In this document: positions 1-22,381 of the stretch, one piece after another
How positions within the stretch are numbered: the first letter of the stretch is position 1
How the letters are laid out: every line of letters begins with the position of its first letter
IMG/VR virus record: IMGVR_UViG_2585427768_000008
Span: 1 to 22,381 of that record
Length of the DNA stretch: 22,381 nucleotides
Origin: a virus
Lineage: Duplodnaviria; Heunggongvirae; Uroviricota; Caudoviricetes
Strand: one strand, 5' to 3'
Made by a program: the position numbers and the translations under genes
The notes under the pieces: model-generated
The model's input: only the letters and a program-made list of their open reading frames with translations
What the model was told of the DNA's origin: nothing
The model's database searches: none

Positions 1-504
1 AGCATCAGAACCTACGCAGTGAATTGCAATGACGCATGGCTAAACACCGAAGGTGATGACATCTCCGGCTCATACGTTAAGTACAAAGACCATCAGGAAG
101 TGGTTGCCGCTCTTGAGGCCAAGTGCGCGGCGCTGGCTGCTGAGAATGCGGGAATAAAGTCTGCAATTCCAGAATCACGGGATATTGAGGATGACAATGA
201 CAATATGGATGACGTATCTCTCGCGGAAGACTTCGGGTTCAATCATGCAATAGAACGGATGAGGAGACAGATACCTGAAACGCCAACCACTGATGCTTTC
301 CTGGCTGAAGTCCGGGCGCAGGGGGTGGATGCTGCTATAGAAGCTGCAAAAAATCTGGTGGCCCAAGAATATGAGTATAAGGATTTCAAAGCGGCGCAGA
401 GTGATTGCTGTATGCACCCTGGTTCAGACCTGGTAGGGAAGGTTGAAATGACTGAGTGGTTAGTTGACTTTGCTGCCCAGCTTCGCAAAGGAGGCAACCA
501 GTGA
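1..504 (+). CDS. Ead/Ea22-like prophage protein, probably 5'-partial at window edge
   Basis: ORF frame is open from position 1 (first in-frame start is GTG at 19); stop TGA 502-504 overlaps the next start (GTGA). Acidic, coiled-coil-like sequence typical of small lambdoid early-left accessory proteins. Family assignment from memory only. Confidence 0.55.
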   Translation, partial: SIRTYAVNCNDAWLNTEGDDISGSYVKYKDHQEVVAALEAKCAALAAENAGIKSAIPESRDIEDDNDNMDDVSLAEDFGFNHAIERMRRQIPETPTTDAFLAEVRAQGVDAAIEAAKNLVAQEYEYKDFKAAQSDCCMHPGSDLVGKVEMTEWLVDFAAQLRKGGNQ

Positions 505-986
505 GCGAAATTAATTACCAGGCACTGCGTGAGGTGGCGGAACGTGCAATTCCAGCAATGGAACGCCTGTTAATGTTGCCAGCTGATGATGACTTGTTAA
601 GTGAACAGGAACTTAAAGATTACGGTGTGGATATTGATGCGCTCAACGCCTTCAAATTTCTGACCGGACCAGAAACCGTGCTGGCACTGCTGGATGAACG
701 GGAAAGAAACCTGCAATACATCAAAAGCCGCGATCAGGAGAACGAGGATATTGCGCTAACGGTAGGGAAGCTGCGCGTTGAGCTTGAAGCAGAAAAACAG
801 CGGGCAAAAGTTCTATTTATGGAAAATGCTCGGCTTAAGTCAGGCATAGCCGGTCTGATACACCTCGGTATTCGATATGCAGATGTTGAGGTCATGAAAA
901 TTGCTGGAGATGCCCAGCTTTCTACCCCATGCACTGACAGCATCATAAACAGCATTGCAACAGGCATTCGCATCAAAGGAGAGTGA
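501..986 (+). CDS. Ead/Ea22-like prophage protein
   Basis: 161-aa ORF, GTG start preceded by AGGAGG, translationally coupled to the upstream gene. N-terminus MSEINYQALRE resembles Ead/Ea22-family proteins as I remember them. Confidence 0.6.
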   Translation: MSEINYQALREVAERAIPAMERLLMLPADDDLLSEQELKDYGVDIDALNAFKFLTGPETVLALLDERERNLQYIKSRDQENEDIALTVGKLRVELEAEKQRAKVLFMENARLKSGIAGLIHLGIRYADVEVMKIAGDAQLSTPCTDSIINSIATGIRIKGE

Positions 987-987
987 T

Positions 988-1503
988 ATGGCGTTAACAC
1001 ACCACGAACTCTGTCAGATTGCGTACAAGTTCCTTAAGCGCAACGGGTTCAAGGTTTGTTTTCATGACCGCTTTATAGCTGTAACCAGTACCGGAGAACA
1101 GCCAGATGCTATGGGATTCAGAAATTCAGCATCATGCCTGATAGAGGCGAAGTGTTCTCGTGCTGACTTGTTAGCAGATAGAAAAAAGCGTTTTCGTAAA
1201 AATCCGTCTCTTGGAATGGGCGACTGGCGATTCTTTATTAGTGAGCCGGGAATTATTTCAATTGAGGATTTACCACCTGGCTGGGGGTTACTTCACGTTG
1301 TTAACGGAAGAGTACGGAAAGTACATGGGTGGCCCAGGGGTAATTGCTGTTGGGGTAATCCTGACGATAAGCCATTTACTGGAAATAAGCAGGTTGAATG
1401 CGATTACATGTTATCTGCATTAAGGCGCATGGAGTTGAGAGGGCACCTTAATGAAATATATGACGGTGTAATTGTTAATAAGAAAGAAGGAAACGCGGCA
1501 TGA
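988..1503 (+). CDS. hypothetical protein with PD-(D/E)xK nuclease-like motif
   Basis: ATG at 988 with AAGGAG 7 nt upstream (the track start at 955 lacks an RBS). Protein contains ...QPDAMGF...(x13)...LIEAKCS, a PD...ExK signature. Stop overlaps next start (ATGA at 1500). Confidence 0.6.
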   Translation: MALTHHELCQIAYKFLKRNGFKVCFHDRFIAVTSTGEQPDAMGFRNSASCLIEAKCSRADLLADRKKRFRKNPSLGMGDWRFFISEPGIISIEDLPPGWGLLHVVNGRVRKVHGWPRGNCCWGNPDDKPFTGNKQVECDYMLSALRRMELRGHLNEIYDGVIVNKKEGNAA

Positions 1504-2228
1504 TCACTATTACCAAAGAGCGACTACTGACAATCAAGCAGTGCCGCGAAACATACGGACCTGGTAGCAACGTTGTACTGCCAGCAGAAGAAGCGGAAGA
1601 ACTGGCACGGATTGCACTGGCATCGCTGGAAGCAGATCCAGTTAAACGAGTTAACTCAGATCAGATGCGCCGAGTCTGCTTAGAAGCTAATCGCCATTTA
1701 GATAAATATGACGCGATGGCGAAAGAGGTAAATAAGTTGCTTGGACGCATCGCCCCGCCAGCGCCGGTAGTGCCGGAAGAAGCAACTCCGGAAAACGTAG
1801 AAATGCTCTCTGGCTATGTTTCCACGTACAAATTAACCGATAGCGAGCGCGATATTGCTGCCGAAATATGGAACGCCTGCCGCGCCGCCATGCTTCAGTC
1901 CGGAAACTTTCGGGAAAATAAAGATTCGTCAACCAATAATTTTCGGAAAATCCCGGAAGCGTCAACCAACCATCCGGTAACTCCGGATGGTTGGATAAGC
2001 TGTAGTGATCGAATGCCAGAAATGGGAGAGCGACAATACTATGTGTTAGCAGCTGACTTTAAAAACAACTACCCACCAAGCATCCCCAACACTCAGGTCG
2101 GCGTATATGGCGACTGGTTTAATGATGGCAATCCCACTTGGGATGACGGTGATGGCGAAGACCTGCATCTCAAAGAAGTAACCCACTGGATGCCGCTACC
2201 AGAACCGCCGAAGGAGGTACGCCAATGA
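1500..2228 (+). CDS. DUF551-type prophage protein
   Basis: 242-aa ORF; C-terminal W/D-rich segment ending ...THWMPLPEPP matches my recollection of the DUF551 signature found in enterobacterial prophage early regions. Confidence 0.65.
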   Translation: MITITKERLLTIKQCRETYGPGSNVVLPAEEAEELARIALASLEADPVKRVNSDQMRRVCLEANRHLDKYDAMAKEVNKLLGRIAPPAPVVPEEATPENVEMLSGYVSTYKLTDSERDIAAEIWNACRAAMLQSGNFRENKDSSTNNFRKIPEASTNHPVTPDGWISCSDRMPEMGERQYYVLAADFKNNYPPSIPNTQVGVYGDWFNDGNPTWDDGDGEDLHLKEVTHWMPLPEPPKEVRQ

Positions 2229-2315
2229 CCTAGCCTGAAGCATTTGCAATTGTAGTGGCTGCCATTTCGATCGCACTGATTGTTTTTGCGATTTTGCCGC
2301 TGGGGGTAAAATAGT

Positions 2316-2507
2316 TCACCTGCATGGAGATTTGATGCCGGGGAATTGTGGGGGAGCATTCAAACCTCTCCCCTTCCCGGTTAAAGACTCCATTGCTTTG
2401 CGGTCAGAGAGATACATCAGCTTCATCAGCTTAATGAAACGCATAGATCCGCCATGCTTTTTCAGCAAATACGCTGCCATTTGCGCAACTTTTTCTTCAT
2501 TAAACAT
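2316..2507 (-). pseudogene. truncated Panacea (DUF4065)/SocA-like antitoxin fragment
   Basis: 63-aa ORF with N-terminus ...AQMAAYLLKKHGGSMRFIKLMKLMYLSDRKAMESLTG, resembling the Panacea LKLQKLLY core, but it ends after about 60 aa where full-length members run 150-300 aa. Confidence 0.35.
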
Positions 2508-2600
2508 AAATCGGCTCTCTGTCTCACATGAAATACTCTTTCTGACTATATGTTAATAGCTCCGGTTATTACAGGTTAATGTGTGTTTATTTCTTAATCA

Positions 2601-2630
2601 GCCCCGCACTTCCGTACGGGGCCATTTCTG
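2601..2630. terminator. GC hairpin between convergent gene sets, possible bidirectional terminator
   Basis: GCCCCG (2601-2606), 10-nt loop, CGGGGC (2617-2622), followed on the + strand by CATTTCTG. Lies immediately 3' of the giant gene stop (2631-2633, minus strand). Confidence 0.4.
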
Positions 2631-5600
2631 TTAATCCACTCCCACTTTTTTGTTGTACTCGCGGTTAAACCGATCCACGGCAACCTTCATATCCCGCTCT
2701 ACCGATTTCACCATCGCCGCCTGCTGCGCCAGACTGAGAGAACTGTCGGCATAAATGGCATCGCGCTGTTTGCGCAAATCCTTCAGTCTCTTCCGGGTAT
2801 CCTGCATAAGCCCGTTCATCAACAATTTTCCGTTGTTCTCGTCAATGAACGCCGTTCTTTCTGCACCGGTCAGACTCTTCAGCTCTGCGTGATACTGCGC
2901 AACCTCTGTCATCCGGTCGTACATCTTCTGCTGGTCTGCATACGGCATCACCTCACCCGAAATTTTCCCCAGGAAGGGCACCTGCTGTTCCGGTATATCA
3001 ATACCATTCAGCGATTTCACCGCCGCATCCGTGGTTTTGGAAATGAAGCGCCCTGTCCCTCCGGAGATATAGTCAATCCAGAATTTCAGCGATTCCGGTG
3101 TGATATCCACCGCGCCGGGACGATACTGGCTGCCACCTGAGAACGCATTCAGCCAGAATGCAAACGCCTTGTACGCTTCTGGCGTTGAACGTCTTCCCAG
3201 CTGGCTGTCAGGTTTTGGTGTACCAAACGGCATGTTCTCCTGGTAAATCTGCGCCCCCATGAAGTTTTCGTTCATGGCAAGATTCGCAAACGGACGCAGA
3301 ATTGTCGGTGCTGCATTTTTCAGCAATGCCCCCGACAACGTTTCCGACGTCTCGCTGCCGATCGGGCTGAATGCCCCCAGGATACCGCCGACAACATTAC
3401 CGGCAGCACGTGAAGCAGTCAGGTCGCCCGCTGCCACACCTTCAGCTGTATGACCAAGCAGGAAGAACACGTTGTACCCGTAAGGCAGAGGAATACTCCA
3501 GTACTCACCGGCCTTGCCCCCGAACATCGATTTCATGATGACGAGGTTACGCTCTTTCACATGAGACGGTACTTTGTCGTACCAGTTACCCCCGTCATCA
3601 TCCTCCCCCGCCACACTGCGGTTAAGCGAGCCAAGCAGATAACCCGCTCCCACAGCTGCAAGCACGATTTTCTGCGGTACATTGAGATTCTTCCAGCGAA
3701 GGCGCTCCAGTAACGGCCCGTCGCCATTAAGATGTCCGAGCGTTCTCACCAGGTTTGCGGTCCCCTGAATGCTGGCGTTGGCAAACATGTACAGCGAGTT
3801 CATCAGCATCCCCTGCTCACCACGACGGTTAAAGTTCACCGTCATGTTTTTGGCAAGAGACGCCGCCTGCTGGCGTGACAAACCGGCATCACGGGCGTGT
3901 TTATAGGCAGAAAGACGCAGAGCGTTTTCAACCGCGCCGTTGGCATCCTCGACCAGGTTCAGGAACGAATGCCATGCACCGATACTCTGGCCTTTCCATC
4001 CGCCCTTCGCCAGCGACACAAGGCGATCCATTTCCTTCTGCTGGCCCTCAAGGTCACCCATGTTAAACCAGCCGGTTTTACCTCCGTCCTCAACAAACTC
4101 TTTCCACACTTTCTGCCACTGTGCGCCTTTGCCCGTGAGGGTTTTACCCCGCAGACTTGCGTATACGGCTGACATGGCGGAACGGCTGTCTTTCACCACA
4201 GCCAGCGCGGATAAGTTATCCAGCTCTTTCAGTTTACCGTCGCTCCTTCCCTGCTCAGCCTTCAGGTTCATCACCGCAGTCTGCACGTCACGGATGAAGT
4301 TACTGACCAGAAATTCCGGGTTATACGACGTGTTCACCGTTGCCAGGAAGCGGTTAACTTTCCCCAGCGTACGGATTACGGCGTTACTGGTTTCCGGCCC
4401 CATGTTCTTCATCGCACGCATCAGGCGCGGATCATGAAGTTTAATGTAGTAAGTTTTGCCGTCCTTTTTGGTGGTGAAGTAGCGATCCGCCATCATTGCC
4501 ATCGGCACAGGGCGCTCGACAACTTCGCGAATGGTTTCACCAGTTTCCTGGTCCTTGCGCTCTGCAATCACACGCATTGTATCCGGTCTGTCATCAGTGA
4601 ATCCCTGCCAGTAATCCTTGTCGGGATTATCCTGTACCAGTTTCAGGAAGGCGTTACCCACTTCATTTTTGCGATTGCGGATCAGCGATTCACTCAAATC
4701 CTGTATCGCCTGAGTGGAAGGAGACTGTGCGCGGGATGCACGCCCCATGGCCTGCTTACTTTCACGCCCGCCGATGGTGAATCCCTTGCCTGTACGTGGC
4801 TGTGACACCACACCGTCAACATCCTGCCCTTTCAGGGGGACGTAGTAACGGTAGGCTTTCTGCCAGGCATCCACCACGCCGCTCTCTTCCAGTCCTGCCT
4901 CACGGATAATCTCACGGCGACGGGCCAGCATATCGTCAATAATCCCTGCCAGACGGTCATACTGTGCCTGTTTGCCGCTGTTACGCACACGCTGCATGAT
5001 TTCCGCCGCTTCCGCGTTGGTCATCCCCGAACCGCCGTCCGGCATTTTCGGGTTGATTTTCGCAATATGCACGTTACGTTCCGGCGCGTGACGGGCGTAG
5101 AGGTACTCATCCAGATCGGCCTGCGCAATTTTGTAGTCCGCCAGCAATTTGGCCAGCGGCTGAACGTAGCGCTCCTTCATTACGTTCAGGTCGTTTTCCG
5201 CCTTCCCGTGGAAGAGTTCTTCAGCCATATAGGCGTTATTGCTGTCATCTATTTTTCCGCCAGTTTTACGGATATTCTCCTGCACCGCCTTCAGCACCTG
5301 GAATTTATCCTGCATCTGGCGAACAAAACGGGATGCAATTGTCTCTTCCGGCGTCAGACTGCTGGTGCGGGAGTAATACGGCCCCTTGCGAATATCTTCA
5401 GGATAGAGTATTTTATCAACAGAGCCGCGATAAGAATGTTCCCCTTTGGGCAATTGGAGCCCTCTGTGCAGAAGGTTATCGCGGCTTAATTTTTCTCTCC
5501 GGTACAACGTTAAACCGGTCATTTCCATACTCTTCAGTTTTTTCCCGTTTTCCGTACCGTAAACAGATGCCACCTTGTTGATTTCCAGGCGCGACCGGAC

Positions 5601-8600
5601 AGCCTTCATGTGTACCGCTGACACCACCGGATCACCATTTTTATCCACGGCATCAAGCAGCATCACAACCGCGTTTCTTTCTGTCGCGGAACGGTAAATT
5701 GCATCCGGATCGTGCATCAGTTCCGGTAGTCTCTCGATAACATCCATCGGCACCACATGTTTCACACCATTGGTGGCCTTACGCACAGTGTCGCGGGAGA
5801 TAACCAGCGGCAAATCTGGTGCGCCAAGGTGACGCAATACCGGCGGCGTACGCCCGATGTTTACCGTTAAATCCGTTGAGCGCAGAGACTTCATCATTCT
5901 GGCAAGGTCATCACGATAACGCTCGCCCTCACCTTCCGGCACTTTGAACGGATCAGGCTTACCGCTACGGGAGTACTGAGACGATGCGTCCGCGCCATCC
6001 TCACGCGGCGTGTAACCTTCCCGCACACGCTGGCCTAACGTGCGAATAGTTTCGCGAACAAGTCTGATATCGTTCAGTTCCGTCGGCTTCAGTAACCCCG
6101 TACGACGCAGTACCCCTTTGACCAGGGCAACAACACGCTCCCATGCCGCCACGAATTTAATCGGCTGCTTCTCTGCCATATGCGCCAGAAATTCACCCGC
6201 CTGCACTTCCGGTGATTCCTTACCATAAGACGCATCAACCTTACGCCAGGCTTCACGGATGGTGGCGTTATCACTGTCACGGGTTTTCAGCACGGTCTTA
6301 ATAATCGTCTGATATTCCGCTGGCGTGACTACATGCTCCATTGCATGGTGAATAATCTCGTGACGTAACTTCTCGCGAACGGTCCGCCCGTCAGGGATGT
6401 TATCCGCCACCAGGACAATTTCACGTTTATCCGGACGATAGAACGCGTGCACCTTGCCGTAACCGTCGAATGATTCCCCCGCCAGTGCTTCAGCCTCTTT
6501 CTGTGACTTCACCACGCGGACCTTCAGGTCACTGTCCTTAATGCCACTAATCACGCCACGGGCAACAGCTTCAACCTGCGGGACCGGACTGCCTTTGGCT
6601 TCCGCACTACGGTTAACATCCGAAATCAGATTGCCTTCAGGTGTGCGGGTCACGCCCTTACGGGAATAAAACGCAACTCCCTTGTCCGTCTCACGGGTTT
6701 TCAGTGTTCGGAACAAGTGATCGAATGCCTCACGAATACCGCCATCCAGTTCTGCATTCGTCGGATAAGCGTAGGTGTCCGGCTGTCCATGGTCATCCGC
6801 CTTACGGATATTGACCAGATAATCATTCTCCACGCCAGCCATACGCGCTTTATCCTGAACATAACGCTCAAAGGCTCGCGCCGCCATTTCAACATCCGTT
6901 GACCAGTACGGTTTTGAACGAACGCCATCCAGGCGTTCAGAACGACGCAACATGTCACTGCTGTTAATGGCTTTCATCACGCCTTTAAACGCGTCGTAAA
7001 CCTCCTGACGTACCGGATATTCCGCATCAACATACCTGCCGTCTTTAAATACGCGCCCGGCACGCTGTGCTTCCGTCATATAGTCGCCACCTGACGTGAT
7101 CTTCCCGTCAGTGGAAACATCATAACGACCAAAATAATTATCCAGTGAATGGAACCATTCGTGGGCCAGCGCCCCCGGTCCGTTACCTTTTGTCAGGTTG
7201 ATTGCCACCTCACCCGGCTCATAGTGTGCCGCCGCCTTACCCTTACCACGGGCACCAAAAGCAAGCCCAAGACGACCGTTCAGAGAAAGCGCTTTTGTCG
7301 GCACGTTCAGCACGTCAGCCAGGTCATGCAGCGAGTCATAAGCCCGGTTCAAATCAGCCTGACGACGCGGACTTTCCACATAATTACCAAACTGCACACC
7401 ACGAAAACCAAACGCATCACTGAACTGCTCCGGCGAAACATCCCCCTTGCGGCGTTCTGGTCCGGTACGATCGCGGTTGGTGGCGTTACGCTGCTCCTCA
7501 CGCGAGACTTCACGCAGCGCCTTCACCTGATTAACCAGCTCATCACGATGTGTGCGCACATAATCATGTGCATCACGGGCAGACTCAAAACCGCCCTTCA
7601 GTTTCTGCCTGTTTTTGCCATAACCGATAAAAATGTCGCCACTGGCCTTATGCCGGTACACGTCAAAGGTTATTCTGTCATCAGCAGAGGTTGCTGGCGT
7701 TTCCCTTTCTCTGGAGCCTTGTTCATCGAAATATGCTTTCGCCTTTTTCAGTAACTCATCCCGGCTTTCCGAGAAAAAGAGGTCGCGCCCCTTGCTATCA
7801 CGAAGCGAATACATCATTTGCGGCGGATCGTAACGTTTTCCCCCGACAAACGAATAAACACCGGACCTGACACGATAGCCGGATGCTTTATCAATCTGCA
7901 ATGCAGAAAGCGTACGGAGCAGTTTCCAGGTATCCGACATGCTCCGTAACCCCGGCTTACTGTCCATCATATCAGCCAGTTTCGCTGCCGGAATTTTCCC
8001 CTCCAGCATACCGGCAGTAGCTTCGCGACCGCTTTTAACAATGCTGATCCATTTCTGCATGTTACGGCTTGTTCTGGTGGGAATTTCACTGCGATACAAC
8101 GCCATCATTGCCAGCGTGTCACTATCCACACCTTCTTTTTCCAGACGGGCATAATCCGGCTTTGGAAACAGTTTGCTCAGTGGTTGTGTCGCGTACTCCC
8201 CATCCTCCAGCGTTTTACCCATAGCTTCAGCAAGCTGCGCATAACGGTGTTTTGCCGCGCCCTTAATCTCCTCGCCAAAGTCTTCAATTTTCGCACCACG
8301 CGCCTGCTGGTGAGTGCTCGGTTTATCTACCGGCACCGGCACCTCAGTATCCGGAACATCGGTTATGGTCTGGCGATTATCCCCGGTCTGTCTGCGTGCT
8401 TCTGCCTGCTGTGCCAGTTCCGGAAGGGAGTCACGAACCATACGAGGGAGTGATTCAGGCTGTGGCATATCAACCCCACGCTGACTTTCAGGTGCAGGAA
8501 GACCTTCACGCACTGGTGCTGTGGCGTTCTGCTCATCCGGTGACGGCAGACCACGACGAACTGTTTCGCCCTCCAGTATTTCCCCCTGGCGACCAGCGGC

Positions 8601-10484
8601 ATTTTCCGGTGCCTGCGCACGTCCTTTCTGGAAACTCTGGCCCTTCACCTCACCGGTTGTGGTAAAACGACCACCACGTCCGGCCTGATTTTCATCCGGC
8701 GTACGCGCTACTTCTCCTGGTAACGGATATCCCTGTCCGGGATGAATATCGCCGGGAGCGGGAAGGCGTGGACGCTCAGTTAACTCCTGTGCTGTCGGAC
8801 CGGCATCACCTTCAGCCATCTGGGAACGCACCAGTTCTTCCGCCGTCGGCGCGTTGCCACGAGCAAGACGGGCCTGCACTTCTGTATCATCCCCCGTAAA
8901 ACCACGGAATCGCGGGTCACGCATGAACGCGGGCTGTTCCATCGGATCAGCATCAGTAATACGCTCTCCGTCAGCCAGAGTGTTAATGGTCTCCGTTGCC
9001 ACATCTTCAGAGAACGCAGGATTATCCATTTCAACGGCATACTGATTCTCGCCTTTCTTCACTACGGACGGTTTCAGGCCGGTGGCGCTGGCATTGCGGA
9101 AAACGTCGCTCCCCAGAGCACTTTTTTCATCCGTGAAATAACGGTTGTCCGGACGCACCTTTTCAATGCGTTCTGCTGGTCTGGACGCACCACTCTCGTT
9201 AATTTCAATACGAACTTCATCCGGATCGCGGAACCGCACCGTCGGGTAAATACTCCCGTCGCCATCATCCGCATTTTCCGGCTGTGGCTGTGCCTCCGGT
9301 CTGGCCTCCCGCTGAGGGCGAAGCACATCACGTATTGCCTGTAACTGCTGCTCTTCAGTATCAGTACGCCCTTCCTTCTGGCTGAGTTTTCGGTATTCCT
9401 CAAGCAGTTCAGGGCGCGGCTTCGCCTTCAGCTCATCCATCACCGCCTGTCGCTTCGCCTGTTCATCCAGTTCATTCAACAGCTGGCTGGCGGCTTCCCG
9501 GCGATGAACGGCAGACGTGTCTCCCTCATGTGCCATATCCGCATCAGCATACTGTTCCAGAAGCTGCTCGCGATTCATCCCCTGCATAGATTCACGATGC
9601 TGTGCCACCGGATCAACCGGTTCGGGTTGCGGAGCCGATTCGTCCTGAGGAACGCTTTCAGCCTCACGCATGGCTGCTTCATCTGCCGCCTGACGTTTTC
9701 CACGATATCCGGCAGCCGCACCGAATGGTGCCCCCATTGCAGCACCAAGGGCTGCACCTTCGATCGTTGCGTCAGCCACGCCCTCCCACGGTGACACATC
9801 CATTCCGGCGGTCTCACGCAATGCCGTGTTTTCCTGATAGCGTGAATAGCCACCCTGCGCCGCATTAATCGTCCCCTGTTCCGTGGCATTTCTGACAATG
9901 CCGCTTTTAACGGTCTTCGCCGTGCCCCGCATCGCCAGATTAAGCAACTGAGCATCGCCCAGTTTTGCCGCCATGGCATTCACAGCCAGCAATTCAGGAT
10001 CGGTTGCCAGCTGCGCACGCACCTCATCGGCAACACGCTCTTTTGCCAGGTCCATTTTCTGGCGGTCAGTAAGCTGCGCGTGCTGCGGATCTGCATCAAT
10101 TGACAAAAAGGTCTGCTGAAATTTCGGTGACTTCGCCAGCTCAGAATAATCCGCGTTAAGAACAGCATCTGCCGCTGCCATTGCACTCCGCCCTTGCGCA
10201 CTGACAGTGGAATGGGTGATCAGGCCTGCCTGGAAAAAATCCGGCATTTTTTTATCGACAGCTTCGGCTGCCAGTGCTGTGGCTCTTTCCGGCTGCATCC
10301 CTGCCGCGATGTATTTTTTCTCCAGCCCGGCGGTCAGCACTTTTCGCAGAGTGACATCACCCAGCTTTTTAGTCACACCGCCTGCAACCATATCCGGTAC
10401 AAGCGCACCAATCAGGTTAACTCCACAAGCCTTCGCAACTTCAGGGATGCCGACACCTTTAATCGGCTCATCAAGATTTTGCAT
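2631..10484 (-). CDS. giant multidomain protein (about 2617 aa) with zincin-like HExxH motifs; function unknown, possibly polyvalent-protein-like
   Basis: Uninterrupted 7.9-kb ORF on the minus strand. Preferred start is ATG at 10484 (AAGGA 7 nt upstream); the track start at 10517 has no RBS. HEWFH encoded at 7149-7163 and RHEIIHHAMEH at about 6334-6363. No Walker A or methyltransferase motifs seen. GC content visibly higher than the neighbouring AT-rich operon. Confidence 0.9.
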   Translation of the reverse strand: MQNLDEPIKGVGIPEVAKACGVNLIGALVPDMVAGGVTKKLGDVTLRKVLTAGLEKKYIAAGMQPERATALAAEAVDKKMPDFFQAGLITHSTVSAQGRSAMAAADAVLNADYSELAKSPKFQQTFLSIDADPQHAQLTDRQKMDLAKERVADEVRAQLATDPELLAVNAMAAKLGDAQLLNLAMRGTAKTVKSGIVRNATEQGTINAAQGGYSRYQENTALRETAGMDVSPWEGVADATIEGAALGAAMGAPFGAAAGYRGKRQAADEAAMREAESVPQDESAPQPEPVDPVAQHRESMQGMNREQLLEQYADADMAHEGDTSAVHRREAASQLLNELDEQAKRQAVMDELKAKPRPELLEEYRKLSQKEGRTDTEEQQLQAIRDVLRPQREARPEAQPQPENADDGDGSIYPTVRFRDPDEVRIEINESGASRPAERIEKVRPDNRYFTDEKSALGSDVFRNASATGLKPSVVKKGENQYAVEMDNPAFSEDVATETINTLADGERITDADPMEQPAFMRDPRFRGFTGDDTEVQARLARGNAPTAEELVRSQMAEGDAGPTAQELTERPRLPAPGDIHPGQGYPLPGEVARTPDENQAGRGGRFTTTGEVKGQSFQKGRAQAPENAAGRQGEILEGETVRRGLPSPDEQNATAPVREGLPAPESQRGVDMPQPESLPRMVRDSLPELAQQAEARRQTGDNRQTITDVPDTEVPVPVDKPSTHQQARGAKIEDFGEEIKGAAKHRYAQLAEAMGKTLEDGEYATQPLSKLFPKPDYARLEKEGVDSDTLAMMALYRSEIPTRTSRNMQKWISIVKSGREATAGMLEGKIPAAKLADMMDSKPGLRSMSDTWKLLRTLSALQIDKASGYRVRSGVYSFVGGKRYDPPQMMYSLRDSKGRDLFFSESRDELLKKAKAYFDEQGSRERETPATSADDRITFDVYRHKASGDIFIGYGKNRQKLKGGFESARDAHDYVRTHRDELVNQVKALREVSREEQRNATNRDRTGPERRKGDVSPEQFSDAFGFRGVQFGNYVESPRRQADLNRAYDSLHDLADVLNVPTKALSLNGRLGLAFGARGKGKAAAHYEPGEVAINLTKGNGPGALAHEWFHSLDNYFGRYDVSTDGKITSGGDYMTEAQRAGRVFKDGRYVDAEYPVRQEVYDAFKGVMKAINSSDMLRRSERLDGVRSKPYWSTDVEMAARAFERYVQDKARMAGVENDYLVNIRKADDHGQPDTYAYPTNAELDGGIREAFDHLFRTLKTRETDKGVAFYSRKGVTRTPEGNLISDVNRSAEAKGSPVPQVEAVARGVISGIKDSDLKVRVVKSQKEAEALAGESFDGYGKVHAFYRPDKREIVLVADNIPDGRTVREKLRHEIIHHAMEHVVTPAEYQTIIKTVLKTRDSDNATIREAWRKVDASYGKESPEVQAGEFLAHMAEKQPIKFVAAWERVVALVKGVLRRTGLLKPTELNDIRLVRETIRTLGQRVREGYTPREDGADASSQYSRSGKPDPFKVPEGEGERYRDDLARMMKSLRSTDLTVNIGRTPPVLRHLGAPDLPLVISRDTVRKATNGVKHVVPMDVIERLPELMHDPDAIYRSATERNAVVMLLDAVDKNGDPVVSAVHMKAVRSRLEINKVASVYGTENGKKLKSMEMTGLTLYRREKLSRDNLLHRGLQLPKGEHSYRGSVDKILYPEDIRKGPYYSRTSSLTPEETIASRFVRQMQDKFQVLKAVQENIRKTGGKIDDSNNAYMAEELFHGKAENDLNVMKERYVQPLAKLLADYKIAQADLDEYLYARHAPERNVHIAKINPKMPDGGSGMTNAEAAEIMQRVRNSGKQAQYDRLAGIIDDMLARRREIIREAGLEESGVVDAWQKAYRYYVPLKGQDVDGVVSQPRTGKGFTIGGRESKQAMGRASRAQSPSTQAIQDLSESLIRNRKNEVGNAFLKLVQDNPDKDYWQGFTDDRPDTMRVIAERKDQETGETIREVVERPVPMAMMADRYFTTKKDGKTYYIKLHDPRLMRAMKNMGPETSNAVIRTLGKVNRFLATVNTSYNPEFLVSNFIRDVQTAVMNLKAEQGRSDGKLKELDNLSALAVVKDSRSAMSAVYASLRGKTLTGKGAQWQKVWKEFVEDGGKTGWFNMGDLEGQQKEMDRLVSLAKGGWKGQSIGAWHSFLNLVEDANGAVENALRLSAYKHARDAGLSRQQAASLAKNMTVNFNRRGEQGMLMNSLYMFANASIQGTANLVRTLGHLNGDGPLLERLRWKNLNVPQKIVLAAVGAGYLLGSLNRSVAGEDDDGGNWYDKVPSHVKERNLVIMKSMFGGKAGEYWSIPLPYGYNVFFLLGHTAEGVAAGDLTASRAAGNVVGGILGAFSPIGSETSETLSGALLKNAAPTILRPFANLAMNENFMGAQIYQENMPFGTPKPDSQLGRRSTPEAYKAFAFWLNAFSGGSQYRPGAVDITPESLKFWIDYISGGTGRFISKTTDAAVKSLNGIDIPEQQVPFLGKISGEVMPYADQQKMYDRMTEVAQYHAELKSLTGAERTAFIDENNGKLLMNGLMQDTRKRLKDLRKQRDAIYADSSLSLAQQAAMVKSVERDMKVAVDRFNREYNKKVGVD

Positions 10485-10562
10485 AGGGATATCCTTTTTC
10501 GTACTTTCAGTACGCATTATGATTGAACTGAAAGTTTTTGCAAGTGCTTTAGTATCGTACTC
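10485..10562. promoter_or_regulatory. divergent promoter/operator switch region between giant gene and cI-like repressor
   Basis: Minus-strand promoter TTGCAA (10538-10543), 16-nt spacer, CATAAT (complement of 10516-10521). Perfect 15-bp palindrome CGTACTTTCAGTACG (10500-10514) just downstream of the -10; inverted partial copy ACTGAAAGT (10527-10535). A third CGTAC-N5-GTTCA element (10556-10570) overlaps the cI start. cI has no Shine-Dalgarno; TAGTAT (10550-10555) lies 7 nt before its ATG, suggesting a leaderless transcript as for lambda pRM. Confidence 0.5.
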
Positions 10563-11270
10563 ATGGTTCAGAATGAAAAAGTGCGCAAAGAATTCGCCCA
10601 GCGGCTAGCGCAAGCCTGTAAAGAAGCTGGTCTTGATGAACATGGTAGGGGAATGGCTATAGCCCGTGCCCTTTCTCTTTCGTCCAAAGGCGTTAGCAAA
10701 TGGTTTAATGCTGAGTCTTTACCGCGTCAGGAAAAAATGAATGCGCTTGCGAAATTTCTAAACGTTGATGTTGTTTGGCTTCAGCACGGCACTTCGTTAA
10801 ATGGAGCGAATGATGAAGATACTCTTTCATTTGTTGGCAAATTAAAAAAAGGGTTAGTGCGCGTGGTTGGTGAGGCAATTCTTGGTGTTGATGGTGCCAT
10901 CGAGATGACCGAAGAGCGCGATGGGTGGCTCAAAATTTATAGCGATGATCCAGATGCCTTTGGCCTTCGTGTGAAAGGAGACAGCATGTGGCCCAGAATA
11001 AAATCAGGAGAATATGTACTCATTGAGCCTAACACCAAAGTATTCCCGGGTGATGAGGTGTTTGTCAGAACCGTTGAAGGACACAACATGATTAAGGTTC
11101 TTGGCTATGACAGAGATGGAGAATACCAATTTACAAGCATTAACCAGGATCACAGGCCTATAACGTTGCCTTATCATCAAGTAGCAAAGGTGGAGTATGT
11201 AGCTGGTATTCTGAAGCAATCTCGCCATCTGGATGACATCGAGGCAAGGGAGTGGCTGAAAAGTTCGTGA
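10563..11270 (+). CDS. cI: CI-like prophage repressor (N-terminal HTH, C-terminal S24 LexA-like peptidase)
   Basis: 235-aa ORF. N-terminal HTH-like segment (GMAIARALSLSSKGVSKWFN) and C-terminal GDSMWP serine motif with a downstream conserved lysine (MIKVLG), as in LexA/CI autocleaving repressors. Position and orientation match cI relative to the pL operon. Confidence 0.88.
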   Translation: MVQNEKVRKEFAQRLAQACKEAGLDEHGRGMAIARALSLSSKGVSKWFNAESLPRQEKMNALAKFLNVDVVWLQHGTSLNGANDEDTLSFVGKLKKGLVRVVGEAILGVDGAIEMTEERDGWLKIYSDDPDAFGLRVKGDSMWPRIKSGEYVLIEPNTKVFPGDEVFVRTVEGHNMIKVLGYDRDGEYQFTSINQDHRPITLPYHQVAKVEYVAGILKQSRHLDDIEAREWLKSS

Positions 11271-11330
11271 CTTCATCGTCACATAGCTGGTAACCAGTGG
11301 CCAGAAGAAACGTTTGGGTGAGGAGGATAG

Positions 11331-11672
11331 ATGGCGTTCACTGACCTTGAATATCAAGCGGTCAAAAAAGAAGTTCACCAATTCATTGAAAGCATAAGGC
11401 CGCCTGAACATATCCGCAATGAACTGGATATTGTTTATAGCATCAATGACCAAACGATAGATATCGGCGAACAGCGCCCCGTGTGGCAGGGCAACCCAGG
11501 TGAAACAAACATCCTGCCATCAGCAAGAATCAAGTACATACGTTCTCTGGATAGATGGAAAATCTATTGGATGCGGAAGGATATGAAATGGCATCAGTAC
11601 AGTACTGAACTTTCGCTGACTGATGCGCTTGAGCTTGTGCGTGCTGACCCGGATTGCTGCTTCTTCGGATGA
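11331..11672 (+). CDS. hypothetical protein, first gene downstream of cI
   Basis: 113-aa ORF with strong RBS GAGGAGG before the ATG; same strand as cI and no terminator between them. No recognisable motifs. Confidence 0.6.
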   Translation: MAFTDLEYQAVKKEVHQFIESIRPPEHIRNELDIVYSINDQTIDIGEQRPVWQGNPGETNILPSARIKYIRSLDRWKIYWMRKDMKWHQYSTELSLTDALELVRADPDCCFFG

Positions 11673-11739
11673 GTGAAGAGACGTTTGGATGATGGATGGT
11701 CGCAGAGATGCGGCCTGATTCTAAAATAGGATATAAAAA

Positions 11740-12201
11740 ATGAGAATACTAGGTGTTAGAGCGGCGCCCAAAGTTACATCTTTTGTTGTATATTGCACTA
11801 ATGAGTCTGCACTCAAATGTGTTGATGTTATTAAAATACCTTCGACCTTAGACACACCAGAAAAATTAAAGTATGTGAGAAATAACATCCTCGACATTCT
11901 TAATTTATATAATGTTGAATTAGCTGCCATACGCGTTACTGAATCAAACTCTGATAATCTTAGCATTGACCGCCTTTATATAGAAGCTGTTATTCAAGAA
12001 GCATTTTCAAGCAGTGATGTAAGAAAATATTACACTATTAGAAAATCTGGCATGAAATCATCATTGAACCTAACAGAGATCGAGTATAAAGAAATATTGA
12101 AGTCACACCGCAATATAAATGGAATCGATAATTCTGGTTTTACAACTGAAACAAATGAAGCTGTTTTGGCTGCTCTATCTGCGGAGGTAAGGGGATGCTA
12201 A
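11740..12201 (+). CDS. hypothetical protein, upstream partner of Ser/Thr kinase
   Basis: 153-aa ORF in a markedly AT-rich segment; AGGA upstream of the ATG; 3' end overlaps the kinase start by 7 nt. No recognisable motifs. Confidence 0.6.
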   Translation: MRILGVRAAPKVTSFVVYCTNESALKCVDVIKIPSTLDTPEKLKYVRNNILDILNLYNVELAAIRVTESNSDNLSIDRLYIEAVIQEAFSSSDVRKYYTIRKSGMKSSLNLTEIEYKEILKSHRNINGIDNSGFTTETNEAVLAALSAEVRGC

Positions 12202-13241
12202 CTCCATACAAAAGAGCTGATGTAGAATTCGAATGGATTAGTGATCTAGAAGAACAGGGTTGTTTTTCAAAAGTATATCTGGCTCATGACAGACACCTAG
12301 CTCATGACTTGGTGATTAAAGAAATAGAAAAAAAAGAAAACACTAACCACGACGACTACTTTAATGAAGCAAGGCTTCTCTATAAACATGCACATCCAAA
12401 TATTGTGCAAGTTCAGTATGCTGCTCAATGTGAGAGCAATATCTATATAGCCATGCCATTTTATCATAATGGTTCGCTAAACCAATTAATGAAAAAAAAT
12501 AATCTTACAAGCAGGGAGATAATACGGTATTCCATTCAATTTTTAAGTGGACTTTATCATATACACTCAAAAGGTCTTATGCATTTTGATATAAAACCTA
12601 ATAACATTATGATATCAAACAGAAATGAGGCCATGCTATCTGACTTTGGATTATCTCAGTTAGTCAATGAGGAATCGAGAGCTGCGCCTGAGTTTGGATA
12701 TCATTTTCATGTGCCACCGGAATATTTTTCTTTATCAACAAATGATTATAATTTCACATATGACATATATCAGGCAGGATTAACCATATATAGAATGTGT
12801 GTTGGACATGATAATTTTGAAAGAGAAAGATCTGCATTTAGCACGATTGAACAACTCAGAGAGTCGATAATTAATGGCTGCTATCCATTAAAAGAGTATC
12901 CTCCCCATATACATAAAAAATTAATAACAATAGTGAACAAATGCATTCATGTAGATCCAAATGAAAGATATCAATCCGTACTAGATGTACTAAACGATCT
13001 CTCAGCTATAAGTGATGGCGTTCTTGACTGGCGTCTACAGATGACGAAACCAACTAACGGCACATGCGAATGGCAAAAAAAGTCTGGGGACGCTATACTG
13101 TCTATAGTTTTTGACGCAGAAAATTCGTCTACTACTGGTTTTCGTTTATACGATGATGGGCGGAAAAGGCGTGCTACGAACTTAACAATATCCTCAGGAT
13201 GTACCCCTACAAAACTGTATAGGTTATTAAAGGATAACTGA
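12195..13241 (+). CDS. eukaryotic-like (Hanks-type) Ser/Thr protein kinase
   Basis: 348-aa ORF with GGAGG 7 nt upstream. Kinase subdomain motifs in order: glycine-rich-like loop EQGCFSKVY, VIK lysine, catalytic loop HFDIKPNN (about 12583-12606), DFG (12642-12650), PPE (APE-like), DIYQAG. AT-rich. Confidence 0.85.
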   Translation: MLTPYKRADVEFEWISDLEEQGCFSKVYLAHDRHLAHDLVIKEIEKKENTNHDDYFNEARLLYKHAHPNIVQVQYAAQCESNIYIAMPFYHNGSLNQLMKKNNLTSREIIRYSIQFLSGLYHIHSKGLMHFDIKPNNIMISNRNEAMLSDFGLSQLVNEESRAAPEFGYHFHVPPEYFSLSTNDYNFTYDIYQAGLTIYRMCVGHDNFERERSAFSTIEQLRESIINGCYPLKEYPPHIHKKLITIVNKCIHVDPNERYQSVLDVLNDLSAISDGVLDWRLQMTKPTNGTCEWQKKSGDAILSIVFDAENSSTTGFRLYDDGRKRRATNLTISSGCTPTKLYRLLKDN

Positions 13242-13243
13242 TC

Positions 13244-13408
13244 ATGAAAAAGCGCGAGGAAGTAAGCAAGCTGCCTCGCAGACGTGATGCAGCATTAGCG
13301 GTTCCCTACAAAAAAGATGAGTTCATAAGCCCTTCTGATGACAAAAAATTTTCAAAGGCGAAAAGTTTTACATCTACATCTCTAAAAGATAAATACTTTA
13401 AAATCTAG
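13244..13408 (+). CDS. small basic protein (54 aa), translationally coupled to kinase
   Basis: ATG at 13244, 2 nt after the kinase stop, with AAGGA upstream; stop TAG 13406-13408 directly precedes the terminator. Not in the supplied ORF track (below its length cutoff); read by hand. Confidence 0.35.
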   Translation: MKKREEVSKLPRRRDAALAVPYKKDEFISPSDDKKFSKAKSFTSTSLKDKYFKI

Positions 13409-13434
13409 CCCGGCCTCAGCGCCGGGTTTTCTTT
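13409..13434 (+). terminator. rho-independent terminator ending the cI/kinase operon (tIMM-like)
   Basis: CCCGGC (13409-13414), 6-nt loop, GCCGGG (13421-13426), followed by TTTTCTTT. Confidence 0.7.
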
Positions 13435-13605
13435 GCCTCACGATCCCCCACCTAAAAAAACATAACTCATTGTATTTATTGATGTAACTCGCTAAACCAT
13501 GCAGTTCTGATCCCTGCCGCATAACCTTCATCAGCCACATTTTCAAAAATAAATTTCCTTATATATCAGAATCATACTTCGTAGAGTTAATAAATCACCA
13601 AAATT

Positions 13606-13650
13606 CGTACCAATAGTTCTTGATAATGTCGAACTATTGGTTCACTATTA
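13606..13650 (+). promoter_or_regulatory. candidate pL-like promoter with inverted-repeat operator
   Basis: 11-bp inverted repeat ACCAATAGTTC (13609-13619) / GAACTATTGGT (13631-13641) with 11-bp spacer containing TTGATA (13620-13625, -35-like); weak -10-like CACTAT at 13643-13648. CGTAC-N5-GTTCT at 13606-13620 resembles elements in the cI switch region. Confidence 0.4.
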
Positions 13651-13717
13651 TCGTCATCAGCAGGACGCATTACTCACCAGGGCGGTGAATATACAACGAT
13701 TCGAATATGAATCTACG

Positions 13718-13732
13718 GCGCTGACAAAGCGC
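13718..13732 (+). promoter_or_regulatory. nutL-like boxB RNA hairpin (P22 type)
   Basis: GCGCT GACAA AGCGC: 5-bp stem with GACAA pentaloop, the boxB form I recall for phage P22. Lies between the pL-like promoter and the N-like gene. No convincing boxA found upstream. Confidence 0.6.
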
Positions 13733-13742
13733 AATAACCAAA

Positions 13743-13885
13743 GTGAACTTTGGGGTGTGGTGAAGGGTTCATGGACGGGAATATGTCGCACGTAAAGCGG
13801 CGAGGCCTGTGGGACTATTGCCGAATTGAAGTAGGCCGAAACAGGTCGAAATGGGTCTCCCACCTACCACACCACCAAAGTTCAT
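13743..13885 (+). other. long-range helix in the N-like gene leader (possible RNase III-type processing or translational control structure)
   Basis: TGAACTTTGG (13744-13753) and GTGTGGT (13755-13761) pair with ACCACAC (13867-13873) and CCAAAGTTCA (13876-13885), about 17 bp with one bulge, enclosing about 105 nt. The helix ends 1 nt before the AGGAGG Shine-Dalgarno (13887-13892). Confidence 0.4.
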
Positions 13886-13897
13886 CAGGAGGTCTAT

Positions 13898-14998
13898 ATG
13901 ACACGCAGAACTCAGTTCAAAGGCAATTCACGTTCTCGTCGTCGTGAGCGTTTAAAGGCAAAGGCATTAGCTAACTGCGTACTGGCCCGCGAAGAAGCAA
14001 TAAGTTCAGAAGTATTACACCGCCCTACTCTAAGCAGAGCGCAGATTCAGGCTAAAGGTACTCACGAAACGCCTGAGCGCATAGAAGACGCTAAGCCAAT
14101 TAAGTTCATGGCACAGGACGTGATCTGGCAACAGAAAGAATACAGACGCAATCTGGAGCGAGCAGCCATTGTGTACGCGAATGAGTTTGGACATAAGCAA
14201 CCAGAAACTGGTGTATGTCTTCCAAACGTAGCCATTTACGCGGCAGGCTACCGGAAATCAAAACAACTGACGGCGAGGGGATTGATGACCACGCCTTCAG
14301 TTTTGCCGCAAAAGTTATGGCGTCCGCTTGCAGAGATTAAAAACTTCGTTGAAAAAATGCCTGATGGAGTTCGCCTTACGGAAGTTACTAAAAAAGTTAA
14401 GACATTTGCCGAACTGTCAGGAAAGGAGAGAAACCAGCTCATAGATTTTATCGATAAACGGGAAAGCATCATTGTATTTAAGGTCAGAAAAGAAGGTTCT
14501 GGTAACGGAGTAACCTTTTTCCGCCACAAAAAATATGGATATCCCAAACGGGAAGGAAACGTCACAATCACTAAGGACCTTCAATCAAAATTATGTACCA
14601 GATGCGGGCAGACAAAATCAGTCAATGATTTTTATTCAGATGCCAGCAAGCGTGACGGGAGAGCCATTTATTGCAAGAAGTGCGAATCTGCAATGAAACG
14701 CTCACGCAGAAAATGCAACAAATTAATTCTGCAACAACAGGAACCTGAAATGAATAACCTCAAAGCAGTTTCACCTTCACCAGAAATACTCAGAAAACAG
14801 GCTGAAGAATTGCTGAAAGCCGCCGAAATTGCGGAGAAAAAACGCCAGGAAGATGATGCATTCAACAAAAAACTTGCGCCCTTAAAACTTGAAATCCTTC
14901 AGGCCGCCGGAAAAATGCAGCTTAAACTGGACGAATTCATCGACTGTATGGATGAAATGAATAAAGCAGTTCAGAAGCTTAAAGAGCTGACCGCCTGA
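13898..14998 (+). CDS. N-like transcription antiterminator with arginine-rich N-terminus, extended by a CxxC...CxxC zinc-ribbon and coiled-coil C-terminal region
   Basis: 366-aa ORF, AGGAGG 5 nt upstream. N-terminus KGNSRSRRRERLKAKALAN resembles the arginine-rich motif of the P22 N protein (recalled as GNAKTRRHERRRKLAIER) and pairs with the P22-type boxB upstream. CTRCGQ...CKKCES motif near residue 250. Much longer than typical N proteins. Confidence 0.6.
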   Translation: MTRRTQFKGNSRSRRRERLKAKALANCVLAREEAISSEVLHRPTLSRAQIQAKGTHETPERIEDAKPIKFMAQDVIWQQKEYRRNLERAAIVYANEFGHKQPETGVCLPNVAIYAAGYRKSKQLTARGLMTTPSVLPQKLWRPLAEIKNFVEKMPDGVRLTEVTKKVKTFAELSGKERNQLIDFIDKRESIIVFKVRKEGSGNGVTFFRHKKYGYPKREGNVTITKDLQSKLCTRCGQTKSVNDFYSDASKRDGRAIYCKKCESAMKRSRRKCNKLILQQQEPEMNNLKAVSPSPEILRKQAEELLKAAEIAEKKRQEDDAFNKKLAPLKLEILQAAGKMQLKLDEFIDCMDEMNKAVQKLKELTA

Positions 14999-15029
14999 TA
15001 TTAATAAATTGCAACTACCGGAGTTAACT

Positions 15030-15389
15030 ATGAACGAAACAGAACTGAAGCACATTATCGCCCTGCTTCTGGAAGATGCCAGACAGGTTTATCGACTTAG
15101 CCCAAATTCCGCAACGCTGACACGCATCCAGATGGCAGAAAAAGCACTGAAACAGGATAATGAAAACAGCGCATCCGAAGTTGATGCTAATGGTGAAAAT
15201 GAAGTAATAGAAATAAACAGCAATATCAGCGATAGTTGCGTCGCTTACAGCCACCAAATAATTCGTGTAAGTGCAAGAATAATGGAAGTGATGGCAAGTG
15301 AGCTTGAAAAGAACAACATCAAGCCCACTGATTGTTGTTTAAGAACCGTAATGAACGTTATTTATTACTCGATGTTCCGAAGTCGCTAA
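15030..15389 (+). CDS. hypothetical protein
   Basis: ATG at 15030 with GGAG 6 nt upstream (the track start at 15009 is TTG without an RBS). 119 aa, no recognisable motifs. Confidence 0.5.
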   Translation: MNETELKHIIALLLEDARQVYRLSPNSATLTRIQMAEKALKQDNENSASEVDANGENEVIEINSNISDSCVAYSHQIIRVSARIMEVMASELEKNNIKPTDCCLRTVMNVIYYSMFRSR

Positions 15390-15567
15390 CAGCGTCGAGT
15401 TTTTCATCAAAAAATGATTCAAATGCATCGTAAAATACGGCAATAGCACCGCCCTTATCTACCGCGGCAGGAACTGCCTTTTGAGGTATATCTTTCTCCC
15501 TGAATTGTGTGTTGTAGGTATCGACAGCCAGCCGCATCAGAAACATCACTTTTTCTTCTTGTGTCAT
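15358..15567 (-). CDS. hypothetical small protein (69 aa), antisense to the surrounding operon
   Basis: Minus-strand ATG at 15567 preceded by a strong AAGGAGAG Shine-Dalgarno; 3' end overlaps the convergent + gene by 32 nt. Confidence 0.45.
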   Translation of the reverse strand: MTQEEKVMFLMRLAVDTYNTQFREKDIPQKAVPAAVDKGGAIAVFYDAFESFFDEKLDAVSDFGTSSNK

Positions 15568-15806
15568 AAATTCACTCTCCTTACGGGGTTTGTAGTTGAG
15601 GAGTTCTCCACGGGTGAGGTGGAGATCGTGCGCCGGACACGGGTAAGTTCCGGCACTCTCAGTTTACTGAACAGACATTACCCTGAAAGCCAGGGTACAA
15701 CACGAAAGTGCACGGCGAAGACTCTTTCCCATTGAAGGCTTGTCGTTAGATTTCTTCGACCGTGCGCTTCCGGTTGTGAATAACAACATTGCTGTGTGTA
15801 GCCCTT

Positions 15807-15848
15807 GGCGGACATCGGTTTGCCGATTGCTGATGTCCGCCCTTTTTA
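15807..15848 (+). terminator. rho-independent terminator (tL-like)
   Basis: GGCGGACATC (15807-15816), about 15-nt loop, GATGTCCGCC (15832-15841), followed by CTTTTT. Confidence 0.65.
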
Positions 15849-16023
15849 AAGTGAATTTTGTGATGCGGTGAATGCGGCTATGCGCACGCGGAACAGTTAA
15901 ACCGACAGGATGTCACGGAAAGTCATCGTCCCCTGACCCGGCGTTAGTTGTTAACTGGTTAACGTCACCTGGAGGTACCAGGCACCGCATCAACAAAGTT
16001 CATTTGTGAAAATGGAGATAATT

Positions 16024-16245
16024 ATGATTGTTCATCACTTCGGAACTGATGAAATACCACGTCAGTGCGTGACGCCTGGCGATTATGTTCTTCATGAAGG
16101 TCGGACATATATCGCTTCAGCAAACAATATTGAAAAGAGAAAACTCTATATTCGTAACTTCACAACAAAAACATGCATTACCGACTGCATGATTAAAGTT
16201 TTCATCGGGCGCGATGGCTTACCCGTAAAAGCAGCGTCGTTGTGA
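16024..16245 (+). CDS. hypothetical small protein
   Basis: ATG at 16024 with GGAG 6 nt upstream (the track start at 16006 is GTG without an RBS). 73 aa. Confidence 0.5.
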
Positions 16246-16328
16246 CGAGTAATAAAATACCCCTTCCATATCTGTAACAGACAAGCCGAAATAAAACCGC
16301 ATTAATTATCAATCACGGAAAAATCAAA

Positions 16329-16715
16329 ATGAAAGAACTTGCGCAAAATGAAATATTTTCCGAAACCAGTCCTGATGCAATAAATGAACTCAAAGAAATT
16401 GCAGAACGCATCAGTAAAATATGCAAAGAATACAAAATCGACTTTGTATTTTCTTTTTCAGTGCTTACAGAAGTTGGAAATAACGAATATAAGGACAGTC
16501 GTTTTGTTTTATGTGGGTTAAATGGCAAAACACCAAGCCCATATATTCATGCTGCACGTGAAGTTGTCAGAAGCAACATTGGAGTACAACAAATCCATAC
16601 ACTTGCACAGGCTCTTGAGTTTGCAAGAGAAAATTCTGAGTGCGACTGCCCTGAATGCCAGCACGAAAAGGGAAAAACAACTCACAAAACAGCAAACCAG
16701 GCAACCTTCCACTGA
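16329..16715 (+). CDS. hypothetical protein with C-terminal CDCPEC cysteine cluster
   Basis: 128-aa ORF, weak RBS, AT-rich; C-terminal SECDCPECQHEKGK. Confidence 0.5.
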   Translation: MKELAQNEIFSETSPDAINELKEIAERISKICKEYKIDFVFSFSVLTEVGNNEYKDSRFVLCGLNGKTPSPYIHAAREVVRSNIGVQQIHTLAQALEFARENSECDCPECQHEKGKTTHKTANQATFH

Positions 16716-16720
16716 AATAA

Positions 16721-16750
16721 AAATCCGGCAGCGCAGGCTACCGGATTTCT
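16721..16750. terminator. palindromic hairpin, possible weak terminator
   Basis: AAATCCGG (16721-16728), 12-nt loop, CCGGATTT (16741-16748), then CT; lies right after the stop of the 128-aa ORF. Confidence 0.3.
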
Positions 16751-16822
16751 CCCTGCGTCACCGTATTCGGAGAAATCAGACAAAGGGCCGCTAATTCTAA
16801 TCCAGCCAGAGGTTTAAATACA

Positions 16823-18895
16823 ATGAGCGCTGATAAACAGACTTTTGCACTACACTGCGAAGCAAAAAACGATAAAGTCAGAAAACGCCTTGGCATCAAA
16901 GGCGGTTTTTTCTGGACCGAGGCCAGAAAACTTTCTGTCGCAGTTTCCCGCTGCATTGCAGCCATGGACGATGCAGGCTACGACGAGGATGATTTCAAAA
17001 AACCCGTTCGCGTAAATTTCCCCGTCGTGAATGACCTTCCACCGGAAGGCGTGTTTGATACTGAATTCTGCAACCGCTATGAAAAAGGCGGGGAAGATGG
17101 CATCACCATGATGGCTATATCCTTCAATGACAACATCAACGGTGAAGATGCCACAACTGCTGGCGATGACAACGATGACCCGGACGGAACTATTCCGGAT
17201 GATGTGGAGAAAAGCGAATCCCCGGACAGCGACGATGACTGTTCTGAGTGTGAAATTCCCGTCGCCACTCTGAGCCTTACTCATCGCTTCCTTCACCTCT
17301 TCTTCTTCAGCAAGGATGAAGATGGAAAATACCGGCATCACGCCACACCAGAACAACGCAATAACGTGATCCGTATGGAGATGGACACAGAGGACAGTTA
17401 CCTTCAGAGCCTGCTTACTGCTGTGCGCGCCGCACATCATGAACTGGATAAACTGACGAACTATCACCTTAGTCGCCTGGCTGAATCTGTAGGGAAAGCA
17501 TTCCCCCACTCTGCAAATCATCGCATCAGCCCGGCTGAATTCGACAAGTTCATTTCCACCTGGATGAAAACTGACTACCTTGATCAGGGCCTGCTGACAA
17601 AAGAATGGCAGAACGGAAATTATGTTTCAGGCATTACCCGTACGCCTTCCGGTGCTAACGCTGGCGGCGGAAATCTTACCGATCGTGGTGAAGGATTCAA
17701 ACATGATAAGACATCACTCGCACGAGATGTAGCCACCGGCGTTCTGGCCCGTTCAATGGATGTGGATATTTATAACCTGCACCCAGCACACGCAAAACGC
17801 GTTGAAGAAATCGTGTCAGAGAATAAGCCGCCCTTTTCTGTTTTTCGCGACAAATTTATCGCCATGCCCGGTGGGCTGGATTATTCCCGCGCCATTGTGG
17901 TGGCTTCCGTGAAAGAAGCACCAATCGGCATTGAGGCCATCCCGGCACGCGTGACTGAATATCTCAACAAAGTGTTGACCGAAACCGATCACGCTAACCC
18001 GGATCCGGAAATCGTGGAAATTGCCTGCGGTCGCTCATCAGCACCGATGCCGCAGCGCGGAACAGCAGAAGGAAAACATGGCGATGAAGAAAAGCAACAA
18101 GCATCGGACACAATGGCTAATGAACAGGCAGCGCCTGAATCAGTGGAAGAAATTCCAGTTAAACATAATGAGGACACGCAATCACTGGAAAATGTCTCAT
18201 CTGTAGAAACGAAATACCAGGAACTGAGGGAGGAACTCAATAAAGCCAGGGAAAACATCCCCCCAAAAAATCCAGTCGATGCCGACAAATTACTGGCTGC
18301 CTCGCGTGGAGAATTCGTTGAAGGCATCAGTAACCCTGCTGATCCGAAGTGGGTGAAGGGGATCCAGACTCGCGACACTGAGGACCAGAATCAGTCCAAA
18401 GTGGAACAAATTGCCCCAGAAGCGGGACAAAACAGCCCGGATACGCAACAAAACGGGTCAGAAGAGCAACAGCCAGGGCCAGTAGCGCAACCGGAGCTGG
18501 AAAAAAACTGCCGCGTCTGTGGTCAGACTGGCGGGGGGAACTGCCCCGACTGTAGTGCGGTAATGGGCGATAGCACTTACACAGAAACTTTTGGAGAAAA
18601 TGACGCCGCTGATGGAGAAGACTCAGCACAAACTGAGGAGAAGATCATTCAGGAAAACTCTGTTGATGCCGCTCAGGAGGGCGAAACCGTTGTTCAGAAC
18701 GAGCCAGGCAGTGATACGTCCGGCGATGACGCCAATTCTGAGCCAGTAACTCTCGACTGGAAAAGACAGCTCGTGATTGCCGCCGTCTATGGTTTGTGCG
18801 CCAACCCCGCATGTATAGCCACAGCGCCAGCAATCCCTGATATCGCCATCATGATTGCCAACAGGCTTGAAAATTTCGGAGGTGATAAATCATGA
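16823..18895 (+). CDS. large acidic hypothetical protein (690 aa) with zinc-ribbon motif, translationally coupled to gam
   Basis: Long ORF whose stop overlaps the gam start (ATGA at 18892-18895). Strongly acidic D/E-rich tracts (e.g. [30 protein letters not shown]), CRVCGQ...CPDC motif, hydrophobic C-terminal tail. Confidence 0.8.
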
Positions 18896-19188
18896 ATGCC
18901 TGGCTTATCCCCGATCGCATTGAAGAGCAGTCATGGGCACGACACTACCAGCAAATTGCCCGTGAAGAAACTGAAGCTGAGCTGGCAGACGACCTGGAAA
19001 AAGGTCTGCCCCAACACCTGTTTGAATCGCTATGCATCGATAATCTGCAACGTCACGGGGCCAGCAAAAAAGCTATTTCCCGTGCATTTGATGACGATGT
19101 CGATTTTCAGGAACGCATGGCAGAACACATCCGCTACATGGCTGAAACCATCGCCCGTCACCAAATTAATATTGATTCAGAGGTATAA
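18892..19188 (+). CDS. gam: Gam host-nuclease (RecBCD) inhibitor, short form
   Basis: 98-aa protein that I recognise from memory as close to the lambda GamS sequence (...QSWARHYQQ...[35 protein letters not shown]...). Confidence 0.9.
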
Positions 19189-19193
19189 AACTG

Positions 19194-19979
19194 ATGAGTA
19201 CAGCACTCGCAACGCTGGCAGGGAAGCTGGCTGAACGTGTCGGCATGGATTCTGTCGACCCACAGGAACTAATCACCACTCTTCGCCAGACGGCATTTAA
19301 AGGTGATGCCAGCGATGCGCAATTTATCGCATTGTTGATCGTCGCCAACCAGTACGGCCTTAATCCCTGGACGAAAGAAATTTACGCCTTCCCTGACAAG
19401 CAGAACGGCATCGTTCCGGTGGTTGGCGTTGATGGCTGGTCCCGCATTATCAATGAAAACCAGCAGTTTGATGGCATGGACTTTGAGCAGGACAATGAGT
19501 CCTGTACATGCCGGATTTACCGCAAAGATCGCAATCACCCGATCTGCGTTACCGAGTGGATGGATGAATGTCGCCGCGCACCATTCAAAACCCGCGAAGG
19601 CAGAGAAATCACCGGACCGTGGCAGTCGCATCCCAAACGGATGTTACGGCACAAAGCCATGATTCAGTGTGCTCGCCTGGCCTTCGGATTTGCTGGCATC
19701 TATGACAAGGATGAAGCCGAGCGTATTGTCGAAAATACTGCATATACTACAGAACGTCAGCCGGAACGCGACATCACCCCGGTTAACGAAGAAACCATGT
19801 CGGAAATTAACGCCCTTCTTACTTCCATGGAAAAAACGTGGGATGACGACCTGTTGCCGCTCTGTTCCCAGATTTTTCGCCGCAACATTTACACATCTTC
19901 AGAACTAACACAGGCTGAAGCTGTGAAGGTTCTTGGATTCCTGAAACAGAAAGTCACAGAGCAGAAGGTAGCAGCATGA
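19194..19979 (+). CDS. bet: Bet (Red-beta) single-strand annealing recombinase
   Basis: 261-aa protein that matches my recollection of lambda Bet nearly residue for residue from [66 protein letters not shown] onward. Confidence 0.95.
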
Positions 19980-20653
19980 CACCGGACATTATCCTGCAAC
20001 GTACAGGGATCGACGTGAGAGCTGTCGAACAGGGGGATGATGCGTGGCACAAATTACGGCTCGGCGTCATCACCGCTTCAGAAGTTCACAACGTGATAGC
20101 AAAACCCCGCTCAGGAAAGAAATGGCCTGACATGAAAATGTCCTACTTCCACACCCTGCTGGCTGAGGTTTGCACCGGTGTGGCTCCGGAAGTTAACGCT
20201 AAAGCGCTGGCCTGGGGAAAACAGTACGAGAACGACGCCAGAGCCCTCTTTGAGTTCACTTCCGGCGTGAATGTTACTGAATCCCCGATCATCTATCGCG
20301 ACGAAAGTATGCGCACCGCTTGCTCTCCCGATGGTTTATGCAGTGACGGCAACGGCCTTGAACTGAAATGCCCGTTTACCTCCCGGGATTTCATGAAATT
20401 CCGGCTCGGTGGTTTCGAGGCCATAAAGTCGGCTTACATGGCCCAGGTGCAGTACAGCATGTGGGTGACACGAAAAGATGCCTGGTACTTTGCCAACTAT
20501 GACCCGCGTATGAAGCGTGAAGGACTGCATTATGTCGTGGTCGAACGGGATGAAAAATACATGGCTGGTTTTGACGAAATGGTGCCAGAGTTCATCGAAA
20601 AAATGGACGAGGCACTGGCTGAAATTGGTTTTGTATTTGGGGAGCAATGGTGA
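19976..20653 (+). CDS. exo: lambda-type 5'-3' exonuclease (Red-alpha)
   Basis: 225-aa protein matching my recollection of lambda Exo ([68 protein letters not shown]...); start overlaps the bet stop (ATGA). Confidence 0.95.
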
Positions 20654-20704
20654 TAGCCAGTAGCAACGAGGTGCAAATGATATGACAATTAAGGAATACT
20701 ACAG

Positions 20705-20956
20705 GTGTTCGTTCTAATCCAGCGCGGGCAGTCTTTCGTCGATGCCAACAACTATCCGGTTGAAGTCTGCAAAATCACTCTGACGCAGGTAATCTTCCGC
20801 AGGCTGGATGGGAGAACCAGAGCCGCTTCAATTAGCGCATTTAATGCAGAATTTGAGCGAATCGATCACAACGAACTACACATGATTAAAGCAGAAATTG
20901 AGAAGGAAAAGCATATTGCCAGCCTTCGAAAAATGCGCCGCATATCAATCAACTGA
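20705..20956 (+). CDS. hypothetical protein (weak call)
   Basis: 83-aa ORF with GTG start and AAGGAA about 9 nt upstream, between exo and xis. No recognisable motifs; could be non-coding. Confidence 0.3.
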   Translation: MFVLIQRGQSFVDANNYPVEVCKITLTQVIFRRLDGRTRAASISAFNAEFERIDHNELHMIKAEIEKEKHIASLRKMRRISIN

Positions 20957-20990
20957 CAACCGCCTTCGGGTGGTTTTTAATGGCGAAAAT

Positions 20991-21362
20991 ATGGATTCAC
21001 ACAGTATCACCCTCAAAGAGGCCTGTAAGTTTCTCAAGATATCAAGGCCAACAGCTGTTAACTGGATACGAACGGGCCGACTACAGGCAACCCGAAAAAA
21101 TTCTTCCGGTAAAAGATCACCTTATCTCACAACCCGGCAAGCCTGCATTGCAGCACTTCATTCACCGCTGCATACTGTCCAGGTGAGCGCGGGTGATGGC
21201 ATAACAGAGGAAAGAAAATGTCACTCTTCCGCAGAGGTGAAATATGGTACGCCTCGTACTCGCTCCCGGGCGGGAAGCGAATTAAGGAGTCTCTTGGCAC
21301 AAAGGACAAGCGGCAAGCTCAGGAGTTGCACGACAAGCGAAAAGCAGAACTCTGGCGAGTAG
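20991..21362 (+). CDS. xis: excisionase (P22 Xis-like, excisionase-family HTH)
   Basis: Segment [32 protein letters not shown] has the excisionase-family HTH pattern and sits directly upstream of int. Start chosen at ATG 20991 (track ORF opens at 20898); the 3' end overlaps int by about 145 nt in a different frame, so the exact boundaries are uncertain. Confidence 0.55.
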
Positions 21363-22381
21363 ACAGACTGGGGGATATGCCAGATGTCACTTTCGAAGAA
21401 GCCTGCCTGAGATGGCTTGAGGAAAAAGCCGACAAGAAATCCATCGATTCCGATAAATCCAGAATCGCATTCTGGATTGAGCATTTCGAGGGAATAAGGA
21501 TTAAGGATATATCGGAGGCAATGATCTACTCAGTTATCAGCAAAGCGTATAACCGAAAAACAAAGGAGAGATGGAAGTTGCAGGTGGAGGCTGCATTAAG
21601 AAAAGGGAAAGAACCACCAGCCTATATACCTAAATCGGTGAGCACGCAAACAAAAGCAACACACCTGGCAATGATCAAGGCTATTCTGCGCGCCGCAGAG
21701 CGAGACTGGAAATGGCTTGAAAAAGCACCTGTAATCAAAATCCCTGCCGTAAAAAACAAACGCGTGAGATGGCTGGAAAAAGAAGAAGCCAGGAGACTCA
21801 TTGATGCATGTTCTGATCCCCTGAAATCTGTAGTTAAATTTGCACTGGCAACTGGCCTGAGGAGATCAAACATTATTAATCTGGAGTGGCAACAAATCGA
21901 TATGCAGCGACGTGTTGCCTGGGTAAACCCTGAAGACAGTAAGTCAAACCGCGCTATTGGGGTCGCACTGAATGACACTGCCTGCAAGGTGTTGCGTGAT
22001 CAAATAGGCAAACATCACCGCTGGGTGTTTGTTTATACCACTGCTGCCAGAAGGCCTGACGGGACAATGACACCAAGCATCAGAAAGATGCGCCTGGACT
22101 ATAACACATCGTGGTTAACAGCATGTCGTCGGGCAGGAATTGAAAATTTCCGTTTTCATGACCTCCGCCATACCTGGGCCAGTTGGTTAATTCAGTCAGG
22201 TGTACCACTGTCAGTACTTCAGGAAATGGGCGGCTGGGAGTCTATCGAAATGGTGCGTAGGTACGCACACCTTGCACCTAATCATTTGACAGAGCACGCG
22301 AGGAAAATTGACGACATATTGGGTGACGATGTCCCAAATTTGTCCCACCCTGAGGTTTTTGAGGATGCAAAGAAAGCATAA
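21218..22381 (+). CDS. int: tyrosine integrase, P22 Int-like
   Basis: 387-aa protein, GAGGAAAG RBS. N-terminus [48 protein letters not shown] and C-terminal [44 protein letters not shown] (catalytic R...HxxR...Y box) closely match my recollection of P22 integrase. Stop codon is the last three bases of the window. Confidence 0.95.

Follow-up and report, generated by a model that had tools for sequence, protein, structure and literature searches.

The stretch of 22,381 nucleotides analysed here (in the following called the window; IMG/VR record IMGVR_UViG_2585427768_000008) is most likely, with a probability of roughly 0.85, a defective 933W-like (Sepvirinae) prophage that resides in ynfG of E. 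coli 7-233-03_S3_C3 and that was made by one internal deletion of ~36.7 kb. It is a strain-specific cryptic prophage of an ordinary kind. The ~36.7-kb deletion would have been generated by a single illegitimate recombination event, with the ends joined at a TAAC microhomology, and it would have taken cro from codon 23 on, cII, the replication genes, the nin region and Q, the lysis, terminase, portal, capsid and tail genes, as well as lom, hok, five small late genes and the first ~188 codons of a giant late gene. The remnant would thereby retain the 933W-type immunity genes (cI, Stk), Red/RecE-type recombination genes and, behind the repressor-controlled rightward promoter, an in-frame fusion of Cro(1-22) with the polyvalent protein encoded by the giant gene. 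Such a remnant is presumably unable to replicate or to make particles.

The main evidence comes from the complete ynfG prophages of ES5 (NZ_CP133871.1) and FORC_069 (NZ_CP023061.1), which resemble the window element in their integration site, their integrase protein, an accessory block that faces an LPD5/LPD38 gene, and their cI-to-int arm, with DNA identities of 98.5-99.5% to the window. Unlike the window, they still have the interval between cro and the 5' end of the giant gene, which measures 36.7 to ~39 kb. In ES5, one single complete prophage in ynfG carries both halves of the window colinearly and on the same strand (970-10418 at 98.6% and 10418-22381 at 98.8% identity), separated by 36,735 bp. 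These 36.7 kb, present in ES5 and missing in the window, hold the morphogenesis genes, and the window therefore is a remnant rather than a functional member. In FORC_069, positions 1-10421 of the window match the right end of the prophage at 99.5% and positions 14860-22381 match the left end of the same prophage at 98.5%. At 10418-10424, the match to the giant gene of FORC_069 and ES5 stops and the match to cro of ES5 and EDL933 starts. The breakpoint is at GGTTAAC/TCCACAAG, where both parents share TAAC, and the join leaves the reading frame intact. The original prediction, which had been made from the letters of the window alone, was thus right in its conclusion that the element is rearranged, as the 36,735-bp stretch of ES5 is missing at this point, but its argument from the position of the accessory block fails, as described further below. 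The true lesion is a 7-base junction that lies ~8 kb outside the region flagged at that time. The features of the window are the following:

1-504 (ORF 19-504), plus strand: Ea22-like gene, 5'-truncated (PF13935, E 9e-10, 39.7 bits)
501-986, plus strand: second Ea22-like gene (PF13935, E 4e-31, 108.8 bits, full profile length; phrog_368)
988-1503, plus strand: gene for a 171-aa protein with a predicted PD-(D/E)xK fold, SPO1766/3dnx-like (fold comparison)
1500-2228, plus strand: DUF551 gene, the last of the accessory block (PF04448, E 8e-20, 71.9 bits)
2316-2507, minus strand: 63-aa ORF, conserved hypothetical (phrog_3658, first 62 of 91 positions only)
2631-10484, minus strand: cro'-'giant fusion ORF, 2617 aa, KEN06018.1 (Pfam, alignment and translation of the junction, exact protein look-up)
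10418-10424, no strand: deletion junction with TAAC microhomology (switch of identity from giant gene to cro)
10419-10484, minus strand: cro remnant, codons 1-22 of 75 (first 22 residues identical to Cro of ES5 and EDL933)
10485-10562, no strand: cro-cI intergenic region, intact (sequence identity to lysogens)
10563-11270, plus strand: cI repressor (PF00717, S24 peptidase, and HTH_3)
11331-13241, plus strand: low-GC insert of the 933W immunity region with DUF3024, a RuvC-like resolvase and the serine/threonine kinase Stk
13898-14998, plus strand: N antiterminator with readthrough, 366 aa
16823-20653, plus strand: recombination genes for a RecE-family protein, gam, bet and exo
21218-22381, plus strand: tyrosine integrase, ynfG-specific (PF00589)

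Gene content and orientation are as originally described, with two Ea22-like genes, a PD-(D/E)xK gene and a DUF551 gene on the plus strand that converge on the giant gene, followed by the cI-to-int arm. Both Ea22-like genes exceed the Pfam gathering score of PF13935 (27 bits), and the DUF551 gene exceeds that of PF04448 (22 bits). The first Ea22-like gene has no 5' end because the contig, and hence the window, whose position 1 is contig position 1, begins inside this gene; its full-length homologue is found in FORC_069 (L002, 11818-12504). The 63-aa ORF follows the giant gene on the minus strand and is annotated in FORC_069, ES5 and POCJ13. The cI-to-int arm is complete on the plus strand, with cI, DUF3024, the RuvC-like gene, the Stk kinase gene, N, the RecE-family gene, gam, bet, exo and int. 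As there are only a DUF4222 gene and an unassigned 68-aa ORF in the exo-int interval (20654-21217), the accessory block cannot be called a "second" cluster of its type, as had been done. No excisionase was recognised in 20957-21217, no RNA family of Rfam was matched, and within the window there are no terminase, portal, N4-gp56-type capsid or short-tail genes. The statement that cro, replication and late genes are all lacking needs two corrections: the first 22 codons of cro survive, and the absence of late genes is not strictly true, because the late operon of intact relatives has the giant gene, after the tail genes, and then the 63-aa ORF as its last genes.

Are two prophages needed to explain such a combination of halves? 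The original prediction had offered the juxtaposition of two prophage arms as one possibility, and the halves could in principle stem from tandem lysogens at ynfG or from prophages at separate loci that were joined by illegitimate recombination. The best matches of the two halves do differ (FORC_069 for the left, ES5 for the right), the immunity region is of the 933W type and unlike that of FORC_069, and several related prophages are common in one strain, with a median of 3 and a maximum of 21 matching places per E. coli genome. However, ES5 has both halves in one prophage at near-equal identity, so that a juxtaposition of arms is not needed, the left arm of the very same FORC_069 prophage matches 14860-22381, and a single, simple internal deletion accounts for the order, the orientation and the ynfG attL side. 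The differences of the immunity modules correspond to ordinary lambdoid mosaicism. An origin from two prophages is therefore quite unlikely, although a deletion that spans tandem lysogens would leave exactly this sequence. The other possibility that had been offered, a replacement of the right arm by the giant gene, comes close but is inverted, as the giant gene itself belongs to the right arm, of which it is the distal part that survived. With regard to the parents of the remnant, the immunity region of FORC_069 differs and ES5 is only ~98.7% identical, and none of the sequenced relatives alone qualifies as a near-identical parent.

The junction could also be a chimera that arose during assembly, in which case the strain would carry an intact prophage. 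Junction and fusion are known from one draft assembly (contig JORV01000119.1) and from nowhere else: the junction is absent from 5,426 complete E. coli genomes and from the GTDB species-representative genomes, and the fusion protein has 1 copy among ~15 billion proteins, which is that of E. coli 7-233-03_S3_C3. The same contig bears a further singleton change, in that the stop codon of N is lost (TGA to GGA at 14279-14281), resulting in the readthrough into the next ORF and thus in 366 aa. Against a chimera, the two sides share only 4 bp, whereas short-read assemblers use overlaps of tens of bases, from which we infer that the join must be present in the reads. Moreover, the orientation of the join is exactly as expected for an internal deletion, and the contig extends 101 kb into host DNA. 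An assembly artefact thus appears very unlikely, and a real internal deletion in one prophage remains by far the best explanation.

The integration site agrees with this internal deletion. The original prediction had considered a tRNA gene as the integration target, but the integrase targets ynfG, and there is neither a tRNA gene nor an att-like repeat in the window. The integrase protein is identical to the ES5 integrase, and FORC_069 shares both the integrase protein and the ynfG site. On the right, no complete lambdoid prophage follows, in agreement with what had been expected for a rearranged element: int is directly followed by host ynfG-ynfH-dmsD-clcB, and attL with its core TTTAAAG (~7 bp) lies ~50 bp past the window end. 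On the left, the window edge coincides with the contig end inside the first Ea22 gene, and therefore attR and ynfF, which in ES5 and FORC_069 lie beside the accessory block, would be expected there also in this strain. A literature search by accession found no paper.

Why does a block of early accessory genes face a giant late gene? The original prediction had regarded this position as abnormal, since such genes would normally lie between exo and xis, but the same arrangement is present in POCJ13, in the complete ynfG prophages of FORC_069 and ES5, in 22 complete E. coli genomes and in circular 933W, in which the order is int, attP, Ant, TraR and Ea22, facing LPD38. It is the normal layout in 933W-like (Sepvirinae) short-tailed lambdoid phages, just past attP. 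We thus rejected a displacement of the block from the pL operon, as intact phages and prophages have it at the same place. Shigella phage POCJ13 (Sepvirinae, Diegovirus; Stx-converting), with 93-97% DNA identity to the window, has the same order at its right end, i.e. the giant LPD5 gene and small ORFs, facing DUF551, the 171-aa gene, Ea22, DUF4752 and Ant, but its genome, with 62.7 kb, is that of a complete phage, and its integrase and integration site differ. Shigella phage Ss-VASD (Sepvirinae, Oslovirus) has the same Ea22/171-aa/DUF551 block at ~97% and the same giant gene ending the late operon, but its block is located between exo and int, as had originally been expected, and its giant gene is followed by nothing but a hok gene. 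The block is therefore found on either side of int/attP. In the proposed scheme, the block of the window would not be displaced at all but would lie just beyond attP on the int strand; in the circular phage it would represent the distal end of the leftward early region and converge on the last late gene, and integration would put it at the prophage end opposite int.

In the circular phage, the block may well be read from pL across attP, by analogy with the lambda b region, the genes of which are read from the N-antiterminated pL transcript across att. The lambda b region (ea47, ea31, ea59) and the exo-xis region (ea22, ea8.5) likewise comprise non-essential accessory genes on the int strand that flank int/attP and face the end of the late genes, but only the Ea22 domain is homologous to the block. 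Scans for promoters and terminators in the accessory block and in its upstream region in FORC_069 gave counts that are not above the shuffled expectation, and for this reason no claim is made on promoters of the block's own. Ea22 has been reported to favour lysogeny (PMC7093339).

The 171-aa protein of the block (ORF 988-1503) has no Pfam match, even at E-values up to 10, and phmmer gave no match against PDB sequences. It is predicted to have the restriction-endonuclease-like alpha/beta core fold of the PD-(D/E)xK superfamily, an assignment settled only by fold comparison. The residues E37, D40, E53 and K55 do not vary among 31 homologues (59-98% identity), which fits the D...(D/E)xK pattern.

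At the other end of the remaining right arm, alignment and translation give a fusion protein that consists of Cro residues 1-22 and the polyvalent protein from residue 189 on, with the domains LPD5, LPD1, MuF_C and LPD38 all above the Pfam cut-off. The gene call begins at the cro ATG at 10484, and the ORF extends on the minus strand from an upstream ATG at 10517 (2631-10517); the protein version starting there had no record by exact look-up. The missing N-terminus of the giant protein (~186-188 residues) contains no Pfam domain, only family-specific PHROGs, and is conserved in the family (phrog_616). [quoted passage not shown] A packaging of the fusion is impossible here, because no virion genes remain.

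Of the lambdoid immunity layout, cI and the intergenic region are intact, while cro has only 22 of its 75 codons. The 933W-type prophage in the EDL933 record encodes identical cI and Stk proteins, positions 10418-10750 are 100% identical to ES5 and other lysogens, and the cro-cI intergenic region has 3 differences from EDL933. In lambdoid phages, the cro-cI intergenic region contains the right operators with pR and pRM. The region at 10485-10562 thus probably functions as an operator, and as it is intact, the fusion is probably repressed by cI.

Could the host have gained from the fusion of Cro' and the polyvalent protein under cI control, along with cI and Stk, so that the deletion was retained? 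The two parts of the fusion share one uninterrupted frame of 2617 codons, the cI and Stk proteins are unchanged relative to EDL933, and the PD-(D/E)xK gene is intact in the window, whereas it is annotated as frameshifted in FORC_069 and ES5. However, the fusion is a singleton without any sign of spread or conservation, its frame would be kept by chance in 1 of 3 cases, and the N-terminal residues that were lost are conserved in the family. A complete and seemingly intact prophage carries the giant ORF with 99.5% DNA identity, which makes the deletion recent and the open frame uninformative on selection. A domesticated element is thus highly improbable, and it is just as far-fetched that the fusion, and with it a protein otherwise made late and shipped in virions, becomes an SOS-inducible host product that, if retained, marks an early step of domestication, e.g. 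as an abortive-infection or anti-phage weapon beside cI and Stk. The preferred reading, a recent internal deletion, would add one more defective element to a known kind: Rac, DLP12 and Qin of E. coli K-12 are remnants in which deletions have removed replication and/or morphogenesis genes and which keep integrase, recombination or immunity genes. These are old and lineage-fixed, whereas the remnant in the window looks recent and strain-specific.

Beyond correct annotation, the importance of the finding is small. An Ea22/DUF551 block that faces a giant LPD gene in 933W-like phages does not warrant any flag for a rearrangement. The strain likely holds an immobile remnant that probably still provides 933W-type immunity, Stk exclusion and recombination genes, presumably with no phage output.

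The gene map of the whole window, from a six-frame ORF listing and profile searches, reads as follows:

19-504, plus strand: Ea22-like gene, cut by the window start (above the Pfam curated threshold)
501-986, plus strand: second Ea22-like gene (above the Pfam curated threshold)
988-1503, plus strand: 171-aa gene, PD-(D/E)xK call
1500-2228, plus strand: DUF551 gene (above the Pfam curated threshold)
2316-2507, minus strand: 63-aa ORF
2631-10517 as listed, with the called gene start at 10484, minus strand: giant ORF
10563-11270, plus strand: cI, with HTH and S24 peptidase domains
right of cI, plus strand: DUF3024, RuvC-like resolvase and Stk kinase, within a low-GC stretch
further right, plus strand: N, kil, RecE-family protein, gam, bet, exo and DUF4222
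right end, plus strand: tyrosine integrase, ending at the exact last base of the window

No tRNA genes, Rfam matches or long repeats were found across the window. The low-GC island (11500-13500; 0.34-0.37 as against about 0.5 elsewhere) spans the RuvC-like gene and the Stk kinase in the immunity region, and looks like a foreign insert that came with the 933W-type immunity module. Further to the right, two recombination-related modules adjoin in the early-left arm (16823-20653), as they do in the complete ynfG prophages of E. coli ES5 (NZ_CP133871.1) and FORC_069 (NZ_CP023061.1): the 690-aa RecE-family protein, with an N-terminal Exonuc_VIII as its sole recognised domain, lies immediately upstream of a full gam-bet-exo set.

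The element is rearranged, as the original prediction had it, but at 10418-10424 and not for the reason given there, which was the position of the accessory genes at 1-2630. The giant-gene match to FORC_069 and ES5 ends at 10421-10424, and a cro-cI match to ES5, EDL933 and hundreds more lysogens begins at 10418. In a three-way alignment, the switch occurs at GGTTAAC/TCCACAAG, with TAAC present in both parental sequences, and in the resulting fusion protein Cro residues 1-22 (MQNLDEPIKGVGIPEVAKACGV) continue in frame with the giant protein, starting at its residue 189 (NLIGALVPDM...). At the sequence level, the comparison with ES5 is decisive for this rearrangement, as its single ynfG prophage matches both 970-10418 (98.6%) and 10418-22381 (98.8%) with strand and order unchanged. 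The two parts lie 36,735 bp apart in ES5, and this interval carries the remainder of cro, cII, replication genes, nin genes and Q, then lysis genes, terminase, portal, an N4-gp56-type capsid and tail genes, and finally lom, hok, five small genes and the initial codons of the giant gene. Similarly, one FORC_069 prophage matches 1-10421 with its right arm and 14860-22381 with its left arm (98.5% identity for the latter), the equivalent gap being about 39 kb. At the protein level, cI and Stk are identical to those of EDL933, and cI and Int to those of ES5. The junction is the single lesion of the element.

This junction is a singleton. Neither the complete E. coli genomes nor the species-representative genomes contain it, its fusion protein is the sole member of its cluster among about 15 billion proteins, and no complete genome searched covers the whole window. 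Such a singleton could in principle stem from a mis-join during assembly, but the 4-bp overlap is much too short for this and the geometry of the join exactly fits an internal deletion, so that we consider an assembly artefact very improbable.

Could the right arm instead have been replaced by the giant gene, as also proposed in the original prediction? The giant gene terminates the late operon in every intact relative and is therefore itself a late gene, which leads us to reject a foreign replacement. With its LPD5, LPD1, MuF_C and LPD38 domains, the product is a polyvalent protein sensu Iyer et al. 2017 (PMC5512222), who predict that such phage proteins are carried in virions and injected along with the DNA.

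The window begins at base 1 of its source contig, JORV01000119.1 (101,319 bp; GCA_000713355.1, E. coli 7-233-03_S3_C3). This contig, traced through an exact protein match, terminates on the left within the first Ea22 gene. On the right, a complete prophage in the flank, which had been considered a possible objection to a rearrangement, is excluded, as the contig runs from int into host ynfG (184 aa), ynfH, dmsD and clcB. The right-side att junction reads ...CAACAAC-TTTAAAG-ATCTTGG..., and the attR side in FORC_069 ...AAAGAT-TTTAAAG-TTGGTTAC..., so that the common att core is about 7 bp (TTTAAAG). The ynfG ORF adjoining int (18522-19076 of source-contig locus L005) starts within phage-derived sequence just left of this core, and the prophage seems to provide a substitute 5' end to the interrupted gene.

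The accessory block occupies its native place. Its convergence on the giant gene had been taken as abnormal, yet intact phages and prophages have the same layout. FORC_069 matches 1-10424 with 99.5% identity (megablast, complete E. coli genomes), and the annotated order at its right end is ynfF, a ynfG 5' fragment, AntA/B, Ant, BRO, TraR, DUF4752, two Ea22 genes, a frameshifted 171-aa gene and DUF551, facing a 63-aa ORF, the LPD38 giant gene (2784 aa), five small genes, hok, lom and tail genes; the remainder of the prophage is complete and terminates at the integrase adjoining ynfG-ynfH. The right end of the Stx phage POCJ13 (Sepvirinae, Diegovirus) matches the window layout, and in 933W, seen in a circularly permuted EDL933 record, int is followed by a gap with attP, Ant, TraR, Ea22 and more genes, which face LPD38. 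Convergence of DUF551 and the giant gene recurs in 22 complete E. coli genomes, which match a 1.8-kb probe over 80% or more of its length. In contrast, Ss-VASD (Sepvirinae, Oslovirus) carries the Ea22/171-aa/DUF551 block at about 97% identity between exo and int, and hok alone comes after its giant gene. These placements characterize the block as a movable cassette that always keeps to the int strand but can lie to either side of int/attP. Past attP, it forms the distal end of the leftward early region of the circular phage, and integration, by cutting the phage at attP, brings the block to the opposite prophage end. We infer that once excised, the block may be read from pL across attP, for which the lambda b region is the analogy; promoter and terminator pattern scans of the block were uninformative. 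The EDL933 record (NZ_CP124742.1, 'plasmid unnamed1', 212 kb) is a RefSeq "plasmid" with a 933W-type phage genome in which int precedes the post-attP genes, and rather than a true plasmid may represent phage DNA that was excised or concatemeric, or an artefact of assembly.

The gene content originally assigned to the block was correct. Sequence searches did not confirm the PD-(D/E)xK call of the 171-aa gene, with no match in Pfam to E 10 or in PDB sequences; the gene family, with 316 hits, is common across Enterobacterales and lacks a Pfam model. The gene is intact in the window and POCJ13, and annotated as frameshifted in both nearest complete prophages, FORC_069 (L002 12988-13166) and ES5 (L010 12113-12291). 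Of the 91 positions of phrog_3658, the 63-aa ORF covers the first 62 only, and it looks like a truncated gene remnant where opposing transcription directions converge, and a GC-rich hairpin (about 2601-2623) lies directly past the giant-gene stop. Records labelled phage P1 or P1-like (MH422554, MH445380, MH445381, JL22) carry the 1-2017 block at about 96% identity, and E. coli genomes have about 395 plasmid places matched by parts of a 1500-3300 probe (DUF551 gene to giant gene 3' end), so that the cassette moves between lambdoid phages and phage-plasmids.

Two further peculiarities concern the early-left arm. The N stop (14279-14281) is GGA in the window versus TGA in ES5 and EDL933, so that N (127 aa) reads through into the next ORF to give a 366-aa protein; either a genuine mutation or an erroneous base call may underlie this. 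The downstream ORF belongs to phrog_2539, with weak matches to HNH and endonuclease VII families, and the fusion is unique to E. coli 7-233-03_S3_C3. No excisionase was recognised by Pfam or PHROG between DUF4222 and int (20957-21217), where a 68-aa ORF (20980-21186) has no match in either; at the equivalent place, ES5 and FORC_069 have an annotated partial helix-turn-helix pseudogene, and this ynfG prophage type may carry a degenerate xis.

The window carries an ordinary defective prophage, specific to its strain, from a phage family that is well known, and its near-identity to intact relatives indicates a recent deletion. As it lacks the genes for replication, lysis and morphogenesis, the element should be unable to produce phage, and it retains cI (933W-type immunity), Stk, N, recombination genes and int. 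Nothing suggests selection for the fusion, as a frame is kept by chance in one of three cases. Since the cro-cI intergenic region is intact, the Cro'-giant fusion should be repressed in the lysogen and turned on after SOS cleavage of cI.

What the first reader, a model, noticed from the sequence alone, without database searches (positions are those of the whole stretch)
2316..2507. Truncated Panacea-like antitoxin fragment directly downstream of the giant gene
Panacea (DUF4065) domains are antitoxin or immunity modules encoded next to their toxins. A 63-aa remnant with the characteristic LKLxKLxY core lies co-directional and just 3' of the giant gene. If the full-length ancestor neutralised a toxic activity nearby, its decay and the neighbouring hairpin may mark a former toxin-antitoxin junction.
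Basis: partly seen in the sequence, partly recalled or inferred. Interest (0 to 1): 0.4.

Follow-up and report, generated by a model that had tools for sequence, protein, structure and literature searches.

The report
Dead remnant of PanA–PanT toxin-antitoxin cassette
The 63-codon reading frame is the leftover first 40 codons of a Panacea-type antitoxin gene; one 864-bp deletion removed the rest of that gene and its MazF-like toxin partner, so it is an ordinary pseudogene scar in a decaying Shiga-toxin-type prophage.

Summary
Window 2316..2507 (minus strand) is a 63-aa ORF, 123 nt 3' of and co-directional with the giant gene. Residues 1-40 are 100% identical to the N-terminus of an intact 186-aa Panacea (PF13274) antitoxin found at this position in rare E. 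coli prophages. There, PanA is followed 5 nt later by a 133-aa partner. The partner's family models with high confidence as a MazF/PemK fold. It corresponds to toxin cluster T6 of Kurata et al. 2022, which contains an experimentally validated toxin. Relative to the intact locus, the window carries a clean 864-bp deletion with 1-nt microhomology, from PanA codon 41 to 17 nt past the PanT stop. The last 23 codons are out-of-context read-through into the cassette's 3' flank. The lost toxin was therefore the downstream MazF-like gene, not the giant gene, which encodes a virion polyvalent protein. Sister Stx phages carry independent lesions: 933W has internal deletions in both genes, and PhiR5_2 has lost the toxin. 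None of 5,426 complete E. coli genomes keeps the intact pair. The remnant keeps 14 of 113 Panacea-domain positions and its tail frame differs between alleles, so it is most likely non-functional. The system is of a known kind and interest is low.

The parts
2388..2507 (-). Codons 1-40 of a PanA (Panacea/DUF4065) antitoxin gene. This is the only PanA-derived part of the ORF.
   Evidence: 40/40 aa identical to the intact 186-aa PanA of L011. DNA matches L011 5435-5555. The Panacea domain spans residues 27-139 of intact PanA, so only 14 domain positions remain.
2387..2387 (-). Deletion junction with a 1-nt (T) microhomology. 864 bp of the ancestral cassette (about L011 5557..6420) are missing here.
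   Evidence: Window 2800..2387 matches L011 5142..5555, and window 2387..2259 matches L011 6420..6546. Junction sequences are compared. The identical junction occurs in POCJ13, HUSEC2011, NCCP 13983 and S19-651.
2316..2386 (-). 23-codon tail plus stop codon of the chimeric ORF. It is read-through into what was non-coding DNA downstream of PanT.
   Evidence: Matches L011 6421-6490, beyond the PanT stop at 6402. The tail frame is not conserved: a 1-nt deletion in O104:H4 HUSEC2011 gives a 91-aa ORF with a different tail.
2259..2387 (-). Retained 3' flank of the PanAT cassette, including an imperfect inverted repeat at about 2337-2381.
   Evidence: 95% identical to L011 6420-6546. The fold is not better than shuffles (z -0.3 and -1.4).
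2415..2432 (-). Tandem 9-bp repeat AAGCTGATG x2 encoding KLMKLM. This is the ancestral state; one unit is lost in POCJ13, 75/02 Stx and PhiR5_2.
   Evidence: All distant PanA homologs have the full-length motif.
2508..2599 (-). PanA 5' region: a GAGAG Shine-Dalgarno-like motif 7 nt before the ATG, and a degenerate promoter-like site TTAACC-18-TAACAT (2579..2550).
   Evidence: In the intact locus the site is TTGACC-18-TAACAT (9/12, L011 5363-5392). The window has a G>A change in the -35 hexamer and falls below the scan threshold. The evidence is weak, because such sites are not more frequent than in shuffles.
2600..2623 (-). 10-bp G+C-rich hairpin just 3' of the giant gene's stop codon, with no U-run after it.
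   Evidence: Fold energy -20.5 kcal/mol, z -4.37, 0 of 200 shuffles fold as well. It is conserved in all alleles, including those with no PanA remnant (L053).
2631..10517 (-). Giant polyvalent-protein gene (LPD5, LPD1, MuF_C, LPD38). In this window it is 5'-truncated. It is context for the finding, not part of the TA module.
   Evidence: Pfam domains. Homology to the POCJ13 giant gene starts at its codon ~196 and ends at window ~10394. The phi24B homolog gp47 is a virion protein.
1500..2228 (+). Convergent DUF551 gene. This module abuts the cassette's 3' flank at window ~2259.
   Evidence: Pfam DUF551, E 7.8e-20. Homology to the intact locus ends at ~2259.

Best explanation
Window 2316..2507 is a non-functional scar of a two-gene type II toxin-antitoxin cassette (PanA antitoxin, MazF-fold PanT toxin). 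That cassette sat as an autonomous accessory module immediately after the giant virion-protein gene of Stx-type (Sepvirinae) prophages.

In the ancestral state, PanA (186 aa, stand-alone Panacea domain) is inferred to bind and neutralise the 133-aa PanT encoded 5 nt downstream. PanT is a predicted MazF/PemK-like translation-inhibiting RNase. A single illegitimate deletion of 864 bp with 1-nt microhomology removed PanA codons 41-186 and all of PanT. Losing both genes together is harmless to the host. What remained was the PanA start, 40 codons, and a random 23-codon read-through tail.

Shown here: the homology, the deletion endpoints, the intact ancestral architecture, the MazF-like predicted fold of the partner family, and the independent decay in sister phages.

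Inferred: toxicity of this particular PanT, its neutralisation by PanA, and the lack of function of the remnant.
For: 1. Identity to PanA. The remnant is 40/40 identical to the N-terminus of intact PanA. Intact PanA scores PF13274 at E 7.5e-22, and the PhiR5_2 ortholog at the same position scores E 2.4e-19.

2. Intact ancestral locus. L011-L016 read giant gene, hairpin, PanA, PanT, flank, then convergent IbrB/IbrA. PanA and PanT are identical in all six loci.

3. Deletion mapping. Window 2800..2387 matches L011 5142..5555 and window 2387..2259 matches L011 6420..6546.

4. Toxin fold. The AF2 model of the partner family has pLDDT 94.2. All 50 top Foldseek PDB hits are MazF/PemK toxins (best E 8e-4, probability 1.0, TM 0.5-0.65).

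5. Conserved pairing. PanT lies immediately downstream of PanA in the Yersinia, Klebsiella, E. coli, Pseudomonas, Vibrio and Helicobacter phages, with no giant gene annotated in the flanks examined.

6. Link to validated systems. Pantoea septica LMG 5345 (4-nt overlap) and strain 2016-Iso4 (1-nt overlap) carry this PanA-PanT pair. Both are rows of toxin cluster T6 in Dataset S1 of Kurata et al. 2022. T6 also contains the P. moraviensis PanT shown there to be toxic, to inhibit translation and to form a complex with its PanA (PMC8832971). That PanA starts MIFSEQKVAQ, the same N-terminal motif as here.

7. Independent decay. The window-type, PhiR5_2-type and 933W-type alleles have mutually incompatible breakpoints. 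933W L0135 is an internally deleted PanT.

8. Relaxed constraint. There is a 9-bp loss in the conserved motif in POCJ13 and a frameshifted tail in O104:H4. Only 14 of 113 Panacea-domain positions remain.
Against: - No experiment shows that this E. coli PanT is toxic or that this PanA neutralises it. The link to validated systems runs through cluster membership and a predicted fold, with TM-scores of only about 0.5-0.65.
- The remnant keeps its start codon, a Shine-Dalgarno-like motif and 40 perfectly conserved codons. RefSeq annotates it as a protein (WP_000481379.1), so expression of a short peptide is not excluded.
- Diversity among the window-type alleles is too low to measure selection on the remnant.
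Confidence: 0.88

Rival explanations
1. The Panacea protein was the immunity or antitoxin partner of a toxic activity carried by the giant gene itself, as in a MuF-type polymorphic toxin with a downstream immunity gene. On this view the fragment marks the decay of that immunity gene.
For: The giant protein contains a MuF_C domain. PanA lies directly 3' of the giant gene and is co-directional with it.
Against: - In intact loci PanA has its own MazF-fold partner 5 nt downstream.
- The same PanA-PanT pair occurs in phage and genome loci where no giant gene was seen in the flanks examined.
- The C-terminal third of the giant protein is LPD38, with no toxin domain detected.
- Isolated phages such as 933W, POCJ13 and phi24B keep the giant gene without an intact PanA.
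- The phi24B homolog is a virion protein and proposed ejection protein.
- A conserved hairpin separates the two genes.
Confidence: 0.03
2. The 63-aa ORF is a genuine small protein gene. The retained, highly conserved PanA N-terminus is expressed and still does something, for example as a decoy or partial antitoxin against related PanT toxins, or as a regulator.
For: - The start codon and Shine-Dalgarno-like motif are intact.
- The 40 N-terminal codons are identical to intact PanA, while the neighbouring giant-gene 3' end differs at 21 of 311 positions.
- The ORF is annotated in RefSeq and forms its own PHROG (phrog_3658).
- All three decay lineages keep at least 29 N-terminal codons.
Against: - Only about 12% of the Panacea domain remains. 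That domain is described as a compact fold of seven helices and two strands, and neutralising contacts map to core residues further along the chain (PMC10440598).
- The tail differs between alleles: 63 aa, 60 aa, or 91 aa with a shifted frame.
- POCJ13 has lost three residues of the invariant motif.
- The -35 hexamer of the candidate promoter is weakened.
- Allele L053 lacks the region entirely.
- Sharing the N-terminal codons is expected from recent common descent.
Confidence: 0.07
3. A chance ORF with a coincidental Panacea-like motif.
For: No Pfam hit for the fragment on its own.
Against: 40/40 identity to intact PanA with E 1e-26. 96% DNA identity with conserved synteny. A hit to phrog_1281 at E 1e-4.
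Confidence: 0.01

Closest known systems
PanA-PanT type II toxin-antitoxin systems, toxin cluster T6 (Kurata et al. 2022, PNAS, PMC8832971). The validated example is Pseudomonas moraviensis PanA (WP_083354365.1) with PanT (WP_083201923.1).
   Same: - Stand-alone Panacea antitoxin with the same N-terminal motif (MIFSEQKVAQ there, MFNEEKVAQ here).
- Antitoxin-first gene order, with a small overlap or gap.
- A partner of about 135 aa with a predicted MazF/PemK fold.
- Two T6 genomes from the paper's dataset (Pantoea septica LMG 5345 and strain 2016-Iso4) carry direct homologs of the E. coli pair.
   Different: The window holds only 40 codons of PanA and no PanT at all, so it is a pseudogene and not a working system. 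The intact E. coli version sits after the giant virion-protein gene of Stx-type prophages. I did not find that location described in the papers I read. The E. coli pair itself has not been tested experimentally.
MazEF / PemIK toxin-antitoxin systems
   Same: The toxin fold predicted for the lost partner matches. All top Foldseek hits are MazF proteins from E. coli, M. tuberculosis, S. aureus, B. subtilis and D. radiodurans.
   Different: - The antitoxin is a Panacea-domain protein, not MazE or PemI.
- There is no sequence-level match to MazF: no Pfam hit and nothing significant in the PDB profile search.
- Catalytic residues were not examined.
Sister remnants in Stx phages: 933W L0135 (AAD25478.1), the unannotated 27-codon PanA stub of 933W and Sakai Sp5, and PHROGs 3658, 28947 and 1925
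   Same: They derive from the same ancestral cassette at the same position after the giant gene.
   Different: The breakpoints are different and independent. 933W has two internal deletions (L011 5523-5920 and 6040-6253) and keeps pieces of both genes. The window has one 864-bp deletion and keeps nothing of PanT.
Orphan PanA of Escherichia phage PhiR5_2 and 18 complete E. coli genomes (WP_032270877.1, 'Panacea domain-containing protein')
   Same: Same gene at the same position, with 97% DNA identity up to the window's breakpoint.
   Different: PanA there is nearly full length and still matches Pfam. PanT is deleted after 6 codons. That PanA has a stop at codon 9 and lacks the KLM residues.

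Membership tests
PanA antitoxin (Pfam PF13274 SocA_Panacea / DUF4065) | Panacea domain detectable above the Pfam gathering score | tested here: not met
   The window ORF gives no Pfam hit at E<=10. Only residues 27-40 of the 27-139 domain survive. The intact ortholog meets the criterion: E 7.5e-22 at 78.8 bits and E 2.4e-19.
PanA antitoxin (Pfam PF13274 SocA_Panacea / DUF4065) | Descent from a PanA gene (orthology by sequence and synteny) | tested here: met
   40/40 aa identity, E 1e-26. 96% DNA identity over 414 nt at the same position after the giant gene. Hit to phrog_1281 at E 1.1e-4.
PanA antitoxin (Pfam PF13274 SocA_Panacea / DUF4065) | Adjacent cognate toxin gene in a two-gene arrangement | tested here: not met
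   There is no PanT sequence in the window, because the 864-bp deletion removes it entirely. The intact loci meet the criterion, with PanT starting 5 nt after PanA.
PanA antitoxin (Pfam PF13274 SocA_Panacea / DUF4065) | Neutralises its toxin by direct binding | not testable with these tools
   This needs co-expression and pull-down assays. Pull-down complex formation was shown for the P. moraviensis T6 pair and four other PanAT pairs (PMC8832971).
PanT toxin cluster T6 (MazF/PemK-like), for the lost partner | MazF/PemK-type fold | tested here: met
   AF2 model from a 53-sequence alignment, pLDDT 94.2 and pTM 0.88. All of the top 50 Foldseek PDB hits are MazF-family toxins, probability 0.98-1.0, TM 0.46-0.66.
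PanT toxin cluster T6 (MazF/PemK-like), for the lost partner | Belongs to the same homologous cluster as the validated P. moraviensis PanT | tested here: inconclusive
   Homologs found in Pantoea septica LMG 5345 and Chimaeribacter 2016-Iso4 have the gene order and overlaps (-4 and -1) listed for those genomes under T6. The P. moraviensis sequence itself was not available for direct comparison.
PanT toxin cluster T6 (MazF/PemK-like), for the lost partner | Toxic when expressed alone | not testable with these tools
   Experimental only.
MuF-type polymorphic toxin with downstream immunity gene (giant gene as the toxin) | Recognisable toxin domain at the C-terminus of the large protein | tested here: not met
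   Pfam finds LPD5 (892-1035), LPD1 (1196-1275), MuF_C (1585-1674) and LPD38 (2311-2516). No toxin domain is detected.

The most novel reading that the evidence does not exclude
The PanAT cassette behind the ejection-protein gene may be actively selected against in Stx phages. At least three independent lineages destroyed it, always eliminating the toxin, and none of 5,426 complete E. coli genomes keeps it intact. One possible reason is that a MazF-type toxin released on prophage induction would cut phage and Shiga-toxin yield. Alternatively, the universally retained PanA 5' stub (promoter region plus at least 29 codons) could still be expressed as a functional peptide.
Probability: 0.08. Interest if true: 0.5.

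Novelty: new member of a known kind. Interest (0 to 1): 0.22.

Why it matters
The main value is in annotation and evolutionary bookkeeping.

- **Annotation.** Several 'hypothetical proteins' and unknown-function PHROGs (3658, 28947, 1925) recur across Stx-phage and STEC records, including 933W L0135 and an ORF in the O104:H4 outbreak prophage. They can now be read as fragments of one PanA-PanT cassette.
- **Evolution.** The locus is a clean natural example of toxin-antitoxin erosion. Three independent decay routes never leave the toxin intact without a full-length antitoxin.
- **Experiment.** The work identifies the rare intact allele that could be used to test what a MazF-type PanAT module does in an Stx prophage.

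It does not reveal a new kind of system.

Tried and rejected
- **Pfam on the fragment** and on the POCJ13 and 933W fragments gave nothing. This is uninformative because too little of the domain remains.
- **Pfam on the partner proteins** gave only sub-threshold ICMT noise. A sequence-profile search of the partner against PDB found nothing significant. The fold comparison was needed instead.
- **PADLOC** has no defence-system model matching PanA, PanT or the remnant.
- **Rfam** found no RNA family anywhere in the window.
- **The promoter and terminator scan of window 2100-2800** found no promoter-like site. The two 'terminator-like' hits lie inside the PanA coding remnant and are at chance level.
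- **KLMKLM.** I first took it for a 9-bp duplication specific to the window. I rejected that because the intact gene and all distant homologs have it, so the 9-bp loss in POCJ13 and PhiR5_2 is the derived state.
- **The giant gene as cognate toxin** was considered and rejected (see rival explanations).
- **The plus-strand ORF 2332..2556** (74 aa) is antisense to the remnant. I did not compare it with any database and treated it as spurious.
- **Dataset S1** of Kurata et al. does not list WP_032270877 in the part held as text.

Full report
**1. Observation**

The minus strand of window 2316..2507 carries an ATG-initiated 63-codon ORF: MFNEEKVAQMAAYLLKKHGGSMRFIKLMKLMYLSDRKAMESLTGKGRGLNAPPQFPGIKSPCR.

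On its own the ORF has no Pfam match, even at E<=10. The 'LKLxKLxY' motif is present as IKLMKLMY.

**2. Where the window comes from**

The region is 95-100% identical to Stx-type (Sepvirinae) phages and E. coli prophages.

- A 491-nt stretch around the finding is 100% identical to E. coli 23CRST047. RefSeq annotates the ORF there as hypothetical protein WP_000481379.1.
- Different phages share the window's sequence only up to different points:
  - POCJ13 and 75/02 Stx match throughout.
  - PhiR5_2 matches up to window 2387.
  - 933W and its relatives match up to about 2420-2426.

This pointed to a mosaic or deletion junction inside the ORF.

**3. An intact homolog at the same position**

In phage PhiR5_2 and 18 complete E. 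coli genomes, the gene after the giant gene is a 174-aa (183-codon) protein. It scores PF13274 SocA_Panacea at E 2.4e-19, and RefSeq calls it a 'Panacea domain-containing protein'.

**4. The partner gene**

More distant full-length homologs of this PanA (37-53% identity) occur in Yersinia, Klebsiella, E. coli, Pseudomonas, Vibrio and Helicobacter phages. In all of them a 133-139-aa ORF lies immediately downstream, either annotated or found by tblastn.

- This partner family has 62 clusters, all annotated 'hypothetical', with no Pfam domain.
- It has no sequence-level PDB match.
- An AlphaFold2 model from a 53-sequence alignment is confident (pLDDT 94.2).
- All 50 best Foldseek matches to that model in the PDB are MazF/PemK toxins.

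Kurata et al. 2022 (PMC8832971) describe exactly this kind of pair.

- PanA antitoxins are paired with toxin cluster 'T6', annotated by HHpred as EndoA/PemK/MazF-family RNases. The order is antitoxin first, and overlaps of -4 or -1 are common.
- The P. moraviensis pair was shown there to be toxic, to inhibit translation, to be neutralised by its PanA and to form a complex with it.
- Its PanA begins MIFSEQKVAQ.
- Two genomes listed under T6 are Pantoea septica LMG 5345 and 'Yersiniaceae bacterium 2016Iso4'. My scan with the partner alignment recovered both, and each carries PanA-PanT with the listed overlaps.

I could not compare directly with the P. moraviensis toxin sequence. T6 membership is therefore strongly indicated but not proven.

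**5. The ancestral locus**

One partner cluster (P0044, 133 aa, E. coli) is the full-length form of 933W L0135. L0135 equals P0044 residues 1-11 joined to roughly residues 87-124.

Looking up where P0044 is encoded gave six loci, L011-L016, from five draft E. coli genomes and one metagenome. They read, in order:

- giant gene (LPD5, LPD1, MuF_C, LPD38)
- hairpin
- PanA (186 aa, PF13274, E 7.5e-22)
- a 5-nt gap
- PanT (133 aa)
- 139-nt flank
- a second, 148-bp copy of the giant gene's 3' end
- convergent IbrB and IbrA
- antirepressor
- ynfF

PanA and PanT are identical in all six loci.

**6. What happened in the window**

Against L011:

| Window | L011 | Identity |
|---|---|---|
| 2800..2387 | 5142..5555 | 96% |
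| 2387..2259 | 6420..6546 | 95% |

The window is therefore the intact locus minus about 864 bp. The deletion runs from PanA codon 41 to 17 nt beyond the PanT stop, with a single shared T at the junction.

The ORF's first 40 residues are 40/40 identical to PanA (E 1e-26). The remaining 23 residues are read-through into former non-coding flank.

The identical junction occurs in POCJ13, O104:H4 HUSEC2011, NCCP 13983 and S19-651, so it was a single event, now present in 43 complete genomes. Later changes are:

- a 9-bp loss in the KLMKLM repeat in POCJ13
- a 1-nt deletion in O104:H4 that shifts the tail frame and gives a 91-aa ORF

**7. Independent decay elsewhere**

| Allele | Lesions (L011 coordinates) |
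|---|---|
| PhiR5_2-type | Keeps PanA, but with a stop at codon 9 and loss of KLM. Deletes 6019-6763, which removes PanT from codon 7 |
| PhiR5_2-type derivative | Carries an additional IS3 insertion in PanA |
| 933W-type | Deletes 5523-5920 inside PanA and 6040-6253 inside PanT |
| L054 and L055 | Share the 5522 breakpoint with 933W and have lost more |
| L053 | Has nothing after the giant-gene hairpin |

The three main alleles (window-type, PhiR5_2-type and 933W-type) each retain segments that the others lack. None can therefore derive from another, and the intact form must be ancestral.

No complete E. coli genome (0 of 5,426) covers at least 80% of the cassette. No Stx or Sepvirinae-type phage record has an intact PanT.

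**8. Function**

The remnant keeps 14 of the 113 Panacea-domain positions. The domain is described as a compact fold of seven helices and two strands, and neutralising contacts have been mapped to core residues (PMC10440598).

Three more points argue against function:

- The tail frame varies between alleles.
- The candidate promoter is TTGACC-18-TAACAT in the intact locus. In the window its -35 hexamer is weakened to TTAACC. This promoter evidence is itself weak.
- There is no toxin left to neutralise.

I conclude that the ORF is a pseudogene scar. Expression of a short peptide is not excluded.

The giant gene is not the lost toxin. It has no toxin domain. Its phi24B homolog is a virion-packaged protein and proposed ejection protein. 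The PanAT pair also occurs in loci where no giant gene was seen in the flanks examined.

The hairpin at 2600-2623 folds far better than shuffles (z -4.4). It belongs to the giant gene's 3' end and persists in alleles without any PanA remnant.

**9. Comparison, novelty and verdict**

The ancestral module is a member-like relative of the known PanAT T6 family. The window holds only a degraded fragment that fails the family's domain and partner criteria.

Nothing here is a new kind of system. The useful output is the re-interpretation of recurrent 'hypothetical' ORFs and PHROGs 3658, 28947 and 1925 as PanAT debris, together with a tidy example of toxin-antitoxin erosion.

Interest is low, about 0.2.

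Noticed in passing
window 10394-10420 (junction); 10563-11270 (cI): The giant gene in this window is 5'-truncated. Homology to the POCJ13 giant gene begins at its codon ~196 and ends at window ~10394. From window 10418 onward the sequence is 99% identical to the 933W cI/cro immunity region (933W 12927-11845) in collinear orientation. This implies a deletion of about 36-37 kb relative to 933W, covering replication, Q/stx, lysis and most morphogenesis genes. The window therefore comes from a defective prophage, and the ATG at 10517 is not the native start.
   Followed up: partly
L011 5195-5341 and 6542-6689: In the intact loci the PanAT cassette is bracketed by two direct copies of the 148-bp 3' end of the giant gene (last 117 nt plus hairpin), 92.6% identical to each other. 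Copy 2 is closer to the window's giant-gene allele (97.3%) than to its own copy 1. This suggests the cassette's right-hand junction arose by recombination with a second phage, and it provides a substrate for precise cassette loss. The window lacks copy 2; its homology ends exactly where copy 2 would start (~2259).
   Followed up: partly
window 2415-2432; L002 and L003 equivalents: The tandem 9-bp repeat AAGCTGATG x2 (KLMKLM) has lost one unit in both POCJ13/75-02 Stx and PhiR5_2-type alleles, which carry different large deletions. This looks like recurrent slippage. It removes three residues of a motif present at full length in all distant PanA homologs.
   Followed up: yes
L003 ~3088-3090 (PhiR5_2) and L005: The 'intact' orphan PanA of PhiR5_2 and E. 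coli G1/2 has CAA>TAA at codon 9, so it is annotated from Met10. Together with the KLM loss, this suggests that the orphan antitoxin is itself decaying after loss of its toxin.
   Followed up: partly
L001 2734-2922 (933W L0135) and 2923-3081: 933W L0135 (62 aa, 'hypothetical') is an internally deleted PanT. Upstream of it, 933W keeps PanA codons 1-29 and, out of frame, the last ~25 PanA codons. PHROGs 1925, 28947 and 3658 appear to be families built from such fragments.
   Followed up: yes
L051 245-520 (E. coli O104:H4 HUSEC2011; also C227-11): The Stx2a prophage of the 2011 outbreak strain carries the same 864-bp deletion scar. It also has a 1-nt deletion in a C-run that extends the chimeric ORF to 91 aa (WP_000481378.1).
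   Followed up: yes
L008 1501-1875 (Pseudomonas phage Sirocco): A PanT homolog (40% identity to the E. coli PanT by tblastn) lies directly after PanA but is not annotated. The record instead annotates a short ORF on the opposite strand (1741-1875).
   Followed up: no
L001 1916-2190 (933W), L053 2369-2442, L054 2367-2522: Other alleles of this prophage end carry a hok/sok-type (hokW/sokW) type I toxin-antitoxin locus a few hundred bases from the PanAT scar. The right end of these prophages thus seems to collect toxin-antitoxin modules.
   Followed up: no
L011 6764-8619; L003 659-2472: Intact and PanA-only alleles are always next to the IbrA/IbrB module (PAPS-reductase-like plus ParB-like). The window-type allele is next to a DUF551 / Ea22-like module instead.
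   Followed up: no
window 2332-2556 (+): A 74-aa plus-strand ORF lies antisense to the PanA remnant. It was not compared with any database and is treated as spurious.
   Followed up: no

Follow-up and report, generated by a model that had tools for sequence, protein, structure and literature searches.

In-frame fusion of the first 22 codons of cro to a giant virion gene in a defective Escherichia coli prophage, most probably by a single internal deletion

The 22,381-nucleotide stretch of viral DNA analysed here (IMGVR_UViG_2585427768_000008:1-22381; hereafter the window) contains a 2617-aa open reading frame that diverges from a cI-type repressor gene. Homology identifies this ORF as codons 1–22 of cro fused in frame to a known giant virion gene without its first 188 codons, and we consider it very probable that the fusion is the product of one internal deletion of ~37 kb in a defective E. 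coli prophage. A sequence-only reading had taken the giant gene to occupy the cro position naturally, in a distinct arrangement with no named counterpart. Instead, the ORF reads as a chimera of cro 1–22 and a late virion gene, and the arrangement as a whole is, by comparison with its relatives, made of already known parts (the 933W switch and the giant virion gene) rather than a new regulatory system.

The ORF and the divergent cI gene are separated by 78 bp (10485–10562), as had been described. Judged by its alignment to annotated phages, this gap is the well-studied immunity switch of 933W type, and its elements are as follows:

10563..11270, plus strand: intact cI repressor gene, 235 aa, identical at 235/235 residues to the cI of Stx2-converting phage 86 (Stx2-86) (Pfam HTH_3 and Peptidase_S24; PHROG_4, transcriptional repressor)
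10500..10514: oR1, at the same offset as the annotated oR1 of phi345 and 933W, 16–30 nt upstream of the cro ATG
10516..10543, minus strand: promoter PR, TTGCAA (10543–10538), 16 nt, CATAAT (10521–10516), from a promoter scan and the annotated pR of phi345 and 933W
10524–10538: oR2, inside PR, annotated in phi345 and 933W
10528–10555, plus strand: promoter PRM (pM), annotation transferred from phi345 and 933W at 98.8–100% nucleotide identity
10556–10570, plus strand: oR3, overlapping the cI start, transferred likewise at 98.8–100% nucleotide identity

All three operators are present and overlap the divergent promoters PR and PRM (10500–10570); oR1, pR, oR2, pM and oR3 lie in the window exactly as far from the cro start as they do in 933W and its relatives. 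The palindrome singled out by the sequence-only reading, CGTACTTTCAGTACG at 10500–10514, has its sole exact match in the window there and corresponds to oR1, the highest-affinity natural operator of 933W (PMC3317979); to call it perfect was slightly loose, as its fully complementary 6-bp arms flank a 3-nt centre. The promoter proposed on the minus strand was recovered as PR by a consensus scan, which found one minus-strand site against 0.3 expected in shuffled sequences. The S24 domain and the identity to Stx2-86 cI likewise bear out the suggestion that the divergent gene encodes an SOS-cleavable repressor. Both silencing of PR by the repressor and SOS induction have been established experimentally for 933W itself (PMC3317979, PMC5977221). 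A search of the window for additional oR1-like sites with up to three mismatches found none that was convincing; one such match, at 1311–1325, lies within a coding region and probably arose by chance.

Beyond the operators, the window resembles the 933W-type immunity region of 933W, Stx2-86, phi24B and phi345 in carrying DUF3024, L0083, stk and N downstream of cI, and positions 10418–14277 are 99.35% identical to the cro'-cI-stk-N segment of Stx2-86. It differs in that cro ends after codon 22, that nutR, cII and everything rightward of them are gone, and that N has lost its stop codon. A complete 75-aa cro as the first gene of PR is absent from the window.

Counted from its first ATG, the minus-strand ORF spans 2631–10517 (2628 aa); counted from the ATG at 10484, it spans 2631–10484 (2617 aa). 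Since the first of these, at 10517, shares bases with the -10 hexamer and is upstream of any transcription start of PR, the usable start is 10484, the start codon of cro. Three features make up the ORF:

10418..10484, minus strand: cro start codon (10484) and codons 1–22, MQNLDEPIKGVGIPEVAKACGV, identical to the N-terminus of the 75-aa Cro of Stx2-86
10417..10419: deletion junction, placed by a three-way alignment with the two parental sites in ES5 and by alignment with Stx2-86
2631..10417, minus strand: 3' 7.8 kb of a Sepvirinae-type giant late gene, residues 189–2783 of Stx2-86 gp35 plus the stop codon, by homology

The remnant at 10418..10484 is the only part of cro left, and giant-gene sequence takes over from there. 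Residue 23 of the chimera corresponds to residue 189 of gp35, so that Cro 1–22 and gp35 189–2783 together give 2617 aa, a protein of roughly 290 kDa; gp35 residues 1–188, the native N-terminus, are missing. As the sequence stands, the large ORF is wired to PR, to the ribosome-binding site of cro and to the start codon of cro.

The larger portion of the chimera is readily recognised. Window positions 2601–10424 match gp35 of Stx2-86 at 96.0% nucleotide identity over 7825 nt, and the 7.8-kb reading frame is intact, with no frameshift. The profile search that had been proposed for the 2617-aa protein identified it as the giant virion protein: PHROG_616 scored 5754 bits, aligning only from profile position 181 of 2793, and four Pfam domains lie above their cut-offs on the one polypeptide (in fusion coordinates, LPD5 at 881–1024, LPD1 at 1185–1264, MuF_C at 1574–1663 and LPD38 at 2300–2505). 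HExxH motifs occur at residues 1108 and 1375. A sequence search of the giant protein against PDB chains returned no match at E <= 0.01, and a hydropathy scan of the chimera revealed no strongly hydrophobic 19-residue window. We also considered a DarB-like antirestriction protein and rejected it; the corresponding PHROG matched weakly, through the C-terminal LPD38 region only.

The giant virion proteins of Sepvirinae (Stx2-86 gp35, POCJ13 gp71, phi24B gp47; PHROG_616) share the order LPD5-LPD1-MuF_C-LPD38 with the chimera, at 96–99.5% nucleotide identity over 7.8 kb, and their genes are followed by the same 63-aa ORF and DUF551/Ea22 module. Three differences set the window apart: firstly, 22 Cro residues stand in place of the native first 188; secondly, the gene lies behind the early promoter PR, as opposed to the end of a Q-dependent late operon; thirdly, the window holds no capsid genes, so packaging of the protein is impossible. 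The Sepvirinae giant protein is a 'polyvalent protein' as Iyer et al. 2017 use the term. This protein is an interesting and poorly understood virion component, and it is a property of the whole family, not of the locus in the window. The phi24B homolog gp47, which has the same domains, was detected in virions by proteomics, and this capsid-packaged protein has been proposed to act in ejection (bioRxiv 10.64898/2026.04.10.717836, preprint). A text search of Smith et al. 2012, on the genomics of Stx phages, found no mention of the large ORF.

The arrangement in related elements points to how the two parts came together. In short-tailed Stx-type phages (Stx2-86 gp35, phi24B gp47) the giant gene closes the late operon, and in POCJ13, ES5 and FORC_069 too it comes last among the morphogenesis genes. 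On the circular record of Stx2-86, the shorter arc between the two segments that match the window measures ~22 kb and passes through int and the early-left genes, and the late genes lie on the other arc. In E. coli ES5 and FORC_069, ynfG is occupied by an intact prophage whose end modules are those of the window, and ~36.7 kb separates the two breakpoints in them, an interval containing cro, cII, the replication genes, nin, Q, and the lysis, terminase, capsid and tail genes; POCJ13 has the same prophage gene order. The sequence-only reading had named as a contrary scenario a virion gene brought next to cI by deletion, with relatives retaining cro and late genes in between, and this is what ES5 and FORC_069 display at ynfG.

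On this basis, we propose that the window is what is left of a prophage of Sepvirinae type (933W/POCJ13-like, short-tailed), integrated in ynfG of E. coli 7-233-03_S3_C3. A single illegitimate-recombination deletion of ~36.7 kb would have removed everything from cro codon 23 to giant-gene codon 188, namely the rest of cro, nutR, cII, the replication genes, the nin region, Q, and the lysis, terminase, portal, capsid and tail genes. Its ends would have been joined in frame, leaving the ribosome-binding site, start codon and 22 codons of cro at the head of the chimera, behind PR and oR1–oR3.

Recombination between two resident prophages, or between tandem copies, could in principle have produced the same join. 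The left half of the window is closest to the FORC_069 ynfG prophage (99.5%; 99.3–99.5% across FORC_069/O104:H4-type prophages), while the best match of the right half is ES5 (98.8%), whose giant gene is not among the best-ranked matches to the left half; moreover, an E. coli genome carries several related prophages (median, 3 matching places). Yet lambdoid prophages are mosaics, so that differing best matches for different modules are expected, and prophages integrated in ynfG naturally have these two halves as their ends, the window's integrase type adjoining ynfG/ynfH in many genomes. One intramolecular deletion therefore explains order and orientation with no chromosomal rearrangement, and we regard an exchange between prophages as very unlikely. 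No exact parent is found among sequenced genomes; the best matches of the two halves come from different strains, both of them ynfG prophages.

The remaining content of the window is as follows:

19–504 and 501–986: two ead/Ea22-like genes, right-end (attR-proximal) module
1500–2228, plus strand: DUF551 gene, right-end module, which also includes one hypothetical gene
2316–2507, minus strand: conserved 63-aa ORF just after the giant gene, right-end module
11331–11672, plus strand: DUF3024 gene, downstream of cI as in 933W
11740–12201, plus strand: RuvC-like/L0083 gene, downstream of cI as in 933W
12195–13241, plus strand: stk Ser/Thr kinase gene, downstream of cI as in 933W
13898..14998, plus strand: N antiterminator (127 codons) fused by read-through to the downstream 237-aa ORF, 366 aa in total
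16823–18895, plus strand: RecE-family exonuclease VIII, early-left recombination gene
18892–19188, plus strand: gam, early-left recombination gene
19194–19979, plus strand: bet/RecT, early-left recombination gene
19976–20653, plus strand: exo, early-left recombination gene
20705–20956, plus strand: DUF4222 gene, early-left region
21218–22381, plus strand: integrase, early-left integration gene, abutting ynfG/ynfH in relatives

The right-end module (19..2507), in which the contig begins, keeps the gene order of POCJ13, ES5 and FORC_069. DUF3024, L0083 and stk (11331..13241) form the lysogen-expressed gene set of 933W type and are low in G+C (0.34–0.37). N reads through into the 237-aa ORF because its TGA stop codon is GGA (14279–14281). 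Replication, Q antiterminator, lysis, terminase, portal, capsid and tail genes, all of which ES5 has, are missing between cI and the giant gene. Like other cryptic lambdoid prophages of E. coli, this one has kept its integrase, recombination genes and repressor, has lost replication, lysis and morphogenesis, and is accumulating point lesions; unlike them, its deletion happens to have put a very long in-frame chimera under the control of a repressor, so far as a single-strain event.

At the junction itself, giant-gene sequence extends as far as 10417/10418, and from 10418/10419 onward the sequence is that of cro. The breakpoint resolves to one shared T inside a patchy 6/9 similarity (GTTtACgCC / GcTaACtCC), and the database matches, from E. 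coli genomes and phage records, all break at 10418–10424. A look in related genomes for the adjacency of cI and the giant gene had been proposed; in a megablast search with a 501-nt junction probe, none of 5,426 complete E. coli genomes and 50,697 phage records had a match that covered the junction. The exact junction 25-mer is absent from the GTDB species-representative genomes and from IMG/VR, no protein spans a 64-aa junction peptide among 5.8 billion protein clusters, and exact look-ups in a collection of 15 billion proteins found no other record with the junction. The fusion protein forms a one-member cluster, from one draft contig of assembly GCA_000713355.1 of E. coli 7-233-03_S3_C3, and this single contig is where the junction is seen.

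An assembler could be imagined to have wrongly linked the region of cro with a site inside the giant gene in a strain whose ynfG prophage is intact or rearranged differently. The junction is on one contig of one 2014 draft assembly and nowhere else, and this contig begins in repeated ead/Ea22 genes, which makes the region hard to assemble. Against this, the two sides of the breakpoint share only ~1 nt, whereas k-mer and overlap assemblers misjoin at repeats of tens of bases; there are no Ns at the join; both sides are colinear within one prophage, in the orientation expected of a simple internal deletion; and the second unique lesion, the lost stop codon of N, fits a decaying element. Together, these observations make an artefact unlikely. 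The identity of the two halves to ES5 (98.8%) and FORC_069 (99.5%), with 7.8 kb free of frameshifts, suggests that the deletion was recent.

Were the chimera expressed, it would presumably be from PR. In a lysogen, intact cI would keep PR off; upon SOS induction, cI would cleave itself, PR would be derepressed and the chimera would be made; Cro feedback would be lacking, and neither replication of the phage nor lysis nor particles would follow. Retention of PR, the operators, cI and the cro ribosome-binding site in frame makes such SOS-dependent expression plausible. The in-frame join to the start codon of cro behind PR and three operators, the intact cI and the intact 7.8-kb frame might even suggest an evolved or domesticated giant polyvalent effector under cI/SOS control, set free when the prophage is induced and serving, for instance, in defence or suicide. 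However, no other genome, phage or protein record searched has the junction; one join in three would be in frame by chance; at 99.5% identity to functional relatives, a recent origin accounts for the frame being intact; the chimera has lost the native 188-residue N-terminus; and the protein is a late, virion-packaged component in intact phages. We therefore find an evolved module extremely improbable, and the prophage appears to be defective and its arrangement an accident of decay. There is also a faint chance that the chimera, once made on SOS inactivation of cI, could harm the cell or interfere with superinfecting phages through its predicted HExxH metallopeptidase-like and MuF_C/PBECR RNase-like domains; if it were really made and active, a chance deletion would have given rise to an effector triggered by SOS, and selection could keep it.

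The locus matters little beyond E. coli 7-233-03_S3_C3. It nevertheless offers a base-resolved example of one microhomology-poor deletion making a lambdoid (Stx-type) prophage defective, and of how a deletion can put a late virion gene under an early promoter controlled by a repressor, with a result that looks like a novel operon; when a genome scan places a gene 'in the cro position', its start should be inspected for a remnant of the Cro N-terminus. In experiments, the chimera could also be used as a naturally formed construct that expresses the giant protein, minus its first 188 residues, from PR.

The long ORF is a single open frame, and 10484 is its usable start because the other candidate ATG, at 10517, runs into the –10 hexamer; read from 10484 it encodes 2617 aa, and 78 bp (10485–10562) separate its start codon from that of cI. 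A consensus scan returned one minus-strand promoter against 0.3 expected, and CGTACTTTCAGTACG, whose complementary 6-bp arms flank a 3-nt centre, has its sole exact match in the window immediately beside it. All the features named by the sequence-only reading (a 2617-aa ORF divergent from a cI-like repressor over 78 bp with a promoter and a palindrome) were thus found. The cI–cro gap of the phage 933W and phi345 records carries annotated oR1, pR, oR2, pM and oR3, and across the switch stretch the window is 98.8–100% identical to such operator-annotated records. Operator and promoter coordinates were therefore transferred from the annotation of these two phages:

Features of the window
2631–10517, minus strand: long ORF, from its first ATG
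10500–10514: oR1, identical to the palindrome CGTACTTTCAGTACG
10516–10543: pR, identical to the scanned minus-strand promoter (TTGCAA at 10543–10538, 16-nt spacer, CATAAT at 10521–10516)
10524–10538: oR2
10528–10555: pM
10556–10570: oR3
10563–11270, plus strand: repressor gene cI (235 aa, HTH/S24), divergent from the long ORF
13898–14998: N read-through product (366 aa), N (127 aa) in frame with a 237-aa downstream ORF
21218–22381: integrase

The promoter, the operators, the cro ribosome-binding site, the cro start codon and cI are all intact, and the repressor is identical to that of Stx2-converting phage 86 (Stx2-86) at 235/235 residues. Biochemical work on the repressor and operators of 933W identified OR1 as the natural site of strongest affinity (PMC3317979). 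The promoter/operator layout is already known and contains no new element.

Phage records that the whole window matched by megablast were those of short-tailed Shiga-toxin phages of the subfamily Sepvirinae (Stx2-86, 933W/EDL933-Stx, Stx2 phage I and POCJ13). Compared directly with Stx2-86, the region of interest falls into two blocks, adjoining at window 10418–10424 and widely separated in that phage: firstly, window 2601–10424 matches the interior and 3' end of gp35 (2783 aa, annotated "LPD5 domain-containing protein") at 96.0% identity; secondly, window 10418–14277 matches, at 99.35%, a stretch from inside cro via cI, DUF3024, a RuvC-like gene and stk to N. In Stx2-86, a normal 75-aa cro diverges from cI and is followed by cII, O and P, and gp35 is the final gene of the late structural cluster, adjoining the attachment site and int. 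The window's ORF opens with MQNLDEPIKGVGIPEVAKACGV, residues 1–22 of Cro, and so the "gene in the cro position" begins with cro itself; directly thereafter it reads NLIGALVPDMVAGG..., which is gp35 from residue 189. The match to PHROG_616, the family profile of the giant protein, begins no earlier than position 181 of 2793.

The exact 2617-aa product occurs on one contig, JORV01000119.1 of GCA_000713355.1, whose first 22,381 bases make up the window. NCBI lists the product as KEN06018.1 (hypothetical protein, Escherichia coli 7-233-03_S3_C3), and it is the only member, from one contig, of its protein cluster. The integrase adjoins ynfG/ynfH-dmsD-clcB in many E. coli genomes, and complete prophages occupy ynfG in E. 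coli ES5 and FORC_069. Their order is ynfF, ynfG', antirepressors, ead/Ea22 and DUF551; then, on the opposite strand, a 63-aa ORF, the giant gene (product 2783/2784 aa), tail, N4-gp56-type capsid, portal, terminase, lysis, Q, nin, replication, cII and cro; then cI, stk, N, exonuclease VIII, gam, bet, exo, int and ynfG''. Phage POCJ13 shares this gene order. Identity is 99.5% to FORC_069 in the left half of the window and 98.8% to ES5 in the right half. The halves are therefore the natural ends of a single type of prophage at a single chromosomal site, with the middle missing; the window lacks nutR, cII, the O/P-type replication genes, Q, the lysis genes and every morphogenesis gene. An event between different prophages could possibly have made the join, but is unnecessary, since both halves are ynfG-prophage ends.

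In a three-way alignment with the two parental sites in ES5, window 10380–10470 carries giant-gene sequence up to 10417, a shared T at 10418 and cro sequence from 10419, with patchy similarity around the junction (6/9 bases). The missing segment is about 36.7 kb in ES5 coordinates (about 12443–49178 of locus L012), and the junction is in frame, for which the prior probability is one in three. Misassembly of the draft is an unlikely source of the join: the flanks have essentially a single base in common there, no Ns are present, and the product is the colinear one expected from a simple deletion. With a 501-nt junction probe, no place among 5,426 complete E. coli genomes and 50,697 phage records was covered to at least 80%, and every match ended at window 10418–10424. 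An exact 25-mer over the junction was found neither in GTDB species-representative genomes nor in IMG/VR, and all matches of a 64-aa junction peptide were either to native Cro or to fragments of the native giant protein (...SAVWVAKGVNLIGAL...), none of them spanning the join.

That the giant gene belongs to an evolved system under cI control is contradicted by the complete absence of this junction elsewhere, by the truncated N-terminus of the chimera and by the late-gene context of the giant gene in all relatives. The local wiring proposed by the sequence-only reading stands, its promoter being pR and its palindrome oR1; the distinct giant-gene arrangement does not, as close relatives carry cro and late genes between cI and the giant gene, and a known virion protein has been moved beside cI by a recent deletion. 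The chimera, specific to this strain and made by deletion, joins two well-known components, both of known kinds.

By analogy with lambdoid and 933W switches, PR in a lysogen would be kept silent by cI at oR1/oR2 until RecA stimulated cI to cleave itself, which would relieve repression of both PR and PL. Transcription from PR would then presumably yield the 2617-aa chimera, undamped by any Cro, and transcription from PL would serve N, the recombination functions and int. Replication, lysis and particles would not be able to follow induction, which makes the element a defective prophage. Intact relatives have the giant gene some 36 kb away from PR, as a late gene that depends on Q; the protein it encodes needs a capsid, which the remnant can no longer make.

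Four Pfam domains, all far over the cut-off, were found in the chimera:

Pfam domains (residues of the chimera)
881–1024: LPD5
1185–1264: LPD1
1574–1663: MuF_C
2300–2505: LPD38

These domains define "polyvalent proteins", which, when phage-encoded, are proposed to ride in capsids and be delivered into the host (Iyer et al., 2017, PMC5512222). MuF-C is a predicted PBECR RNase-fold domain in that study, and MuF_C is called a metallopeptidase in a 2026 phi24B preprint (bioRxiv 10.64898/2026.04.10.717836). According to the preprint, the homologue gp47 of phi24B (2811 aa, same four domains) was seen by proteomics in purified virions and is invisible in cryo-EM maps; its authors propose an encapsidated ejection protein. 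Our search for solved structures related by sequence to the giant protein found none. The chimera also has two HExxH motifs, at residues 1108 and 1375 (HEWFH, HEIIH), both outside every reported Pfam match; these peptidase-like motifs may be part of separate, unmodelled domains. Directly downstream of the giant gene and co-oriented with it lies a conserved 63-aa ORF (window 2316–2507, minus strand), also present in ES5, FORC_069 (WP_000481379.1) and POCJ13.

The N stop codon, TGA in relatives, is GGA in the window (14279–14281), and the exact 366-aa read-through product was found on no other contig; the lost stop may mark a second site of decay in the prophage, or may be an error of sequencing. 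The 237-aa ORF after N belongs to PHROG_2539 and has weak matches of the HNH/endonuclease VII/Lar-like kind. A low-G+C island (window 11300–13500; 0.34–0.37 versus about 0.5 around it) contains DUF3024, RuvC-like/L0083 and the eukaryote-like Ser/Thr kinase gene stk, which lie between cI and N as they do in 933W; in that phage they are upstream of the annotated tM terminator and therefore co-transcribed with cI. The early-left operon (16823–20653) encodes a 690-aa RecE-family exonuclease VIII as well as the complete Red-type set of gam, bet/RecT and exo, the two recombination nucleases occurring together as in POCJ13 and many ynfG prophages.

The contig starts (window 1–1000) inside tandem ead/Ea22-like genes (19–504 and 501–986), repeats of which among resident prophages are the probable reason why the assembly broke here; the part towards attR (Ant genes, ynfG' and ynfF) therefore lies off this contig. 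Between the Ea22 genes and DUF551, a small ORF (window 955–1503, called 171 aa) is intact here and in POCJ13, and RefSeq calls it frameshifted in ES5 (L012 3013–3191) and FORC_069 (locus L013 20488–20666).

Follow-up and report, generated by a model that had tools for sequence, protein, structure and literature searches.

Two predicted zincin-fold metallopeptidase domains in the giant polyvalent protein of 933W/phi24B-type Shiga toxin phages

The giant protein of the Shiga toxin (Stx) phages of the 933W/phi24B type has two HExxH motifs, each the evolutionarily conserved active-site signature of a different zinc-protease-like domain. The protein has been analysed in a window of 22,381 nucleotides, comprising the whole stretch of DNA considered here (positions 1 to 22,381 of the IMG/VR virus record IMGVR_UViG_2585427768_000008, Caudoviricetes). 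With a probability of about 0.8, metal binding and catalysis are centred on these motifs, in two metallopeptidase domains of zincin fold that do not look related and are neighbours mid-way in the giant protein. The first is best described as a zincin of CLCA_X type and the second as a lethal-factor/PPEP-like peptidase, probably of the HExxxH clade of polyvalent proteins.

Shiga toxin genes are disseminated by phages of this type, about whose biology little is known so far. The largest gene of these phages is essential and its product is found in the virion, yet the published annotations are without a correctly placed catalytic domain. ORF80 of phage Sp5 is required for the formation of infectious particles (PMC5155283), and DNA packaging remains intact in phages from which it has been removed. 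The report on ORF80 mentions a weak match to an AAA+ COG and names neither of the zincin domains. The virions of phi24B, a podovirus, are rich in gp47, yet gp47 is not seen in the cryo-EM map (bioRxiv 10.64898/2026.04.10.717836). It has been proposed in that preprint to be an ejection protein, and the label of metallopeptidase is given there to the MuF-C region, neither zincin domain being named.

The giant ORF of the window is orthologous to codons 187-2783 of Stx2-86 gp35, Sp5 ORF80 (ECs1242) and phi24B gp47, and residues 166-2783 of gp35 share an amino acid identity of 96% with residues 12-2628 of the window protein. Orthologues have been identified in 186 phage records, and in Stx2-86 the late operon ends with the orthologue gp35. 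The window copy differs from Sp5 ORF80 and phi24B gp47 in that the first 186 codons are missing and cro is fused on in their place. The deletion junction between cro and the giant gene is situated at 10418/10419, the fusion is in frame with the start of cro and the late genes are deleted from the window. The gene appears to be a truncated copy, joined to cro, within a prophage that has undergone deletion. The junction shows a microhomology of 1 nt and the overall gene order is lambda-like, which fit a real deletion rather than an artefact of assembly or of the window. The junction was not found in 5426 complete E. coli genomes, and the deletion is accordingly taken as putative. As a speculation, the fusion places an effector polyprotein of 2597 codons under cI/PR control and could represent a domesticated SOS-inducible function. 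The features of the giant ORF are collected in Table 1.

Table 1. Features of the giant ORF, with nucleotide positions in the window and residue numbers of the window protein
Feature	Position	Strand	Basis or remark
Giant ORF, 2628 aa	2631..10517	(-)	phrog_616 match, 5753 bits
cro-derived 5' end of giant ORF, aa 1-31	10419..10517	(-)	annotated Cro start is M12
LPD5 domain, aa 892-1035	7413..7844	(-)	PF18799, E 7.6e-44; adjoins zincin domain 1 on the N-terminal side
Predicted zincin domain 1, aa 1017-1275, CLCA_X type	6693..7469	(-)	NF041907 profile; AF2; Foldseek
H1098 (AAAHYEP, strand 2)	7224..7226	(-)	at least 90% conserved
Motif 1, HEWFHSLD (H1119, E1120, H1123, D1126)	7140..7163	(-)	homologue alignment
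Pfam LPD1, aa 1196-1275	6693..6932	(-)	C-terminal part of zincin domain 1
E1210-MAA-R1214, helix after insert	6876..6890	(-)	E and R invariant
Predicted zincin domain 2, aa 1305-1510, ordered core about 1312-1450	5988..6605	(-)	covered by no Pfam or NCBIfam model
Motif 2, HEIIHH (H1386, E1387, H1390, H1391), aa 1386-1391	6345..6362	(-)	domain-2 alignment
E1442-FLAHMA-E1449	6171..6194	(-)	domain-2 alignment
MuF_C domain, aa 1585-1674	5496..5765	(-)	PF18819, E 1.3e-17
LPD38 domain, aa 2311-2516	2970..3587	(-)	PF18857, E 2.1e-47

Motif 1 (GNGPGALAHEWFHSLDNYFG) is present exactly where a preliminary description, made from the DNA sequence, had placed it, with HEWFH corresponding to residues 1119-1123 (nt 7163-7149). 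Motif 2 (LRHEIIHHAMEH) comprises residues 1384-1395 at nt 6368-6333, close to the 6334-6363 given there as approximate, and its HEIIH lies at nt 6362-6348. A distance of 267 residues separates the motifs, in agreement with the earlier estimate of about 265. HExxH is a short pattern and the protein is very long (2628 residues), and the motifs might be considered as chance occurrences, but the H and E content of the protein leads to an expectation of 0.04 such motifs against the two observed. Moreover, neither motif varies in distant homologues, and both occupy the helix on which a zincin-like core would be expected to have them. Since the conservation extends across distant homologues, the two motifs are far beyond chance as judged from the alignments; a chance origin is already refuted by these data and its probability is practically nil.

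The first domain is recognised by the NCBIfam profile of the CLCA_X family (NF041907) with an E-value of 4.7e-45 over positions 3-245 of the 250 in the profile. The score of 154 bits is under the NCBI cut-off of 260, a threshold set for stand-alone proteins some 250 residues long, and from its sequence the region appears to be a homologous domain and not an equivalog of the stand-alone CLCA_X proteins. An alignment of 87 homologues, the most distant at about 38% identity, reveals that the H, E, W and H of motif 1 are invariant together with E1210 and R1214, and that D1126, like H1098, is conserved in at least 90% of them. The preliminary description had pointed to a glutamate about 27 residues after the motif as having gluzincin-like spacing. 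That residue is E1149, 26 residues past H1123, and it falls in an insert of variable length and poor conservation. The invariant glutamate is instead E1210, which is 87 residues past H1123 and forms part of an E-x-x-A-R-x-F-E signature within Pfam LPD1. For the third zinc ligand of domain 1, E1210 is put forward as the candidate, with D1126 as the alternative. Pfam assigns no zincin family to motif 1 (whole protein and four sub-fragments, E<=10).

The AF2 model of domain 1 (pLDDT 90.1, pTM 0.89) comprises, in order, an N-terminal helix, three strands, the HExxH helix, an insert of about 70 residues and the helix bearing the glutamate. Motif 1 is carried on model helix 82-99 (residues 1117-1134) and E1210 on model helix 173-191. 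In a Foldseek search of the PDB with this model, zinc metalloproteases account for 36 of the top 50 matches, none of which is significant, the best being collagenase H (E 5e-3, probability 0.77). Stand-alone proteins of about 335 residues that consist of LPD5 and domain 1 have been identified in other phages. Their genes are found among runs of small unannotated genes diverging from the terminase/portal cluster, and we read these runs as early-gene clusters.

The second domain belongs to a family that was retrieved by an exhaustive HMMER search, which yielded 370 representatives at 50% identity, mostly proteins of 1.5-6 kaa; a word-indexed homologue search returned close fragments only. Among 144 aligned representatives, H1386 is conserved in 99%, E1387, the second histidine and E1442 in 100% and E1449 in 92%. 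The motif of the family is HExxxH[HY]GL, and 137 of the 144 sequences possess the HExxxH form only. In the Stx-phage clade, which has 6 of the 144 members including the present protein, one residue is deleted and the resulting HEIIHH may be read as HExxH or as HExxxH. The earlier labelling of motif 2 as HExxH thus holds for the Stx-phage clade and does not extend to the family. E1442, situated 52 residues past H1390 and near the spacing seen in lethal factor and PPEP, is the candidate third zinc ligand. The AF2 model (pLDDT 83.6) has the same core topology as that of domain 1, and the histidine and glutamate residues are on model helices 73-92 and 132-145. The best Pfam match to motif 2 is Peptidase_M76 with an E-value of 0.06 (whole protein and four sub-fragments, E<=10), and a scan of every one of the 30 sequences in the domain-2 alignment had the same outcome, with no zincin family beyond this weak match.

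In other giants, domain 2 adjoins helicase, InPase, LPD3 and LPD39 modules, and it is also present in zeta-toxin giants of conjugative plasmids. Domain 1 is found immediately upstream of domain 2 in 27 of 122 large domain-2 proteins, with a median gap of 40 residues. A profile-profile alignment of the two domains (hhalign) brings strand 2, strand 3 and the HExxH into register; the alignment is weak (E 0.005, probability 6.8%), and no specific kinship beyond the zincin core is claimed.

The preliminary description had allowed that no zincin fold might be predicted around the motifs. On the contrary, the models suggest with good confidence that both motif regions carry a zincin core with an N-terminal helix, three strands, the HExxH helix and a downstream helix with the glutamate. 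The Foldseek matches of both domains are overwhelmingly zinc metalloproteases, all with E > 1e-3 and TM scores of 0.2-0.35. The nearest solved folds are lethal factor, PPEP, collagenase, MMP, Spartan and ArdC, which are protein endopeptidases. Searches of PDB sequences by phmmer and by profile gave no sequence-level match to either domain, and Pfam has no model for the two catalytic cores. The SprT/Wss1 and ImmA/IrrE families, which had been suggested for comparison, gave no sequence-profile match. The peptidase activity, the metal content and the substrates of the two domains are putative.

A zincin fold may also be retained for a structural role such as encapsidation, oligomerisation or docking. 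Lethal factor, edema factor and Certhrax have inactive zincin-like N-terminal domains, and the MPTase-containing region of the N4 vRNAP is needed for packaging. Inactive domains of this kind have lost the HExxH and glutamate residues, whereas in the present domains the two histidines, the glutamate between them and the distal glutamate are 99-100% conserved over 87 and 144 very divergent sequences. Such near-total conservation argues for metal binding or catalysis that has been kept, and a purely structural role is considered unlikely. It is very improbable that the HExxH centres carry out a non-peptidase reaction, as in a metallo-RNase like YbeY, an oxygenase of the HExxH type or another hydrolase. 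Folds of these kinds do occur among the matches but rank beneath many true peptidases, the motif of YbeY is HxHxxxH and not HExxH with a distal glutamate, and the conserved H-E-x-x(x)-H...E is the signature of gluzincin peptidases.

The Stx giant protein combines LPD5, LPD1, MuF_C (PBECR) and LPD38 with two zincin domains in 2628 residues. The association of LPD5, LPD1, MuF-C and LPD38 places it among the polyvalent proteins as defined by Iyer et al. 2017, a membership that had been raised earlier as a possibility; the four domains identified by Pfam are signature domains of the phage type, LPD38 being a C-terminal module limited to phage-type polyvalent proteins (PMC5512222). MuF_C corresponds to the RNase-like PBECR domain of the same authors and is no peptidase (PMC5512222). 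The motifs of Walker A, DEAD/H and SAM-methyltransferase type are absent from the giant protein in a regular-expression search and no such domain is found by Pfam, as had been noted for P-loop, helicase and methyltransferase motifs. The Pfam model of the polyvalent MPTase, which we take to be PF18818, is not among the matches of the whole protein and its sub-fragments. A Kyte-Doolittle scan of the C-terminal half detects no strongly hydrophobic segment, and hence no claim of a membrane channel is made.

The phi24B preprint has suggested a role in peptidoglycan for the metallopeptidase of gp47 (bioRxiv 10.64898/2026.04.10.717836). The two domains would then digest the peptide cross-links of peptidoglycan, so that the ejected protein could form a passage through the periplasm. 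Such a role would suit a podovirus with gp47 as its proposed ejection protein; further, the Pfam scan finds no lysozyme or transglycosylase domain in the giant protein, so some wall-breaching activity is left unaccounted for, and Iyer et al. mention peptidoglycan-directed peptidases in some polyvalent proteins (PMC5512222). However, the metallopeptidase of the preprint is the RNase-like MuF-C and the proposal is therefore not based on the zincin domains. The closest matches in fold are to protein endopeptidases and not to wall peptidases of the M15, M23 or M74 type, domain 2 occurs in the giants of conjugative plasmids, and domain 1 occurs in stand-alone form among small non-structural genes. 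A role in the digestion of the wall is thus regarded as quite unlikely.

Under the preferred reading, that of two zincin peptidases in a polyvalent protein, the giant protein would be made late and packaged in the capsid, and would enter the cell by ejection, before the DNA or along with it. Domain 2, as the hub peptidase that is met again and again beside different effector modules of phage and plasmid giants, could cut the polyprotein, in cis or in trans, at the linkers between domains and so set the modules free. The unit of LPD5 and domain 1, which is a free and putatively early protein in other phages, may act in trans at an early stage of infection, with a host (or phage) protein as its target. 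Processing in cis by domain 2 and a target in trans for domain 1 are suggested by domain co-occurrence and gene context. The N4 vRNAP, likewise polyvalent and equipped with an MPTase, is packaged without having been processed (PMC5512222), which counts against processing, and the report on the proteomics of phi24B virions is silent on cleavage of gp47. A bolder and rather doubtful extension is that the two intact zinc-protease centres, beyond any structural role, account for the requirement of the giant protein in the infectivity of Stx phages, domain 2 cutting the ejected polyprotein into effectors and LPD5 with the CLCA_X domain destroying in trans a particular host protein, for example a defence or envelope factor, within minutes of infection.

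The residues suited for mutation have now been located, in window numbering, as H1119, E1120, H1123 and E1210 in domain 1 and H1386, E1387, H1390 and E1442 in domain 2. The label of metallopeptidase is moved off MuF-C, Pfam LPD1 is seen to be the C-terminal half of the CLCA_X zincin domain, and domain 2 emerges as a widespread peptidase domain for which Pfam and NCBIfam have no model.

CLCA_X was described in 2013 as a family of predicted proteases that phages and plasmids carry (Lenart et al. 2013, PMC3650047). Domain 1 resembles it in the HExxH and Asp signature, in its spread over phages and plasmids and in its frequent occurrence within very long proteins without other known domains. The motif is given as HExxHxxxD in the description of CLCA_X, whereas domain 1 has HExxHxxD with the Asp 3 residues past the second His, and, unlike the stand-alone proteins of about 250 residues, it sits within a protein of 2.6 kaa and is preceded by LPD5. 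The nearest fold to domain 2 is that of anthrax lethal factor and ATLF-like proteins (M34) and of PPEP-2/3, with identities of 6-13% and with different helices after the core. No sequence-level membership in M34/ATLF or PPEP is found in the PDB profile search or in Pfam, and the likeness is one of fold and not of family. The C-terminal metalloprotease of ArdC (R388/pSa) is a structurally characterised MPTase of polyvalent type, which has no sequence-level similarity to domains 1 and 2, possesses an ssDNA-binding domain of its own (ArdC-N) and belongs to conjugative plasmids.

Zincin peptidases were predicted in 2017 as hubs of polyvalent proteins, in which no other hub domain is as frequent as the zincin MPTase, with autoprocessing as its proposed function (PMC5512222). 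Several MPTases in one protein, separated by other domains, have also been described already (PMC5512222). In one phage-type clade of these MPTases, strand 2 ends with a His and HExxH is followed three residues on by an Asp, and another clade is HExxxH (PMC5512222). As judged by the text description in that paper, domain 1 (H1098 at strand 2, D1126) appears to match the former and the domain-2 family the latter, the Stx clade being shortened to HExxH by its one-residue deletion. The giant protein is thus no new kind of system, as both families were already predicted for phage and plasmid giants, and the present assignment is a useful annotation of one of them.

The minus strand of the window contains one very long open reading frame (ORF; 2631..10517) encoding a protein of 2628 residues, referred to here as the giant protein. 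Two HExxH motifs are present in this protein against 0.04 expected by chance from its own His and Glu content, and a chance origin of the motifs is considered practically negligible. The observation of two such motifs in the preliminary description is confirmed: HEWFH lies exactly where it was reported, and the second motif, described as about 265 residues further on, is located 267 residues past the first. Pattern search and Pfam also agree with its statement that P-loop, helicase (DEAD/H) and SAM-methyltransferase motifs are not found. The motifs fall in two regions, domain 1 (aa 1017-1275) and domain 2 (aa 1305-1510), and both are regarded, with a probability of about 0.8, as zincin-type metallopeptidase domains.

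Features of the giant protein, of the surrounding window and of stand-alone homologues of domain 1
Feature	Residues	Nucleotides	Strand	Basis or remark
Motif 1, HEWFH	1119-1123	7163-7149	-	ORF translation
Motif 2, LRHEIIHHAMEH	1384-1395	6368-6333	-	
LPD5	892-1035		-	Pfam
LPD1	1196-1275		-	Pfam
MuF_C	1585-1674	5496-5765	-	Pfam
LPD38	2311-2516		-	Pfam
Fusion junction		10418/10419		giant gene resumes at codon 187; 1 nt microhomology
cro-derived codons 1-31 and oR1-3/PR region		10419-10562		lambdoid immunity region
cI		10563..11270		right half; divergent from giant ORF; lambdoid immunity region
stk, Ser/Thr kinase		12195..13241		right half
690-aa protein		16823..18895		RefSeq relatives annotated RecE-family exonuclease
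bet, exo, AlpA-like gene				right half
int		21218..22381		right half
LPD5 + CLCA_X zincin/LPD1, ~335 aa		8001-9011		stand-alone gene, phage contig L002
LPD5 + CLCA_X zincin/LPD1, ~335 aa		8001-9002		stand-alone gene, phage contig L004

At the DNA level there is 80-99% identity to 186 short-tailed phages, Stx-converting ones and their relatives (Traversvirus, 933W/phi24B type). The giant protein is 96% identical to gp35 (2783 aa) of Stx2-86, encoded by the final gene of the late operon of that phage, and PHROG 616 aligns with it from end to end. All four of its Pfam domains were defined in a survey covering the polyvalent proteins that phages and conjugative elements encode (Iyer et al. 2017, PMC5512222); the giant protein is recognisably a polyvalent protein, a possibility raised in the preliminary description. 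The region of about 700 residues at the N-terminal (aa about 40-740, window 8300-10400) is rich in Ala, Glu, Gln and Pro and has no recognised domain, being matched only by the Stx-phage-specific PHROGs 26030 and 20690.

The orthologue ORF80 of Sp5 (ECs1242, 2793 aa) is required for plaque formation and lysogenisation, and head shape and DNA packaging are normal in its absence (PMC5155283). Proteomics of purified virions detects another orthologue, gp47 of phi24B (2811 aa), in abundance; this protein is not visible in the cryo-EM map and has been proposed to be an encapsidated ejection protein (bioRxiv 10.64898/2026.04.10.717836). The present HExxH domains have been placed in neither report.

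The copy in the window is an in-frame cro'-'giant fusion with codons 1-31 derived from cro, and is under PR/cI control. It lacks the first 186 codons of the giant gene, and everything between cro and the tail genes is missing as well, apparently through a deletion. The gene here would therefore be a leftover within a deleted prophage, which cannot itself package the product. The junction is not found in 5426 complete E. coli genomes. The region to its right (window 10418-22381) is contiguous with a prophage of E. coli ES5 at 98.8% identity and the left half is 933W/Stx2-86-like, which makes the element mosaic or defective. Window 1-2630 carries early-type genes, ead/Ea22-like and DUF551-like, on the plus strand, which point towards the 3' end of the giant gene across only about 380 nt, as against the 4.6-kb antB/MTase/int block of Stx2-86, in a layout resembling the 'b-region' arrangement of lambda at a prophage end.

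Homologues of aa 1036-1300 number 415 at E<=1e-3, many of them proteins of ~335 residues comprised of LPD5, the motif 1 region and LPD1. In an alignment of 87 sequences, down to about 38% identity, H1119, E1120, W1121, H1123, E1210 and R1214 are invariant, and H1098 (AAAHYEP) and D1126 (HEWFHSLD) are at least 90% conserved. A role of the domains that is structural alone is unlikely, in view of the invariant catalytic residues. The glutamate noted earlier about 27 residues past HEWFH (E1149) shows no conservation and belongs to an insert of variable length. The NCBIfam model CLCA_X matches aa 1017-1272 over its full length (E 4.7e-45) with 154 bits, which is below the 260-bit cut-off set for stand-alone proteins. 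CLCA_X has been presented as a family of predicted zincins that occurs in phages and plasmids and is akin to the CLCA protease domain, which cleaves itself (PMC3650047).

The AlphaFold model of domain 1 (pLDDT 90.1, pTM 0.89) opens at its N-terminus with a helix followed by three strands; after these come the HExxH helix, an insert of a hairpin and two helices, and the E1210 helix. On the basis of this order, LPD1 is the C-terminal part of the CLCA_X zincin domain. Zinc metalloproteases account for 36 of the 50 top Foldseek matches in the PDB, although none reaches E<=1e-3 (best E 5e-3, TM about 0.3); the matches include collagenases H and G, MMPs, an M4 and an M61 enzyme, adamalysins, an astacin and Wss1.

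A word-indexed search with domain 2 retrieves close relatives only, and HMMER run exhaustively over 1.84 billion representatives gives 370 matches at E<=1e-3 (91 at E<=1e-10), mostly proteins of 1.5-6 kaa. Among 144 aligned sequences E1387, the second His and E1442 are 100% conserved, followed by H1386 (99%), Y1431 (94%), E1449 (92%) and W1424 (85%). The signature LRHE-x-x-x-H-[HY]-G-L, of HExxxH type, is present in 137 of the 144; in the Stx-phage clade (6 of 144) the residue ahead of the second His is deleted, giving HEIIHH, readable as HExxH or HExxxH. This signature probably corresponds to the 'HEXXXH' set of polyvalent-protein metallopeptidases mentioned by Iyer et al. (PMC5512222).

The AlphaFold model of domain 2 (pLDDT 83.6, pTM 0.80) shows a similar succession, with a helix and strands ahead of the HExxH helix and, further on, a helix that bears E1442. 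Its structural comparison scores are highest for the N-domains of Certhrax (8.3) and lethal factor (7.9), followed by TTHA0227 (7.1), M32 carboxypeptidases and PPEP-2/3 (7.0 each), Spartan and catalytic lethal factor (6.5 each), MATCAP (6.4), jannalysin (6.3), ArdC (6.0), PprI/IrrE (5.7) and Wss1 (5.6). The best Foldseek matches are lethal factor (E 0.03, prob 0.82), MATCAP, jannalysin and selecase. Support is good for a zincin fold and not for assignment to a named peptidase family. Profile-profile comparison aligns the two domains only weakly, over strand 2, strand 3 and HExxH. A chemistry other than that of a peptidase is very improbable.

Domain 2 is present in about 106 Vibrio phages and inside 'zeta toxin family' giants of conjugative or mobilizable plasmids of Pseudomonas, Xanthomonas and Burkholderia (matches H98-H108), and is therefore a peptidase module common to phage-type and plasmid-type giants. 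Giants with domain 2 also bear helicase, inorganic pyrophosphatase, LPD3, LPD39 or MuF-C/LPD38 modules. Domain 1 is directly upstream of domain 2 in 27 of 122 large representatives (median gap 40 aa). On metagenomic phage contigs of about 60-68 kb, the stand-alone LPD5 and domain 1 genes are situated amid long runs of small unannotated genes, which are oriented divergently from the terminase/portal cluster and are read as early-gene clusters.

Two conserved centres of zincin type are present in a multidomain protein that is essential and associated with the virion. Following Iyer et al., the giant protein would be packaged and then ejected, and its peptidases may process the protein itself, act on targets in the cell, or both; a role as peptidoglycan peptidases is quite improbable. 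We tentatively suggest, as a hypothesis somewhat less probable than even, that domain 2 is a processing peptidase, because it recurs with many different partners in phage and plasmid giants, and that LPD5 with domain 1 is a trans-acting unit, because it also occurs alone, amid presumed early genes, with no polyprotein to process.

Both domain types have already been predicted in earlier work, CLCA_X in 2013 (PMC3650047) and the polyvalent-protein metallopeptidases in 2017 (PMC5512222). The current analysis places the two centres of the Stx-phage giant protein and defines them to residue level, identifies LPD1 as a portion of the CLCA_X zincin domain, and reveals the HExxxH signature across the domain 2 family, which has no covering model in Pfam or NCBIfam, as well as its natural return to HExxH, by one residue, in the Stx clade. 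It also corrects the label 'metallopeptidase' given to MuF-C in the phi24B preprint (bioRxiv 10.64898/2026.04.10.717836), this being an RNase-like PBECR domain according to the defining paper (PMC5512222).

What the first reader, a model, noticed from the sequence alone, without database searches (positions are those of the whole stretch)
10500..13620. Recurrent CGTAC-N5-GTNC(N) elements at both candidate early promoters
Three sites share the pattern: CGTACTTTCAGTACG (10500-10514, perfect palindrome at the giant-gene promoter), CGTACTCATGGTTCA (10556-10570, overlapping the cI start codon) and CGTACCAATAGTTCT (13606-13620, at the pL-like promoter). Centre-to-centre spacing of the first site and the partial copy at 10527-10535 is about 24 bp, like lambda OR1-OR2. 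This would fit one repressor controlling the giant gene, its own synthesis and pL, but the right half-sites are degenerate, so it is a hypothesis.
Basis: inference. Interest (0 to 1): 0.5.

Follow-up and report, generated by a model that had tools for sequence, protein, structure and literature searches.

The report
Known phage 933W repressor operator sites
The repeated CGTAC…GTNC elements are the already published binding sites of the phage 933W CI repressor at its two early promoters, sitting here in a deletion-crippled prophage, so the finding is correct but not new.

Summary
Window 10418-13900 is about 99.4% identical to the immunity region of Shiga-toxin phage 933W. The 235-aa repressor is 100% identical to 933W CI.
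- 10500-10514 is OR1.
- The "partial copy" at 10527-10535 is the core of OR2 (10524-10538).
- 10556-10570 is OR3.
- 13606-13620 is OL2.

All five 15-mers are identical to those of 933W, whose repressor binding has been measured (Koudelka and Friedman labs; PMC3317979).

The true motif is a 15-bp dyad, N-G-(A/T)-A-C-(T/C)-N-(A/T)-N-(A/G)-G-T-(A/T)-C-N. The "degenerate" GTTC halves are in fact the consensus.

The "giant-gene promoter" is simply pR. A ~36.7-kb deletion has fused the first 22 codons of cro in frame to a truncated LPD5/LPD38 giant gene, which normally lies at the far end of the late region. The prophage also has a lost N stop codon and a unique change in the pL -10.

Novelty: already known. 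Interest: low.

The parts
10500..10514 (.). OR1, CGTACTTTCAGTACG. It is the highest-affinity CI operator and covers the pR start region just downstream of the pR -10.
   Evidence: It coincides with 'operator oR1' of AF125520 (window coordinate = L002 coordinate + 8917). It is identical in 933W, Stx2 phage I, phi24B and ES5. It differs from the published consensus at positions 3, 7' and 3', as PMC3317979 states.
10524..10538 (.). OR2, TGAACTGAAAGTTTT. It lies in the spacer between the pR -35 and -10. It is the only operator with a half-site that has A instead of G at position 2.
Evidence: Annotated as oR2 in AF125520 and KU238068 and identical across comparators.
10556..10570 (.). OR3, CGTACTCATGGTTCA. 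It overlaps the pRM start point and the cI ATG, and it auto-represses cI.
   Evidence: Annotated as oR3 in AF125520 and HM208303 and identical across comparators. Among 15 distinct OR variants from IMG/VR, variation in OR3 occurs only at positions 3, 7, 3' and, in one variant, 4'.
13606..13620 (.). OL2, CGTACCAATAGTTCT. It abuts the pL -35.
   Evidence: It is the reverse complement of the 'OL2 repressor binding site' of EF517298 and is identical in 933W, phi24B and ES5.
13630..13644 (.). OL1, CGAACTATTGGTTCA. It lies between the pL -35 and -10.
   Evidence: It is the reverse complement of the 'OL1 repressor binding site' of EF517298 and an exact dyad-motif match. It lies 24 bp centre-to-centre from OL2. 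With OL2 it forms the 11-bp inverted repeat 13609-13619 / 13631-13641.
10516..10543 (-). pR: -35 TTGCAA at 10543-10538, a 16-nt spacer, and -10 CATAAT at 10521-10516. In this window it drives the cro'-giant gene fusion.
   Evidence: Found by the promoter scan and annotated as pR in AF125520, HM208303 and AP004402.
10528..10555 (+). pRM (putative): -35-like CTGAAA and -10 TAGTAT. The annotated start is at 10562, which makes the cI mRNA essentially leaderless.
   Evidence: Taken from the GenBank annotation of 933W and phi24B. It matches 8 of 12 consensus positions, below the scanner's threshold, as expected for a promoter that needs activation.
13620..13648 (+). pL (inferred): -35 TTGATA at 13620-13625, a 17-nt spacer, and -10 CACTAT at 13643-13648. 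The -10 is CATTAT in 933W.
   Evidence: Read from the sequence. The -35 TTG is kept in all 29 OL variants. The base at 13645 is T or A in all 94 comparators and C only here. Similarity to prophages of other immunity types starts at about 13655.
10563..11270 (+). cI, the 235-aa repressor of 933W immunity. It has an HTH N-terminal domain (S41, K42, K46 in the recognition helix) and an S24 autocleavage C-terminal domain.
   Evidence: 100% identical to AAD25430. Pfam families HTH_3 and Peptidase_S24.
11331..13408 (+). Genes co-transcribed with cI from pRM: DUF3024 (11331-11672), a RuvC-like protein (11740-12201), the Stk kinase (12195-13241) and a 54-aa ORF (13244-13408).
   Evidence: Annotation of 933W, phi24B and ES5 and the Pkinase Pfam hit.
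13407..13428 (+). tM, the intrinsic terminator that ends the pRM operon upstream of OL.
   Evidence: Found by the terminator scan and annotated as tM in AF125520.
2631..10484 (-). A hybrid ORF of 2617 aa. The first ~22 codons are cro, fused in frame to the LPD5/LPD1/MuF_C/LPD38 giant protein lacking its first ~186 codons.
   Evidence: The native gene is 2784 aa and lies downstream of the tail genes.
10418..10424 (.). Deletion junction with TAAC microhomology between cro and the giant gene. About 36.7 kb is missing relative to the intact ES5 prophage.
   Evidence: Three-way alignment and BLAST end points. Searches show the deleted genes.

Best explanation
The elements are the five operator sites of the phage 933W CI repressor: OR1, OR2 and OR3 between cro and cI, and OL2 and OL1 at pL.

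Each site is a 15-bp rotationally symmetric sequence, N-G-(A/T)-A-C-(T/C)-N-(A/T)-N-(A/G)-G-T-(A/T)-C-N. It is read by the helix-turn-helix of a CI dimer, with S41, K42 and K46 contacting positions 2 to 5.

In a lysogen the sites work as follows:
- CI on OR1 and OR2 occludes pR.
- CI on OL1 and OL2 occludes pL.
- CI on OR2 activates pRM.
- CI on OR3, which covers the pRM start and the cI ATG, auto-represses cI.

Unlike lambda, the published data say that binding is non-cooperative. They give relative dissociation constants of OR1 : OR2 : OR3 = 1 : 13.6 : 26.4 (larger = weaker binding). There is no OL3, and the order of occupancy is set by intrinsic affinity. RecA-stimulated self-cleavage of the S24 domain lifts repression.

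What is shown here: sequence identity of the repressor and of all five sites to the experimentally studied phage, their positions relative to the promoters, and their conservation in relatives. Binding and regulation in this particular strain are inferred from the literature on identical sequences.

In this window the switch is crippled. cro is cut after codon 22 and fused to a truncated giant gene. pR therefore now drives that fusion, and there is no Cro and no lytic pathway.
For: - Window 10418-13900 matches 933W and many Stx phages at 99.3-99.5% identity, and three E. coli chromosomes at 100%.
- CI is 235/235 identical to 933W CI.
- The GenBank features oR1, oR2 and oR3 of AF125520, KU238068 and PV189402 map exactly to 10500-10514, 10524-10538 and 10556-10570.
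- OL1 and OL2 of EF517298 map to 13630-13644 and 13606-13620.
- All five 15-mers are identical to those of 933W.
- PMC3317979 describes five natural 15-bp symmetric operators. In that description, positions 4 and 5 are invariant A and C. Position 2 is G except in one OR2 half-site. Position 6 is T in 7 of 10 half-sites and C in 3. The centre is A/T. OR1 departs from consensus at 3, 7' and 3'. Every one of these statements holds for the five window sequences.
- The dyad motif occurs 4 times against 0.15 expected, and only in the two control regions.
- Of 119 IMG/VR loci picked by their OR1 and OR2 cores, all 96 with enough flank have a pair of sites 24 bp apart, 1.0-3.1 kb downstream. This holds whatever cargo lies between (94 exact, 2 with one mismatch).
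- The inter-operator spacers vary freely, apart from the -35 TTG.
- The recognition-helix residues (S/T41, K42 in all but one variant that has R, K46) persist even where N-terminal-domain identity drops to 64%.
- Salmonella phage SI5 (CI 88% identical) keeps all five sites, with changes only at the tolerated positions 1 and 3.
Against: - No binding experiment was or could be done on this strain.
- The primary papers that mapped the sites (Tyler 2004, Koudelka 2004, Bullwinkle 2011) are not held in the library. The actual operator sequences are therefore taken from GenBank feature tables plus the textual description in PMC3317979, not from the original figures.
- The comparative set was selected with the OR1 and OR2 cores, and OL was detected with the motif itself. 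Conservation of those particular positions is therefore partly built in by the way the loci were chosen.
- The pRM hexamers are only annotated as putative.
Confidence: 0.97

Rival explanations
1. The recurrence is a chance or compositional effect. GTAC- and GAAC-containing words happen to lie near AT-rich intergenic regions, and there is no common binding protein.
For: The loose pattern GWACN5GTWC also hits five places outside the control regions: 1312, 3465, 3789, 12978 and 21247. With one mismatch allowed, the refined motif gives 9 hits against 4.7 expected, which is only mildly enriched.
Against: The refined motif gives 4 exact hits against 0.15 expected, all at promoters. The sites are identical to annotated and experimentally studied operators. 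Number, spacing and position are conserved in 96 of 96 relatives.
Confidence: 0.01
2. The real operator at pL is the 11-bp inverted repeat 13609-13641, acting as one long palindrome bound by a single protein unit. On this view the CGTAC elements are incidental.
For: ACCAATAGTTC (13609-13619) and GAACTATTGGT (13631-13641) are perfectly complementary.
Against: The two arms are the inner 11 bp of two separate 15-bp dyads, OL2 and OL1. Each is internally symmetric and each is annotated as a separate repressor site. In relatives the two sites diverge independently, so the long repeat breaks while each dyad is kept, for example CGTACTTATGGTACT...TGTACTATTGGTTCA. OR has the same dyads without any such long repeat.
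Confidence: 0.01
3. The giant gene is a native early gene with its own repressor-controlled promoter. This would be a new regulatory target of the repressor rather than pR-cro.
For: In the window the giant ORF starts 16 bp from OR1 and is the first gene transcribed from that promoter.
Against: - The first 22 codons and the ribosome-binding site are those of 933W cro, and similarity to cro stops at 10418-10424, where similarity to the interior of the giant gene begins.
- In intact prophages the gene is 2784 aa, starts 560 bp further on, and lies 36.7 kb away behind the tail genes.
- No other genome in the collections searched carries the junction.
Confidence: 0.03
4. The OR1 palindrome acts as an RNA hairpin or terminator rather than as a protein-binding site.
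For: The terminator scan flags 10500-10514 on the + strand.
Against: The stem is only 6 bp with 3 G-C pairs, and the tail CATTATGATT is not a T-run. The + strand here lies upstream of the pRM start, so it is not normally transcribed in that sense. The sequence is a documented operator.
Confidence: 0.01

Closest known systems
Operator regions OR (OR1-OR3) and OL (OL1-OL2) of Shiga-toxin phage 933W and of phages with the same immunity (phi24B, Stx2 phage I, Stx2 phage 86)
   Same: The repressor is 100% identical. All five 15-bp operators are identical in sequence, order and spacing: 24 and 32 bp at OR, 24 bp at OL. The cI-DUF3024-ruvC-like-stk operon, tM, nutL and the start of N are the same.
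   Different: Three single-base differences lie outside the operators in OR (10488, 10515, 10522), and ES5 shares them. One unique base differs in the pL -10 (13645). cro is truncated and fused to the giant gene, so the Cro half of the switch is missing.
Phage lambda OR/OL and CI
   Same: The logic and layout are the same. Divergent pR and pRM have three operators, and pL has its own operators. cI is followed by exclusion genes and a terminator before pL. OR1-OR2 spacing is 24 bp. The cI mRNA is leaderless. The repressor has an S24 autocleavage domain. (The lambda features are from established knowledge.)
   Different: The sites are 15 bp rather than 17 bp, with an unrelated sequence. There are only two OL sites. 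Published work reports no cooperative binding to adjacent sites and no role for an OL-OR loop in pRM control (PMC3317979, PMC5977221). OR2-OR3 spacing is 32 bp, and OR3 lies over the pRM start.
Immunity region of Salmonella P22-like phage SI5 (MK972695)
   Same: CI is 88% identical with the same recognition helix. All five operators sit at the same relative positions, and OR2 is identical.
   Different: Operator changes occur at position 1 (OR1, OL2) and position 3 (OR3, OL1). The cargo between cI and pL is different. A degenerate extra OL-like site is present (L011 5565-5579). The morphogenetic backbone is different (Lederbergvirus).

Membership tests
933W-immunity CI operators (OR1-3, OL1-2) | The cognate repressor is 933W CI, with an HTH recognition helix carrying S41, K42 and K46. 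| tested here: met
   235/235 identical to AAD25430. Residues 41-46 are SKGVSK.
933W-immunity CI operators (OR1-3, OL1-2) | Each site is a 15-bp rotationally symmetric sequence. Positions 4 and 5 are A and C in all ten half-sites. Position 2 is G in nine of ten. Position 6 is T (7) or C (3). The central pair is A/T. | tested here: met
   The five window sequences were checked against the description in PMC3317979, and every count agrees.
933W-immunity CI operators (OR1-3, OL1-2) | The sequences and positions are identical to the operators annotated in reference records. | tested here: met
   oR1, oR2 and oR3 of AF125520. OL1 and OL2 of EF517298.
933W-immunity CI operators (OR1-3, OL1-2) | There are three sites at OR overlapping pR and pRM, and two sites at OL overlapping pL, with no OL3. 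| tested here: met
   Searches find no further site near 13560-13600. The literature states that 933W has no OL3 (PMC5977221).
933W-immunity CI operators (OR1-3, OL1-2) | The repressor binds the sites directly, and repression of pR and pL is shown. | not testable with these tools
   Published for identical sequences (PMC3317979 and its references 8, 11 and 12). Not done for this strain.
Lambda-type cooperative tripartite operators | 17-bp operators, three at OL as well as at OR, and pairwise cooperative binding of repressor dimers. | tested here: not met
   The sites are 15 bp and OL has only two. Non-cooperativity comes from the literature only. The system therefore works like lambda in outline but is not a member of lambda immunity.

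The most novel reading that the evidence does not exclude
The deletion that put a Cro(1-22)::LPD5/LPD38 giant-protein fusion directly under pR/OR, with an intact CI and Stk, might not be mere decay. It could be a retained, SOS-inducible module of a domesticated prophage, giving immunity to 933W-type Stx phages plus damage-induced expression of a polyvalent giant protein. Alternatively, the sixth near-site inside stk (12977-12991) could be a genuine weak CI site.
Probability: 0.04. Interest if true: 0.35.

Novelty: already known. Interest (0 to 1): 0.08.

Why it matters
It matters little as a discovery. The 933W switch has been dissected biochemically since 2004, because it controls Shiga toxin release.

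As annotation it has some use. It identifies the window as a 933W-immunity prophage remnant that should still make CI. Its host would therefore probably be immune to superinfection by 933W-type Stx phages, while the remnant itself cannot produce phage. It also shows that reading the sequence alone can recover real operators, apart from the missed OL1 and the misreading of the consensus half-site as degenerate.

Tried and rejected
- I tried to read the primary mapping papers: Tyler 2004 (PMC524894), Koudelka 2004 (PMC524892) and Bullwinkle 2011 (PMC3133280). None is held. PMC3317979 has no supplementary files held. I therefore relied on GenBank feature tables and on the text of PMC3317979 and PMC5977221.
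I replaced it with a scan using the exact OR1 and OR2 cores. This biases the set toward this immunity type.
- The junction 28-mer was not found in IMG/VR or in the GTDB representative genomes.
- The five extra GWACN5GTWC hits were considered as possible additional operators and rejected. Each has A or G at position 6 in at least one half-site, which the published mutagenesis says binds poorly, and none lies at a promoter.
- A third OL site was looked for about 32 bp upstream of OL2 and is absent in the window.
- The terminator-like call on OR1 was rejected as an artefact of the palindrome.
Full report
**1. What is in the sequence.**
The three quoted 15-mers are at the stated coordinates:
- CGTACTTTCAGTACG at 10500-10514.
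- CGTACTCATGGTTCA at 10556-10570, which spans the ATG of the 235-aa ORF 10563-11270.
- CGTACCAATAGTTCT at 13606-13620.

The "partial copy" at 10527-10535 (ACTGAAAGT) is the reverse complement of the centre of the first site. It is the core of a full 15-bp site, TGAACTGAAAGTTTT, at 10524-10538.

One of those five lies inside the kinase gene.

A motif refined from the real half-sites, GWACYNNNRGTWC, occurs exactly 4 times against 0.15 expected. None of 100 shuffles reaches 4. All four matches lie in the two intergenic control regions. One of them is new: CGAACTATTGGTTCA at 13630-13644, 24 bp centre-to-centre from 13606-13620. OR2 appears once one mismatch is allowed.

One small correction: the first site is not a perfect palindrome. 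It has 6-bp complementary arms around a non-symmetric TTC centre.

**2. What the region is.**
Window 10418-13900 matches phage 933W, phi24B, Stx2 phage I, Stx2 phage 86 and dozens of other Stx phages at 99.3-99.5% identity. It matches three E. coli chromosomes at 100%.

The 235-aa protein is identical over all 235 residues to 933W CI. Downstream lie the 933W genes L0084 (DUF3024), L0083 (RuvC-like), stk and L0081, then the terminator tM, nutL and N.

With the offset window = L002 + 8917, the GenBank features of 933W place the operators as follows:
- oR1 at 10500-10514.
- oR2 at 10524-10538.
- oR3 at 10556-10570.

The same features appear in KU238068, PV189402 and HM208303.

The phi24B immunity-region record EF517298 annotates OL1 as TGAACCAATAGTTCG and OL2 as AGAACTATTGGTACG. 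Their reverse complements are window 13630-13644 and 13606-13620.

Alignments show that all five 15-mers are identical in the window, 933W, Stx2 phage I, phi24B and the ES5 prophage.

The 11-bp inverted repeat 13609-13619 / 13631-13641 is simply the shared inner part of OL2 and OL1, which lie in opposite orientation.

**3. Agreement with the published biochemistry.**
Bullwinkle et al. 2012 (PMC3317979) describe five naturally occurring 933W operators, each 15 bp long and rotationally symmetric. Their description makes these statements:
- The consensus half-site is C-G-A-A-C-T.
- Positions 4 and 5 are invariant (A, C).
- Position 6 is T in 7 of 10 half-sites and C in the other three.
- Position 8 is A/T.
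- OR1 is the tightest site and differs from consensus at positions 3, 7' and 3'.

Writing out the ten half-sites of the five window sequences reproduces every one of these statements:
- OR1: CGTACTT / CGTACTG
- OR2: TGAACTG / AAAACTT
- OR3: CGTACTC / TGAACCA
- OL2: CGTACCA / AGAACTA
- OL1: CGAACTA / TGAACCA

The same paper assigns base contacts to S41, K42 and K46. The window protein has S41-K42-G-V-S-K46.

GTAC (T at position 3) is the non-consensus variant, and it binds more tightly.

The literature also reports the following (PMC3317979; PMC5977221):
- 933W repressor does not bind OR1 and OR2 cooperatively.
- The relative dissociation constants in intact OR are 1 : 13.6 : 26.4 for OR1 : OR2 : OR3 (larger = weaker binding).
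- There is no OL3.
- Partial occupancy of OR3 keeps repressor levels low.

The lambda-like 24-bp spacing is real, but it does not carry lambda-like cooperativity.

**4. Anatomy relative to the promoters.**
- pR is TTGCAA (10543-10538), a 16-nt spacer, then CATAAT (10521-10516) on the minus strand. OR2 fills the spacer. OR1 covers the region just downstream of the -10, around the expected start.
- pRM is annotated at 10528-10555 (-10 TAGTAT) with its start at 10562, one base before the cI ATG. OR3 therefore covers the pRM start.
- I infer pL as TTGATA (13620-13625), a 17-nt spacer, then CACTAT (13643-13648). OL1 lies in the spacer and OL2 abuts the -35. Similarity to prophages of other immunity types begins at about 13655, which fits that point being the edge of the immunity module.

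**5. Comparative check.**
These give 16 distinct OR variants.

OR3 was not part of the search pattern. Among the 15 OR variants that can be compared without an indel, OR3 varies only at positions 3, 7 and 3', plus one variant at 4'. By contrast, 6 of 9 columns of the OR1-OR2 spacer vary, and 8 of 17 columns of the OR2-OR3 spacer vary.

Downstream of cI, 94 loci have an exact pair of dyads with 24-bp spacing. The pair lies 1.0-3.1 kb from OR, depending on the cargo genes. The only two loci with long flanks that lacked an exact pair have one with a single mismatch. Every one of the 96 loci with enough sequence therefore has the OL pair. The other 23 loci without a pair end too soon after OR.

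There are 29 OL variants. The 9-bp spacer between the sites is highly variable apart from the -35 TTG, whereas each dyad is kept.

The N-terminal domain of CI is 64-100% identical in these loci, and in some the C-terminal domain has been swapped. Even so, the recognition helix stays (S/T)-K-(G/A)-V-S-K-W, with one variant that has R at position 42.

Salmonella P22-like phage SI5 (CI 88% identical) keeps the five sites. Its changes fall only at positions 1 and 3, which the mutagenesis shows are tolerated.

There is one caveat. Because the loci were selected with the OR1 and OR2 cores and OL was detected with the motif, conservation of those exact positions is partly built in by the selection. 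The informative results are the presence, number and spacing of the sites and the contrast with the spacers.

**6. The "giant gene".**
The giant ORF (2631-10484, minus strand, 2617 aa from the cro ATG) carries LPD5, LPD1, MuF_C and LPD38 domains.

In intact prophages (FORC_069, ES5) the gene is 2784 aa. It lies downstream of the tail genes, 36.7 kb from cro.

In the window, similarity to the giant gene ends at 10418-10424 and similarity to 933W cro starts there. The three-way alignment shows a crossover in a TAAC microhomology. The join is in frame, so Cro residues 1-22 are fused to the giant protein lacking about 186 N-terminal residues.

The following are all missing relative to the intact ES5 prophage, which is inserted in ynfG:
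- the rest of cro, and cII;
- the replication genes, the nin region and Q;
- the lysis genes, terminase, portal and capsid;
- the tail genes.

The exact fusion protein is on record in one NCBI assembly, GCA_000713355.1, contig JORV01000119.1, well inside a 101-kb contig. The junction is absent from 5,426 complete E. coli genomes, from IMG/VR and from the GTDB representative genomes. A 4-bp overlap could not have joined the two regions through a k-mer assembly error, so a real deletion is the likely cause. Read-level confirmation was not possible.

The "giant-gene promoter" is therefore pR. The statement that the repressor controls the giant gene is true here only as an accident of the deletion.

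**7. Other signs of decay.**
The N stop codon is GGA here instead of TGA, so N reads through into the next ORF and gives the 366-aa ORF 13898-14998. All 23 comparators with this N allele keep TGA or TAA.

The third base of the inferred pL -10 is C here (13645). It is T or A in all 94 comparators.

**8. Verdict.**
- the motif definition;
- the missed OL1;
- the false alternative with the inverted repeat;
- no cooperativity despite the lambda-like spacing;
- the giant gene is a deletion fusion.

The system is the well-characterised 933W genetic switch, so its novelty is "already known" and its interest is low. The only non-trivial residue is the crippled state of this particular prophage.

Noticed in passing
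window 10418-10424 (junction); hybrid ORF 2631-10484, minus strand: A ~36.7-kb deletion with TAAC microhomology fuses cro codons 1-22 in frame to codon ~187 of the LPD5/LPD38 giant gene. It removes cII, the replication genes, Q, the lysis genes and all head and tail genes. The prophage is defective and pR now drives the fusion. The junction was found only in assembly GCA_000713355.1.
   Followed up: yes
window 14279-14281 (ORF 13898-14998): The stop codon of the antiterminator gene N is GGA instead of TGA. N (127 aa) therefore reads through into the next ORF as a 366-aa fusion. All 23 comparators with this allele keep a stop codon.
   Followed up: partly
window 13645: A T-to-C change turns the inferred pL -10 from CATTAT into CACTAT. 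None of the 94 related loci has C at this position. It is possibly a promoter-down mutation in the decaying prophage.
   Followed up: partly
window 12977-12991: CGTACTAGATGTACT inside the stk coding sequence resembles an operator. However, it has A at position 6' and G at the centre, and published mutagenesis disfavours both. It is probably chance.
   Followed up: partly
window 1312, 3465, 3789 and 21247: There are four further GWAC-N5-GTWC dyads outside the immunity region. Counting 12978, that makes five extra hits against about 0.7 expected. Each has a disfavoured base at position 6 in at least one half-site, and none lies at a promoter. The mild excess is unexplained.
   Followed up: no
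L011 5565-5579 (Salmonella phage SI5): A degenerate third OL-like site, CGTACTAAAAGGACA, lies 33 bp upstream of OL2 in a P22-like phage with 933W-type immunity. It could be an OL3 remnant that 933W itself lacks.
   Followed up: no
window 10488, 10515 and 10522: Three single-base differences from 933W lie in the cro ribosome-binding region and on either side of the pR -10 hexamer. The intact ES5 prophage shares them, so they mark a natural OR allele (34 of 119 IMG/VR loci) and are not part of the decay.
   Followed up: partly
IMG/VR loci (for example those with CI of 222-245 aa and 36-46% overall identity): Some repressors keep the 933W-type N-terminal DNA-binding domain and operators but carry an unrelated C-terminal domain. 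This shows that the two repressor domains are exchanged between phages as separate modules.
   Followed up: partly

What the first reader, a model, noticed from the sequence alone, without database searches (positions are those of the whole stretch)
11700..13440. Sharp compositional break: AT-rich cassette embedded between cI and the pL region
The segment carrying the 153-aa gene, kinase and small ORF is conspicuously AT-rich (runs of A/T, codons ending in A/T), while flanking cI, the N-like gene and especially the giant gene are GC-balanced to GC-rich. This is the pattern of a horizontally acquired moron cassette and supports treating the kinase genes as a transferable accessory unit rather than core phage functions.
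Basis: seen in the sequence. Interest (0 to 1): 0.4.

Follow-up and report, generated by a model that had tools for sequence, protein, structure and literature searches.

The report
Known phage 933W Stk kinase cassette
The AT-rich stretch is real and is the already described accessory cassette of Shiga-toxin phage 933W, which carries the Stk protein kinase where phage lambda carries rexAB; what I could not find described is that the kinase always travels with a RuvC-shaped partner gene.

Summary
Observation confirmed. GC is 0.361 for 11700-13440 against 0.499 for the rest of the window, the lowest of any window of that size.

Window 10418-14281 is 99.4% identical to the immunity region of phage 933W: cI, a DUF3024 gene, a 153-aa gene, stk, a 54-aa gene, terminator tM, pL/nutL and N. 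stk and the 54-aa gene are 100% identical in nucleotide sequence to 933W.

Comparison with relatives puts the AT-rich cassette at 11694-13408. The DUF3024 gene is a separate module of ordinary GC.

The slot between cI and tM is variable. Relatives carry rexAB, an NYN nuclease, a PD-lambda-2-like system or unknown genes there. One E. coli prophage has authentic lambda cI followed by this cassette in place of rexAB.

Papers read here say stk is transcribed with cI from pRM and aborts HK97 superinfection.

One addition I did not find in the papers searched. In 10 of 10 other contexts, spanning three phyla, a homologue of the 153-aa gene sits directly upstream of an Stk-type kinase, often with a small third gene. 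It has a RuvC fold, but invariant arginines replace catalytic D7 and E66.

Side notes: cro is fused to the giant gene by a large deletion, and N has lost its stop codon.

The parts
10419..10484 (-). Remnant of cro (codons 1-22) fused in frame to the giant LPD5/LPD38 gene. Context only, not part of the cassette.
   Evidence: Homology to 933W starts at 10418 and homology to the giant gene of FORC_069 ends at 10424. The 933W cro annotation maps its ATG to 10484.
10500..10570 (.). oR1-oR3 with divergent pR and pRM. pRM (10528-10555, + strand) is the promoter of the operon that contains the cassette.
   Evidence: Transferred from the 933W annotation (L001 3083-3153; window coordinate = locus coordinate + 7417) at 99.4% identity.
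10563..11270 (+). cI repressor of 933W immunity type, 235 aa.
   Evidence: Pfam Peptidase_S24 4e-16 plus HTH_3. One nucleotide differs from 933W cI.
11331..11672 (+). DUF3024 gene, 113 aa, GC 0.459. A separate cargo module spanning 11294-11693.
   Evidence: Pfam DUF3024 2e-31 and PADLOC candidate PDC-S43 7e-42. It is retained in Stx2_EH0787, where the kinase cassette is replaced. It also follows the repressor in P22-like phage SE1. It is absent from the Klebsiella and Proteus cassettes.
11694..13408 (+). The AT-rich cassette as delimited by homology breakpoints, GC 0.357.
   Evidence: Breakpoints against Stx2_EH0787 (11693/13409), AU5Stx1 (right breakpoint 13409) and lambda (right breakpoint about 13409). 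Composition. One nucleotide difference from 933W in 1715 bp.
11740..12201 (+). 153-aa protein with a RuvC fold (933W L0083/ST933Wp23; 'res' in phi24B). Probably not a nuclease. Conserved partner of the kinase.
   Evidence: AlphaFold2 pLDDT 92. Best Foldseek match is T. thermophilus RuvC, TM 0.80, E 1e-9. No Pfam hit. R7, R65, E68 and E140 are invariant across phyla. It lies directly upstream of an Stk-type kinase in 10 of 10 other contexts.
12195..13241 (+). stk: Hanks-type (eukaryotic-like) protein kinase, 348 aa, with a C-terminal domain of about 75 aa. Its start codon overlaps the end of the 153-aa gene by 7 nt.
   Evidence: Pfam Pkinase 2e-46. 100% nucleotide identity to 933W stk. K42, E58, D132, K134, N137, DFG 150-152 and P175-E176 are invariant. 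AlphaFold2 pLDDT 85.5, with a beta-strand-plus-helix domain at 290-347.
13244..13408 (+). 54-aa basic protein, the third gene of the cassette.
   Evidence: phrog_4063 2.5e-39. Weakly conserved counterparts of 53-60 aa follow the kinase in Klebsiella, Proteus, Elizabethkingia and Bacillus phage SPbetaL7.
13407..13432 (+). Intrinsic terminator tM/tImm that ends the pRM operon. It starts the conserved 13409-13482 block shared with lambda.
   Evidence: Stem-loop of 8 pairs followed by TTCTTTG. 933W annotates tM at the equivalent position. About 90% identical to the sequence after lambda rexB.
13898..14998 (+). N antiterminator (127 aa in 933W and ES5) fused to the next ORF (237 aa) by a stop-codon mutation. 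Right-hand neighbour, context only.
   Evidence: Pfam N_peptide 1.6e-12. TGA changed to GGA at 14279-14281 relative to ES5 and 933W.

Best explanation
The AT-rich block at 11694-13408 is the three-gene accessory cassette of the phage 933W immunity region. It consists of a 153-aa RuvC-fold protein, the Stk protein kinase and a 54-aa basic protein. It occupies the slot between the repressor gene and terminator tM where lambda carries rexAB.

Shown by sequence: the cassette is co-oriented with cI, no terminator lies between cI and tM, and the first two genes overlap. Its low GC marks it as foreign to the phage backbone. The same roughly 35% GC recurs in the Klebsiella copy and matches the surroundings only in the Proteus copy, whereas distant homologues have the GC of their own surroundings.

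From the literature: in a lysogen the cassette is transcribed with cI from pRM. Stk has little or no activity in uninfected cells, is activated when phage HK97 infects, and aborts that infection.

Inferred: the RuvC-fold protein is a non-catalytic regulatory or sensing partner of the kinase, and the small protein is a third component.
For: - Identity: 99.4% over 3.86 kb to 933W and 38 other Stx-phage records, with the same gene order. stk and the 54-aa gene have no nucleotide differences from 933W.
- Composition.
- Operon structure: the only + strand terminator downstream of the cI start codon, up to pL, is at 13407-13428. Promoter-like sites are no more frequent than in shuffles, 9 found against 10.1 expected. 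There is a 7-nt overlap between the 153-aa gene and stk.
- Variable slot: rexAB in lambda, DUF3024 plus NYN in Stx2_EH0787, a PD-lambda-2-like trio in BP-4795, unknown genes in PhiR12_4 and Lambda_2G7a, almost nothing in AU5Stx1. Lambda cI followed by this cassette in strain LZHX12.
- Literature: the kinase is cotranscribed with cI and aborts HK97 infection (PMC3564112). [quoted passage not shown]
- Partner linkage: 10 of 10 contexts. These are a Klebsiella Rac-like prophage, two Proteus prophages, Terasakiella, a metagenome contig next to Wadjet JetC/JetD, a JGI metagenome, Bacillus phage SPbetaL7, a Pseudomonas island with Abi_2 and an integrase, an Acinetobacter prophage tail region, and an Elizabethkingia island with an LlaJI-type restriction system and ArdA. 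Homology of the partners is confirmed. In the phage collection both genes occur in the same 39 Stx-phage records and 2 SPbeta records.
- Foreign origin: GC of the cassette in its various hosts.
Against: - The two primary papers on Stk (Tyler and Friedman 2004; Friedman et al. 2011) could not be read here. The abortive-infection mechanism and its HK97 trigger therefore rest on citing papers and my own recollection. I do not know whether stk alone was shown to be sufficient; if it was, that would weaken the partner hypothesis.
- No experiment here shows that this copy is expressed or active. The prophage is defective.
- The replacement of catalytic residues in the 153-aa protein rests on a fold match plus a weak sequence alignment (hhalign probability 1.3%). 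The protein keeps several invariant acidic residues (E68, E82, E87, E140), which could form a different active site.
- Low GC could partly reflect selection, for example H-NS silencing, rather than origin alone.
Confidence: 0.9

Rival explanations
1. The 153-aa gene is what databases call it, a working RuvC-type Holliday junction resolvase serving phage recombination. It only happens to lie next to stk, so the cassette would be two unrelated cargo genes.
For: The RuvC fold is clear: TM 0.80 to T. thermophilus RuvC bound to a Holliday junction. PHROG and RefSeq annotate it as RuvC-like. The protein keeps invariant acidic residues E68, E82, E87 and E140.
Against: - Arg is invariant at the positions that align with catalytic D7 and E66 (ILGVR against ILGID; AIR against AIE), from enterobacteria to Bacillus and Bacteroidota.
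- There is no sequence-level match to Pfam RuvC or to RuvC entries in the PDB.
- It lies in the lysogenic pRM operon, not the recombination module, and its phi24B homologue 'res' had earlier been shown to be expressed in lysogens.
- It overlaps, or lies within 3 nt of, the kinase gene in all 10 other contexts. These include non-phage defence islands, where a phage resolvase has no obvious role.
Confidence: 0.1
2. The cassette is a toxin-antitoxin-like pair. Stk is a growth-arresting toxin kept silent by the RuvC-fold protein, by the 54-aa peptide, or by both. The system stabilises the prophage (addiction), and phage exclusion is only a by-product.
For: Translationally coupled small-gene/large-gene pairs resemble toxin-antitoxin layouts. 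[quoted passage not shown] Neighbouring slots carry toxin-antitoxin-derived defence systems, such as the PD-lambda-2-like trio in BP-4795. The cassette is retained in this defective prophage.
Against: Nothing here shows toxicity or neutralisation. The reported phenotype is activation by a specific infecting phage. This reading overlaps with the main explanation rather than excluding it, since abortive-infection systems are often toxin-antitoxin-like.
Confidence: 0.2
3. The low GC reflects function rather than horizontal origin. For example, AT-rich DNA might be selected for H-NS binding or for low expression inside the repressor operon.
For: AT-rich genes in E. coli are commonly bound by H-NS (general knowledge, not tested here). 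The Klebsiella copy keeps the same low GC in a host of much higher GC.
Against: Distant homologues of both genes have the GC of their own surroundings: 0.53 in the contig next to Wadjet and 0.44-0.46 in the JGI contigs. Low GC is therefore not a property of the family. The enterobacterial clade's roughly 35% GC matches Proteus-type surroundings. The homology breakpoints coincide with the compositional edge on the left.
Confidence: 0.1

Closest known systems
Phage 933W immunity-region accessory genes L0083/ST933Wp23, stk and ST933Wp21 (Stk, the eukaryotic-like tyrosine/serine-threonine kinase that excludes HK97)
   Same: Same genes. stk and the 54-aa gene are 100% identical in nucleotide sequence and the 153-aa gene differs by 1 nt. 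Same order, same flanks (cI, DUF3024, tM, nutL, N), same terminator.
   Different: Here the host prophage is defective: cro is truncated and fused to a late gene, and N has lost its stop codon. Nothing differs in the cassette itself.
Lambda rexA-rexB
   Same: Same slot (between cI and tImm) and same orientation. The terminator block directly after the last cargo gene is about 90% identical. Both are transcribed from pRM in lysogens and both exclude other phages by an abortive route. Direct swap seen in E. coli LZHX12: lambda cI followed by this cassette.
   Different: The proteins are unrelated. Rex is not a kinase (general knowledge of lambda; not tested here). The phages excluded differ: T4 rII mutants for Rex, HK97 for Stk (PMC3564112).
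Staphylococcal Stk2 and E. coli PD-T4-6 (single-gene Ser/Thr-kinase phage defences)
   Same: All are Hanks-type kinases used for abortive infection. Stk2 is activated by a phage protein (PMC13276650). PADLOC PD-T4-6 profiles match the kinase domain at 1e-37.
   Different: The match covers the kinase domain only (residues 20-276) at modest scores, so these are not orthologues. They are described as single genes, whereas the Stk family has its own C-terminal domain and a constant RuvC-fold partner. The partner has no PADLOC v2 profile.
RuvC Holliday junction resolvases, and RuvC-fold pseudo-nucleases such as the TEFM C-terminal domain
   Same: Same fold: TM 0.72-0.80 to bacterial RuvC. TEFM also appears among the matches.
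   Different: No sequence-family membership. Arg occupies the positions of catalytic D7 and E66. It always occurs as a stand-alone protein of about 150-165 aa next to a kinase.

Membership tests
933W-type Stk cassette (lambdoid pRM-operon kinase) | Orthology to 933W Stk | tested here: met
   No nucleotide differences over the 1047-bp stk gene, and 100% amino-acid identity in 39 Stx-phage records.
933W-type Stk cassette (lambdoid pRM-operon kinase) | Intact Hanks-kinase catalytic motifs: VIK lysine, alpha-C glutamate, HxD-K-xx-N loop, DFG, (A)PE | tested here: met
   K42, E58, H130-D132-K134-N137, D150-F151-G152 and P175-E176 are invariant in 30 homologues. Pfam Pkinase 2e-46.
933W-type Stk cassette (lambdoid pRM-operon kinase) | Location downstream of cI, same strand, ahead of tM, with no intervening terminator | tested here: met
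   Gene map. The only + strand terminator downstream of the cI start codon is at 13407-13428. Matches the 933W annotation.
933W-type Stk cassette (lambdoid pRM-operon kinase) | Kinase activity triggered by HK97 infection, leading to abortive infection | not testable with these tools
   Known only from citing papers (PMC3564112, PMC3681748). The primary papers are not held.
RuvC Holliday junction resolvase (for the 153-aa protein) | RuvC / RNase H-like fold | tested here: met
   pLDDT 92. Foldseek E 1e-9 and TM 0.80 to 4ld0, and TM 0.72 to E. coli RuvC 1hjr.
RuvC Holliday junction resolvase (for the 153-aa protein) | Catalytic acidic residues (E. coli D7, E66, D138, D141) | tested here: not met
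   R7 lies at the end of strand 1 (ILGVR against ILGID), and R65 at the end of strand 4 (AIR against AIE). Both are invariant across phyla. E140 may correspond to D141.
RuvC Holliday junction resolvase (for the 153-aa protein) | Sequence-family membership (Pfam RuvC, or PDB RuvC by profile search) | tested here: not met
   No Pfam hit at E <= 0.01. No RuvC among PDB sequence hits at E <= 10. No NCBIfam hit reaches its curated cut-off; the single weak match (EMYY-motif lipoprotein, 16.5 bits against a cut-off of 100) is unrelated.
Moron (Juhala/Hendrix sense: inserted gene with its own promoter and terminator) | Present or absent between otherwise homologous neighbours in related phages, with deviant composition | tested here: met
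Moron (Juhala/Hendrix sense: inserted gene with its own promoter and terminator) | Own promoter and own terminator | tested here: inconclusive
   Promoter-like sites are not above chance, and the terminator is the shared tImm block also found after lambda rexB. The papers read here place stk under pRM (PMC3430580).
PD-T4-6 / MADS MAD6 kinases | Full-length match to the family profile | tested here: not met
   Only the kinase core matches. NCBIfam MAD6 scores 122 bits against a cut-off of 460. The PADLOC PD-T4-6 match covers residues 20-273 at 1e-37.

The most novel reading that the evidence does not exclude
Stk is not a single-gene defence. It would be the effector of a conserved three-gene system made of a RuvC-fold protein whose metal-binding acids are replaced by invariant arginines, a Hanks kinase with a private C-terminal domain, and a small basic peptide.

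The system is spread from Bacillus SPbeta-like phages through Proteobacteria to Bacteroidota, in prophage cargo slots and defence islands. The RuvC-fold partner has no profile in PADLOC v2.

In this reading the pseudo-RuvC is the sensor or regulator. For example, a dimer might recognise branched phage DNA or the phage trigger protein and bring two kinase molecules together for activation.
Probability: 0.35. Interest if true: 0.55.

Novelty: already known. Interest (0 to 1): 0.25.

Why it matters
As flagged, the finding adds nothing new. It rediscovers the stk accessory cassette of phage 933W, which sits in the lambdoid repressor-to-pL cargo slot.

Two points are still useful. First, the slot is a compact, precisely bounded exchange site. 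Within a handful of relatives it holds RexAB, Stk, an NYN nuclease, a PD-lambda-2-like system and several unknown genes, so it is a cheap place to look for new defence genes. Second, the kinase has an obligate-looking RuvC-fold neighbour with an altered active site, and databases label this neighbour a Holliday junction resolvase. If it turns out to be the sensor or regulator of Stk, it would explain how a phage-encoded kinase stays silent until another phage infects, and the annotation would need correcting.

Tried and rejected
- Primary papers. I tried to read Friedman et al. 2011 and Tyler and Friedman 2004 by DOI, PubMed id and PMC id. None is held, so the mechanism is cited second-hand.
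- Literature on the kinase/RuvC pair. Searches for RuvC + kinase + anti-phage + Stk, for HK97 + gp41 + tyrosine kinase, and for DUF3024 found nothing relevant.
- Sequence-level link of the 153-aa protein to RuvC. The profile search against PDB sequences gave only chance hits. hhalign against an E. coli RuvC sequence recalled from memory gave 1.3% probability. I used it only for the register of the first 64 residues, which agrees with the predicted strands.
- Fold search of the Stk model. It returned only generic eukaryotic kinases and said nothing about the C-terminal domain.
- Source of the window. The 34-nt cro/giant-gene junction has no exact match in GTDB representative genomes or in IMG/VR, and no complete E. 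coli genome or phage record spans it.
- Rejected: that DUF3024 belongs to the AT-rich cassette. It has normal GC, stays when the cassette is replaced, and is absent from the Klebsiella and Proteus cassettes.
- Rejected: that Stk is an orthologue of PD-T4-6 or MAD6. Only the kinase core matches.
- Technical: several fetched loci never appeared in the Python sandbox, so breakpoints for BP-4795, Lambda_2G7a and lambda come from BLAST tables and annotations rather than my own alignments.
Full report
**1. The observation.**
A sliding-window profile shows one deep GC trough at about 11700-13400, with GC of 0.33-0.39. For the coordinates given, GC is 0.361. The equal-sized flanks are 0.476 on the left and 0.438 on the right, and the rest of the window is 0.499 (z = -6.9, -4.6 and -11.0). 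No other 1741-bp window is as low. Third-codon-position GC is 0.27 for the 153-aa gene and 0.28 for the kinase. It is 0.41-0.49 for cI, the DUF3024 gene and N, and 0.56 for the giant gene.

The left edge is sharp. The right edge is gradual, and it merges into the AT-rich pL/oL region.

**2. What it is.**
Window 10418-14281 is 99.4% identical to the immunity region of Shiga-toxin phage 933W and to 38 other Stx-phage records. On the + strand the 933W annotation gives, in order:
- pRM and cI;
- a DUF3024 gene;
- a "RuvC-like" gene of 153 aa;
- stk;
- a 54-aa gene;
- terminator tM;
- nutL and N.

stk and the 54-aa gene have no nucleotide differences from 933W, and the 153-aa gene has one. Pfam finds a protein kinase domain at 2e-46. 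All catalytic motifs are invariant among 30 homologues. An intrinsic terminator begins at the stop codon of the 54-aa gene (13407-13428). No other + strand terminator lies downstream of the cI start codon before it, and promoter-like sites are no more frequent than in shuffled sequence.

**3. What is known about function.**
The primary papers were not available. The papers that cite them say the following:
- the 933W kinase is cotranscribed with cI and aborts infection of the lysogen by HK97 (PMC3564112);
- Stk is activated on HK97 infection and has little or no activity in uninfected cells (PMC3681748);
- stk is under pRM control and is expressed only in stable lysogeny (PMC3430580);
- in phi24B, stk and "res" keep being expressed when the prophage is induced, and "res" had earlier been shown to be expressed in lysogens (PMC4651098). 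"res" is the 153-aa gene.

**4. Is it an exchangeable cassette?**
Yes. Relatives that share the 933W-type cro-cI segment, the tM-pL-N segment or both carry different cargo between them:
- The Stx2_EH0787 group keeps DUF3024 and then has a 285-aa NYN-domain protein. Homology to the window stops at 11693 and resumes at 13409.
- PhiR12_4 has one unknown 341-aa gene, with breaks at 11293 and 13400.
- Lambda_2G7a has an unknown 299-aa gene.
- BP-4795 has three genes. The first two match the A and B components of the defence system PD-lambda-2, and the third matches the third component of PD-T4-9. PD-lambda-2 is described in bioRxiv 10.1101/2022.05.12.491691.
- AU5Stx1 has almost nothing, only a 47-aa ORF.

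In lambda, the 71 bp directly after the rexB stop codon are about 90% identical to window 13409-13482, which directly follows the 54-aa gene's stop codon. In E. coli LZHX12, a repressor 235/237 identical to lambda cI is followed by DUF3024, the 153-aa gene, the kinase and the 54-aa gene in place of rexAB.

The slot therefore holds two modules here: DUF3024 at 11294-11693 and the AT-rich cassette at 11694-13408. The cassette occurs in 225 of 5426 complete E. coli genomes, and 223 of those carry it at full length.

**5. Origin of the low GC.**
The homologous cassette in Klebsiella prophages sits behind an unrelated 130-aa repressor. It is again a trough, 0.36-0.37 against flanks of 0.50-0.56. 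In Proteus prophages its GC of 0.345 equals the surroundings. Distant homologues have the GC of their own contigs, 0.53 and 0.44-0.46.

Low GC is thus a property of the enterobacterial clade of the cassette and not of the protein family. This fits spread from a low-GC lineage such as the Morganellaceae. That last step is inference.

**6. The part not found in the papers searched.**
The 153-aa protein has no Pfam, PADLOC or meaningful NCBIfam match. Its model is confident (pLDDT 92), and the best structural matches are bacterial RuvC resolvases (TM 0.80, E 1e-9).

The residue at the end of strand 1 is an invariant Arg where RuvC has catalytic D7 (ILGVR against ILGID). The residue at the end of strand 4 is an invariant Arg where RuvC has E66 (AIR against AIE). 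Both hold from E. coli to Pseudomonas, Acinetobacter, Elizabethkingia and a Bacillus phage. The alignment that fixes the register is weak, so this is a likely loss of the canonical active site, not a proven one.

In every other context examined, a homologue of this gene lies immediately upstream of an Stk-family kinase of 344-352 aa (cut short by the contig end in two of the contexts). The two genes overlap by 4-8 nt or are separated by 3 nt. The contexts are:
- a Klebsiella Rac-like prophage;
- two different Proteus prophages;
- Terasakiella, beside an integrase;
- a metagenome contig beside Wadjet JetC/JetD;
- a JGI metagenome;
- Bacillus phage SPbetaL7 (genes 73-72-71);
- a Pseudomonas island with Abi_2 and an integrase;
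- an Acinetobacter prophage tail region;
- an Elizabethkingia island with an LlaJI-type restriction system and ArdA.

A small gene of 53-60 aa follows the kinase in at least four of them, and it is weakly similar in the two copies I aligned, from Klebsiella and Proteus.

In the phage collection, both genes hit the same 39 Stx-phage records and the same 2 SPbeta records. The family of the small partner has 446 representative clusters in 1.84 billion proteins, almost all stand-alone proteins of 150-165 aa.

I infer that this protein is a partner of the kinase, either a regulator or a sensor, and not a recombination enzyme. I could not check whether the primary Stk papers already tested it.

**7. 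Verdict.**
The object is the known 933W Stk cassette in the lambdoid slot that holds rexAB in lambda. Novelty is "already known", and interest is low. There is a modest lead in the constant RuvC-fold partner.

**8. Seen in passing.**
- Homology to 933W begins at 10418, inside cro, and homology to the giant LPD5/LPD38 late gene ends at 10424. The first 22 codons of cro are therefore fused in frame to about codon 187 of a gene that is 2784 aa in its native form. This junction is absent from all collections searched. It implies deletion of the whole replication, lysis and morphogenesis region, so this is a defective prophage that keeps the cI-stk operon.
- The N stop codon is mutated from TGA to GGA, fusing N to the next ORF.
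- A second AT-rich trough lies at about 15900-16900.

Noticed in passing
window 10418-10424 (ORF 2631-10517, - strand): The first 22 codons of cro are fused in frame to about codon 187 of the giant LPD5/LPD38 late gene, which is 2784 aa in E. coli FORC_069. The two homologies overlap by 7 nt (TTAACTC). This implies deletion of cII, O, P, Q, lysis and morphogenesis genes, giving a defective prophage that keeps the cI-stk operon. No complete E. coli genome, phage record, GTDB representative genome or IMG/VR contig has this junction.
   Followed up: partly
window 14279-14281 (ORF 13898-14998): The stop codon of the N antiterminator is TGA in 933W and E. coli ES5 but GGA here. N (127 aa) therefore runs into the downstream 237-aa ORF to give a 366-aa reading frame.
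   Followed up: yes
window 11294-11693 (gene 11331-11672): The DUF3024 gene (PADLOC candidate PDC-S43) lies directly after the repressor here, in Stx2_EH0787 (followed by an NYN nuclease) and in the P22-like Salmonella phage SE1 (followed by a ParA-like ATPase). It looks like a constant repressor-proximal gene ahead of a variable second cargo. No paper in the library mentions DUF3024.
   Followed up: partly
window 15883-16900: A second AT-rich trough (GC below 0.40). It covers a Kil-like 79-aa ORF (16006-16245) and a 128-aa ORF of unknown function (16329-16715).
   Followed up: no
window 13655-14100: The nutL-N segment is 98.9% identical to phage HK97, the phage that 933W Stk is reported to exclude. 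The oL/pL segment just upstream (13483-13654) is not shared with HK97 or with lambda.
   Followed up: no
L003 1934-2959, L006 4483-5382, L002 2403-3260: The same cI-to-tM slot in PhiR12_4 and Lambda_2G7a holds single genes of 341 and 299 aa with no Pfam or PADLOC match above the curated score cut-off. In the Stx2_EH0787 group it holds a 285-aa NYN-domain protein. All three are candidate undescribed prophage defence genes.
   Followed up: partly
L027 3062-4820 (Bacillus phage SPbetaL7, genes 73-72-71): A Bacillus SPbeta-like phage carries the same three-gene arrangement: a RuvC-fold protein of 167 aa, a kinase of 350 aa that is 39.5% identical to Stk over 95% of its length, and a 60-aa ORF. The module is therefore shared between Firmicutes and Proteobacteria phages.
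   Followed up: partly

Follow-up and report, generated by a model that had tools for sequence, protein, structure and literature searches.

In phage lambda, the slot 3' of cI and 5' of pL/N, which is transcribed from pRM in the lysogen, is occupied by the genes of the RexA/RexB system, which works via a membrane channel. In phage 933W, the same slot holds the gene of the protein kinase Stk, which shares with Rex the general logic of abortive infection directed against heterologous phages (PMC3564112). The two systems have no sequence or domain relation, Stk acting by phosphorylation, and no RexA/RexB family was found among the Pfam, PADLOC, PHROGs and NCBIfam matches of the four proteins encoded between cI and the terminator in the DNA analysed here. 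In four publications (PMC3681748, PMC3564112, PMC8008677 and PMC6356687), abortive infection against HK97 is credited to Stk alone. Stk is nearly inactive in uninfected lysogens and is switched on upon superinfection by HK97, according to PMC3681748, which ascribes the phenotype to the kinase, reportedly with phosphorylation of many proteins. Tyrosine phosphorylation in the case of Stk is likewise known from the literature (PMC3681748, PMC3564112 and PMC8008677).

Several other kinase systems can be compared with Stk. PD-T4-6 is a Ser/Thr kinase defence gene of E. coli, and staphylococcal Stk2 is said to have been reported by Depardieu et al. in 2016. A review of 2026, in which Stk2 is the only kinase system covered, describes it as a kinase of the Hanks type whose activation by a phage protein leads to abortive infection (PMC13276650). 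Both Stk2 and PD-T4-6 are described as single-gene systems, lacking a RuvC-fold partner, a small ORF and a C-terminal domain matching those discussed below. MAD6, by contrast, is a protein of about 610-660 residues belonging to the eight-gene methylation-associated MADS system. Finally, HipBST and HipAB would provide a functional analogy only: as in the tripartite arrangement, small proteins from the same operon may restrain a kinase. In fold, HipA/HipT are kinases of another family, and the genes studied here include no HTH partner.

The DNA analysed (hereafter the window) is a stretch of 22,381 nucleotides. The region of interest lies downstream of cI and has the following features:

10500 to 10570, operators oR1-oR3 with divergent promoters, pR on the minus strand and pRM/pM on the plus strand (about 10528-10555), transferred from the 933W annotation by ungapped alignment
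10563 to 11270, plus strand, cI repressor of 235 aa with a LexA-type HTH and an S24 autopeptidase (Peptidase_S24, 4e-16; HTH_3, 1e-05), matching 933W cI
11331 to 11672, plus strand, DUF3024 protein of 113 aa, 933W L0084 (Pfam DUF3024, 2e-31; PADLOC PDC-S43, 7e-42)
11740 to 12201, plus strand, predicted RuvC-fold partner protein (153 aa; L0083 of 933W), its first catalytic Asp being replaced by Arg
12195 to 13241, plus strand, Stk, a protein kinase of the eukaryotic-like Hanks type with 348 aa (Pfam Pkinase, 2e-46)
13244 to 13408, plus strand, small basic protein of 54 aa with a pI of 10.0, 933W L0081, third component of the cassette (PHROG 4063, 2.5e-39)
13407 to 13438, plus strand, intrinsic terminator tM, a hairpin with a T-rich tail that ends the pRM transcript and is named tM in the 933W annotation

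The initial annotation regarded this locus as a possible undescribed variant analogous to 933W stk. Instead, it is 933W stk itself: over 2151 nt (11300-13450), the DNA is 99.5% identical to 933W (AF125520/NC_000924) and to about 120 other Stx-phage records, and the position, the four ORFs, their order and the terminator are those of 933W (L0084-L0083-stk-L0081-tM). The stk region was found in 225 of 5426 complete E. coli genomes, and the kinase is the common E. coli allele, being 100% identical to a protein cluster with 579 members (P0076). Compared with 933W, the cassette shows no meaningful difference; the element carrying it does differ, because the prophage in the window is rearranged, with cro apparently fused to an LPD5 virion gene at 10417/10418 and the stop codon of N apparently lost at 14279. 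This prophage is defective, whereas E. coli strain ES5 carries the region at 100% identity in an intact prophage. Despite the defect, pRM and cI are intact in the window. The stk locus and the exclusion of HK97 by Stk are thus already known, and the inference of a phage-exclusion module agrees with the HK97 abortive infection attributed to this same gene (PMC3681748 and PMC3564112).

The layout corresponds to that of an operon expressed in the lysogen. The operator coordinates follow from the 933W annotation at an alignment offset of 7299, with only three mismatches to the right of position 10417, and a pR-like promoter was predicted at 10543-10516 on the minus strand. In a lysogen of the 933W type, transcription of cI and of the cassette behind it starts from pRM/pM and ends at tM, and cotranscription of the kinase with cI is stated in PMC3564112. 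The order cI, cassette, tM, nutL/N, all on the strand of cI, is that of annotated 933W, which bears out the placement in the slot equivalent to rexAB; an N peptide domain is found in the next ORF (13898-14998). Between cI and the terminator there are four genes and not three, since the DUF3024 gene had been overlooked, whereas the coordinates and strand given earlier for the genes of the 153-, 348- and 54-aa proteins are correct. The 153-aa ORF and the kinase gene overlap by 7 nt in the stop/start sequence ATGCTAA (12195-12201), with GGAGG just 5' of it, and the 54-aa ORF is coupled to the kinase as proposed, its start codon lying 2 nt past the kinase stop. Translational coupling of the three genes suggests that their products probably form one complex. 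The strong terminator that was said to close the operon is also present: the hairpin (13407-13428) has the stem AGCCCGGC/GCCGGGTT of 8 bp, with six G-C pairs and a loop of 6, and is directly followed on its 3' side by the T-rich tail TTCTTTG. Between the window and a Klebsiella homologue, dN/dS is about 0.05 for the 153-aa partner, about 0.05 for the kinase and 0.28 for the small ORF, and therefore the three cassette ORFs are not chance ORFs. An Rfam scan of 10000-15000 yielded no RNA families, and two antisense ORFs within the cassette region, at 11721-11966 and 12297-12467 on the minus strand, were without support.

Does the fourth gene belong with the other three? The DUF3024 protein matches PDC-S43, a single-gene PADLOC defence candidate and a candidate only, over its full length (residues 1-113 on profile positions 1-115 of 115). 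Upstream of the cassette, this gene occurs only in 933W-like and Proteus prophage loci (L012 and L096-098), and a single one of the 80 species-genome loci has it (L012). Moreover, its GC content is 0.46, versus 0.34 for the cassette. Membership of the cassette was therefore rejected, as the gene is missing from 79 of the 80 loci and differs in composition; judged by these features, it is best regarded as a separate accessory gene.

The kinase contains the complete motif set recognised in the initial annotation, namely the VIK lysine (Lys42), HFDIKPNN (Asp132 and Asn137), DFG (150-152) and PPE (174-176). Residues K42, E58, D132, K134, N137, D150, E176, D190 and R258 are invariant in all 81 family members, and the non-RD motif HFD is present in 79 of them. 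From these residues, Stk is predicted to be intact in form as an active Hanks kinase. In the activation segment, Tyr169 is invariant (81/81), and no conserved Ser or Thr was found in that segment among the same 81 members. The kinase domain spans about residues 10-275 and is followed by a conserved beta-rich C-terminal domain (about 288-348); the structural model (pLDDT 88.1) has four strands and a helix beyond residue 290, and the closest solved structures are kinases of the CAMK/AMPK type. This C-terminal domain sets Stk apart from the models of known defence kinases. About 20 of the 25 PADLOC models listed for the kinase are PD-T4-6 models with similar matches, the best at E=1e-37 (128 bits; protein 20-273 on profile 18-273 of 292), which reflects generic Hanks-kinase similarity limited to the kinase domain and leaves the C-terminal domain uncovered. 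The top PADLOC match, MAD6 (E=7e-50), likewise shares the kinase domain only, and the kinase scores 122.1 bits against the NCBIfam MAD6 equivalog, whose cut-off is 460.

In the case of the 153-aa protein, in which no motif had been recognised, the structural model predicts a RuvC/RNase H-like fold across the full length, and PHROGs and RefSeq name the protein RuvC-like. The fold comparison is the one convincing tie to RuvC, and the tie at the level of sequence is weak. The match to Pfam RuvC (PF02075) reaches 14.2 bits, below the threshold of 22.2 (E=0.042), and covers only the 65 N-terminal residues; identity to the RuvC Holliday-junction resolvases of bacteria and phages is 12-17%; and a PDB-sequence profile search with the partner returned chance matches only and no RuvC. 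Residue equivalence with RuvC was assigned from hhalign runs of less than 2% probability, with an E. coli RuvC reference sequence that may be inexact, together with strand positions that match in the model. With that limit, the partner reads ILGVR where RuvC has ILGID, the final Arg being shared by 78 of the 79 members aligned, while the other one has Lys, and R65 is aligned to RuvC Glu66 in both runs. The acidic tetrad of RuvC (Asp7, Glu66, Asp138/His and Asp141, E. coli numbering) is incomplete in the partner, which has lost the first catalytic Asp and possibly a second acidic residue as well. E68 and E140 are kept, their match to the later RuvC residues being uncertain given the weak alignment. 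Five acidic residues are invariant (D52, E68, E82, E87 and E140), and the protein keeps a strictly conserved charged surface. The family comprises 442 clusters at 50% identity and is always paired with the kinase, not with RuvAB or with phage recombination genes as neighbours.

The third component is less uniform. An ORF of 53-59 aa lies 2-5 nt 3' of the kinase gene in Klebsiella, Pantoea and Proteus, and at 67 of the 80 species-genome loci an ORF of 38-70 aa begins between -28 and +32 nt from the kinase stop. An HMM of the small proteins from those loci adds five more, so that about 72 of the 80 loci, and up to about 95% of loci, have a small basic ORF behind the kinase gene. In a single pairwise BLAST comparison, the 54-aa protein gave a marginal match to the 59-aa Klebsiella protein (E=5e-4). 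Neither the 54-aa protein nor its relatives in enterobacteria were detected by an HMM built from the small proteins found outside that group; across phyla, the small ORF should therefore be considered a positional equivalent and not a proven homologue.

Several lines of evidence indicate that the kinase does not travel on its own. Firstly, at all 80 species-genome loci an ORF of the partner family abuts or overlaps the kinase start, with overlaps of 8 nt and 4 nt being the most frequent. These genomes belong to Gamma-, Beta- and Alphaproteobacteria, Bacteroidota, Ignavibacteria and one cyanobacterium; the scan of species genomes gave 179 confirmed kinase matches in several phyla. Secondly, the same adjacency is found in 66 of 69 viral contigs, the three exceptions being one contig end and two loci whose kinase ORF is split or displaced, probably through frameshifts. 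Thirdly, kinase identity across the loci that keep this adjacency ranges from 36 to 57%, and the cassette has a GC content of 0.33-0.36 in flanking DNA of 0.44-0.58. The cassette is sited in prophages, plasmids and islands, and its neighbours vary: they include R-M and Wadjet systems, STAND NTPases, deaminases, repressors and transposases. No fourth conserved gene, such as a phosphatase, was found among the nearest neighbours at 74-76 loci. Stk thus seems to belong to a self-contained cassette of three genes, as had been suggested for the three genes in the window. On balance, we favour the interpretation that this DNA holds the stk cassette, expressed in lysogeny, of a lambdoid prophage of the 933W type and Stx family, and that its three genes form a working unit that moves horizontally. 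For the kinase, this means membership of an already characterised system, which is not the case for the two partners: L0083 and L0081 are annotated in 933W, and our searches found neither a published description of their function nor a PADLOC model for either. A literature search for a defence system combining RuvC and a kinase also returned nothing relevant.

How might the three components act together? By analogy, our best guess is that detection of the phage and control of the kinase fall to the partners. Exclusion is said to be specific to HK97 and to depend on a single HK97 gene, and Friedman et al. in 2011 reportedly named HK97 gp41 as the required factor. Judged from the order of genes in HK97, number 41 encodes an Erf-like annealing protein (NC_002167, 24175-24780); a literature search for a link between HK97 gp41 and Stk found none. 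In the mechanism that we tentatively consider most likely, the RuvC-fold protein would be a sensor or adaptor for a phage recombination protein or for the branched DNA made by that protein, while the small basic protein would act as a brake, keeping the kinase inactive either by inhibition or as a pseudosubstrate. Upon sensing, the kinase would autophosphorylate, probably at the invariant Tyr169, and would then phosphorylate host proteins, so that growth stops before the phage cycle is completed. In a bolder version, which we hold with considerable doubt, the supposedly single-gene Stk would be one element of an immune cassette that has three components and is widespread; its RuvC-fold protein, with arginines in place of metal-binding carboxylates, would be a non-cutting sensor that responds to annealing proteins, of which HK97 Erf is an example, or to the branched DNA that they make, and would gate a non-RD kinase.

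An alternative that we consider unlikely, yet worth weighing seriously, is a tripartite kinase toxin-antitoxin module with HipBST-like logic, in which the kinase is constitutively neutralised by the RuvC-fold protein, by the small and labile protein or by both, and infection or loss of the element stops synthesis of the antitoxin without any specific sensor. The compact coupled operon, the weaker constraint on the small basic protein (dN/dS 0.3), the near inactivity of the kinase without infection and the mobility of the cassette would all fit such a module; in addition, the ES5 prophage carries a RelE/HigA pair nearby, and TA-type morons are common there. However, the reported dependence of HK97-specific exclusion on one HK97 gene argues for a specific trigger and not for a general shut-off, the cassette has no HTH or other autoregulator, and its expression in 933W comes from pRM and not from a promoter of its own.

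It is rather improbable that the RuvC-fold protein is instead an effector nuclease that is activated by kinase phosphorylation and cuts branched or replicating DNA of the phage or host. Its five invariant acidic residues leave room for an enzymatic role. Against this stand the Arg or Lys that is aligned to the first catalytic Asp of RuvC and again to its Glu66, the score below the Pfam threshold, and the published phenotype, which is mediated by the kinase.

Slightly less credible still is the view that Stk alone is a full abortive-infection device, comparable to Stk2 and PD-T4-6, and that the small genes on either side are morons of no relation that share the slot by chance. Its support comes from the published statements on Stk cited above, and from PADLOC, in which the models matching the kinase are those of PD-T4-6, MAD6 and MkoA kinases and neither the 153-aa nor the 54-aa protein has a match. 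Chance neighbours, on the other hand, would not persist over the observed range of kinase identity; adjacency and stop/start overlap are kept across phyla and in unrelated neighbourhoods, purifying selection on the partner is as strong as that on the kinase, and all three genes have the same distinct composition. Finally, we regard it as very improbable that the cassette serves prophage biology, for example by tuning the physiology of the host, the stability of the repressor or induction, or the virulence of E. coli that produce Stx, since its cotranscription with cI in lysogens and enrichment in Stx phages are countered by the unchanged A/E lesion phenotype upon loss of stk (PMC3681748), by its wide occurrence outside prophages and pathogens, adjoining R-M and Wadjet systems, and by phage exclusion being the demonstrated phenotype.

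The finding in the window is by itself of small weight: the gene was characterised in 2011, and it sits where it is normally found, within a family of Stx prophages that is common. The association with the partners is the less appreciated aspect of this known kinase. The only studied member of the kinase family has been treated as stand-alone, yet the kinase is tied to a RuvC-fold protein in all genomes examined, and nearly always to a small basic protein as well, which suggests that defence annotation with kinase-only models misses the true boundaries of the system. Partner deletions and point mutants in the HK97/933W assay offer a cheap handle on how a prophage kinase recognises a phage. If it is true that stk alone on a plasmid suffices for exclusion, the partners would be modulators and not essential parts. 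If, on the other hand, the proposed sensing mechanism is true, the cassette would represent a new class of defence sensor, in which a resolvase fold has been repurposed for detection and joined to eukaryote-like kinase signalling.

The kinase locus downstream of cI is the stk locus of phage 933W in its normal position, and it was already known. The initial annotation had proposed a possible undescribed variant of an exclusion module, with the 933W kinase as its analogue; this proposal did not hold, as the locus is that analogue itself. A megablast search of region 11300-13450 against 50,697 phage records matched 162 of them, 121 with at least 99% identity, and the match to 933W had 99.5% DNA identity across the full 2151 nt. 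The 933W features under this match are L0084 (a DUF3024 gene), L0083 (the partner gene directly upstream of stk), stk, L0081 (the small ORF that follows) and the terminator tM. At the protein level the kinase shows 100% identity to an E. coli cluster with 579 members. Among 5426 complete E. coli genomes, 225 carry the cassette formed by the partner gene, the kinase gene and the small ORF (11740-13434). In strain ES5 it is 100% identical and lies inside an intact prophage whose cI-to-integrase arm is the same as that of the window.

The ORF list and the raw sequence agree with the anatomy first read from this region.

Features of the window around the cassette
2631-10517, minus strand: 2628-aa ORF, an in-frame cro::LPD5 fusion with its junction at 10417/10418, upstream of cI
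10563-11270, plus strand: cI, 235 aa, with HTH and S24 peptidase domains
11331-11672, plus strand: DUF3024 ORF, 113 aa, not included in the initial annotation
11740-12201, plus strand: partner ORF, 153 aa
12195-13241, plus strand: kinase ORF, 348 aa (Pfam Pkinase, E=2e-46)
13244-13408, plus strand: small ORF, 54 aa, pI 10.0
13407-13428, plus strand: terminator, with an 8-bp stem and a T-rich tail behind it

The stop codon of the 153-aa gene overlaps the kinase start in the sequence ATGCTAA, with a GGAGG ribosome-binding site in front, and the gap between the kinase stop and the start of the 54-aa ORF is 2 nt. A domain search showed that the next ORF 3' of the terminator opens with an N antiterminator peptide domain, so that the order cI, accessory genes, terminator, pL/nutL and N is common to the window and lambda. 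Ungapped transfer of the 933W operator/promoter annotation placed pRM at about 10528-10555. The cassette has a GC content of 0.33-0.36, versus 0.44-0.47 for cI and the DUF3024 gene and 0.5-0.58 further out, in the LPD5 gene. The AT-rich stretch covers 11700-13100; the GC step, near 11700 where the 153-aa gene begins, is consistent with a horizontally acquired moron.

The prophage around the cassette is rearranged. The sequence right of 10417 holds the 933W oR, with oR/pR intact, and the opening ~22 codons of cro. On the left, the frame runs on into the body of the gene for a giant LPD5 polyvalent virion protein, a gene normally found at the distal end of the late operon. The junction has a microhomology of only 1-2 nt and implies that cII, O, P, Q, stx, and the lysis and morphogenesis (head and tail) genes have been lost. 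It was spanned by none of the 5426 complete E. coli genomes and by no phage record; either the prophage is defective and unique, or the assembly is chimeric. In addition, the stop codon of N (14279-14281) reads GGA in the window versus TGA in PhiR5_2 and ES5, which fuses N (127 aa) in frame to a downstream 237-aa hypothetical gene in a 366-aa ORF (13898-14998). Both changes could be lesions of a decaying prophage that has retained its repressor and defence cassette, or they could be assembly or sequence errors. The same prophage carries two recombination systems side by side at 16823-20653: a RecE-family exonuclease (690 aa, 16823-18895) and, directly downstream, a Gam-Bet-Exo (Red-type) set.

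The role in phage exclusion that had been suggested for the kinase is established by published work. Four papers, consistent with one another, summarise the primary study (Friedman et al. 2011, Mol Microbiol 82:567): Stk is a eukaryote-like (tyrosine) kinase whose gene is transcribed together with cI and expressed in lysogens; its activity is low or absent without infection, and HK97 infection activates it, leading to abortive infection. The four papers do not mention the genes flanking stk (PMC3681748, PMC3564112, PMC6356687, PMC8008677).

Comparison across genomes shows three translationally coupled genes that travel together as one unit, with the kinase as an obligate member. Firstly, three divergent partner homologues each lie directly upstream of a kinase: in a Klebsiella Rac-like prophage, with a different repressor in front and a 59-aa ORF after the kinase; on a metagenomic contig (L007, 1-5585), where the pair is directly downstream of a complete Wadjet JetABCD system; and in a further metagenomic set. 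Secondly, a kinase-alignment scan of 185,579 species, each represented by a single genome, gave 179 confirmed kinase loci, the best 80 of which were analyzed. These 80 come from Gamma-, Beta- and Alphaproteobacteria, Bacteroidota, Ignavibacteria and one cyanobacterium, with kinase identities of 36-57%, and in all 80 the partner HMM detected an ORF that reaches or overlaps the kinase start, most commonly with an overlap of 8 nt (18 loci) or 4 nt (16 loci). Thirdly, a partner-alignment scan of IMG/VR returned 69 viral contigs, and in 66 of them the kinase lies next to the partner. Of the other three, two carry a kinase ORF that is split or displaced, probably through frameshifts, and one is cut off by the contig end.

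No family recurs among the nearest neighbours on either side of the cassette loci. The neighbours include type I R-M subunits, SWI2/SNF2 and ResIII helicases, a STAND NTPase, deaminases, cI-like and ImmA-type regulators and transposases, neighbourhoods typical of mobile and defence regions (the defence-island type). The DUF3024 gene lies beside the cassette only in 933W-like and Proteus prophages; of the 80 species-genome loci, 79 lack it. Its Proteus counterpart occupies the same place, between a cI-type repressor and the RuvC-fold partner gene, with only 37-40% identity. It matches the PADLOC single-gene candidate PDC-S43 over its full length, and may be either a gene for defence in its own right or an accessory of the cassette in certain lineages.

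The 153-aa partner had been described as lacking any recognisable motif. This stands in so far as it has no significant Pfam match (RuvC, 14.2 bits versus a cut-off of 22.2) and no PADLOC match, but it is annotated as RuvC-like in PHROGs and RefSeq. With a word-indexed search we obtained 75 homologues, with identities down to 42%, mostly in Enterobacterales and a few from elsewhere, and HMMER, run in full over 1.84 billion cluster representatives, gave 442 clusters at E≤0.001. The best 150 of these 442 are nearly all stand-alone proteins of ~150-165 aa, the longest at most 243 aa, and include no partner-kinase fusion. The AlphaFold2 model, built on 32 sequences, is of high confidence (pLDDT 91.6, pTM 0.86) and has the topology beta-beta-beta-alpha-beta-alpha-beta plus C-terminal helices. 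The likeness to RuvC is one of fold only: ILG(V/I)R stands at the place of the RuvC motif ILGID, which holds the first catalytic Asp, with the Arg in 78 of 79 aligned members and Lys in one. The invariant R65 falls opposite Glu66 of E. coli RuvC in both profile alignments, both of which are very weak. Judged from these residues, the active site is unlike that of RuvC. Nine charged residues (R7, R47, D52, R65, E68, R78, E82, E87 and E140) vary little or not at all across phyla, which marks a functional surface rather than the remains of a decayed enzyme.

In 67 of the 80 species-genome loci an ORF of 38-70 aa starts between -28 and +32 nt from the kinase stop (71 loci once four earlier reference loci are added), and an HMM of the small proteins recovered five more loci where the start-codon rule had missed the ORF. 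Common to these proteins are a basic N-terminus carrying a Y-x-(T/S)-R motif and, at the C-terminus, a G-x-Y-hydrophobic motif. The homology check on the 54-aa ORF gave a divided answer: the enterobacterial proteins have their own motif, LPRRRDAALAxPY ... KYFK, and are conserved in Klebsiella, Pantoea and Proteus, but the HMM of the non-enterobacterial group did not match the enterobacterial proteins, and we therefore treat these as positional equivalents. The dN/dS of the 54-aa ORF (0.28-0.31) indicates purifying selection; that of partner and kinase is ~0.05 each.

In the kinase, the Hanks catalytic residues are all invariant across 81 members. The catalytic loop is HFDIKP(D/N)N, in which Phe replaces the Arg of the usual HRD in 79 of 81, making this a non-RD kinase. 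In the activation segment Tyr169 is invariant (81/81) and no Ser/Thr is conserved, which fits the reported tyrosine phosphorylation. The C-terminal region is conserved, W279 and W293 included, and its domain (residues 288-348) is modelled as four strands and a helix (pLDDT 93-95). In Foldseek searches the top PDB matches are CAMK/AMPK-type kinases, and AMPK-alpha alignments extend through the C-terminal domain with a very large rmsd, so that a possible KA1/AMPK-CTD likeness is a hint only. The best PADLOC matches (MAD6, PD-T4-6, MkoA) cover the kinase domain only, as do the NCBIfam matches, far under equivalog cut-offs.

That the locus is 933W stk and that it acts by abortive infection is, in our view, close to certain. 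To this published core, a kinase made by the prophage, quiescent until HK97 infection switches it on, we would add that the three proteins may form one complex. The RuvC-fold protein, with arginines where RuvC binds metal, is the component likeliest to recognise something nucleic-acid-like or a recombination protein, and we assign it the putative role of sensor or adaptor. The small basic protein would be the most plausible brake, and Tyr169 a likely autophosphorylation switch. We lean towards this picture as a whole, and hold the sensor/adaptor and brake roles, taken alone, as tentative. A tripartite toxin-antitoxin system without a sensor is unlikely. Less probable still is that the partner, with its altered RuvC motif, is a nuclease effector activated by the kinase. 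A truly single-gene system with irrelevant neighbours is contradicted by the synteny, and is slightly more improbable again. A non-defence role for the prophage is very hard to credit. The cassette resembles lambda RexAB in position and logic only, and Stk2 and PD-T4-6 only in the Hanks kinase domain. Neither the obligate three-gene architecture nor the altered RuvC-fold partner was found described in PADLOC v2, NCBIfam, the literature searched or a 2026 defence-system review, an absence that is no proof that the architecture is unreported.

The HK97 factor needed for exclusion by Stk is said to be gp41. In the HK97 record NC_002167, the gene for an Erf-like single-strand annealing protein (24175-24780; 2176-2781 of L092, our handle for this record) lies between Gp40 and two small ORFs before kil (Gp43), and would be number 41 by gene order. 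If gp41 is indeed this factor, the HK97 trigger of Stk would be a recombinase, which we offer as a lead only; a recombinase would then be the trigger of a kinase whose obligate partner has a resolvase fold.

What the first reader, a model, noticed from the sequence alone, without database searches (positions are those of the whole stretch)
13606..13650. Perfect 11-bp inverted repeat overlapping a -35-like hexamer upstream of the N-like gene
ACCAATAGTTC / GAACTATTGGT (13609-13641) flank TTGATA. An operator overlapping a promoter about 250 nt upstream of the antiterminator gene is the expected pL/OL layout, but this inverted repeat differs in sequence from the palindrome in the cI switch region. 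Either the repressor recognises degenerate sites or a second regulator binds here.
Basis: seen in the sequence. Interest (0 to 1): 0.4.

Follow-up and report, generated by a model that had tools for sequence, protein, structure and literature searches.

The report
Phage 933W left operators and pL
The "perfect inverted repeat" is two neighbouring binding sites (OL2 and OL1) for the phage 933W CI repressor that straddle the early leftward promoter pL, a well-studied control region of Shiga-toxin phages, so the finding is real but ordinary.

Summary
The 11-bp inverted repeat exists exactly as described (13609-13619 / 13631-13641, 11-nt spacer containing TTGATA). It is not a single new operator. 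Each arm is the core of a separate 15-bp, internally symmetric operator: OL2 CGTACCAATAGTTCT (13606-13620) and OL1 CGAACTATTGGTTCA (13630-13644). Both fit the half-site rule (C-G-A/T-A-C-T/C) also met by OR1-OR3 upstream of cI, with the same 24-bp centre spacing as OR1-OR2.

The region is 98.6% identical to phage 933W. The 39-bp operator block is identical, and the window's CI protein is 100% identical to 933W CI. Published work characterised that repressor's five 15-bp sites, three in OR and two in OL.

TTGATA is the pL -35. This is supported by a 15-nt block identical to the lambda pL transcript start, which places +1 at A13656.

Across 65 related sequences the operator cores never vary. Changes in the arms are never compensated, so the two sites are conserved rather than the long palindrome.

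Verdict: already known, low interest. Side observations: this copy has a private -10 change, a lost N stop codon and a cro-to-tail deletion.

The parts
13609..13619 (.). Left arm of the reported inverted repeat (ACCAATAGTTC). It lies inside OL2.
13631..13641 (.). Right arm of the reported inverted repeat (GAACTATTGGT). It lies inside OL1.
13606..13620 (.). Operator OL2, CGTACCAATAGTTCT, with half-sites CGTACCA and AGAACTA. Its last base is the first base of the -35 hexamer.
   Evidence: The core pattern matches exactly. The half-site table reproduces the published statistics (against PMC3317979). It is identical in 933W. Core positions are invariant in 65 relatives. The name OL2 follows the lambda convention (distal to N) and is my inference.
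13630..13644 (.). Operator OL1, CGAACTATTGGTTCA, with half-sites CGAACTA and TGAACCA. It fills the -35/-10 spacer and overlaps the first two bases of the -10.
13620..13625 (+). pL -35 hexamer, TTGATA (5 of 6 matches to TTGACA).
   Evidence: The promoter scan on 933W finds TTGATA-17-CATTAT. The position is consistent with the lambda-homologous transcript start.
13643..13648 (+). pL -10 hexamer, CACTAT here and CATTAT in 933W and nearly all relatives. The T-to-C change at 13645 is private to this window.
13654..13668 (+). Start of the pL transcript. CATCAGCAGGACGCA is identical to the lambda pL initiation region, which places the inferred +1 at A13656 (G in 933W). Different nutL/N modules diverge just after this block.
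   Evidence: Alignment with lambda; module boundary seen. The lambda +1 coordinate (35582) is from my own knowledge.
13666..13732 (+). nutL, transferred from the 933W annotation (offset +8800). The boxB hairpin GCGCTGACAAAGCGC lies at 13718-13732.
13898..14998 (+). N antiterminator gene (N proper is 13898-14278). Its stop codon is changed from TGA to GGA at 14279-14281, which fuses N to the next ORF to give 366 aa.
   Evidence: Pfam N_peptide, residues 2-127
13407..13428 (+). tM, the intrinsic terminator that ends the cI (pRM) operon upstream of OL.
   Evidence: 933W annotation
10563..11270 (+). cI repressor gene, 235 aa, 100% identical to 933W CI. It has an HTH_3 and a Peptidase_S24 domain and carries the DNA-contact residues S41, K42 and K46.
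   Evidence: PMC3317979
10500..10570 (.). OR region. OR1 is 10500-10514 (CGTACTTTCAGTACG), OR2 is 10524-10538 (TGAACTGAAAGTTTT) and OR3 is 10556-10570 (CGTACTCATGGTTCA).
   Evidence: 933W annotation

Best explanation
The repeat is the left operator region (OL2 plus OL1) of a 933W-type (Traversvirus) lambdoid prophage, superimposed on the early leftward promoter pL. Dimers of the prophage CI repressor, encoded 2.3 kb upstream at 10563-11270, bind each 15-bp operator through helix-turn-helix contacts to positions 2-5 of each half-site. OL1 occupies the -35/-10 spacer and the start of the -10. OL2 abuts and overlaps the -35 hexamer TTGATA. Occupied operators therefore exclude RNA polymerase and keep N and the early-left operon (kil, gam, bet, exo, int and others) silent in the lysogen. 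After DNA damage, RecA-stimulated self-cleavage of CI (S24 peptidase domain) frees pL. Transcription then starts at about A13656, crosses nutL (boxB 13718-13732) and makes N. The 11-bp perfect inverted repeat is a by-product: OL1 is nearly an inverted copy of OL2. Shown here: sequence identity with 933W, the shared operator grammar, the promoter geometry, the homology of the transcript start, and the conservation pattern. Taken from the literature: CI binding to two OL sites. Inferred: repression by occlusion, and the exact +1.
For: (1) The window segment 13300-14000 is 98.6% identical to 933W. The 39 bp of OL2, spacer and OL1 are identical.
(2) CI is 235/235 identical to 933W CI.
(3) The five sites OR1-3, OL1 and OL2 give a half-site table with A at position 4 and C at position 5 in 10/10, G at position 2 in 9/10 (the exception is one OR2 half-site), and T at position 6 in 7/10 with C in 3/10. 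These are the figures stated in the text for the five natural 933W operators, described there as 15 bp and rotationally symmetric about a central base pair (PMC3317979).
(4) The OL1-OL2 centre spacing is 24 bp, the same as OR1-OR2.
(5) The strict core pattern matches exactly only at OR1, OR3, OL2 and OL1 in the whole window.
(6) The literature states that 933W and Phi24B have only two left operators, that CI binds them, and that pL is repressed (PMC3064807; PMC5977221; PMC10742460).
(7) 933W has TTGATA-17-CATTAT at this position. A 15-nt block identical to the lambda pL initiation region follows 5 nt downstream of the -10, giving +1 at A13656.
(8) In 65 related sequences (19 haplotypes) collected through an upstream anchor, positions 2-5 and 11-14 of both operators never vary. 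Eleven other positions in the 39 bp do vary (P = 8e-4).
Against: The primary papers that print the OL1 and OL2 sequences and any mapping of pL (Koudelka 2004, Tyler 2004, Bullwinkle 2011) were not readable here. The site assignment therefore rests on matching the published verbal description, not on the published figure. In this window the -10 is CACTAT, only 3 of 6 matches to consensus, and the simple promoter scan finds no promoter. An alternative -10 (GATAAT, 13622-13627) sits between the two operators in the same way that CATAAT sits between OR2 and OR1 at pR, but it lacks any -35. No binding or transcription experiment was done on this sequence.
Confidence: 0.93

Rival explanations
1. The repeat is a single operator with two 11-bp arms and an 11-bp spacer. 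It is recognised by a second regulator, distinct from CI, that controls N expression.
For: The arms are perfectly complementary and centred on the -35 region. The arm sequence does not recur elsewhere in the window.
Against: Each arm is itself a complete pseudo-palindromic 15-bp site that fits the 933W CI operator rule. In relatives the arms change at three paired positions with 9 broken cells, 1 G-U and no compensatory change, so arm-to-arm symmetry is not maintained. The literature accounts for the region with CI alone. No candidate second DNA-binding protein is evident between cI and N, where the genes are DUF3024, an unknown ORF, the Stk kinase and a 54-aa ORF.
Confidence: 0.02
2. The repeat acts as a nucleic-acid hairpin, either an RNA stem-loop in read-through transcripts from the cI operon (processing or termination signal) or a DNA cruciform.
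For: As RNA it folds to -13.9 kcal/mol with z = -3.9 against shuffles.
Against: It lies upstream of the inferred pL start and downstream of the strong terminator tM at 13407-13428, so it is probably seldom transcribed. No U-tract follows it. There is no compensatory covariation in 19 haplotypes. There is no Rfam match. The stability follows automatically from two inverted operators.
Confidence: 0.02
3. The operators are as described, but pL uses GATAAT (13622-13627) between OL2 and OL1 as its -10. That would mirror pR, where CATAAT lies between OR2 and OR1, and TTGATA would not be the -35.
For: GATAAT matches TATAAT at 5 of 6 positions. The O2 / -10 / O1 arrangement would copy the annotated pR geometry.
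Against: No acceptable -35 lies 16-18 bp upstream; the candidates are CCAAAA, CAAAAT and AAAATT. The 15-nt block identical to the lambda pL initiation site sits 7 nt after CA(T/C)TAT, not after GATAAT. The consensus scan of 933W picks TTGATA-17-CATTAT.
Confidence: 0.05

Closest known systems
OL1/OL2-pL of Shiga-toxin phage 933W (and the identical immunity region of Phi24B / vB_EcoP_24B)
   Same: The 39-bp OL2-spacer-OL1 block is identical in sequence and the CI protein is identical. The flanking genes are the same: cI, DUF3024, L0083, stk, L0081 and tM upstream, with nutL and N downstream. There are two left operators rather than three (PMC3064807, PMC5977221).
   Different: This copy has T-to-C at the third base of the -10 (13645) and A instead of G at the inferred +1 (13656). 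Its N gene has lost its stop codon. The cognate cro gene is truncated after codon 33 by a large deletion, so Cro cannot act on these operators here.
Bacteriophage lambda OL/pL
   Same: The logic and layout are the same. O1 lies in the -35/-10 spacer and overlaps the -10, and O2 overlaps the -35. The repressor is an HTH plus S24-peptidase protein encoded upstream. A nutL boxB hairpin and the N gene lie downstream. The 15-nt transcript initiation block CATCAGCAGGACGCA is identical.
   Different: Lambda operators are 17 bp with a different sequence (TATCACCGC-type). Lambda has three of them, spaced 24 and 20 bp apart. Lambda CI binds adjacent sites cooperatively, whereas 933W CI is reported not to do so at OR1/OR2 (PMC3317979). 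The N protein and nutL are of a different specificity type.
OR1-OR2-OR3 of the same prophage (10500-10570)
   Same: The 15-bp operator grammar is the same, as is the 24-bp O1-O2 spacing. O1 and O2 are again inverted copies of each other (9-bp inverted repeat at 10503-10511 / 10527-10535).
   Different: There are three sites instead of two. At pR the -10 lies between OR2 and OR1 and OR1 covers the start site (933W annotation). At pL the operators sit one step further upstream relative to the promoter hexamers.

Membership tests
933W-type CI operator | A 15-bp site, rotationally symmetric about a central base pair, with conserved positions 2-5 and 2'-5' (G, A/T, A, C) and T or C at position 6 | tested here: met
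   OL2 is CGTACCA-A-(AGAACTA rc) and OL1 is CGAACTA-T-(TGAACCA rc). The half-site counts over the five sites reproduce the numbers given in PMC3317979.
933W-type CI operator | The cognate repressor is encoded in the same immunity region | tested here: met
   CI at 10563-11270 is 235/235 identical to 933W CI, including S41, K42 and K46 (PMC3317979).
933W-type CI operator | Sequence-specific binding by CI (footprint or EMSA) | not testable with these tools
   Binding is published for the identical 933W and Phi24B sequence (PMC3317979; PMC3064807). It was not measured on this DNA.
933W-type CI operator | Only two sites in OL (no OL3) | tested here: met
   No further match to the core pattern with up to 1 mismatch lies between tM and OL2. 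Only a single half-site-like CATACTT occurs at 13573-13579. The literature agrees.
Lambdoid pL early-left control region | A sigma-70 promoter directed at the N gene and overlapped by the operators | tested here: inconclusive
   933W has TTGATA-17-CATTAT, 9 of 12 matches. This window has TTGATA-17-CACTAT, 8 of 12, which is below the scan threshold. Transcription was not measured.
Lambdoid pL early-left control region | The transcript start region is homologous to that of lambda pL | tested here: met
   CATCAGCAGGACGCA at 13654-13668 is identical to lambda.
Lambdoid pL early-left control region | A nutL site (boxB hairpin) and an N antiterminator gene lie downstream | tested here: met
   boxB GCGCTGACAAAGCGC lies at 13718-13732 within the stretch 933W annotates as nutL. 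Pfam N_peptide matches residues 2-127 of the ORF starting at 13898.
Lambdoid pL early-left control region | Three tandem operators (OL1-OL3), as in lambda | tested here: not met
   There are only two sites. This is the known 933W variant of the layout.

The most novel reading that the evidence does not exclude
The inverted orientation of O1 relative to O2 occurs at both OL (12/15 identical inverted against 10/15 direct) and OR (10/15 against 7/15). This might itself be functional. For example, it could fix the relative orientation of two asymmetrically bound CI (or Cro) dimers, which could relate to the reported lack of cooperative binding in 933W. Under that reading the 39-bp quasi-palindrome would be a unit rather than two independent sites. 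Separately, this copy combines a weakened pL -10, an N stop-loss and a cro-to-tail deletion. That combination might mark a prophage remnant retained as an immunity and defence island (cI plus stk) rather than simple decay.
Probability: 0.05. Interest if true: 0.3.

Novelty: already known. Interest (0 to 1): 0.07.

Why it matters
It matters little as a discovery. The OL/pL switch of 933W-type Shiga-toxin phages has been dissected biochemically since 2004. The useful outcome is a correct annotation of this window (OL2, OL1, pL hexamers, +1, nutL, OR1-3). A second outcome is a caution for sequence reading: a long perfect inverted repeat can be the sum of two shorter, individually symmetric operators. 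The private changes in this copy (pL -10, N stop codon, cro deletion) may matter to anyone asking whether this prophage remnant can still be induced or still confers 933W immunity.

Tried and rejected
1. I tried to read the primary papers with the printed OL sequences and promoter mapping (PMC524894, PMC524892, PMC3133280). None is held. Full-text searches for the operator sequences returned only unrelated primer matches.
2. I tested a hairpin or structured-RNA reading. The fold is stable, but there is no covariation, no Rfam family and no tRNA, so I rejected it.
3. I considered GATAAT between the operators as the -10, by analogy with pR. I rejected it because there is no -35 and because of the lambda-homologous start site.
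4. I looked for an OL3 and found none.
5. I looked for the window's private variants and its deletion junction elsewhere. There was no exact match in IMG/VR, in GTDB representative genomes, in complete E. coli genomes or in GenBank phages.
6. The exact 33-bp repeat is absent from GTDB species representatives. It is present in 40 IMG/VR contigs. A 58-bp stretch spanning the operators and the -10 (13598-13655) matches in 202 of 5,426 complete E. coli genomes.

Full report
**Observation.** The sequence at 13600-13650 reads AAAATTCGTACCAATAGTTCTTGATAATGTCGAACTATTGGTTCACTATTA. ACCAATAGTTC (13609-13619) and GAACTATTGGT (13631-13641) are exact reverse complements, separated by 11 nt that begin with TTGATA (13620-13625). 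The repeat cannot be extended. A perfect 11-bp inverted repeat with a 3-20 nt loop is only moderately unlikely in a window of this size: the mean was 0.09 per dinucleotide-preserving shuffle, and 7% of 300 shuffles had at least one.

**Identity of the region.** Window 13300-14000 is 98.6-98.7% identical to the tM-nutL-N segment of Shiga-toxin phages 933W, Stx2 phage 86, Phi24B, Min27 and many others. A pairwise alignment with 933W shows that everything from 13509 to 13644 is identical, including both arms and the spacer.

The 933W record annotates the following genes upstream: cI, L0084, L0083, stk, L0081 and the terminator tM. It annotates nutL and N downstream. The same genes are present in the window:
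- cI at 10563-11270
- a DUF3024 protein at 11331-11672
- an ORF without a Pfam match at 11740-12201
- a protein kinase (Stk) at 12195-13241
- a 54-aa ORF at 13244-13408
- the tM hairpin at 13407-13428
- an N_peptide protein starting at 13898

The window's CI is 235/235 identical to 933W CI.

**What the repeat is made of.** The 933W record annotates three 15-bp operators next to cI. In window coordinates they are:
- OR1, CGTACTTTCAGTACG (10500-10514)
- OR2, TGAACTGAAAGTTTT (10524-10538)
- OR3, CGTACTCATGGTTCA (10556-10570)

Read with that template, the finding resolves into two 15-bp sites:
- CGTACCAATAGTTCT (13606-13620)
- CGAACTATTGGTTCA (13630-13644)

Each site has its own dyad, G(T/A)AC-N5-GT(T/A)C. 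The strict core pattern GWACYNNNRGTWC matches exactly at only four places in 22.4 kb: OR1, OR3 and these two. OR2 is a one-mismatch match.

The ten half-sites give C5/T3/A2 at position 1, G 9/10 at position 2, A6/T4 at position 3, A 10/10 at position 4, C 10/10 at position 5, and T7/C3 at position 6. Bullwinkle et al. (PMC3317979) describe the five natural 933W repressor sites in words, as follows:
- The sites are 15 bp and symmetric about a central base pair.
- Position 1 is poorly conserved, with consensus C.
- The position 3 consensus is A, with T favoured.
- Positions 4 and 5 are completely conserved as A and C.
- Position 6 is T in 7 of 10 half-sites and C in the other three.

Every one of these statements is reproduced by the table, so I regard the two sites as the published OL2 and OL1. 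The names follow the lambda convention, with OL1 nearest N. This naming fits the paper's remark that OL2 carries non-consensus bases at 3' and 6' (half-site CGTACC). The centre-to-centre spacing is 24 bp, as for OR1-OR2.

Three open papers state that 933W and Phi24B have only two left operators, five sites in all, and no OL3. They also state that CI binds the left operator region and represses pL (PMC5977221; PMC10742460; PMC3064807).

**Why it looks like one long palindrome.** OL1 is nearly an inverted copy of OL2: 12/15 identical when inverted against 10/15 direct. The weakly constrained central bases (CAATA / TATTG) therefore also pair up. The same holds at OR, where OR1 and OR2 form a 9-bp inverted repeat (10503-10511 / 10527-10535). 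It is not true of the recognition core.

**Comparative test.** I collected relatives through a 22-nt anchor 37 nt upstream of OL2 (anchor 13547-13568), so that the operators themselves were not used for selection. This gave 65 sequences and 19 haplotypes over 13604-13650.

Positions 2-5 and 11-14 of both operators are invariant. Variation is confined to the following positions:
- position 6, the centre and position 6' of the operators (T/C, A/T and A/G changes, mostly bases the repressor tolerates according to PMC3317979)
- position 15 of OL1
- the spacer bases 13627-13629
- one -35 variant

The chance that none of 11 variable sites falls in the 16 core positions out of 39 is 8e-4.

Counting the 11 arm-arm pairs gives 8 that never vary and 3 that vary. 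Those 3 contribute 9 broken cells, 1 G-U and no compensatory change. So the two operator cores are what is conserved, not complementarity between the arms. This argues against both a single long operator for another protein and a functional hairpin. The RNA fold is stable (-13.9 kcal/mol, z = -3.9), but that follows trivially from the repeat. There is no Rfam match.

**Promoter.** In 933W the consensus scan finds TTGATA-17-CATTAT at the corresponding place. In the window the -10 is CACTAT and falls below the scan's threshold.

Independent support for this promoter comes from lambda. The 15 nt CATCAGCAGGACGCA at 13654-13668 are identical to the initiation region of lambda pL. In lambda the transcript starts at the A of ATCAGCAGG (coordinate 35582, from my own knowledge). 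By homology, +1 is A13656, 7 nt after the -10; it is G in 933W, also a purine. Different nutL/N modules in relatives diverge immediately after this block, which is where a recombination joint between immunity and N modules would be expected.

The resulting layout is lambda-like. OL1 fills the spacer and overlaps the first two bases of the -10, and OL2 overlaps the first base of the -35. An alternative -10, GATAAT at 13622-13627, would mimic the pR arrangement (OR2 / CATAAT / OR1). It has no -35 and does not fit the conserved start, so I give it about 5%.

**Mechanism.**
- Shown here: an identical repressor, identical operators, operators overlapping the promoter hexamers, and the conservation pattern.
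- From the literature: CI binds two OL sites with nanomolar affinity. It contacts positions 2-5 through S41, K42 and K46, residues present in the window's CI. It is reported not to bind adjacent OR sites cooperatively (PMC3317979).
- Inferred: bound CI occludes RNA polymerase at pL. RecA-stimulated self-cleavage through the S24 domain relieves repression. Transcripts then run through nutL (boxB 13718-13732) into N.
- By analogy with lambda, Cro would also bind these sites in an intact phage.

**Peculiarities of this copy (outside the finding).**
1. cro is truncated. Only its first 33 codons remain (10517 to 10419, minus strand). They are joined in frame to about codon 187 of the giant polyvalent protein gene (LPD5/LPD1/MuF_C/LPD38 domains; phage 86 orf35), giving the 2628-aa ORF at 2631-10517. 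This removes the whole cII-O-P-Q-stx-lysis-morphogenesis block. The junction is not found in any collection searched.
2. The N stop codon is changed from TGA to GGA (14279-14281). This fuses N to the next ORF; the two are separate genes in phage PhiR5_2. None of 84 E. coli genomes with this segment has the change, and IMG/VR has no exact match.
3. The pL -10 change at 13645 is absent from 202 complete E. coli genomes and from IMG/VR.

The remaining early-left genes (kil, exoVIII-like, gam, bet, exo, int) have intact reading frames that match those of PhiR5_2. These features suggest a defective prophage remnant, or conceivably an assembly artefact at the junction. Its immunity module, including OL, is intact.

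**Verdict.** The specific suggestions, a distinct operator type or a second regulator, are not supported. The element is the already characterised OL1/OL2-pL region of 933W-type Shiga-toxin phages. Novelty: already known. Interest: low.

Noticed in passing
window 2631-10517 (minus strand); junction at 10418/10419: The cro gene keeps only its first 33 codons. They are fused in frame to about codon 187 of the giant LPD5/LPD1/MuF_C/LPD38 polyvalent protein gene, giving a 2628-aa ORF under pR/OR control. The whole cII-O-P-Q-stx-lysis-head-tail block is missing. There is 1-2 nt of microhomology at the joint. The junction is absent from GenBank phages, 5,426 complete E. coli genomes, GTDB representatives and IMG/VR. 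It is either a real deletion in a prophage remnant or a misassembly.
   Followed up: partly
window 14279-14281: The stop codon of the N antiterminator gene is changed from TGA to GGA. N (127 aa) therefore reads on into the next 237-aa ORF, giving 366 aa. The change is not seen in 84 E. coli genomes or in IMG/VR. Whether the fusion protein still antiterminates is unknown.
   Followed up: partly
window 13645: A private T-to-C change at the third base of the pL -10 hexamer (CATTAT to CACTAT), one base outside OL1. It is unique among 65 related viral sequences and is absent from 202 E. coli genomes that carry this operator region. It probably weakens pL.
   Followed up: partly
window 10503-10511 / 10527-10535: OR1 and OR2 also form an inverted repeat (ACTTTCAGT / ACTGAAAGT, centres 24 bp apart). 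The O1/O2 pair is therefore arranged as inverted copies at both OR and OL. Two bases flanking the pR -10 (10515 and 10522) differ from 933W.
   Followed up: partly
window 13573-13587: CATACTT-C-GTAGAGT contains one half-site that resembles the operator half-site (CATACTT against CGTACTT). It lies 33 bp upstream of the OL2 centre, close to the 32-bp OR2-OR3 spacing. It may be a vestige of an OL3; the literature says 933W has no functional OL3.
   Followed up: no
window 11331-13408: A block of lysogen-expressed accessory genes lies between cI and tM: a DUF3024 protein, a 153-aa ORF with no Pfam match, the eukaryotic-like protein kinase Stk, and a 54-aa ORF. The arrangement is the same as in 933W.
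   Followed up: partly
window 1966-1994: A second perfect inverted repeat of 12 bp (CCAACCATCCGG, 5-nt loop) lies inside the DUF551-protein ORF (1500-2228). Its significance is unknown.
   Followed up: no

Follow-up and report, generated by a model that had tools for sequence, protein, structure and literature searches.

Does the short hairpin at position 13718-13732 of this prophage sequence, together with the reading frame that follows it, constitute an N-type antitermination module, and to which of the lambdoid systems does it belong? A first-pass annotation of the window (the whole stretch of 22,381 nucleotides analysed here) had described a hairpin with a 5-bp stem and a GACAA loop, named as the boxB form of P22 nutL, and a downstream ORF carrying a P22-like arginine-rich motif (ARM), and had regarded the pair as strong support for an N-type antitermination system. 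Our analysis indicates that 13718-13732 is very probably the nutL BOXB of a lambdoid prophage of the H-19B/933W type and that the ORF starting at 13898 encodes its N antiterminator, as shown by sequence identity, RNA structure, covariation, and co-inheritance of site and protein. The features of the region between the end of the cI-stk operon and the end of the native N gene are as follows.

13407-13428, plus strand: tM, intrinsic terminator at the end of the cI-stk maintenance operon, upstream of pL (terminator scan; 'tM' in the 933W annotation)
13606-13620 and 13630-13644, no strand assigned: two OL operator-like sites flanking the pL -35, putative operators (3-4 mismatches relative to 933W oR3)
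13620-13648, plus strand: predicted pL promoter, with a -35 TTGATA at 13620-13625, a 17-nt spacer and a -10 CACTAT at 13643-13648 (analogy with lambda pL and shared ATCAGCAGGACGC)
13656, plus strand: predicted start of the pL transcript, the A of ATCAGCAGGACGC
13666-13732, plus strand: nutL as annotated in 933W, with a BOXA-like start CGCATTACTCA, a long spacer and BOXB (mapped from the 933W record)
13674-13688, plus strand: spacer hairpin 1, UCACC-AGGGC-GGUGA (fold; stem constant and loop variable among relatives)
13698-13713, plus strand: spacer hairpin 2, the nut-spacer dyad GAUUC-GAAUAU-GAAUC (fold; stem constant and loop variable among relatives)
13718-13732, plus strand: BOXB of nutL (fold; identity to P22 and H-19B; stem covariation over 9 sites)
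13887-13892, plus strand: Shine-Dalgarno sequence of N, AGGAGG (read from the sequence)
13898-14278, plus strand: N, codons 1-127 (PF25694, PHROG 271 and identity to 933W and H-19B N; G27C at 13976)

The hairpin lies exactly where it had been claimed. Reading of the sequence and a motif search both place GCGCTGACAAAGCGC at 13718-13732 of the plus strand, and the 5-bp stem GCGCU/AGCGC closed by the GACAA pentaloop is present in the minimum free energy and centroid structures of pL-leader folds of 91 nt and 261 nt. The attribution to P22 was accurate too, since the same 15-mer, corresponding to GCGCUGACAAAGCGC with a GACAA pentaloop, is the P22 nutL BOXB inside the annotated nutL feature of NC_002371.2, and the BOXB of H-19B nutL is also identical to it. 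An exact occurrence of this 15-mer is expected by chance about 4e-5 times in ~22 kb read on both strands. When up to 3 mismatches are tolerated, 0.88 matches are expected by chance, hence such a search is uninformative on chance; it returned no second BOXB copy anywhere in the window. An Rfam scan of 13300-16500 at E-values up to 1 gave no nut or BOXB family and a single chance snoRNA match. BOXB starts and ends at about +63 and +77 of the predicted transcript, roughly 60 nt from its 5' end, and its last base precedes the N ATG by 165 nt, a short stem with a GNRA-like loop being thus found early in the transcript between pL and N, as in lambdoid N/nut systems generally.

The stem was further examined across 9 nut sites of N relatives, which are diverse sequences drawn from a tblastn search of phage records. 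Within the pentaloop group, the nutR sites of 933W, H-19B and the E. coli ES5 prophage read CGCTATTTTCACAAT-GGACATTCGTCC-TACG-TCGCTGACAAAGCGA, with a dyad GGAC-ATTC-GTCC, and their BOXB (UCGCU-GACAA-AGCGA) keeps the loop while the closing-end pair changes from G-C to U-A in a compensatory manner; P22 nutR has CCGCC-GACAA-CGCGG and Oslo nutL GCUCC-GUCAA-CGAGC. Other relatives carry a tetraloop, namely CGGCU-GAAA-AGCCG in epsilon34 and Si3, AGGCU-GAAA-AGCCU in BIS08P22, UGGCU-GAAA-AGCCA in YYZ-2008 and PhiR57_1, and UGGCU-GCAA-AGCCA in POCJ13. These tetraloop hairpins, about 100-135 nt before the N start, were found by reading the leaders, a search restricted to pentaloop hairpins being blind to them. 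In the 9-site alignment, which was registered by hand with hairpins chosen by the analyst (a procedure that favours structure) and in which an N placeholder fills the gap between tetraloops and pentaloops, 95.6% of the cells pair and both sides change in 3 of the 5 base pairs; no shuffle reached the covariation score of the stem, and slid registers all collapsed. On these comparative grounds, we consider that the BOXB hairpin is a constrained RNA structure.

The tetraloop relatives also shed light on the loop itself. BOXB pentaloops adopt a GNRA-like fold in which one base is extruded. Judged from these relatives, GACAA corresponds to GAAA with one extra base, which fits such a fold. Furthermore, the pentaloop is associated with an ARM of the form GN[SA][RK][ST]RR (H-19B, 933W, and P22) and the tetraloop with GSAAGRRRERR or GTAASRRRARR, and this distribution, in a small sample, suggests that ARM subtype and BOXB loop type covary.

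Upstream of the hairpin, the nutL feature of 933W was mapped to the window with a correction for a 1-nt indel near 13443-13460, and its end then falls on the final base of BOXB. The site is identical to 933W at 67 of 67 positions and differs from that of H-19B (AF034975) by a single base. The first-pass annotation had remarked that no convincing boxA precedes the hairpin and had called this unusual. Indeed, the BOXA consensus CGCTCTTTAAC has no match with up to 3 mismatches between pL and BOXB (13650-13717), and a CGCTCTTTA-like canonical BOXA a few nucleotides before BOXB is lacking; at the place where lambda and YYZ-2008 carry BOXA, the window has ATATACAACG. The BOXA-like CGCATTACTCA aligns with the part of the lambda leader that lies upstream of the lambda BOXA, the lambda sequence aligned being ATCAGCAGGACGCACTGACCACCATGAAGGTGA-CGCTCTTAA-AAATTAA-GCCCTGAAGAAGGGC. 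In place of BOXA stands a spacer of ~40 nt with two small hairpins, which gives the long, dyad-symmetric interval between BOXA-like sequence and BOXB that is typical of the H-19B/933W type. Hairpin 1 is homologous to lambda CACC-ATGAA-GGTG, located upstream of lambda BOXA, and hairpin 2 shows the loops GAATAT, AAATAT, AAGCAA, AAACAT, and AGTGAT among relatives. Neely and Friedman reportedly described in 2000 that H-19B nut sites need neither BOXA nor NusB nor S10 and that their spacers contain dyad symmetries. The absence of BOXA is therefore expected rather than contrary, being a described trait of H-19B-type nut sites; the remark was right about the sequence, but what it took for an oddity is a known property of these sites.

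The protein encoded downstream of the hairpin begins with MTRRTQFKGNSRSRRRERLKAKAL, and the core of its ARM, R12-R18 (RSRRRER), is encoded at 13931-13951. Residues 2-127 match the Pfam family PF25694 (N_peptide) with an E-value of 1.6e-12 and 48.2 bits for a cut-off of 27.9, and PHROG 271, 'anti-termination protein N-like', is matched with an E-value of 1.5e-38; along with the ARM alignment, these profiles identify the small N homologue with an N-terminal ARM that is characteristic of lambdoid N/nut systems. It is identical to 933W N, which corresponds to window positions 13898-14281, at 126 of 127 residues (99%), and its identity reaches 96.8% with H-19B N, 39% with P22 gp24, and 31% with lambda N. 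The comparison with P22 and lambda that had been proposed was thus carried out for the proteins as for the nut sites, and the ARM aligns with that of N in both phages. With P22 gp24, it aligns as F-x-G-N-[SA]-[RK]-[ST]-R-R-x-E-R (QFKGNSRSRRRERLKAKAL in the window and TFAGNAKTRRHERRRKLAI in P22), as the first reading had anticipated, and the C-termini (LPNVAIYAAGYRKSKQLTAR and LPGVALYAAGHRKSKQITAR, respectively) share the pattern LPxVAxYAAGxRKSKQxTAR, the last 30 residues being the only part aligned by BLASTP (E-value of 2e-10). A phmmer search of PDB sequences returned only non-significant matches to RECQ5, the N peptides of the PDB being too short or too divergent for phmmer. Taken together, a hairpin that is the P22 nutL BOXB, an ARM that aligns with gp24 and matches to N-family profiles bear out the proposal of an N-type antitermination system. 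Its P22-like character has to be qualified: it holds for BOXB and for the ARM, yet H-19B and 933W stand closest, the similarity to gp24 being distant by comparison, and the BOXA GCTCTTTAA that stands 10 nt before BOXB in P22 is missing here.

The assignment to the H-19B/933W type rests on near-identity of both nutL and N and extends to their surroundings. Positions 13400-14284 show 98.5% identity to phage 933W, over its tM-nutL-N region, and to many Stx phages; in the 933W record (AF125520), the gene order is cI, L0084, L0083, stk, L0081, tM, 'nutL; putative N-utilization leftward', and N. The interval from cI to pL at 11740-13408 of the plus strand, where lambda has rexAB, contains a RuvC-like ORF, stk, and a 54-aa ORF, as in 933W; these are preceded by a DUF3024 gene, and stk encodes a eukaryotic-type Ser/Thr kinase (Pkinase, E-value of 2.2e-46).

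The function of H-19B N has been established by others. The antitermination activity of this protein, documented in vivo as well as in vitro with NusA and NusG, extends to H-19B nutR/tR1 and to intrinsic terminators (PMC3526286; PMC4499122); these assays used the nutR site of H-19B, not nutL. The mutants R3H, S11F, R15C, R15P, and R18P abolish antitermination, as does alanine in place of the arginines of 12-RSRRRER-18, and H-19B N and NusA protect the spacer and BOXB of nutR, which has two hairpins (PMC3526286; PMC4499122). RNA polymerase is bound by the C-terminal domain, which the protein requires to antiterminate at a distance from the nut site. Its final 7 residues can be done without, and Rho is still blocked close to the nut site when deletions fall within the final 27 (PMC3526286). 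All residues named in this mutant work are present in the N protein of the window.

By analogy with H-19B, and with activity in this genome being a matter of inference, the module would operate as follows. Once CI repression at OL is lifted, pL (~13620-13648) would start transcription near 13656. The operator-like sites share the motif CGTAC/CGAAC-N5-GTTC(A/T); pL was not detected by a consensus promoter scan, and ATCAGCAGGACGC also follows the pL of lambda and P22, its 5' nucleotide being marked there in the P22 record. About 60 nt further on, the nascent RNA would fold into the GCGCU-GACAA-AGCGC hairpin, whose GNRA-like loop would be bound by the N-terminal ARM of N (core 12-RSRRRER-18). Tethered in this way to the RNA, N with NusA (and NusG) would modify the elongating RNA polymerase, which would then ignore Rho-dependent and intrinsic terminators; in H-19B-type nut sites, this would proceed without a canonical BOXA, the long dyad-symmetric spacer taking its place. 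The strongest candidate target lies ahead of kil-recE-gam-bet-exo in the pL operon:

15807-15847, plus strand: strong hairpin resembling an intrinsic terminator, with CUUUUU directly after a 13-bp stem (folding energy -25.7 kcal/mol, z-score -4.84)

Read-through of this putative terminator would allow kil, recE, gam, bet, and exo to be expressed. Two sub-threshold Rfam matches were also observed between the N region and kil (15793-16038): one to DicF at 15793-15842 of the plus strand (29.5 bits, gathering score 48), overlapped by the hairpin above, and one to STnc100 at 15844-16038 of the plus strand (29.3 bits, gathering score 47).

The distribution of the module among related phages was surveyed in 80 related IMG/VR loci, whose N proteins are 98-99% identical; they are the basis of our counts of conservation and stop codons and are too alike for covariation. 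The exact BOXB is found in every locus with enough upstream sequence, 71 times directly and 8 times beyond a longer leader insert. Sixty-two of the 80 loci are devoid of a 933W-type pL sequence upstream, as judged by a regular-expression test, yet keep nutL and N. PhiR5_2 illustrates this situation: it has a lambda-like pL and immunity region, different from the window upstream, and its identity to the window begins just upstream of the transcript start CATCAGCAGGACGC, nutL and N being kept. From this survey, nutL and N are evidently co-inherited behind different immunity regions.

If the module itself is well conserved, the copy found here has undergone several changes, and the following features are needed to describe them.

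14279-14281, plus strand: lost stop codon of N (GGA here; TGA in 933W, PhiR5_2, and ES5; TGA or TAA in 80/80 related loci)
14285-14998, plus strand: downstream gene, PHROG 2539, cysteine-cluster region (PHROG E-value of 6.6e-130; separate CDS in PhiR5_2 and ES5)
10418-10424, minus strand: deletion junction with a 7-bp microhomology, GGAGTTA (comparison with the E. coli ES5 prophage)

The ORF that starts at 13898 is 366 aa long (13898-14998) because the change of TGA to GGA fuses the 127-aa N in frame, via Gly-Leu, to the PHROG 2539 gene, adding 239 residues to the C-terminus of N. In all 80 related loci, N is 127 aa long, and the native stop of the H-19B/933W type is thus missing from the window. 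The exact fusion protein is recorded in one contig only, JORV01000119.1 (GCA_000713355.1), from which the window evidently derives; the variant sequence is absent from GTDB representative genomes and from IMG/VR, and the 61-mer around it has no zero-mismatch match in 5,426 complete E. coli genomes. The G at 14279 is either a mutation private to this genome or, the assembly being a draft, an error of sequencing. The description of the downstream ORF as N accordingly stands for codons 1-127, but not for the full 366 aa, which are non-native, and this ORF should not be mistaken for a novel long N protein. Two further changes were noted: N carries G27C (codon at 13976) where 79 of the 80 relatives have G, and the pL -10 reads CACTAT, with a T->C change at 13645, where 933W and 17 related loci have CATTAT, and no such change appears in ES5 or 933W, nor in any of the 18 related loci whose hexamer is readable.

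A second nut site, nutR, which in lambdoid systems lies downstream of cro, was not found in the window, even though it is present in 933W, H-19B, and ES5. It is absent because a deletion joins codon 22 of cro, in frame, to a giant ORF (2631-10517, minus strand) which encodes an LPD5/LPD38 giant late protein without its first 188 codons. Compared with the prophage of E. coli ES5, which is 933W-like and intact, the window lacks 36.7 kb; nutR, cII, and the replication, nin, Q, lysis, capsid, and tail genes are lost, and with them the whole right arm and the morphogenesis functions, whereas OR1-OR3 are intact. The junction at 10418-10424 occurs in no other genome searched, and it may possibly be an artefact of the draft assembly. 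As far as the assembled sequence goes, the prophage in this genome is a damaged deletion remnant.

The lack of a canonical BOXA, the absence of nutR, the lost N stop, G27C, and the weakened pL -10 are the points that speak against the reading set out above, the first of them being expected for this nut type. A rival proposal is that the module is nutL-N by descent and no longer works, the hairpin being kept in a decaying remnant for lack of time to decay and the fusion protein being unable to thread its C-terminal domain into RNA polymerase. The private nature of the stop loss, unseen in all the collections searched, the replacement of a glycine kept by nearly all relatives, the altered -10, and the extent of the 36.7-kb deletion all favour this proposal, as does the finding that H-19B N needs its C-terminal domain to antiterminate at a distance from its nut site (PMC3526286). 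On the other hand, nutL is intact and identical to that of 933W, the ARM is intact, and the stop loss might vanish with a corrected base at 14279; moreover, the tail of H-19B N is partly dispensable, in the light of the C-terminal deletions described above (PMC3526286), which implies that some activity could survive the addition of residues at the C-terminus. We thus hold loss of function to be a real prospect, somewhat short of an even chance. That the stop loss is genuine and that the 366-aa N::PHROG-2539 fusion is both made and active appears unlikely. Two readings that would deny the module altogether fare much worse. The hairpin could have nothing to do with N, being an inverted repeat that arose by chance, a terminator, or an attenuator, given its shortness and a 3-mismatch search that says nothing about chance; but the exact 15-mer is very rarely expected, no U-tract follows it and it is missing from the calls of the terminator scan, and its identity to the P22 and H-19B BOXBs, together with a stem that covaries around a conserved loop, effectively refutes this explanation, which we hold to be extremely improbable. 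The protein could be a Nun-like exclusion factor, binding BOXB to terminate the transcription of a competing phage. Nun proteins, such as HK022 Nun, do have an N-terminal ARM and bind BOXB. However, the protein is one residue away from 933W N and nearly identical to H-19B N, a demonstrated antiterminator, it shares its C-terminus with P22 gp24, and its gene occupies the place of N, preceded by a nutL of its own; on these grounds, this exclusion role was rejected as having next to no likelihood.

A different proposal adds to antitermination rather than replacing it, and it concerns the leader between BOXB and N, in which two distant segments pair:

13743-13885, plus strand: long-range stem of the N leader, 5' arm 13743-13762 pairing with 3' arm 13865-13885 (fold z-score -3.56; covariation)

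According to this proposal, BOXB and the stem would also form an operator for translational autoregulation of N, nutL-bound N repressing its own ribosome-binding site and cleavage of the stem by RNase III relieving the repression, as in lambda. Court and colleagues reportedly described in the lambda N leader an RNase III-sensitive stem and a nutL-dependent autoregulation of N translation. In its favour, the 3' arm stops 2 nt short of the N Shine-Dalgarno sequence, the fold is more stable than expected as its z-score indicates, and compensatory changes occur at 9 of 20 pairs among 8 relatives, in a test for which the arms were joined artificially by a GAAA linker, a circumstance that tells against the proposal. 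The arms are retained while the interior is exchanged between relatives, with leaders of 143/144, 180, and ~275 nt, and the stem is homologous to that of the lambda N leader, on the 5' arm of which it was aligned. Autoregulation is therefore a tentative suggestion that we consider possible without favouring it. Just after BOXB, CCAAAG-TGAA-CTTTGG (13733-13760) could also form a local hairpin; its CTTTGG would compete with the pairing of the same segment to CCAAAG at 13875-13880, and alternative leader structures are thus possible.

With N/nut descent of the H-19B/933W type as the preferred reading, the nutL-N module is evidently one already known, being annotated in 933W and experimentally studied in H-19B, and not a new system. 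Since the hairpin is the described H-19B/933W nutL BOXB, the finding is correct but ordinary, and its value lies in a correct annotation and little in discovery: a reading of the raw sequence picked out a true regulatory RNA-protein pair, the 'missing BOXA' is explained as a known property of the H-19B-type phage group, and the prophage of this genome is flagged as the remnant of a deletion, its N gene being read through. Should the improbable active fusion exist, it would be a natural case of an N protein that accommodates 239 extra residues at its C-terminus or, alternatively, a zinc-cluster protein tethered through BOXB to the elongation complex, in the setting of a domesticated remnant where a CI-controlled pL-nutL-N would drive only kil and the recE/gam/bet/exo recombination genes.

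Comparison with known systems places the module as follows. The tetraloop-BOXB relatives (epsilon34, Si3, BIS08P22, YYZ-2008, PhiR57_1, and POCJ13) belong to the same N family, with 35-71% identity, and share with the window the leader stem and a nut layout of the form ...ACAACG-dyad-CTACG-BOXB. They differ by their GNRA loops (GAAA or GCAA), by other BOXB stems and by their ARMs (GSAAGRRRERR or GTAASRRRARR), and a canonical BOXA, GCTCTTTAAACAA, absent from the window, is retained in three of them, YYZ-2008, PhiR57_1, and POCJ13. With lambda, the common points are an architecture in which pL, the transcript start, a CACC..GGTG hairpin, the nut site, a structured leader, and N follow one another, an arginine-rich N-terminus of N, and a BOXB with a 5-bp stem and a GNRA-like pentaloop; the lambda BOXB, GCCCU-GAAGA-AGGGC, is different, and GGTGA is immediately followed by BOXA (CGCTCTTAA) in lambda but by ATATACAACG in the window.

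The likeness to P22 comprises the BOXB 15-mer, the ARM FxGN[SA][RK][ST]RRxER, the C-terminal tail, the ATCAGCAGGACGC start, and the place of the hairpin upstream of an N homologue. Nevertheless, P22 nutL is organised as GCTCTTTAA-CTTCGATGAT-GCGCTGACAAAGCGC, with a canonical BOXA 10 nt before BOXB, whereas the window combines the absence of BOXA with a ~40-nt spacer and two hairpins. Relative to 933W and H-19B, the window stands apart by the lost N stop, G27C, the T->C change in the pL -10, and the deletion of nutR and of the right arm, and the gene that follows N is of the PhiR5_2/ES5 type, not of the 933W type. It is with these two phages, though, that it shares the entire neighbourhood, composed of cI, the DUF3024 gene, the RuvC-like gene, stk, tM, pL, nutL, and N, and the same ARM, 12-RSRRRER-18.

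Follow-up and report, generated by a model that had tools for sequence, protein, structure and literature searches.

Gene organization of the pL-N region

The DNA analysed here, referred to as the window, is a stretch of 22,381 nucleotides from a Caudoviricetes virus (IMG/VR record IMGVR_UViG_2585427768_000008, positions 1 to 22,381), and all coordinates refer to it unless stated otherwise. Sequence comparison found that the segment 13400-14281 is 98.6% identical to positions 9065-9945 of phage 933W (AF125520); many Stx-converting phages and phage HK97 match it as well. In the 933W record, the cI-stk operon closes with terminator tM, after which come the pL region, an annotated nutL and gene N. 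The corresponding features of the window, together with the helix described below, are as follows:

13407-13428, plus strand: intrinsic terminator (tM/Timm), from a terminator scan; tM is annotated at the equivalent 933W position
13609-13641, no strand assigned: perfect 11-bp inverted repeat ACCAATAGTTC/GAACTATTGGT, from a repeat search; it overlaps the pL hexamers
13620-13656, plus strand: candidate pL, with -35 TTGATA at 13620-13625, -10 ACTATT/TATTAT at 13644-13651 and a start near A13656
about 13665-13732, plus strand: nutL, annotated at the matching place in the 933W record (98.6% identity)
13718-13732, plus strand: boxB hairpin GCGCTGACAAAGCGC, with a stem pair probability of about 1.0 and an open loop of 5 nt
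13743-13766, plus strand: 5′ arm of the closing helix (13743-13761, an unpaired GA, and 13764-13766), from folds, RNAalifold consensus and covariation
13767-13862, plus strand: interior of the element (cassette A), with predicted hairpins at 13767-13782, 13785-13801 (loop ACGTAAA), 13804-13847 and 13852-13862
13863-13885, plus strand: 3′ arm of the closing helix, with A13874 bulged, from folds, RNAalifold consensus and covariation
13887-13900, plus strand: Shine-Dalgarno sequence AGGAGG (13887-13892) and N start codon ATG (13898-13900), from the sequence; the 933W N coding sequence starts here
13898-14281, plus strand: N coding region of the 933W/HK97/P22 type, from the ORF list and comparison with relatives that keep the TGA stop codon

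The terminator at 13407-13428 closes the cI-stk operon just upstream of pL. As in 933W, small ORFs and stk (12195-13241), a eukaryote-like serine/threonine kinase gene, lie between cI and this terminator (11740-13408), and stk and the small ORFs are the lysogen-expressed cargo of the immunity operon.

The candidate pL was not called by a consensus promoter scan of the window. The 11-bp inverted repeat at 13609-13641 is probably the operator oL, a role suggested by its position in the sequence relative to pL. The lambda pL transcript opens with the very bases found from 13656 onward (ATCAGCAGGACGCA); the RNA therefore likely starts at 13656, and the leader would be 242 nt long.

Comparison of the N ORF with the Pfam N_peptide family gave a match at residues 2-127 only. 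The stop codon of N has been lost in the window, where GGA is found at 14279-14281 (T to G at 14279) in place of the TGA present at the equivalent position in the relatives ES5, L007, L008, L019 and L236. Therefore, N (127 aa) runs into a downstream hypothetical gene of 237 aa, giving a 366-aa ORF that extends to 14998. The change is a genuine read-through mutation or else an error of sequencing.

A long-range helix between nutL and the N ribosome-binding site

The RNA between nutL and N folds into an element of 143 nt closed by a long-range helix of 19 bp plus 3 bp, which encloses 102-104 nt. The outermost pair is the wobble G13743-U13885, followed inward by pairing of 13744-13753 with 13875-13884; on the inner side of the bulged A13874, 13754-13761 pairs with 13866-13873. 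G13762 and A13763 are unpaired, and 13764-13766 then pairs with 13863-13865 as a 3-bp extension. The 5′ arm contains the boxC-like sequence GGGGTGTGGTG. The helix starts 10 nt past the boxB of nutL, and its 3′ arm ends at 13885.

The original prediction, which was made from the sequence of the window, had placed a 17-bp helix between 13744-13761 and 13867-13885, ending 1 nt before AGGAGG. Its location was essentially right and its spacing from AGGAGG exact, C13886 being the sole base between 13885 and 13887; the 3′ arm was off by one base (13866-13885), and folding confirmed a long helix of the somewhat different size given above. The RNA folding that had been proposed as a check found the helix in minimum free energy (MFE) and centroid structures alike, both for 13735-13905 and for 13660-13930. 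The fold energy was -65.7 kcal/mol compared with -47.6 ± 4.0 kcal/mol for 200 dinucleotide shuffles (z = -4.5), and none of the 200 shuffles was as good.

A partition-function fold of the whole presumed leader (13656-13960) gave 18 helix pairs with a probability of at least 0.95, and boxB folded independently of the long helix. The Shine-Dalgarno sequence of N was mostly unpaired in this predicted ensemble; therefore, any occlusion of it by the helix would be only steric.

Homology with the N leader of phage lambda

The lambda leader, read on the N strand, has the order boxB, GGCTTTGGGGTGTGTG, 90 nt, CACACACCACCAAAGC, AGGAG and the ATG of N. When the lambda leader was folded alone, +81-96 paired with +187-203 with A195 bulged, and an outer CAG/CUG clamp was added. 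The lambda helix thus has 16 bp and a 3-bp clamp, encloses 90 nt, and lies 16 nt past boxB and 7 nt before AGGAG. The two elements have 12 identical nucleotides in the 5′ strand (CTTTGGGGTGTG, lambda +83 to +94) and 13 in the 3′ strand (CACACCACCAAAG, lambda +189 to +201), the bulged A included, and their interiors are unrelated in sequence. Phage CL707, which has lambda immunity, carries the lambda nutL, outer flanks and N around the interior of the window, at 96% identity.

Because the arms are identical over 12 and 13 nt and CL707 combines lambda flanks with the interior of the window, we conclude from the sequence comparison that the helix of the window is homologous to that of lambda, the same element with a different filling. 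The likeness to the RNase III-sensitive hairpin of the lambda N leader is therefore stronger than first claimed, since it had been presented as an analogy. The accompanying statement that the element is larger than that of lambda holds barely and is a minor point (143 nt versus 123 nt for the lambda stem from +81 to +203, or 133 nt with the outer 3-bp clamp; 102 versus 90 nt enclosed).

The RNase III site of the lambda N leader (rIII) and the NUTL-dependent autoregulation of N are reportedly the work of Steege in 1987, Kameyama in 1991 and Wilson in 1997 and 2002. Both systems are of similar size and run in the order pL, nutL boxB, a gap of 10-16 nt, 5′ arm, structured interior (roughly 100 nt), 3′ arm, a gap of 1-7 nt and N Shine-Dalgarno sequence. 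The window differs from lambda in that its 3′ arm is nearer to the Shine-Dalgarno sequence (1 nt versus 7 nt), its helix is a few base pairs longer, and its nutL boxB and N are of the P22/933W type.

Recurrence and covariation of the helix arms

Leaders were gathered from 80 loci upstream of a 933W-type N, 37 upstream of a phi80-type N and 80 upstream of a lambda-type N. Further leaders came from 119 loci anchored on the 933W nutL alone, a set in which the 3′ arm is unbiased, and from five distant N genes of Salmonella P22-like phages, Sakai-type Stx phages and Shigella phage 75/02. The arms were located by an arm-anchored duplex search; the outermost helix taken from 300-nt folds, which included untranscribed DNA, was found to be noise and was dropped.

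The same arrangement was present in the gathered loci wherever N directly follows the nut site, and the helix precedes four N families: the lambda type, the 933W/P22 type, the phi80 type and the Sakai type. Arm duplex energies ranged from -25 to -38 kcal/mol, as against -3 to -15 kcal/mol at phi80-type N loci with another gene in place of the leader. The arms have the core YTTTGG...(purine)CCAAAG, with inner and outer extensions that vary by lineage. The inner stems differ among the types of interior, here called cassettes, yet are complementary in each: GGTGTGGT/ACCACACC in cassette A, GGTGAAT/ATTCACC in B, GCTGGC/GCCAGC in H, GAGTAGCGCG/CGCGTTACTC in J, GATTGGATG/CATCCAATC in K and GATGCGATG/CATCGCATC in L. 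Inner arms paired at 7.6 of 8 positions when cognate and at 4.7 of 8 when non-cognate.

Covariation across related leaders, which the original prediction had proposed to look for, was found. Among 23 distinct arm pairs, double-sided changes occurred in 15 of the 19 pairs of the helix, and none of 500 column shuffles reached the observed covariation. In 15 loci with the lambda cassette, the 5′ arm has T for G and the 3′ arm has the compensating A for C. Standard pairs filled 90.7% of the cells for the 23 distinct arm pairs but only 39-46% when the partner was slid by 1-3 columns, and this slid-register control is the fairest comparison because the arm positions are the best duplex among motif matches and many of the sequences are related. 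The comparison indicates that pairing of the helix is maintained by compensatory changes in many phages and, judged by this conservation and covariation, the helix is far more than a chance inverted repeat. It also offers an explanation for the conserved stretch after nutL (boxC) in lambdoid phages: it would be one strand of a helix whose partner covaries and whose interior is exchanged freely.

Interior cassettes

At least 13 interior cassettes, labelled A-M and T, were found between the arms; the shortest has about 35 nt and the longest about 205 nt. Only cassettes E, J and L share a relationship, the remaining types being mutually unrelated. The closing helix was present in the unconstrained MFE structure of all 13 cassette representatives, all of which were well folded. 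In most cassette types the last interior hairpin adjoins the 3′ strand of the helix, on which it could stack to extend the duplex to about two turns.

Cassettes A and C are found behind both 933W-type and lambda-type N, and A is also found behind phi80-type N; E lies behind phi80-type N, J behind lambda-type N (21 of 75 lambda-type loci) and L behind the N of Salmonella P22-like phages. The bulged purine and the CCA are both absent from types E and J. Behind the 933W-type nutL, cassette A accounted for 92 of the 119 loci, B for 16 intact and 2 truncated copies, and C for 9. The reassortment of unrelated interiors within a covarying stem, seen across four N families, is new as a comparative finding, if modest.

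The interior of the window is cassette A. RNAalifold analysis of 24 distinct copies (94% mean identity) gave four hairpins within the closing helix, with double changes in 9 of 48 pairs, three of these inside the interior (e.g., U-A to C-G at 13808/13843). Since only three interior pairs have double changes, the interior hairpins are predictions. The hairpin at 13852-13862 abuts the 3′ strand of the closing helix, so that it could stack on it.

Among 5426 complete E. coli genomes, 1335 match the leader-plus-N region at least in part. When one genome per species was scanned, cassette A turned up in E. coli only, apart from a 251-bp Xanthomonas pisi contig (L323) that carries it exactly and is most likely contamination by E. 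coli phage DNA. An Rfam search of 13000-14500 with permissive thresholds gave best hits with E of 0.34 or above, far below gathering, and no family was assigned. The small RNAs PreS/LPR1, LPR2 and 6S of lambda, considered as possible N-leader products, map elsewhere.

Three loci showed irregular leaders. L074 (about 1240-1500) has a tandem junction: a cassette C leader, of which the end is present, runs through 12 nt of N from its start, and this is joined to boxB (3′ half only) and a whole cassette A leader, apparently by unequal recombination. In L167 and L205 the leader breaks off in cassette B and unrelated genes follow, N and the 3′ arm being missing; these look like N-deleted prophages that are probably defective.

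Proposed role in the control of N

We consider it probable, at roughly 0.8, that the helix represents the RNase III stem of the lambda N leader in its 933W/HK97-type form, placing nutL beside the ribosome-binding site of N. The element of the window is, on this evidence, a known kind of regulatory RNA that is uncatalogued in Rfam. An earlier description of the stem in 933W-type phages was not found in the accessible literature.

The nut sites of lambda are composed of boxA, boxB and boxC (PMC2724277). The lambda N leader is an RNase III processing site according to PMC5371410, which cites Steege 1987. The lambda literature also describes that N and the Nus factors at NutL repress N translation across the highly structured leader, and that RNase III modulates this NutL-dependent repression (PMC5725501, summarising Wilson 1997 and 2002). 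The mutant rnc70, an RNase III that binds without cutting, affects the regulation of N mRNA (PMC8708148).

On the lambda fold, positions +88/89 and +197/198 lie opposite each other with a two-base stagger, inside the block that is identical in the window. RNase III reportedly cuts the lambda stem at these two positions; a two-base stagger is typical of the enzyme. The G/U-rich 5′ arm presumably corresponds to boxC, which reads GGTGTGTG in lambda.

By extension from lambda, the following course of events may be proposed for the window. The helix would form once the 3′ arm has been transcribed. It would carry boxB and the complex assembled there (N, Nus factors and tethered polymerase) to the ribosome-binding site of N, a few nucleotides from the Shine-Dalgarno sequence, so that N could repress its own translation. 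A stable helix abutting the Shine-Dalgarno sequence may itself hinder binding of the 30S subunit. RNase III would then cut both strands of the helix, by homology at G13753/G13754 and C13876/A13877, a two-strand cleavage that we infer from the identity with the lambda site. Cleavage would strip nutL and the stem from the N message and raise N translation, and the synthesis of N, hence early gene expression, would follow the RNase III activity of the cell. Both the cleavage of the window stem and its effect on N translation are thus an extrapolation from the lambda system. The nutL and N of the window are of the P22/H-19B type, which needs fewer host factors, and for this reason the autoregulatory part of the lambda scheme may fail to apply here.

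Early gene expression in lambdoid prophages, those with Shiga toxin included, is paced by N. Should the lambda circuit hold here, the making of N in 933W-type phages would be tied to host RNase III activity, hence to growth state, and this would bear on prophage induction and toxin output. Current understanding is not overturned; the analysis takes the lambda paradigm into a large family and adds a structure, backed by covariation, for which Rfam has no entry.

Alternative explanations

The helix could matter as structure only, serving as a spacer between nutL and the ribosome-binding site or as a 5′ stabiliser of the N message, and stay uncut by RNase III. Covariation proves pairing, not cleavage, and a fixed recognition sequence is not universal, because cassettes E and J are without the bulged purine and the core CCA. 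However, the 12-13 nt on each strand around the lambda cleavage site are identical in the window, the lambda stem is an established RNase III substrate, and the helix, its 3-bp extension and the stacked hairpin at 13852-13862 would together amount to about two turns, a duplex of RNase III size. We regard this explanation as unlikely and favour the RNase III stem.

A second possibility is that the element is a socket for exchangeable RNAs, from which the interior is excised to act on its own as a tRNA-like RNA, a decoy or a small RNA. It would fit the retention of no fewer than 13 unrelated interiors (35-205 nt), each well folded, and it gains from two kinds of interior that resemble known RNAs. 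The first kind was found in L101 (IMGVR_UViG_3300048919_000059), which has two arm-bounded elements in tandem, at 1093-1183 and 1310-1465, upstream of a phi80-type N. ARAGORN called the element at 1093-1183 as tRNA-Ser(tga), with the conserved helix serving as acceptor stem and the bulged A as discriminator base; the CCA is the start of CCAAAG, and the T arm is CTGGTTCGATTCCAG. The neighbouring element at 1310-1465 has a perfect T arm, GCTGGTTCGACTCCAGC, and a D-like arm. The second kind is the interior of cassette H in L102, of which 1378-1424 matches positions 237-283 of the bacterial SSU (16S) rRNA model with 37 bits (E = 1.2e-7); L102 is a single metagenomic contig, and both the capture of an rRNA fragment and an assembly chimera are therefore possible.

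Against excision of a functional interior stands cassette A of the window itself. ARAGORN gave no tRNA call on the window, even at 80% thresholds, and when all cassette representatives were run with lowered thresholds only the L101 cassette (T) was called. Cassette A failed all tRNA tests that were run, with no tRNA or tmRNA call and no Rfam hit. The tRNA-like cassettes come from one metagenomic contig only, T-arm motifs beside the 3′ arm were seen in L101 only among the loci examined, and types E and J are without CCA. These three results (the negative outcome for cassette A, the T arms confined to L101 and the missing CCA of E and J) speak against a tRNA-like or released RNA as a general property of the cassettes, and excision of a functional interior appears distinctly unlikely for this element. 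The broader proposal that the stem is a universal socket of lambdoid N leaders for swapped RNAs of about 60-250 nt, excised by RNase III and having functions of their own ('RNA morons'), is in our view improbable; if it were true, cassette A would be an uncharacterised, widespread prophage RNA.

The arms could also be recombination linkers that act at the DNA level as mosaic boundaries, with RNA pairing incidental. Interiors A and C do occur with different nutL and N types, different interiors occur with the same nutL and N, and the breakpoints lie in or at the arms; recombination there probably spreads the cassettes. Linkers, however, predict conservation of sequence, whereas the inner 8-9 bp vary from cassette to cassette with complementarity preserved in every case. 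Where copies of one cassette differ at a single base, the partner base has changed too, e.g., G-C to U-A in the lambda-type locus L259, and 15 of the 19 pairs have double changes. Since the pairs compensate and the slid-register control bears this out, the arms are not linkers only, and incidental pairing is very improbable.

That the region encodes a small protein can practically be dismissed: open frames of 65, 68 and 38 codons exist (plus-strand ORF 13750-13947 and antisense ORFs 13657-13863 and 13769-13885), but the plus-strand ORF, which the original prediction had already thought non-coding, has a TTG start without a Shine-Dalgarno sequence, crosses the N start out of frame, has mostly substitutions that alter the amino acid, and is rejected as coding because its frame contains stop codons in eight related versions (phi80, PA2, CL707, L097, L103, L111, L150 and L178), and the antisense ORFs sit opposite a leader with a base-pairing pattern of conservation.

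Comparison with other RNA systems

The leader-trailer helix of the rrn operons resembles the element of the window in that a nut-like boxB/boxA is closely followed by a G/U-rich boxC, which supplies the 5′ strand of the long-range helix around a large structured RNA; the sequences differ (UCUGUGUGGG in rrn versus GGGGUGUGGUG in the window). The rrn helix is cut by RNase III, which releases pre-16S rRNA, and its counterpart in the window is a predicted substrate. The rrn antitermination complex probably keeps hold of boxC until the partner strand has emerged (PMC10250234, PMC8632103). The two differ in that the rrn helix encloses 1.5 kb of rRNA as against about 100 nt, and serves ribosome assembly rather than translation control of a downstream gene.

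In lambda cIII and E. coli adhE, RNase III acts on a structure of the 5′ leader and raises translation initiation (PMC5371410). Unlike the element described here, these are local structures at the ribosome-binding site, with no nut site and no long-range closing helix.

The C4 RNA of phages P1 and P7 is a phage tRNA-like precursor cut by RNase P. The L101 element at 1093-1183 is like it in having an acceptor stem, a T arm and ACCA, whereas cassette A of the window failed the tRNA tests that were run, and its CCA, which is missing in E and J, is base-paired. A match to a catalogued small RNA was found near one of the other leaders: in L091, about 1 kb downstream of a phi80-type N, positions 2727-2824 on the minus strand match the Rfam family isrB, an Hfq-binding sRNA, with 38.2 bits against a gathering threshold of 35 bits.
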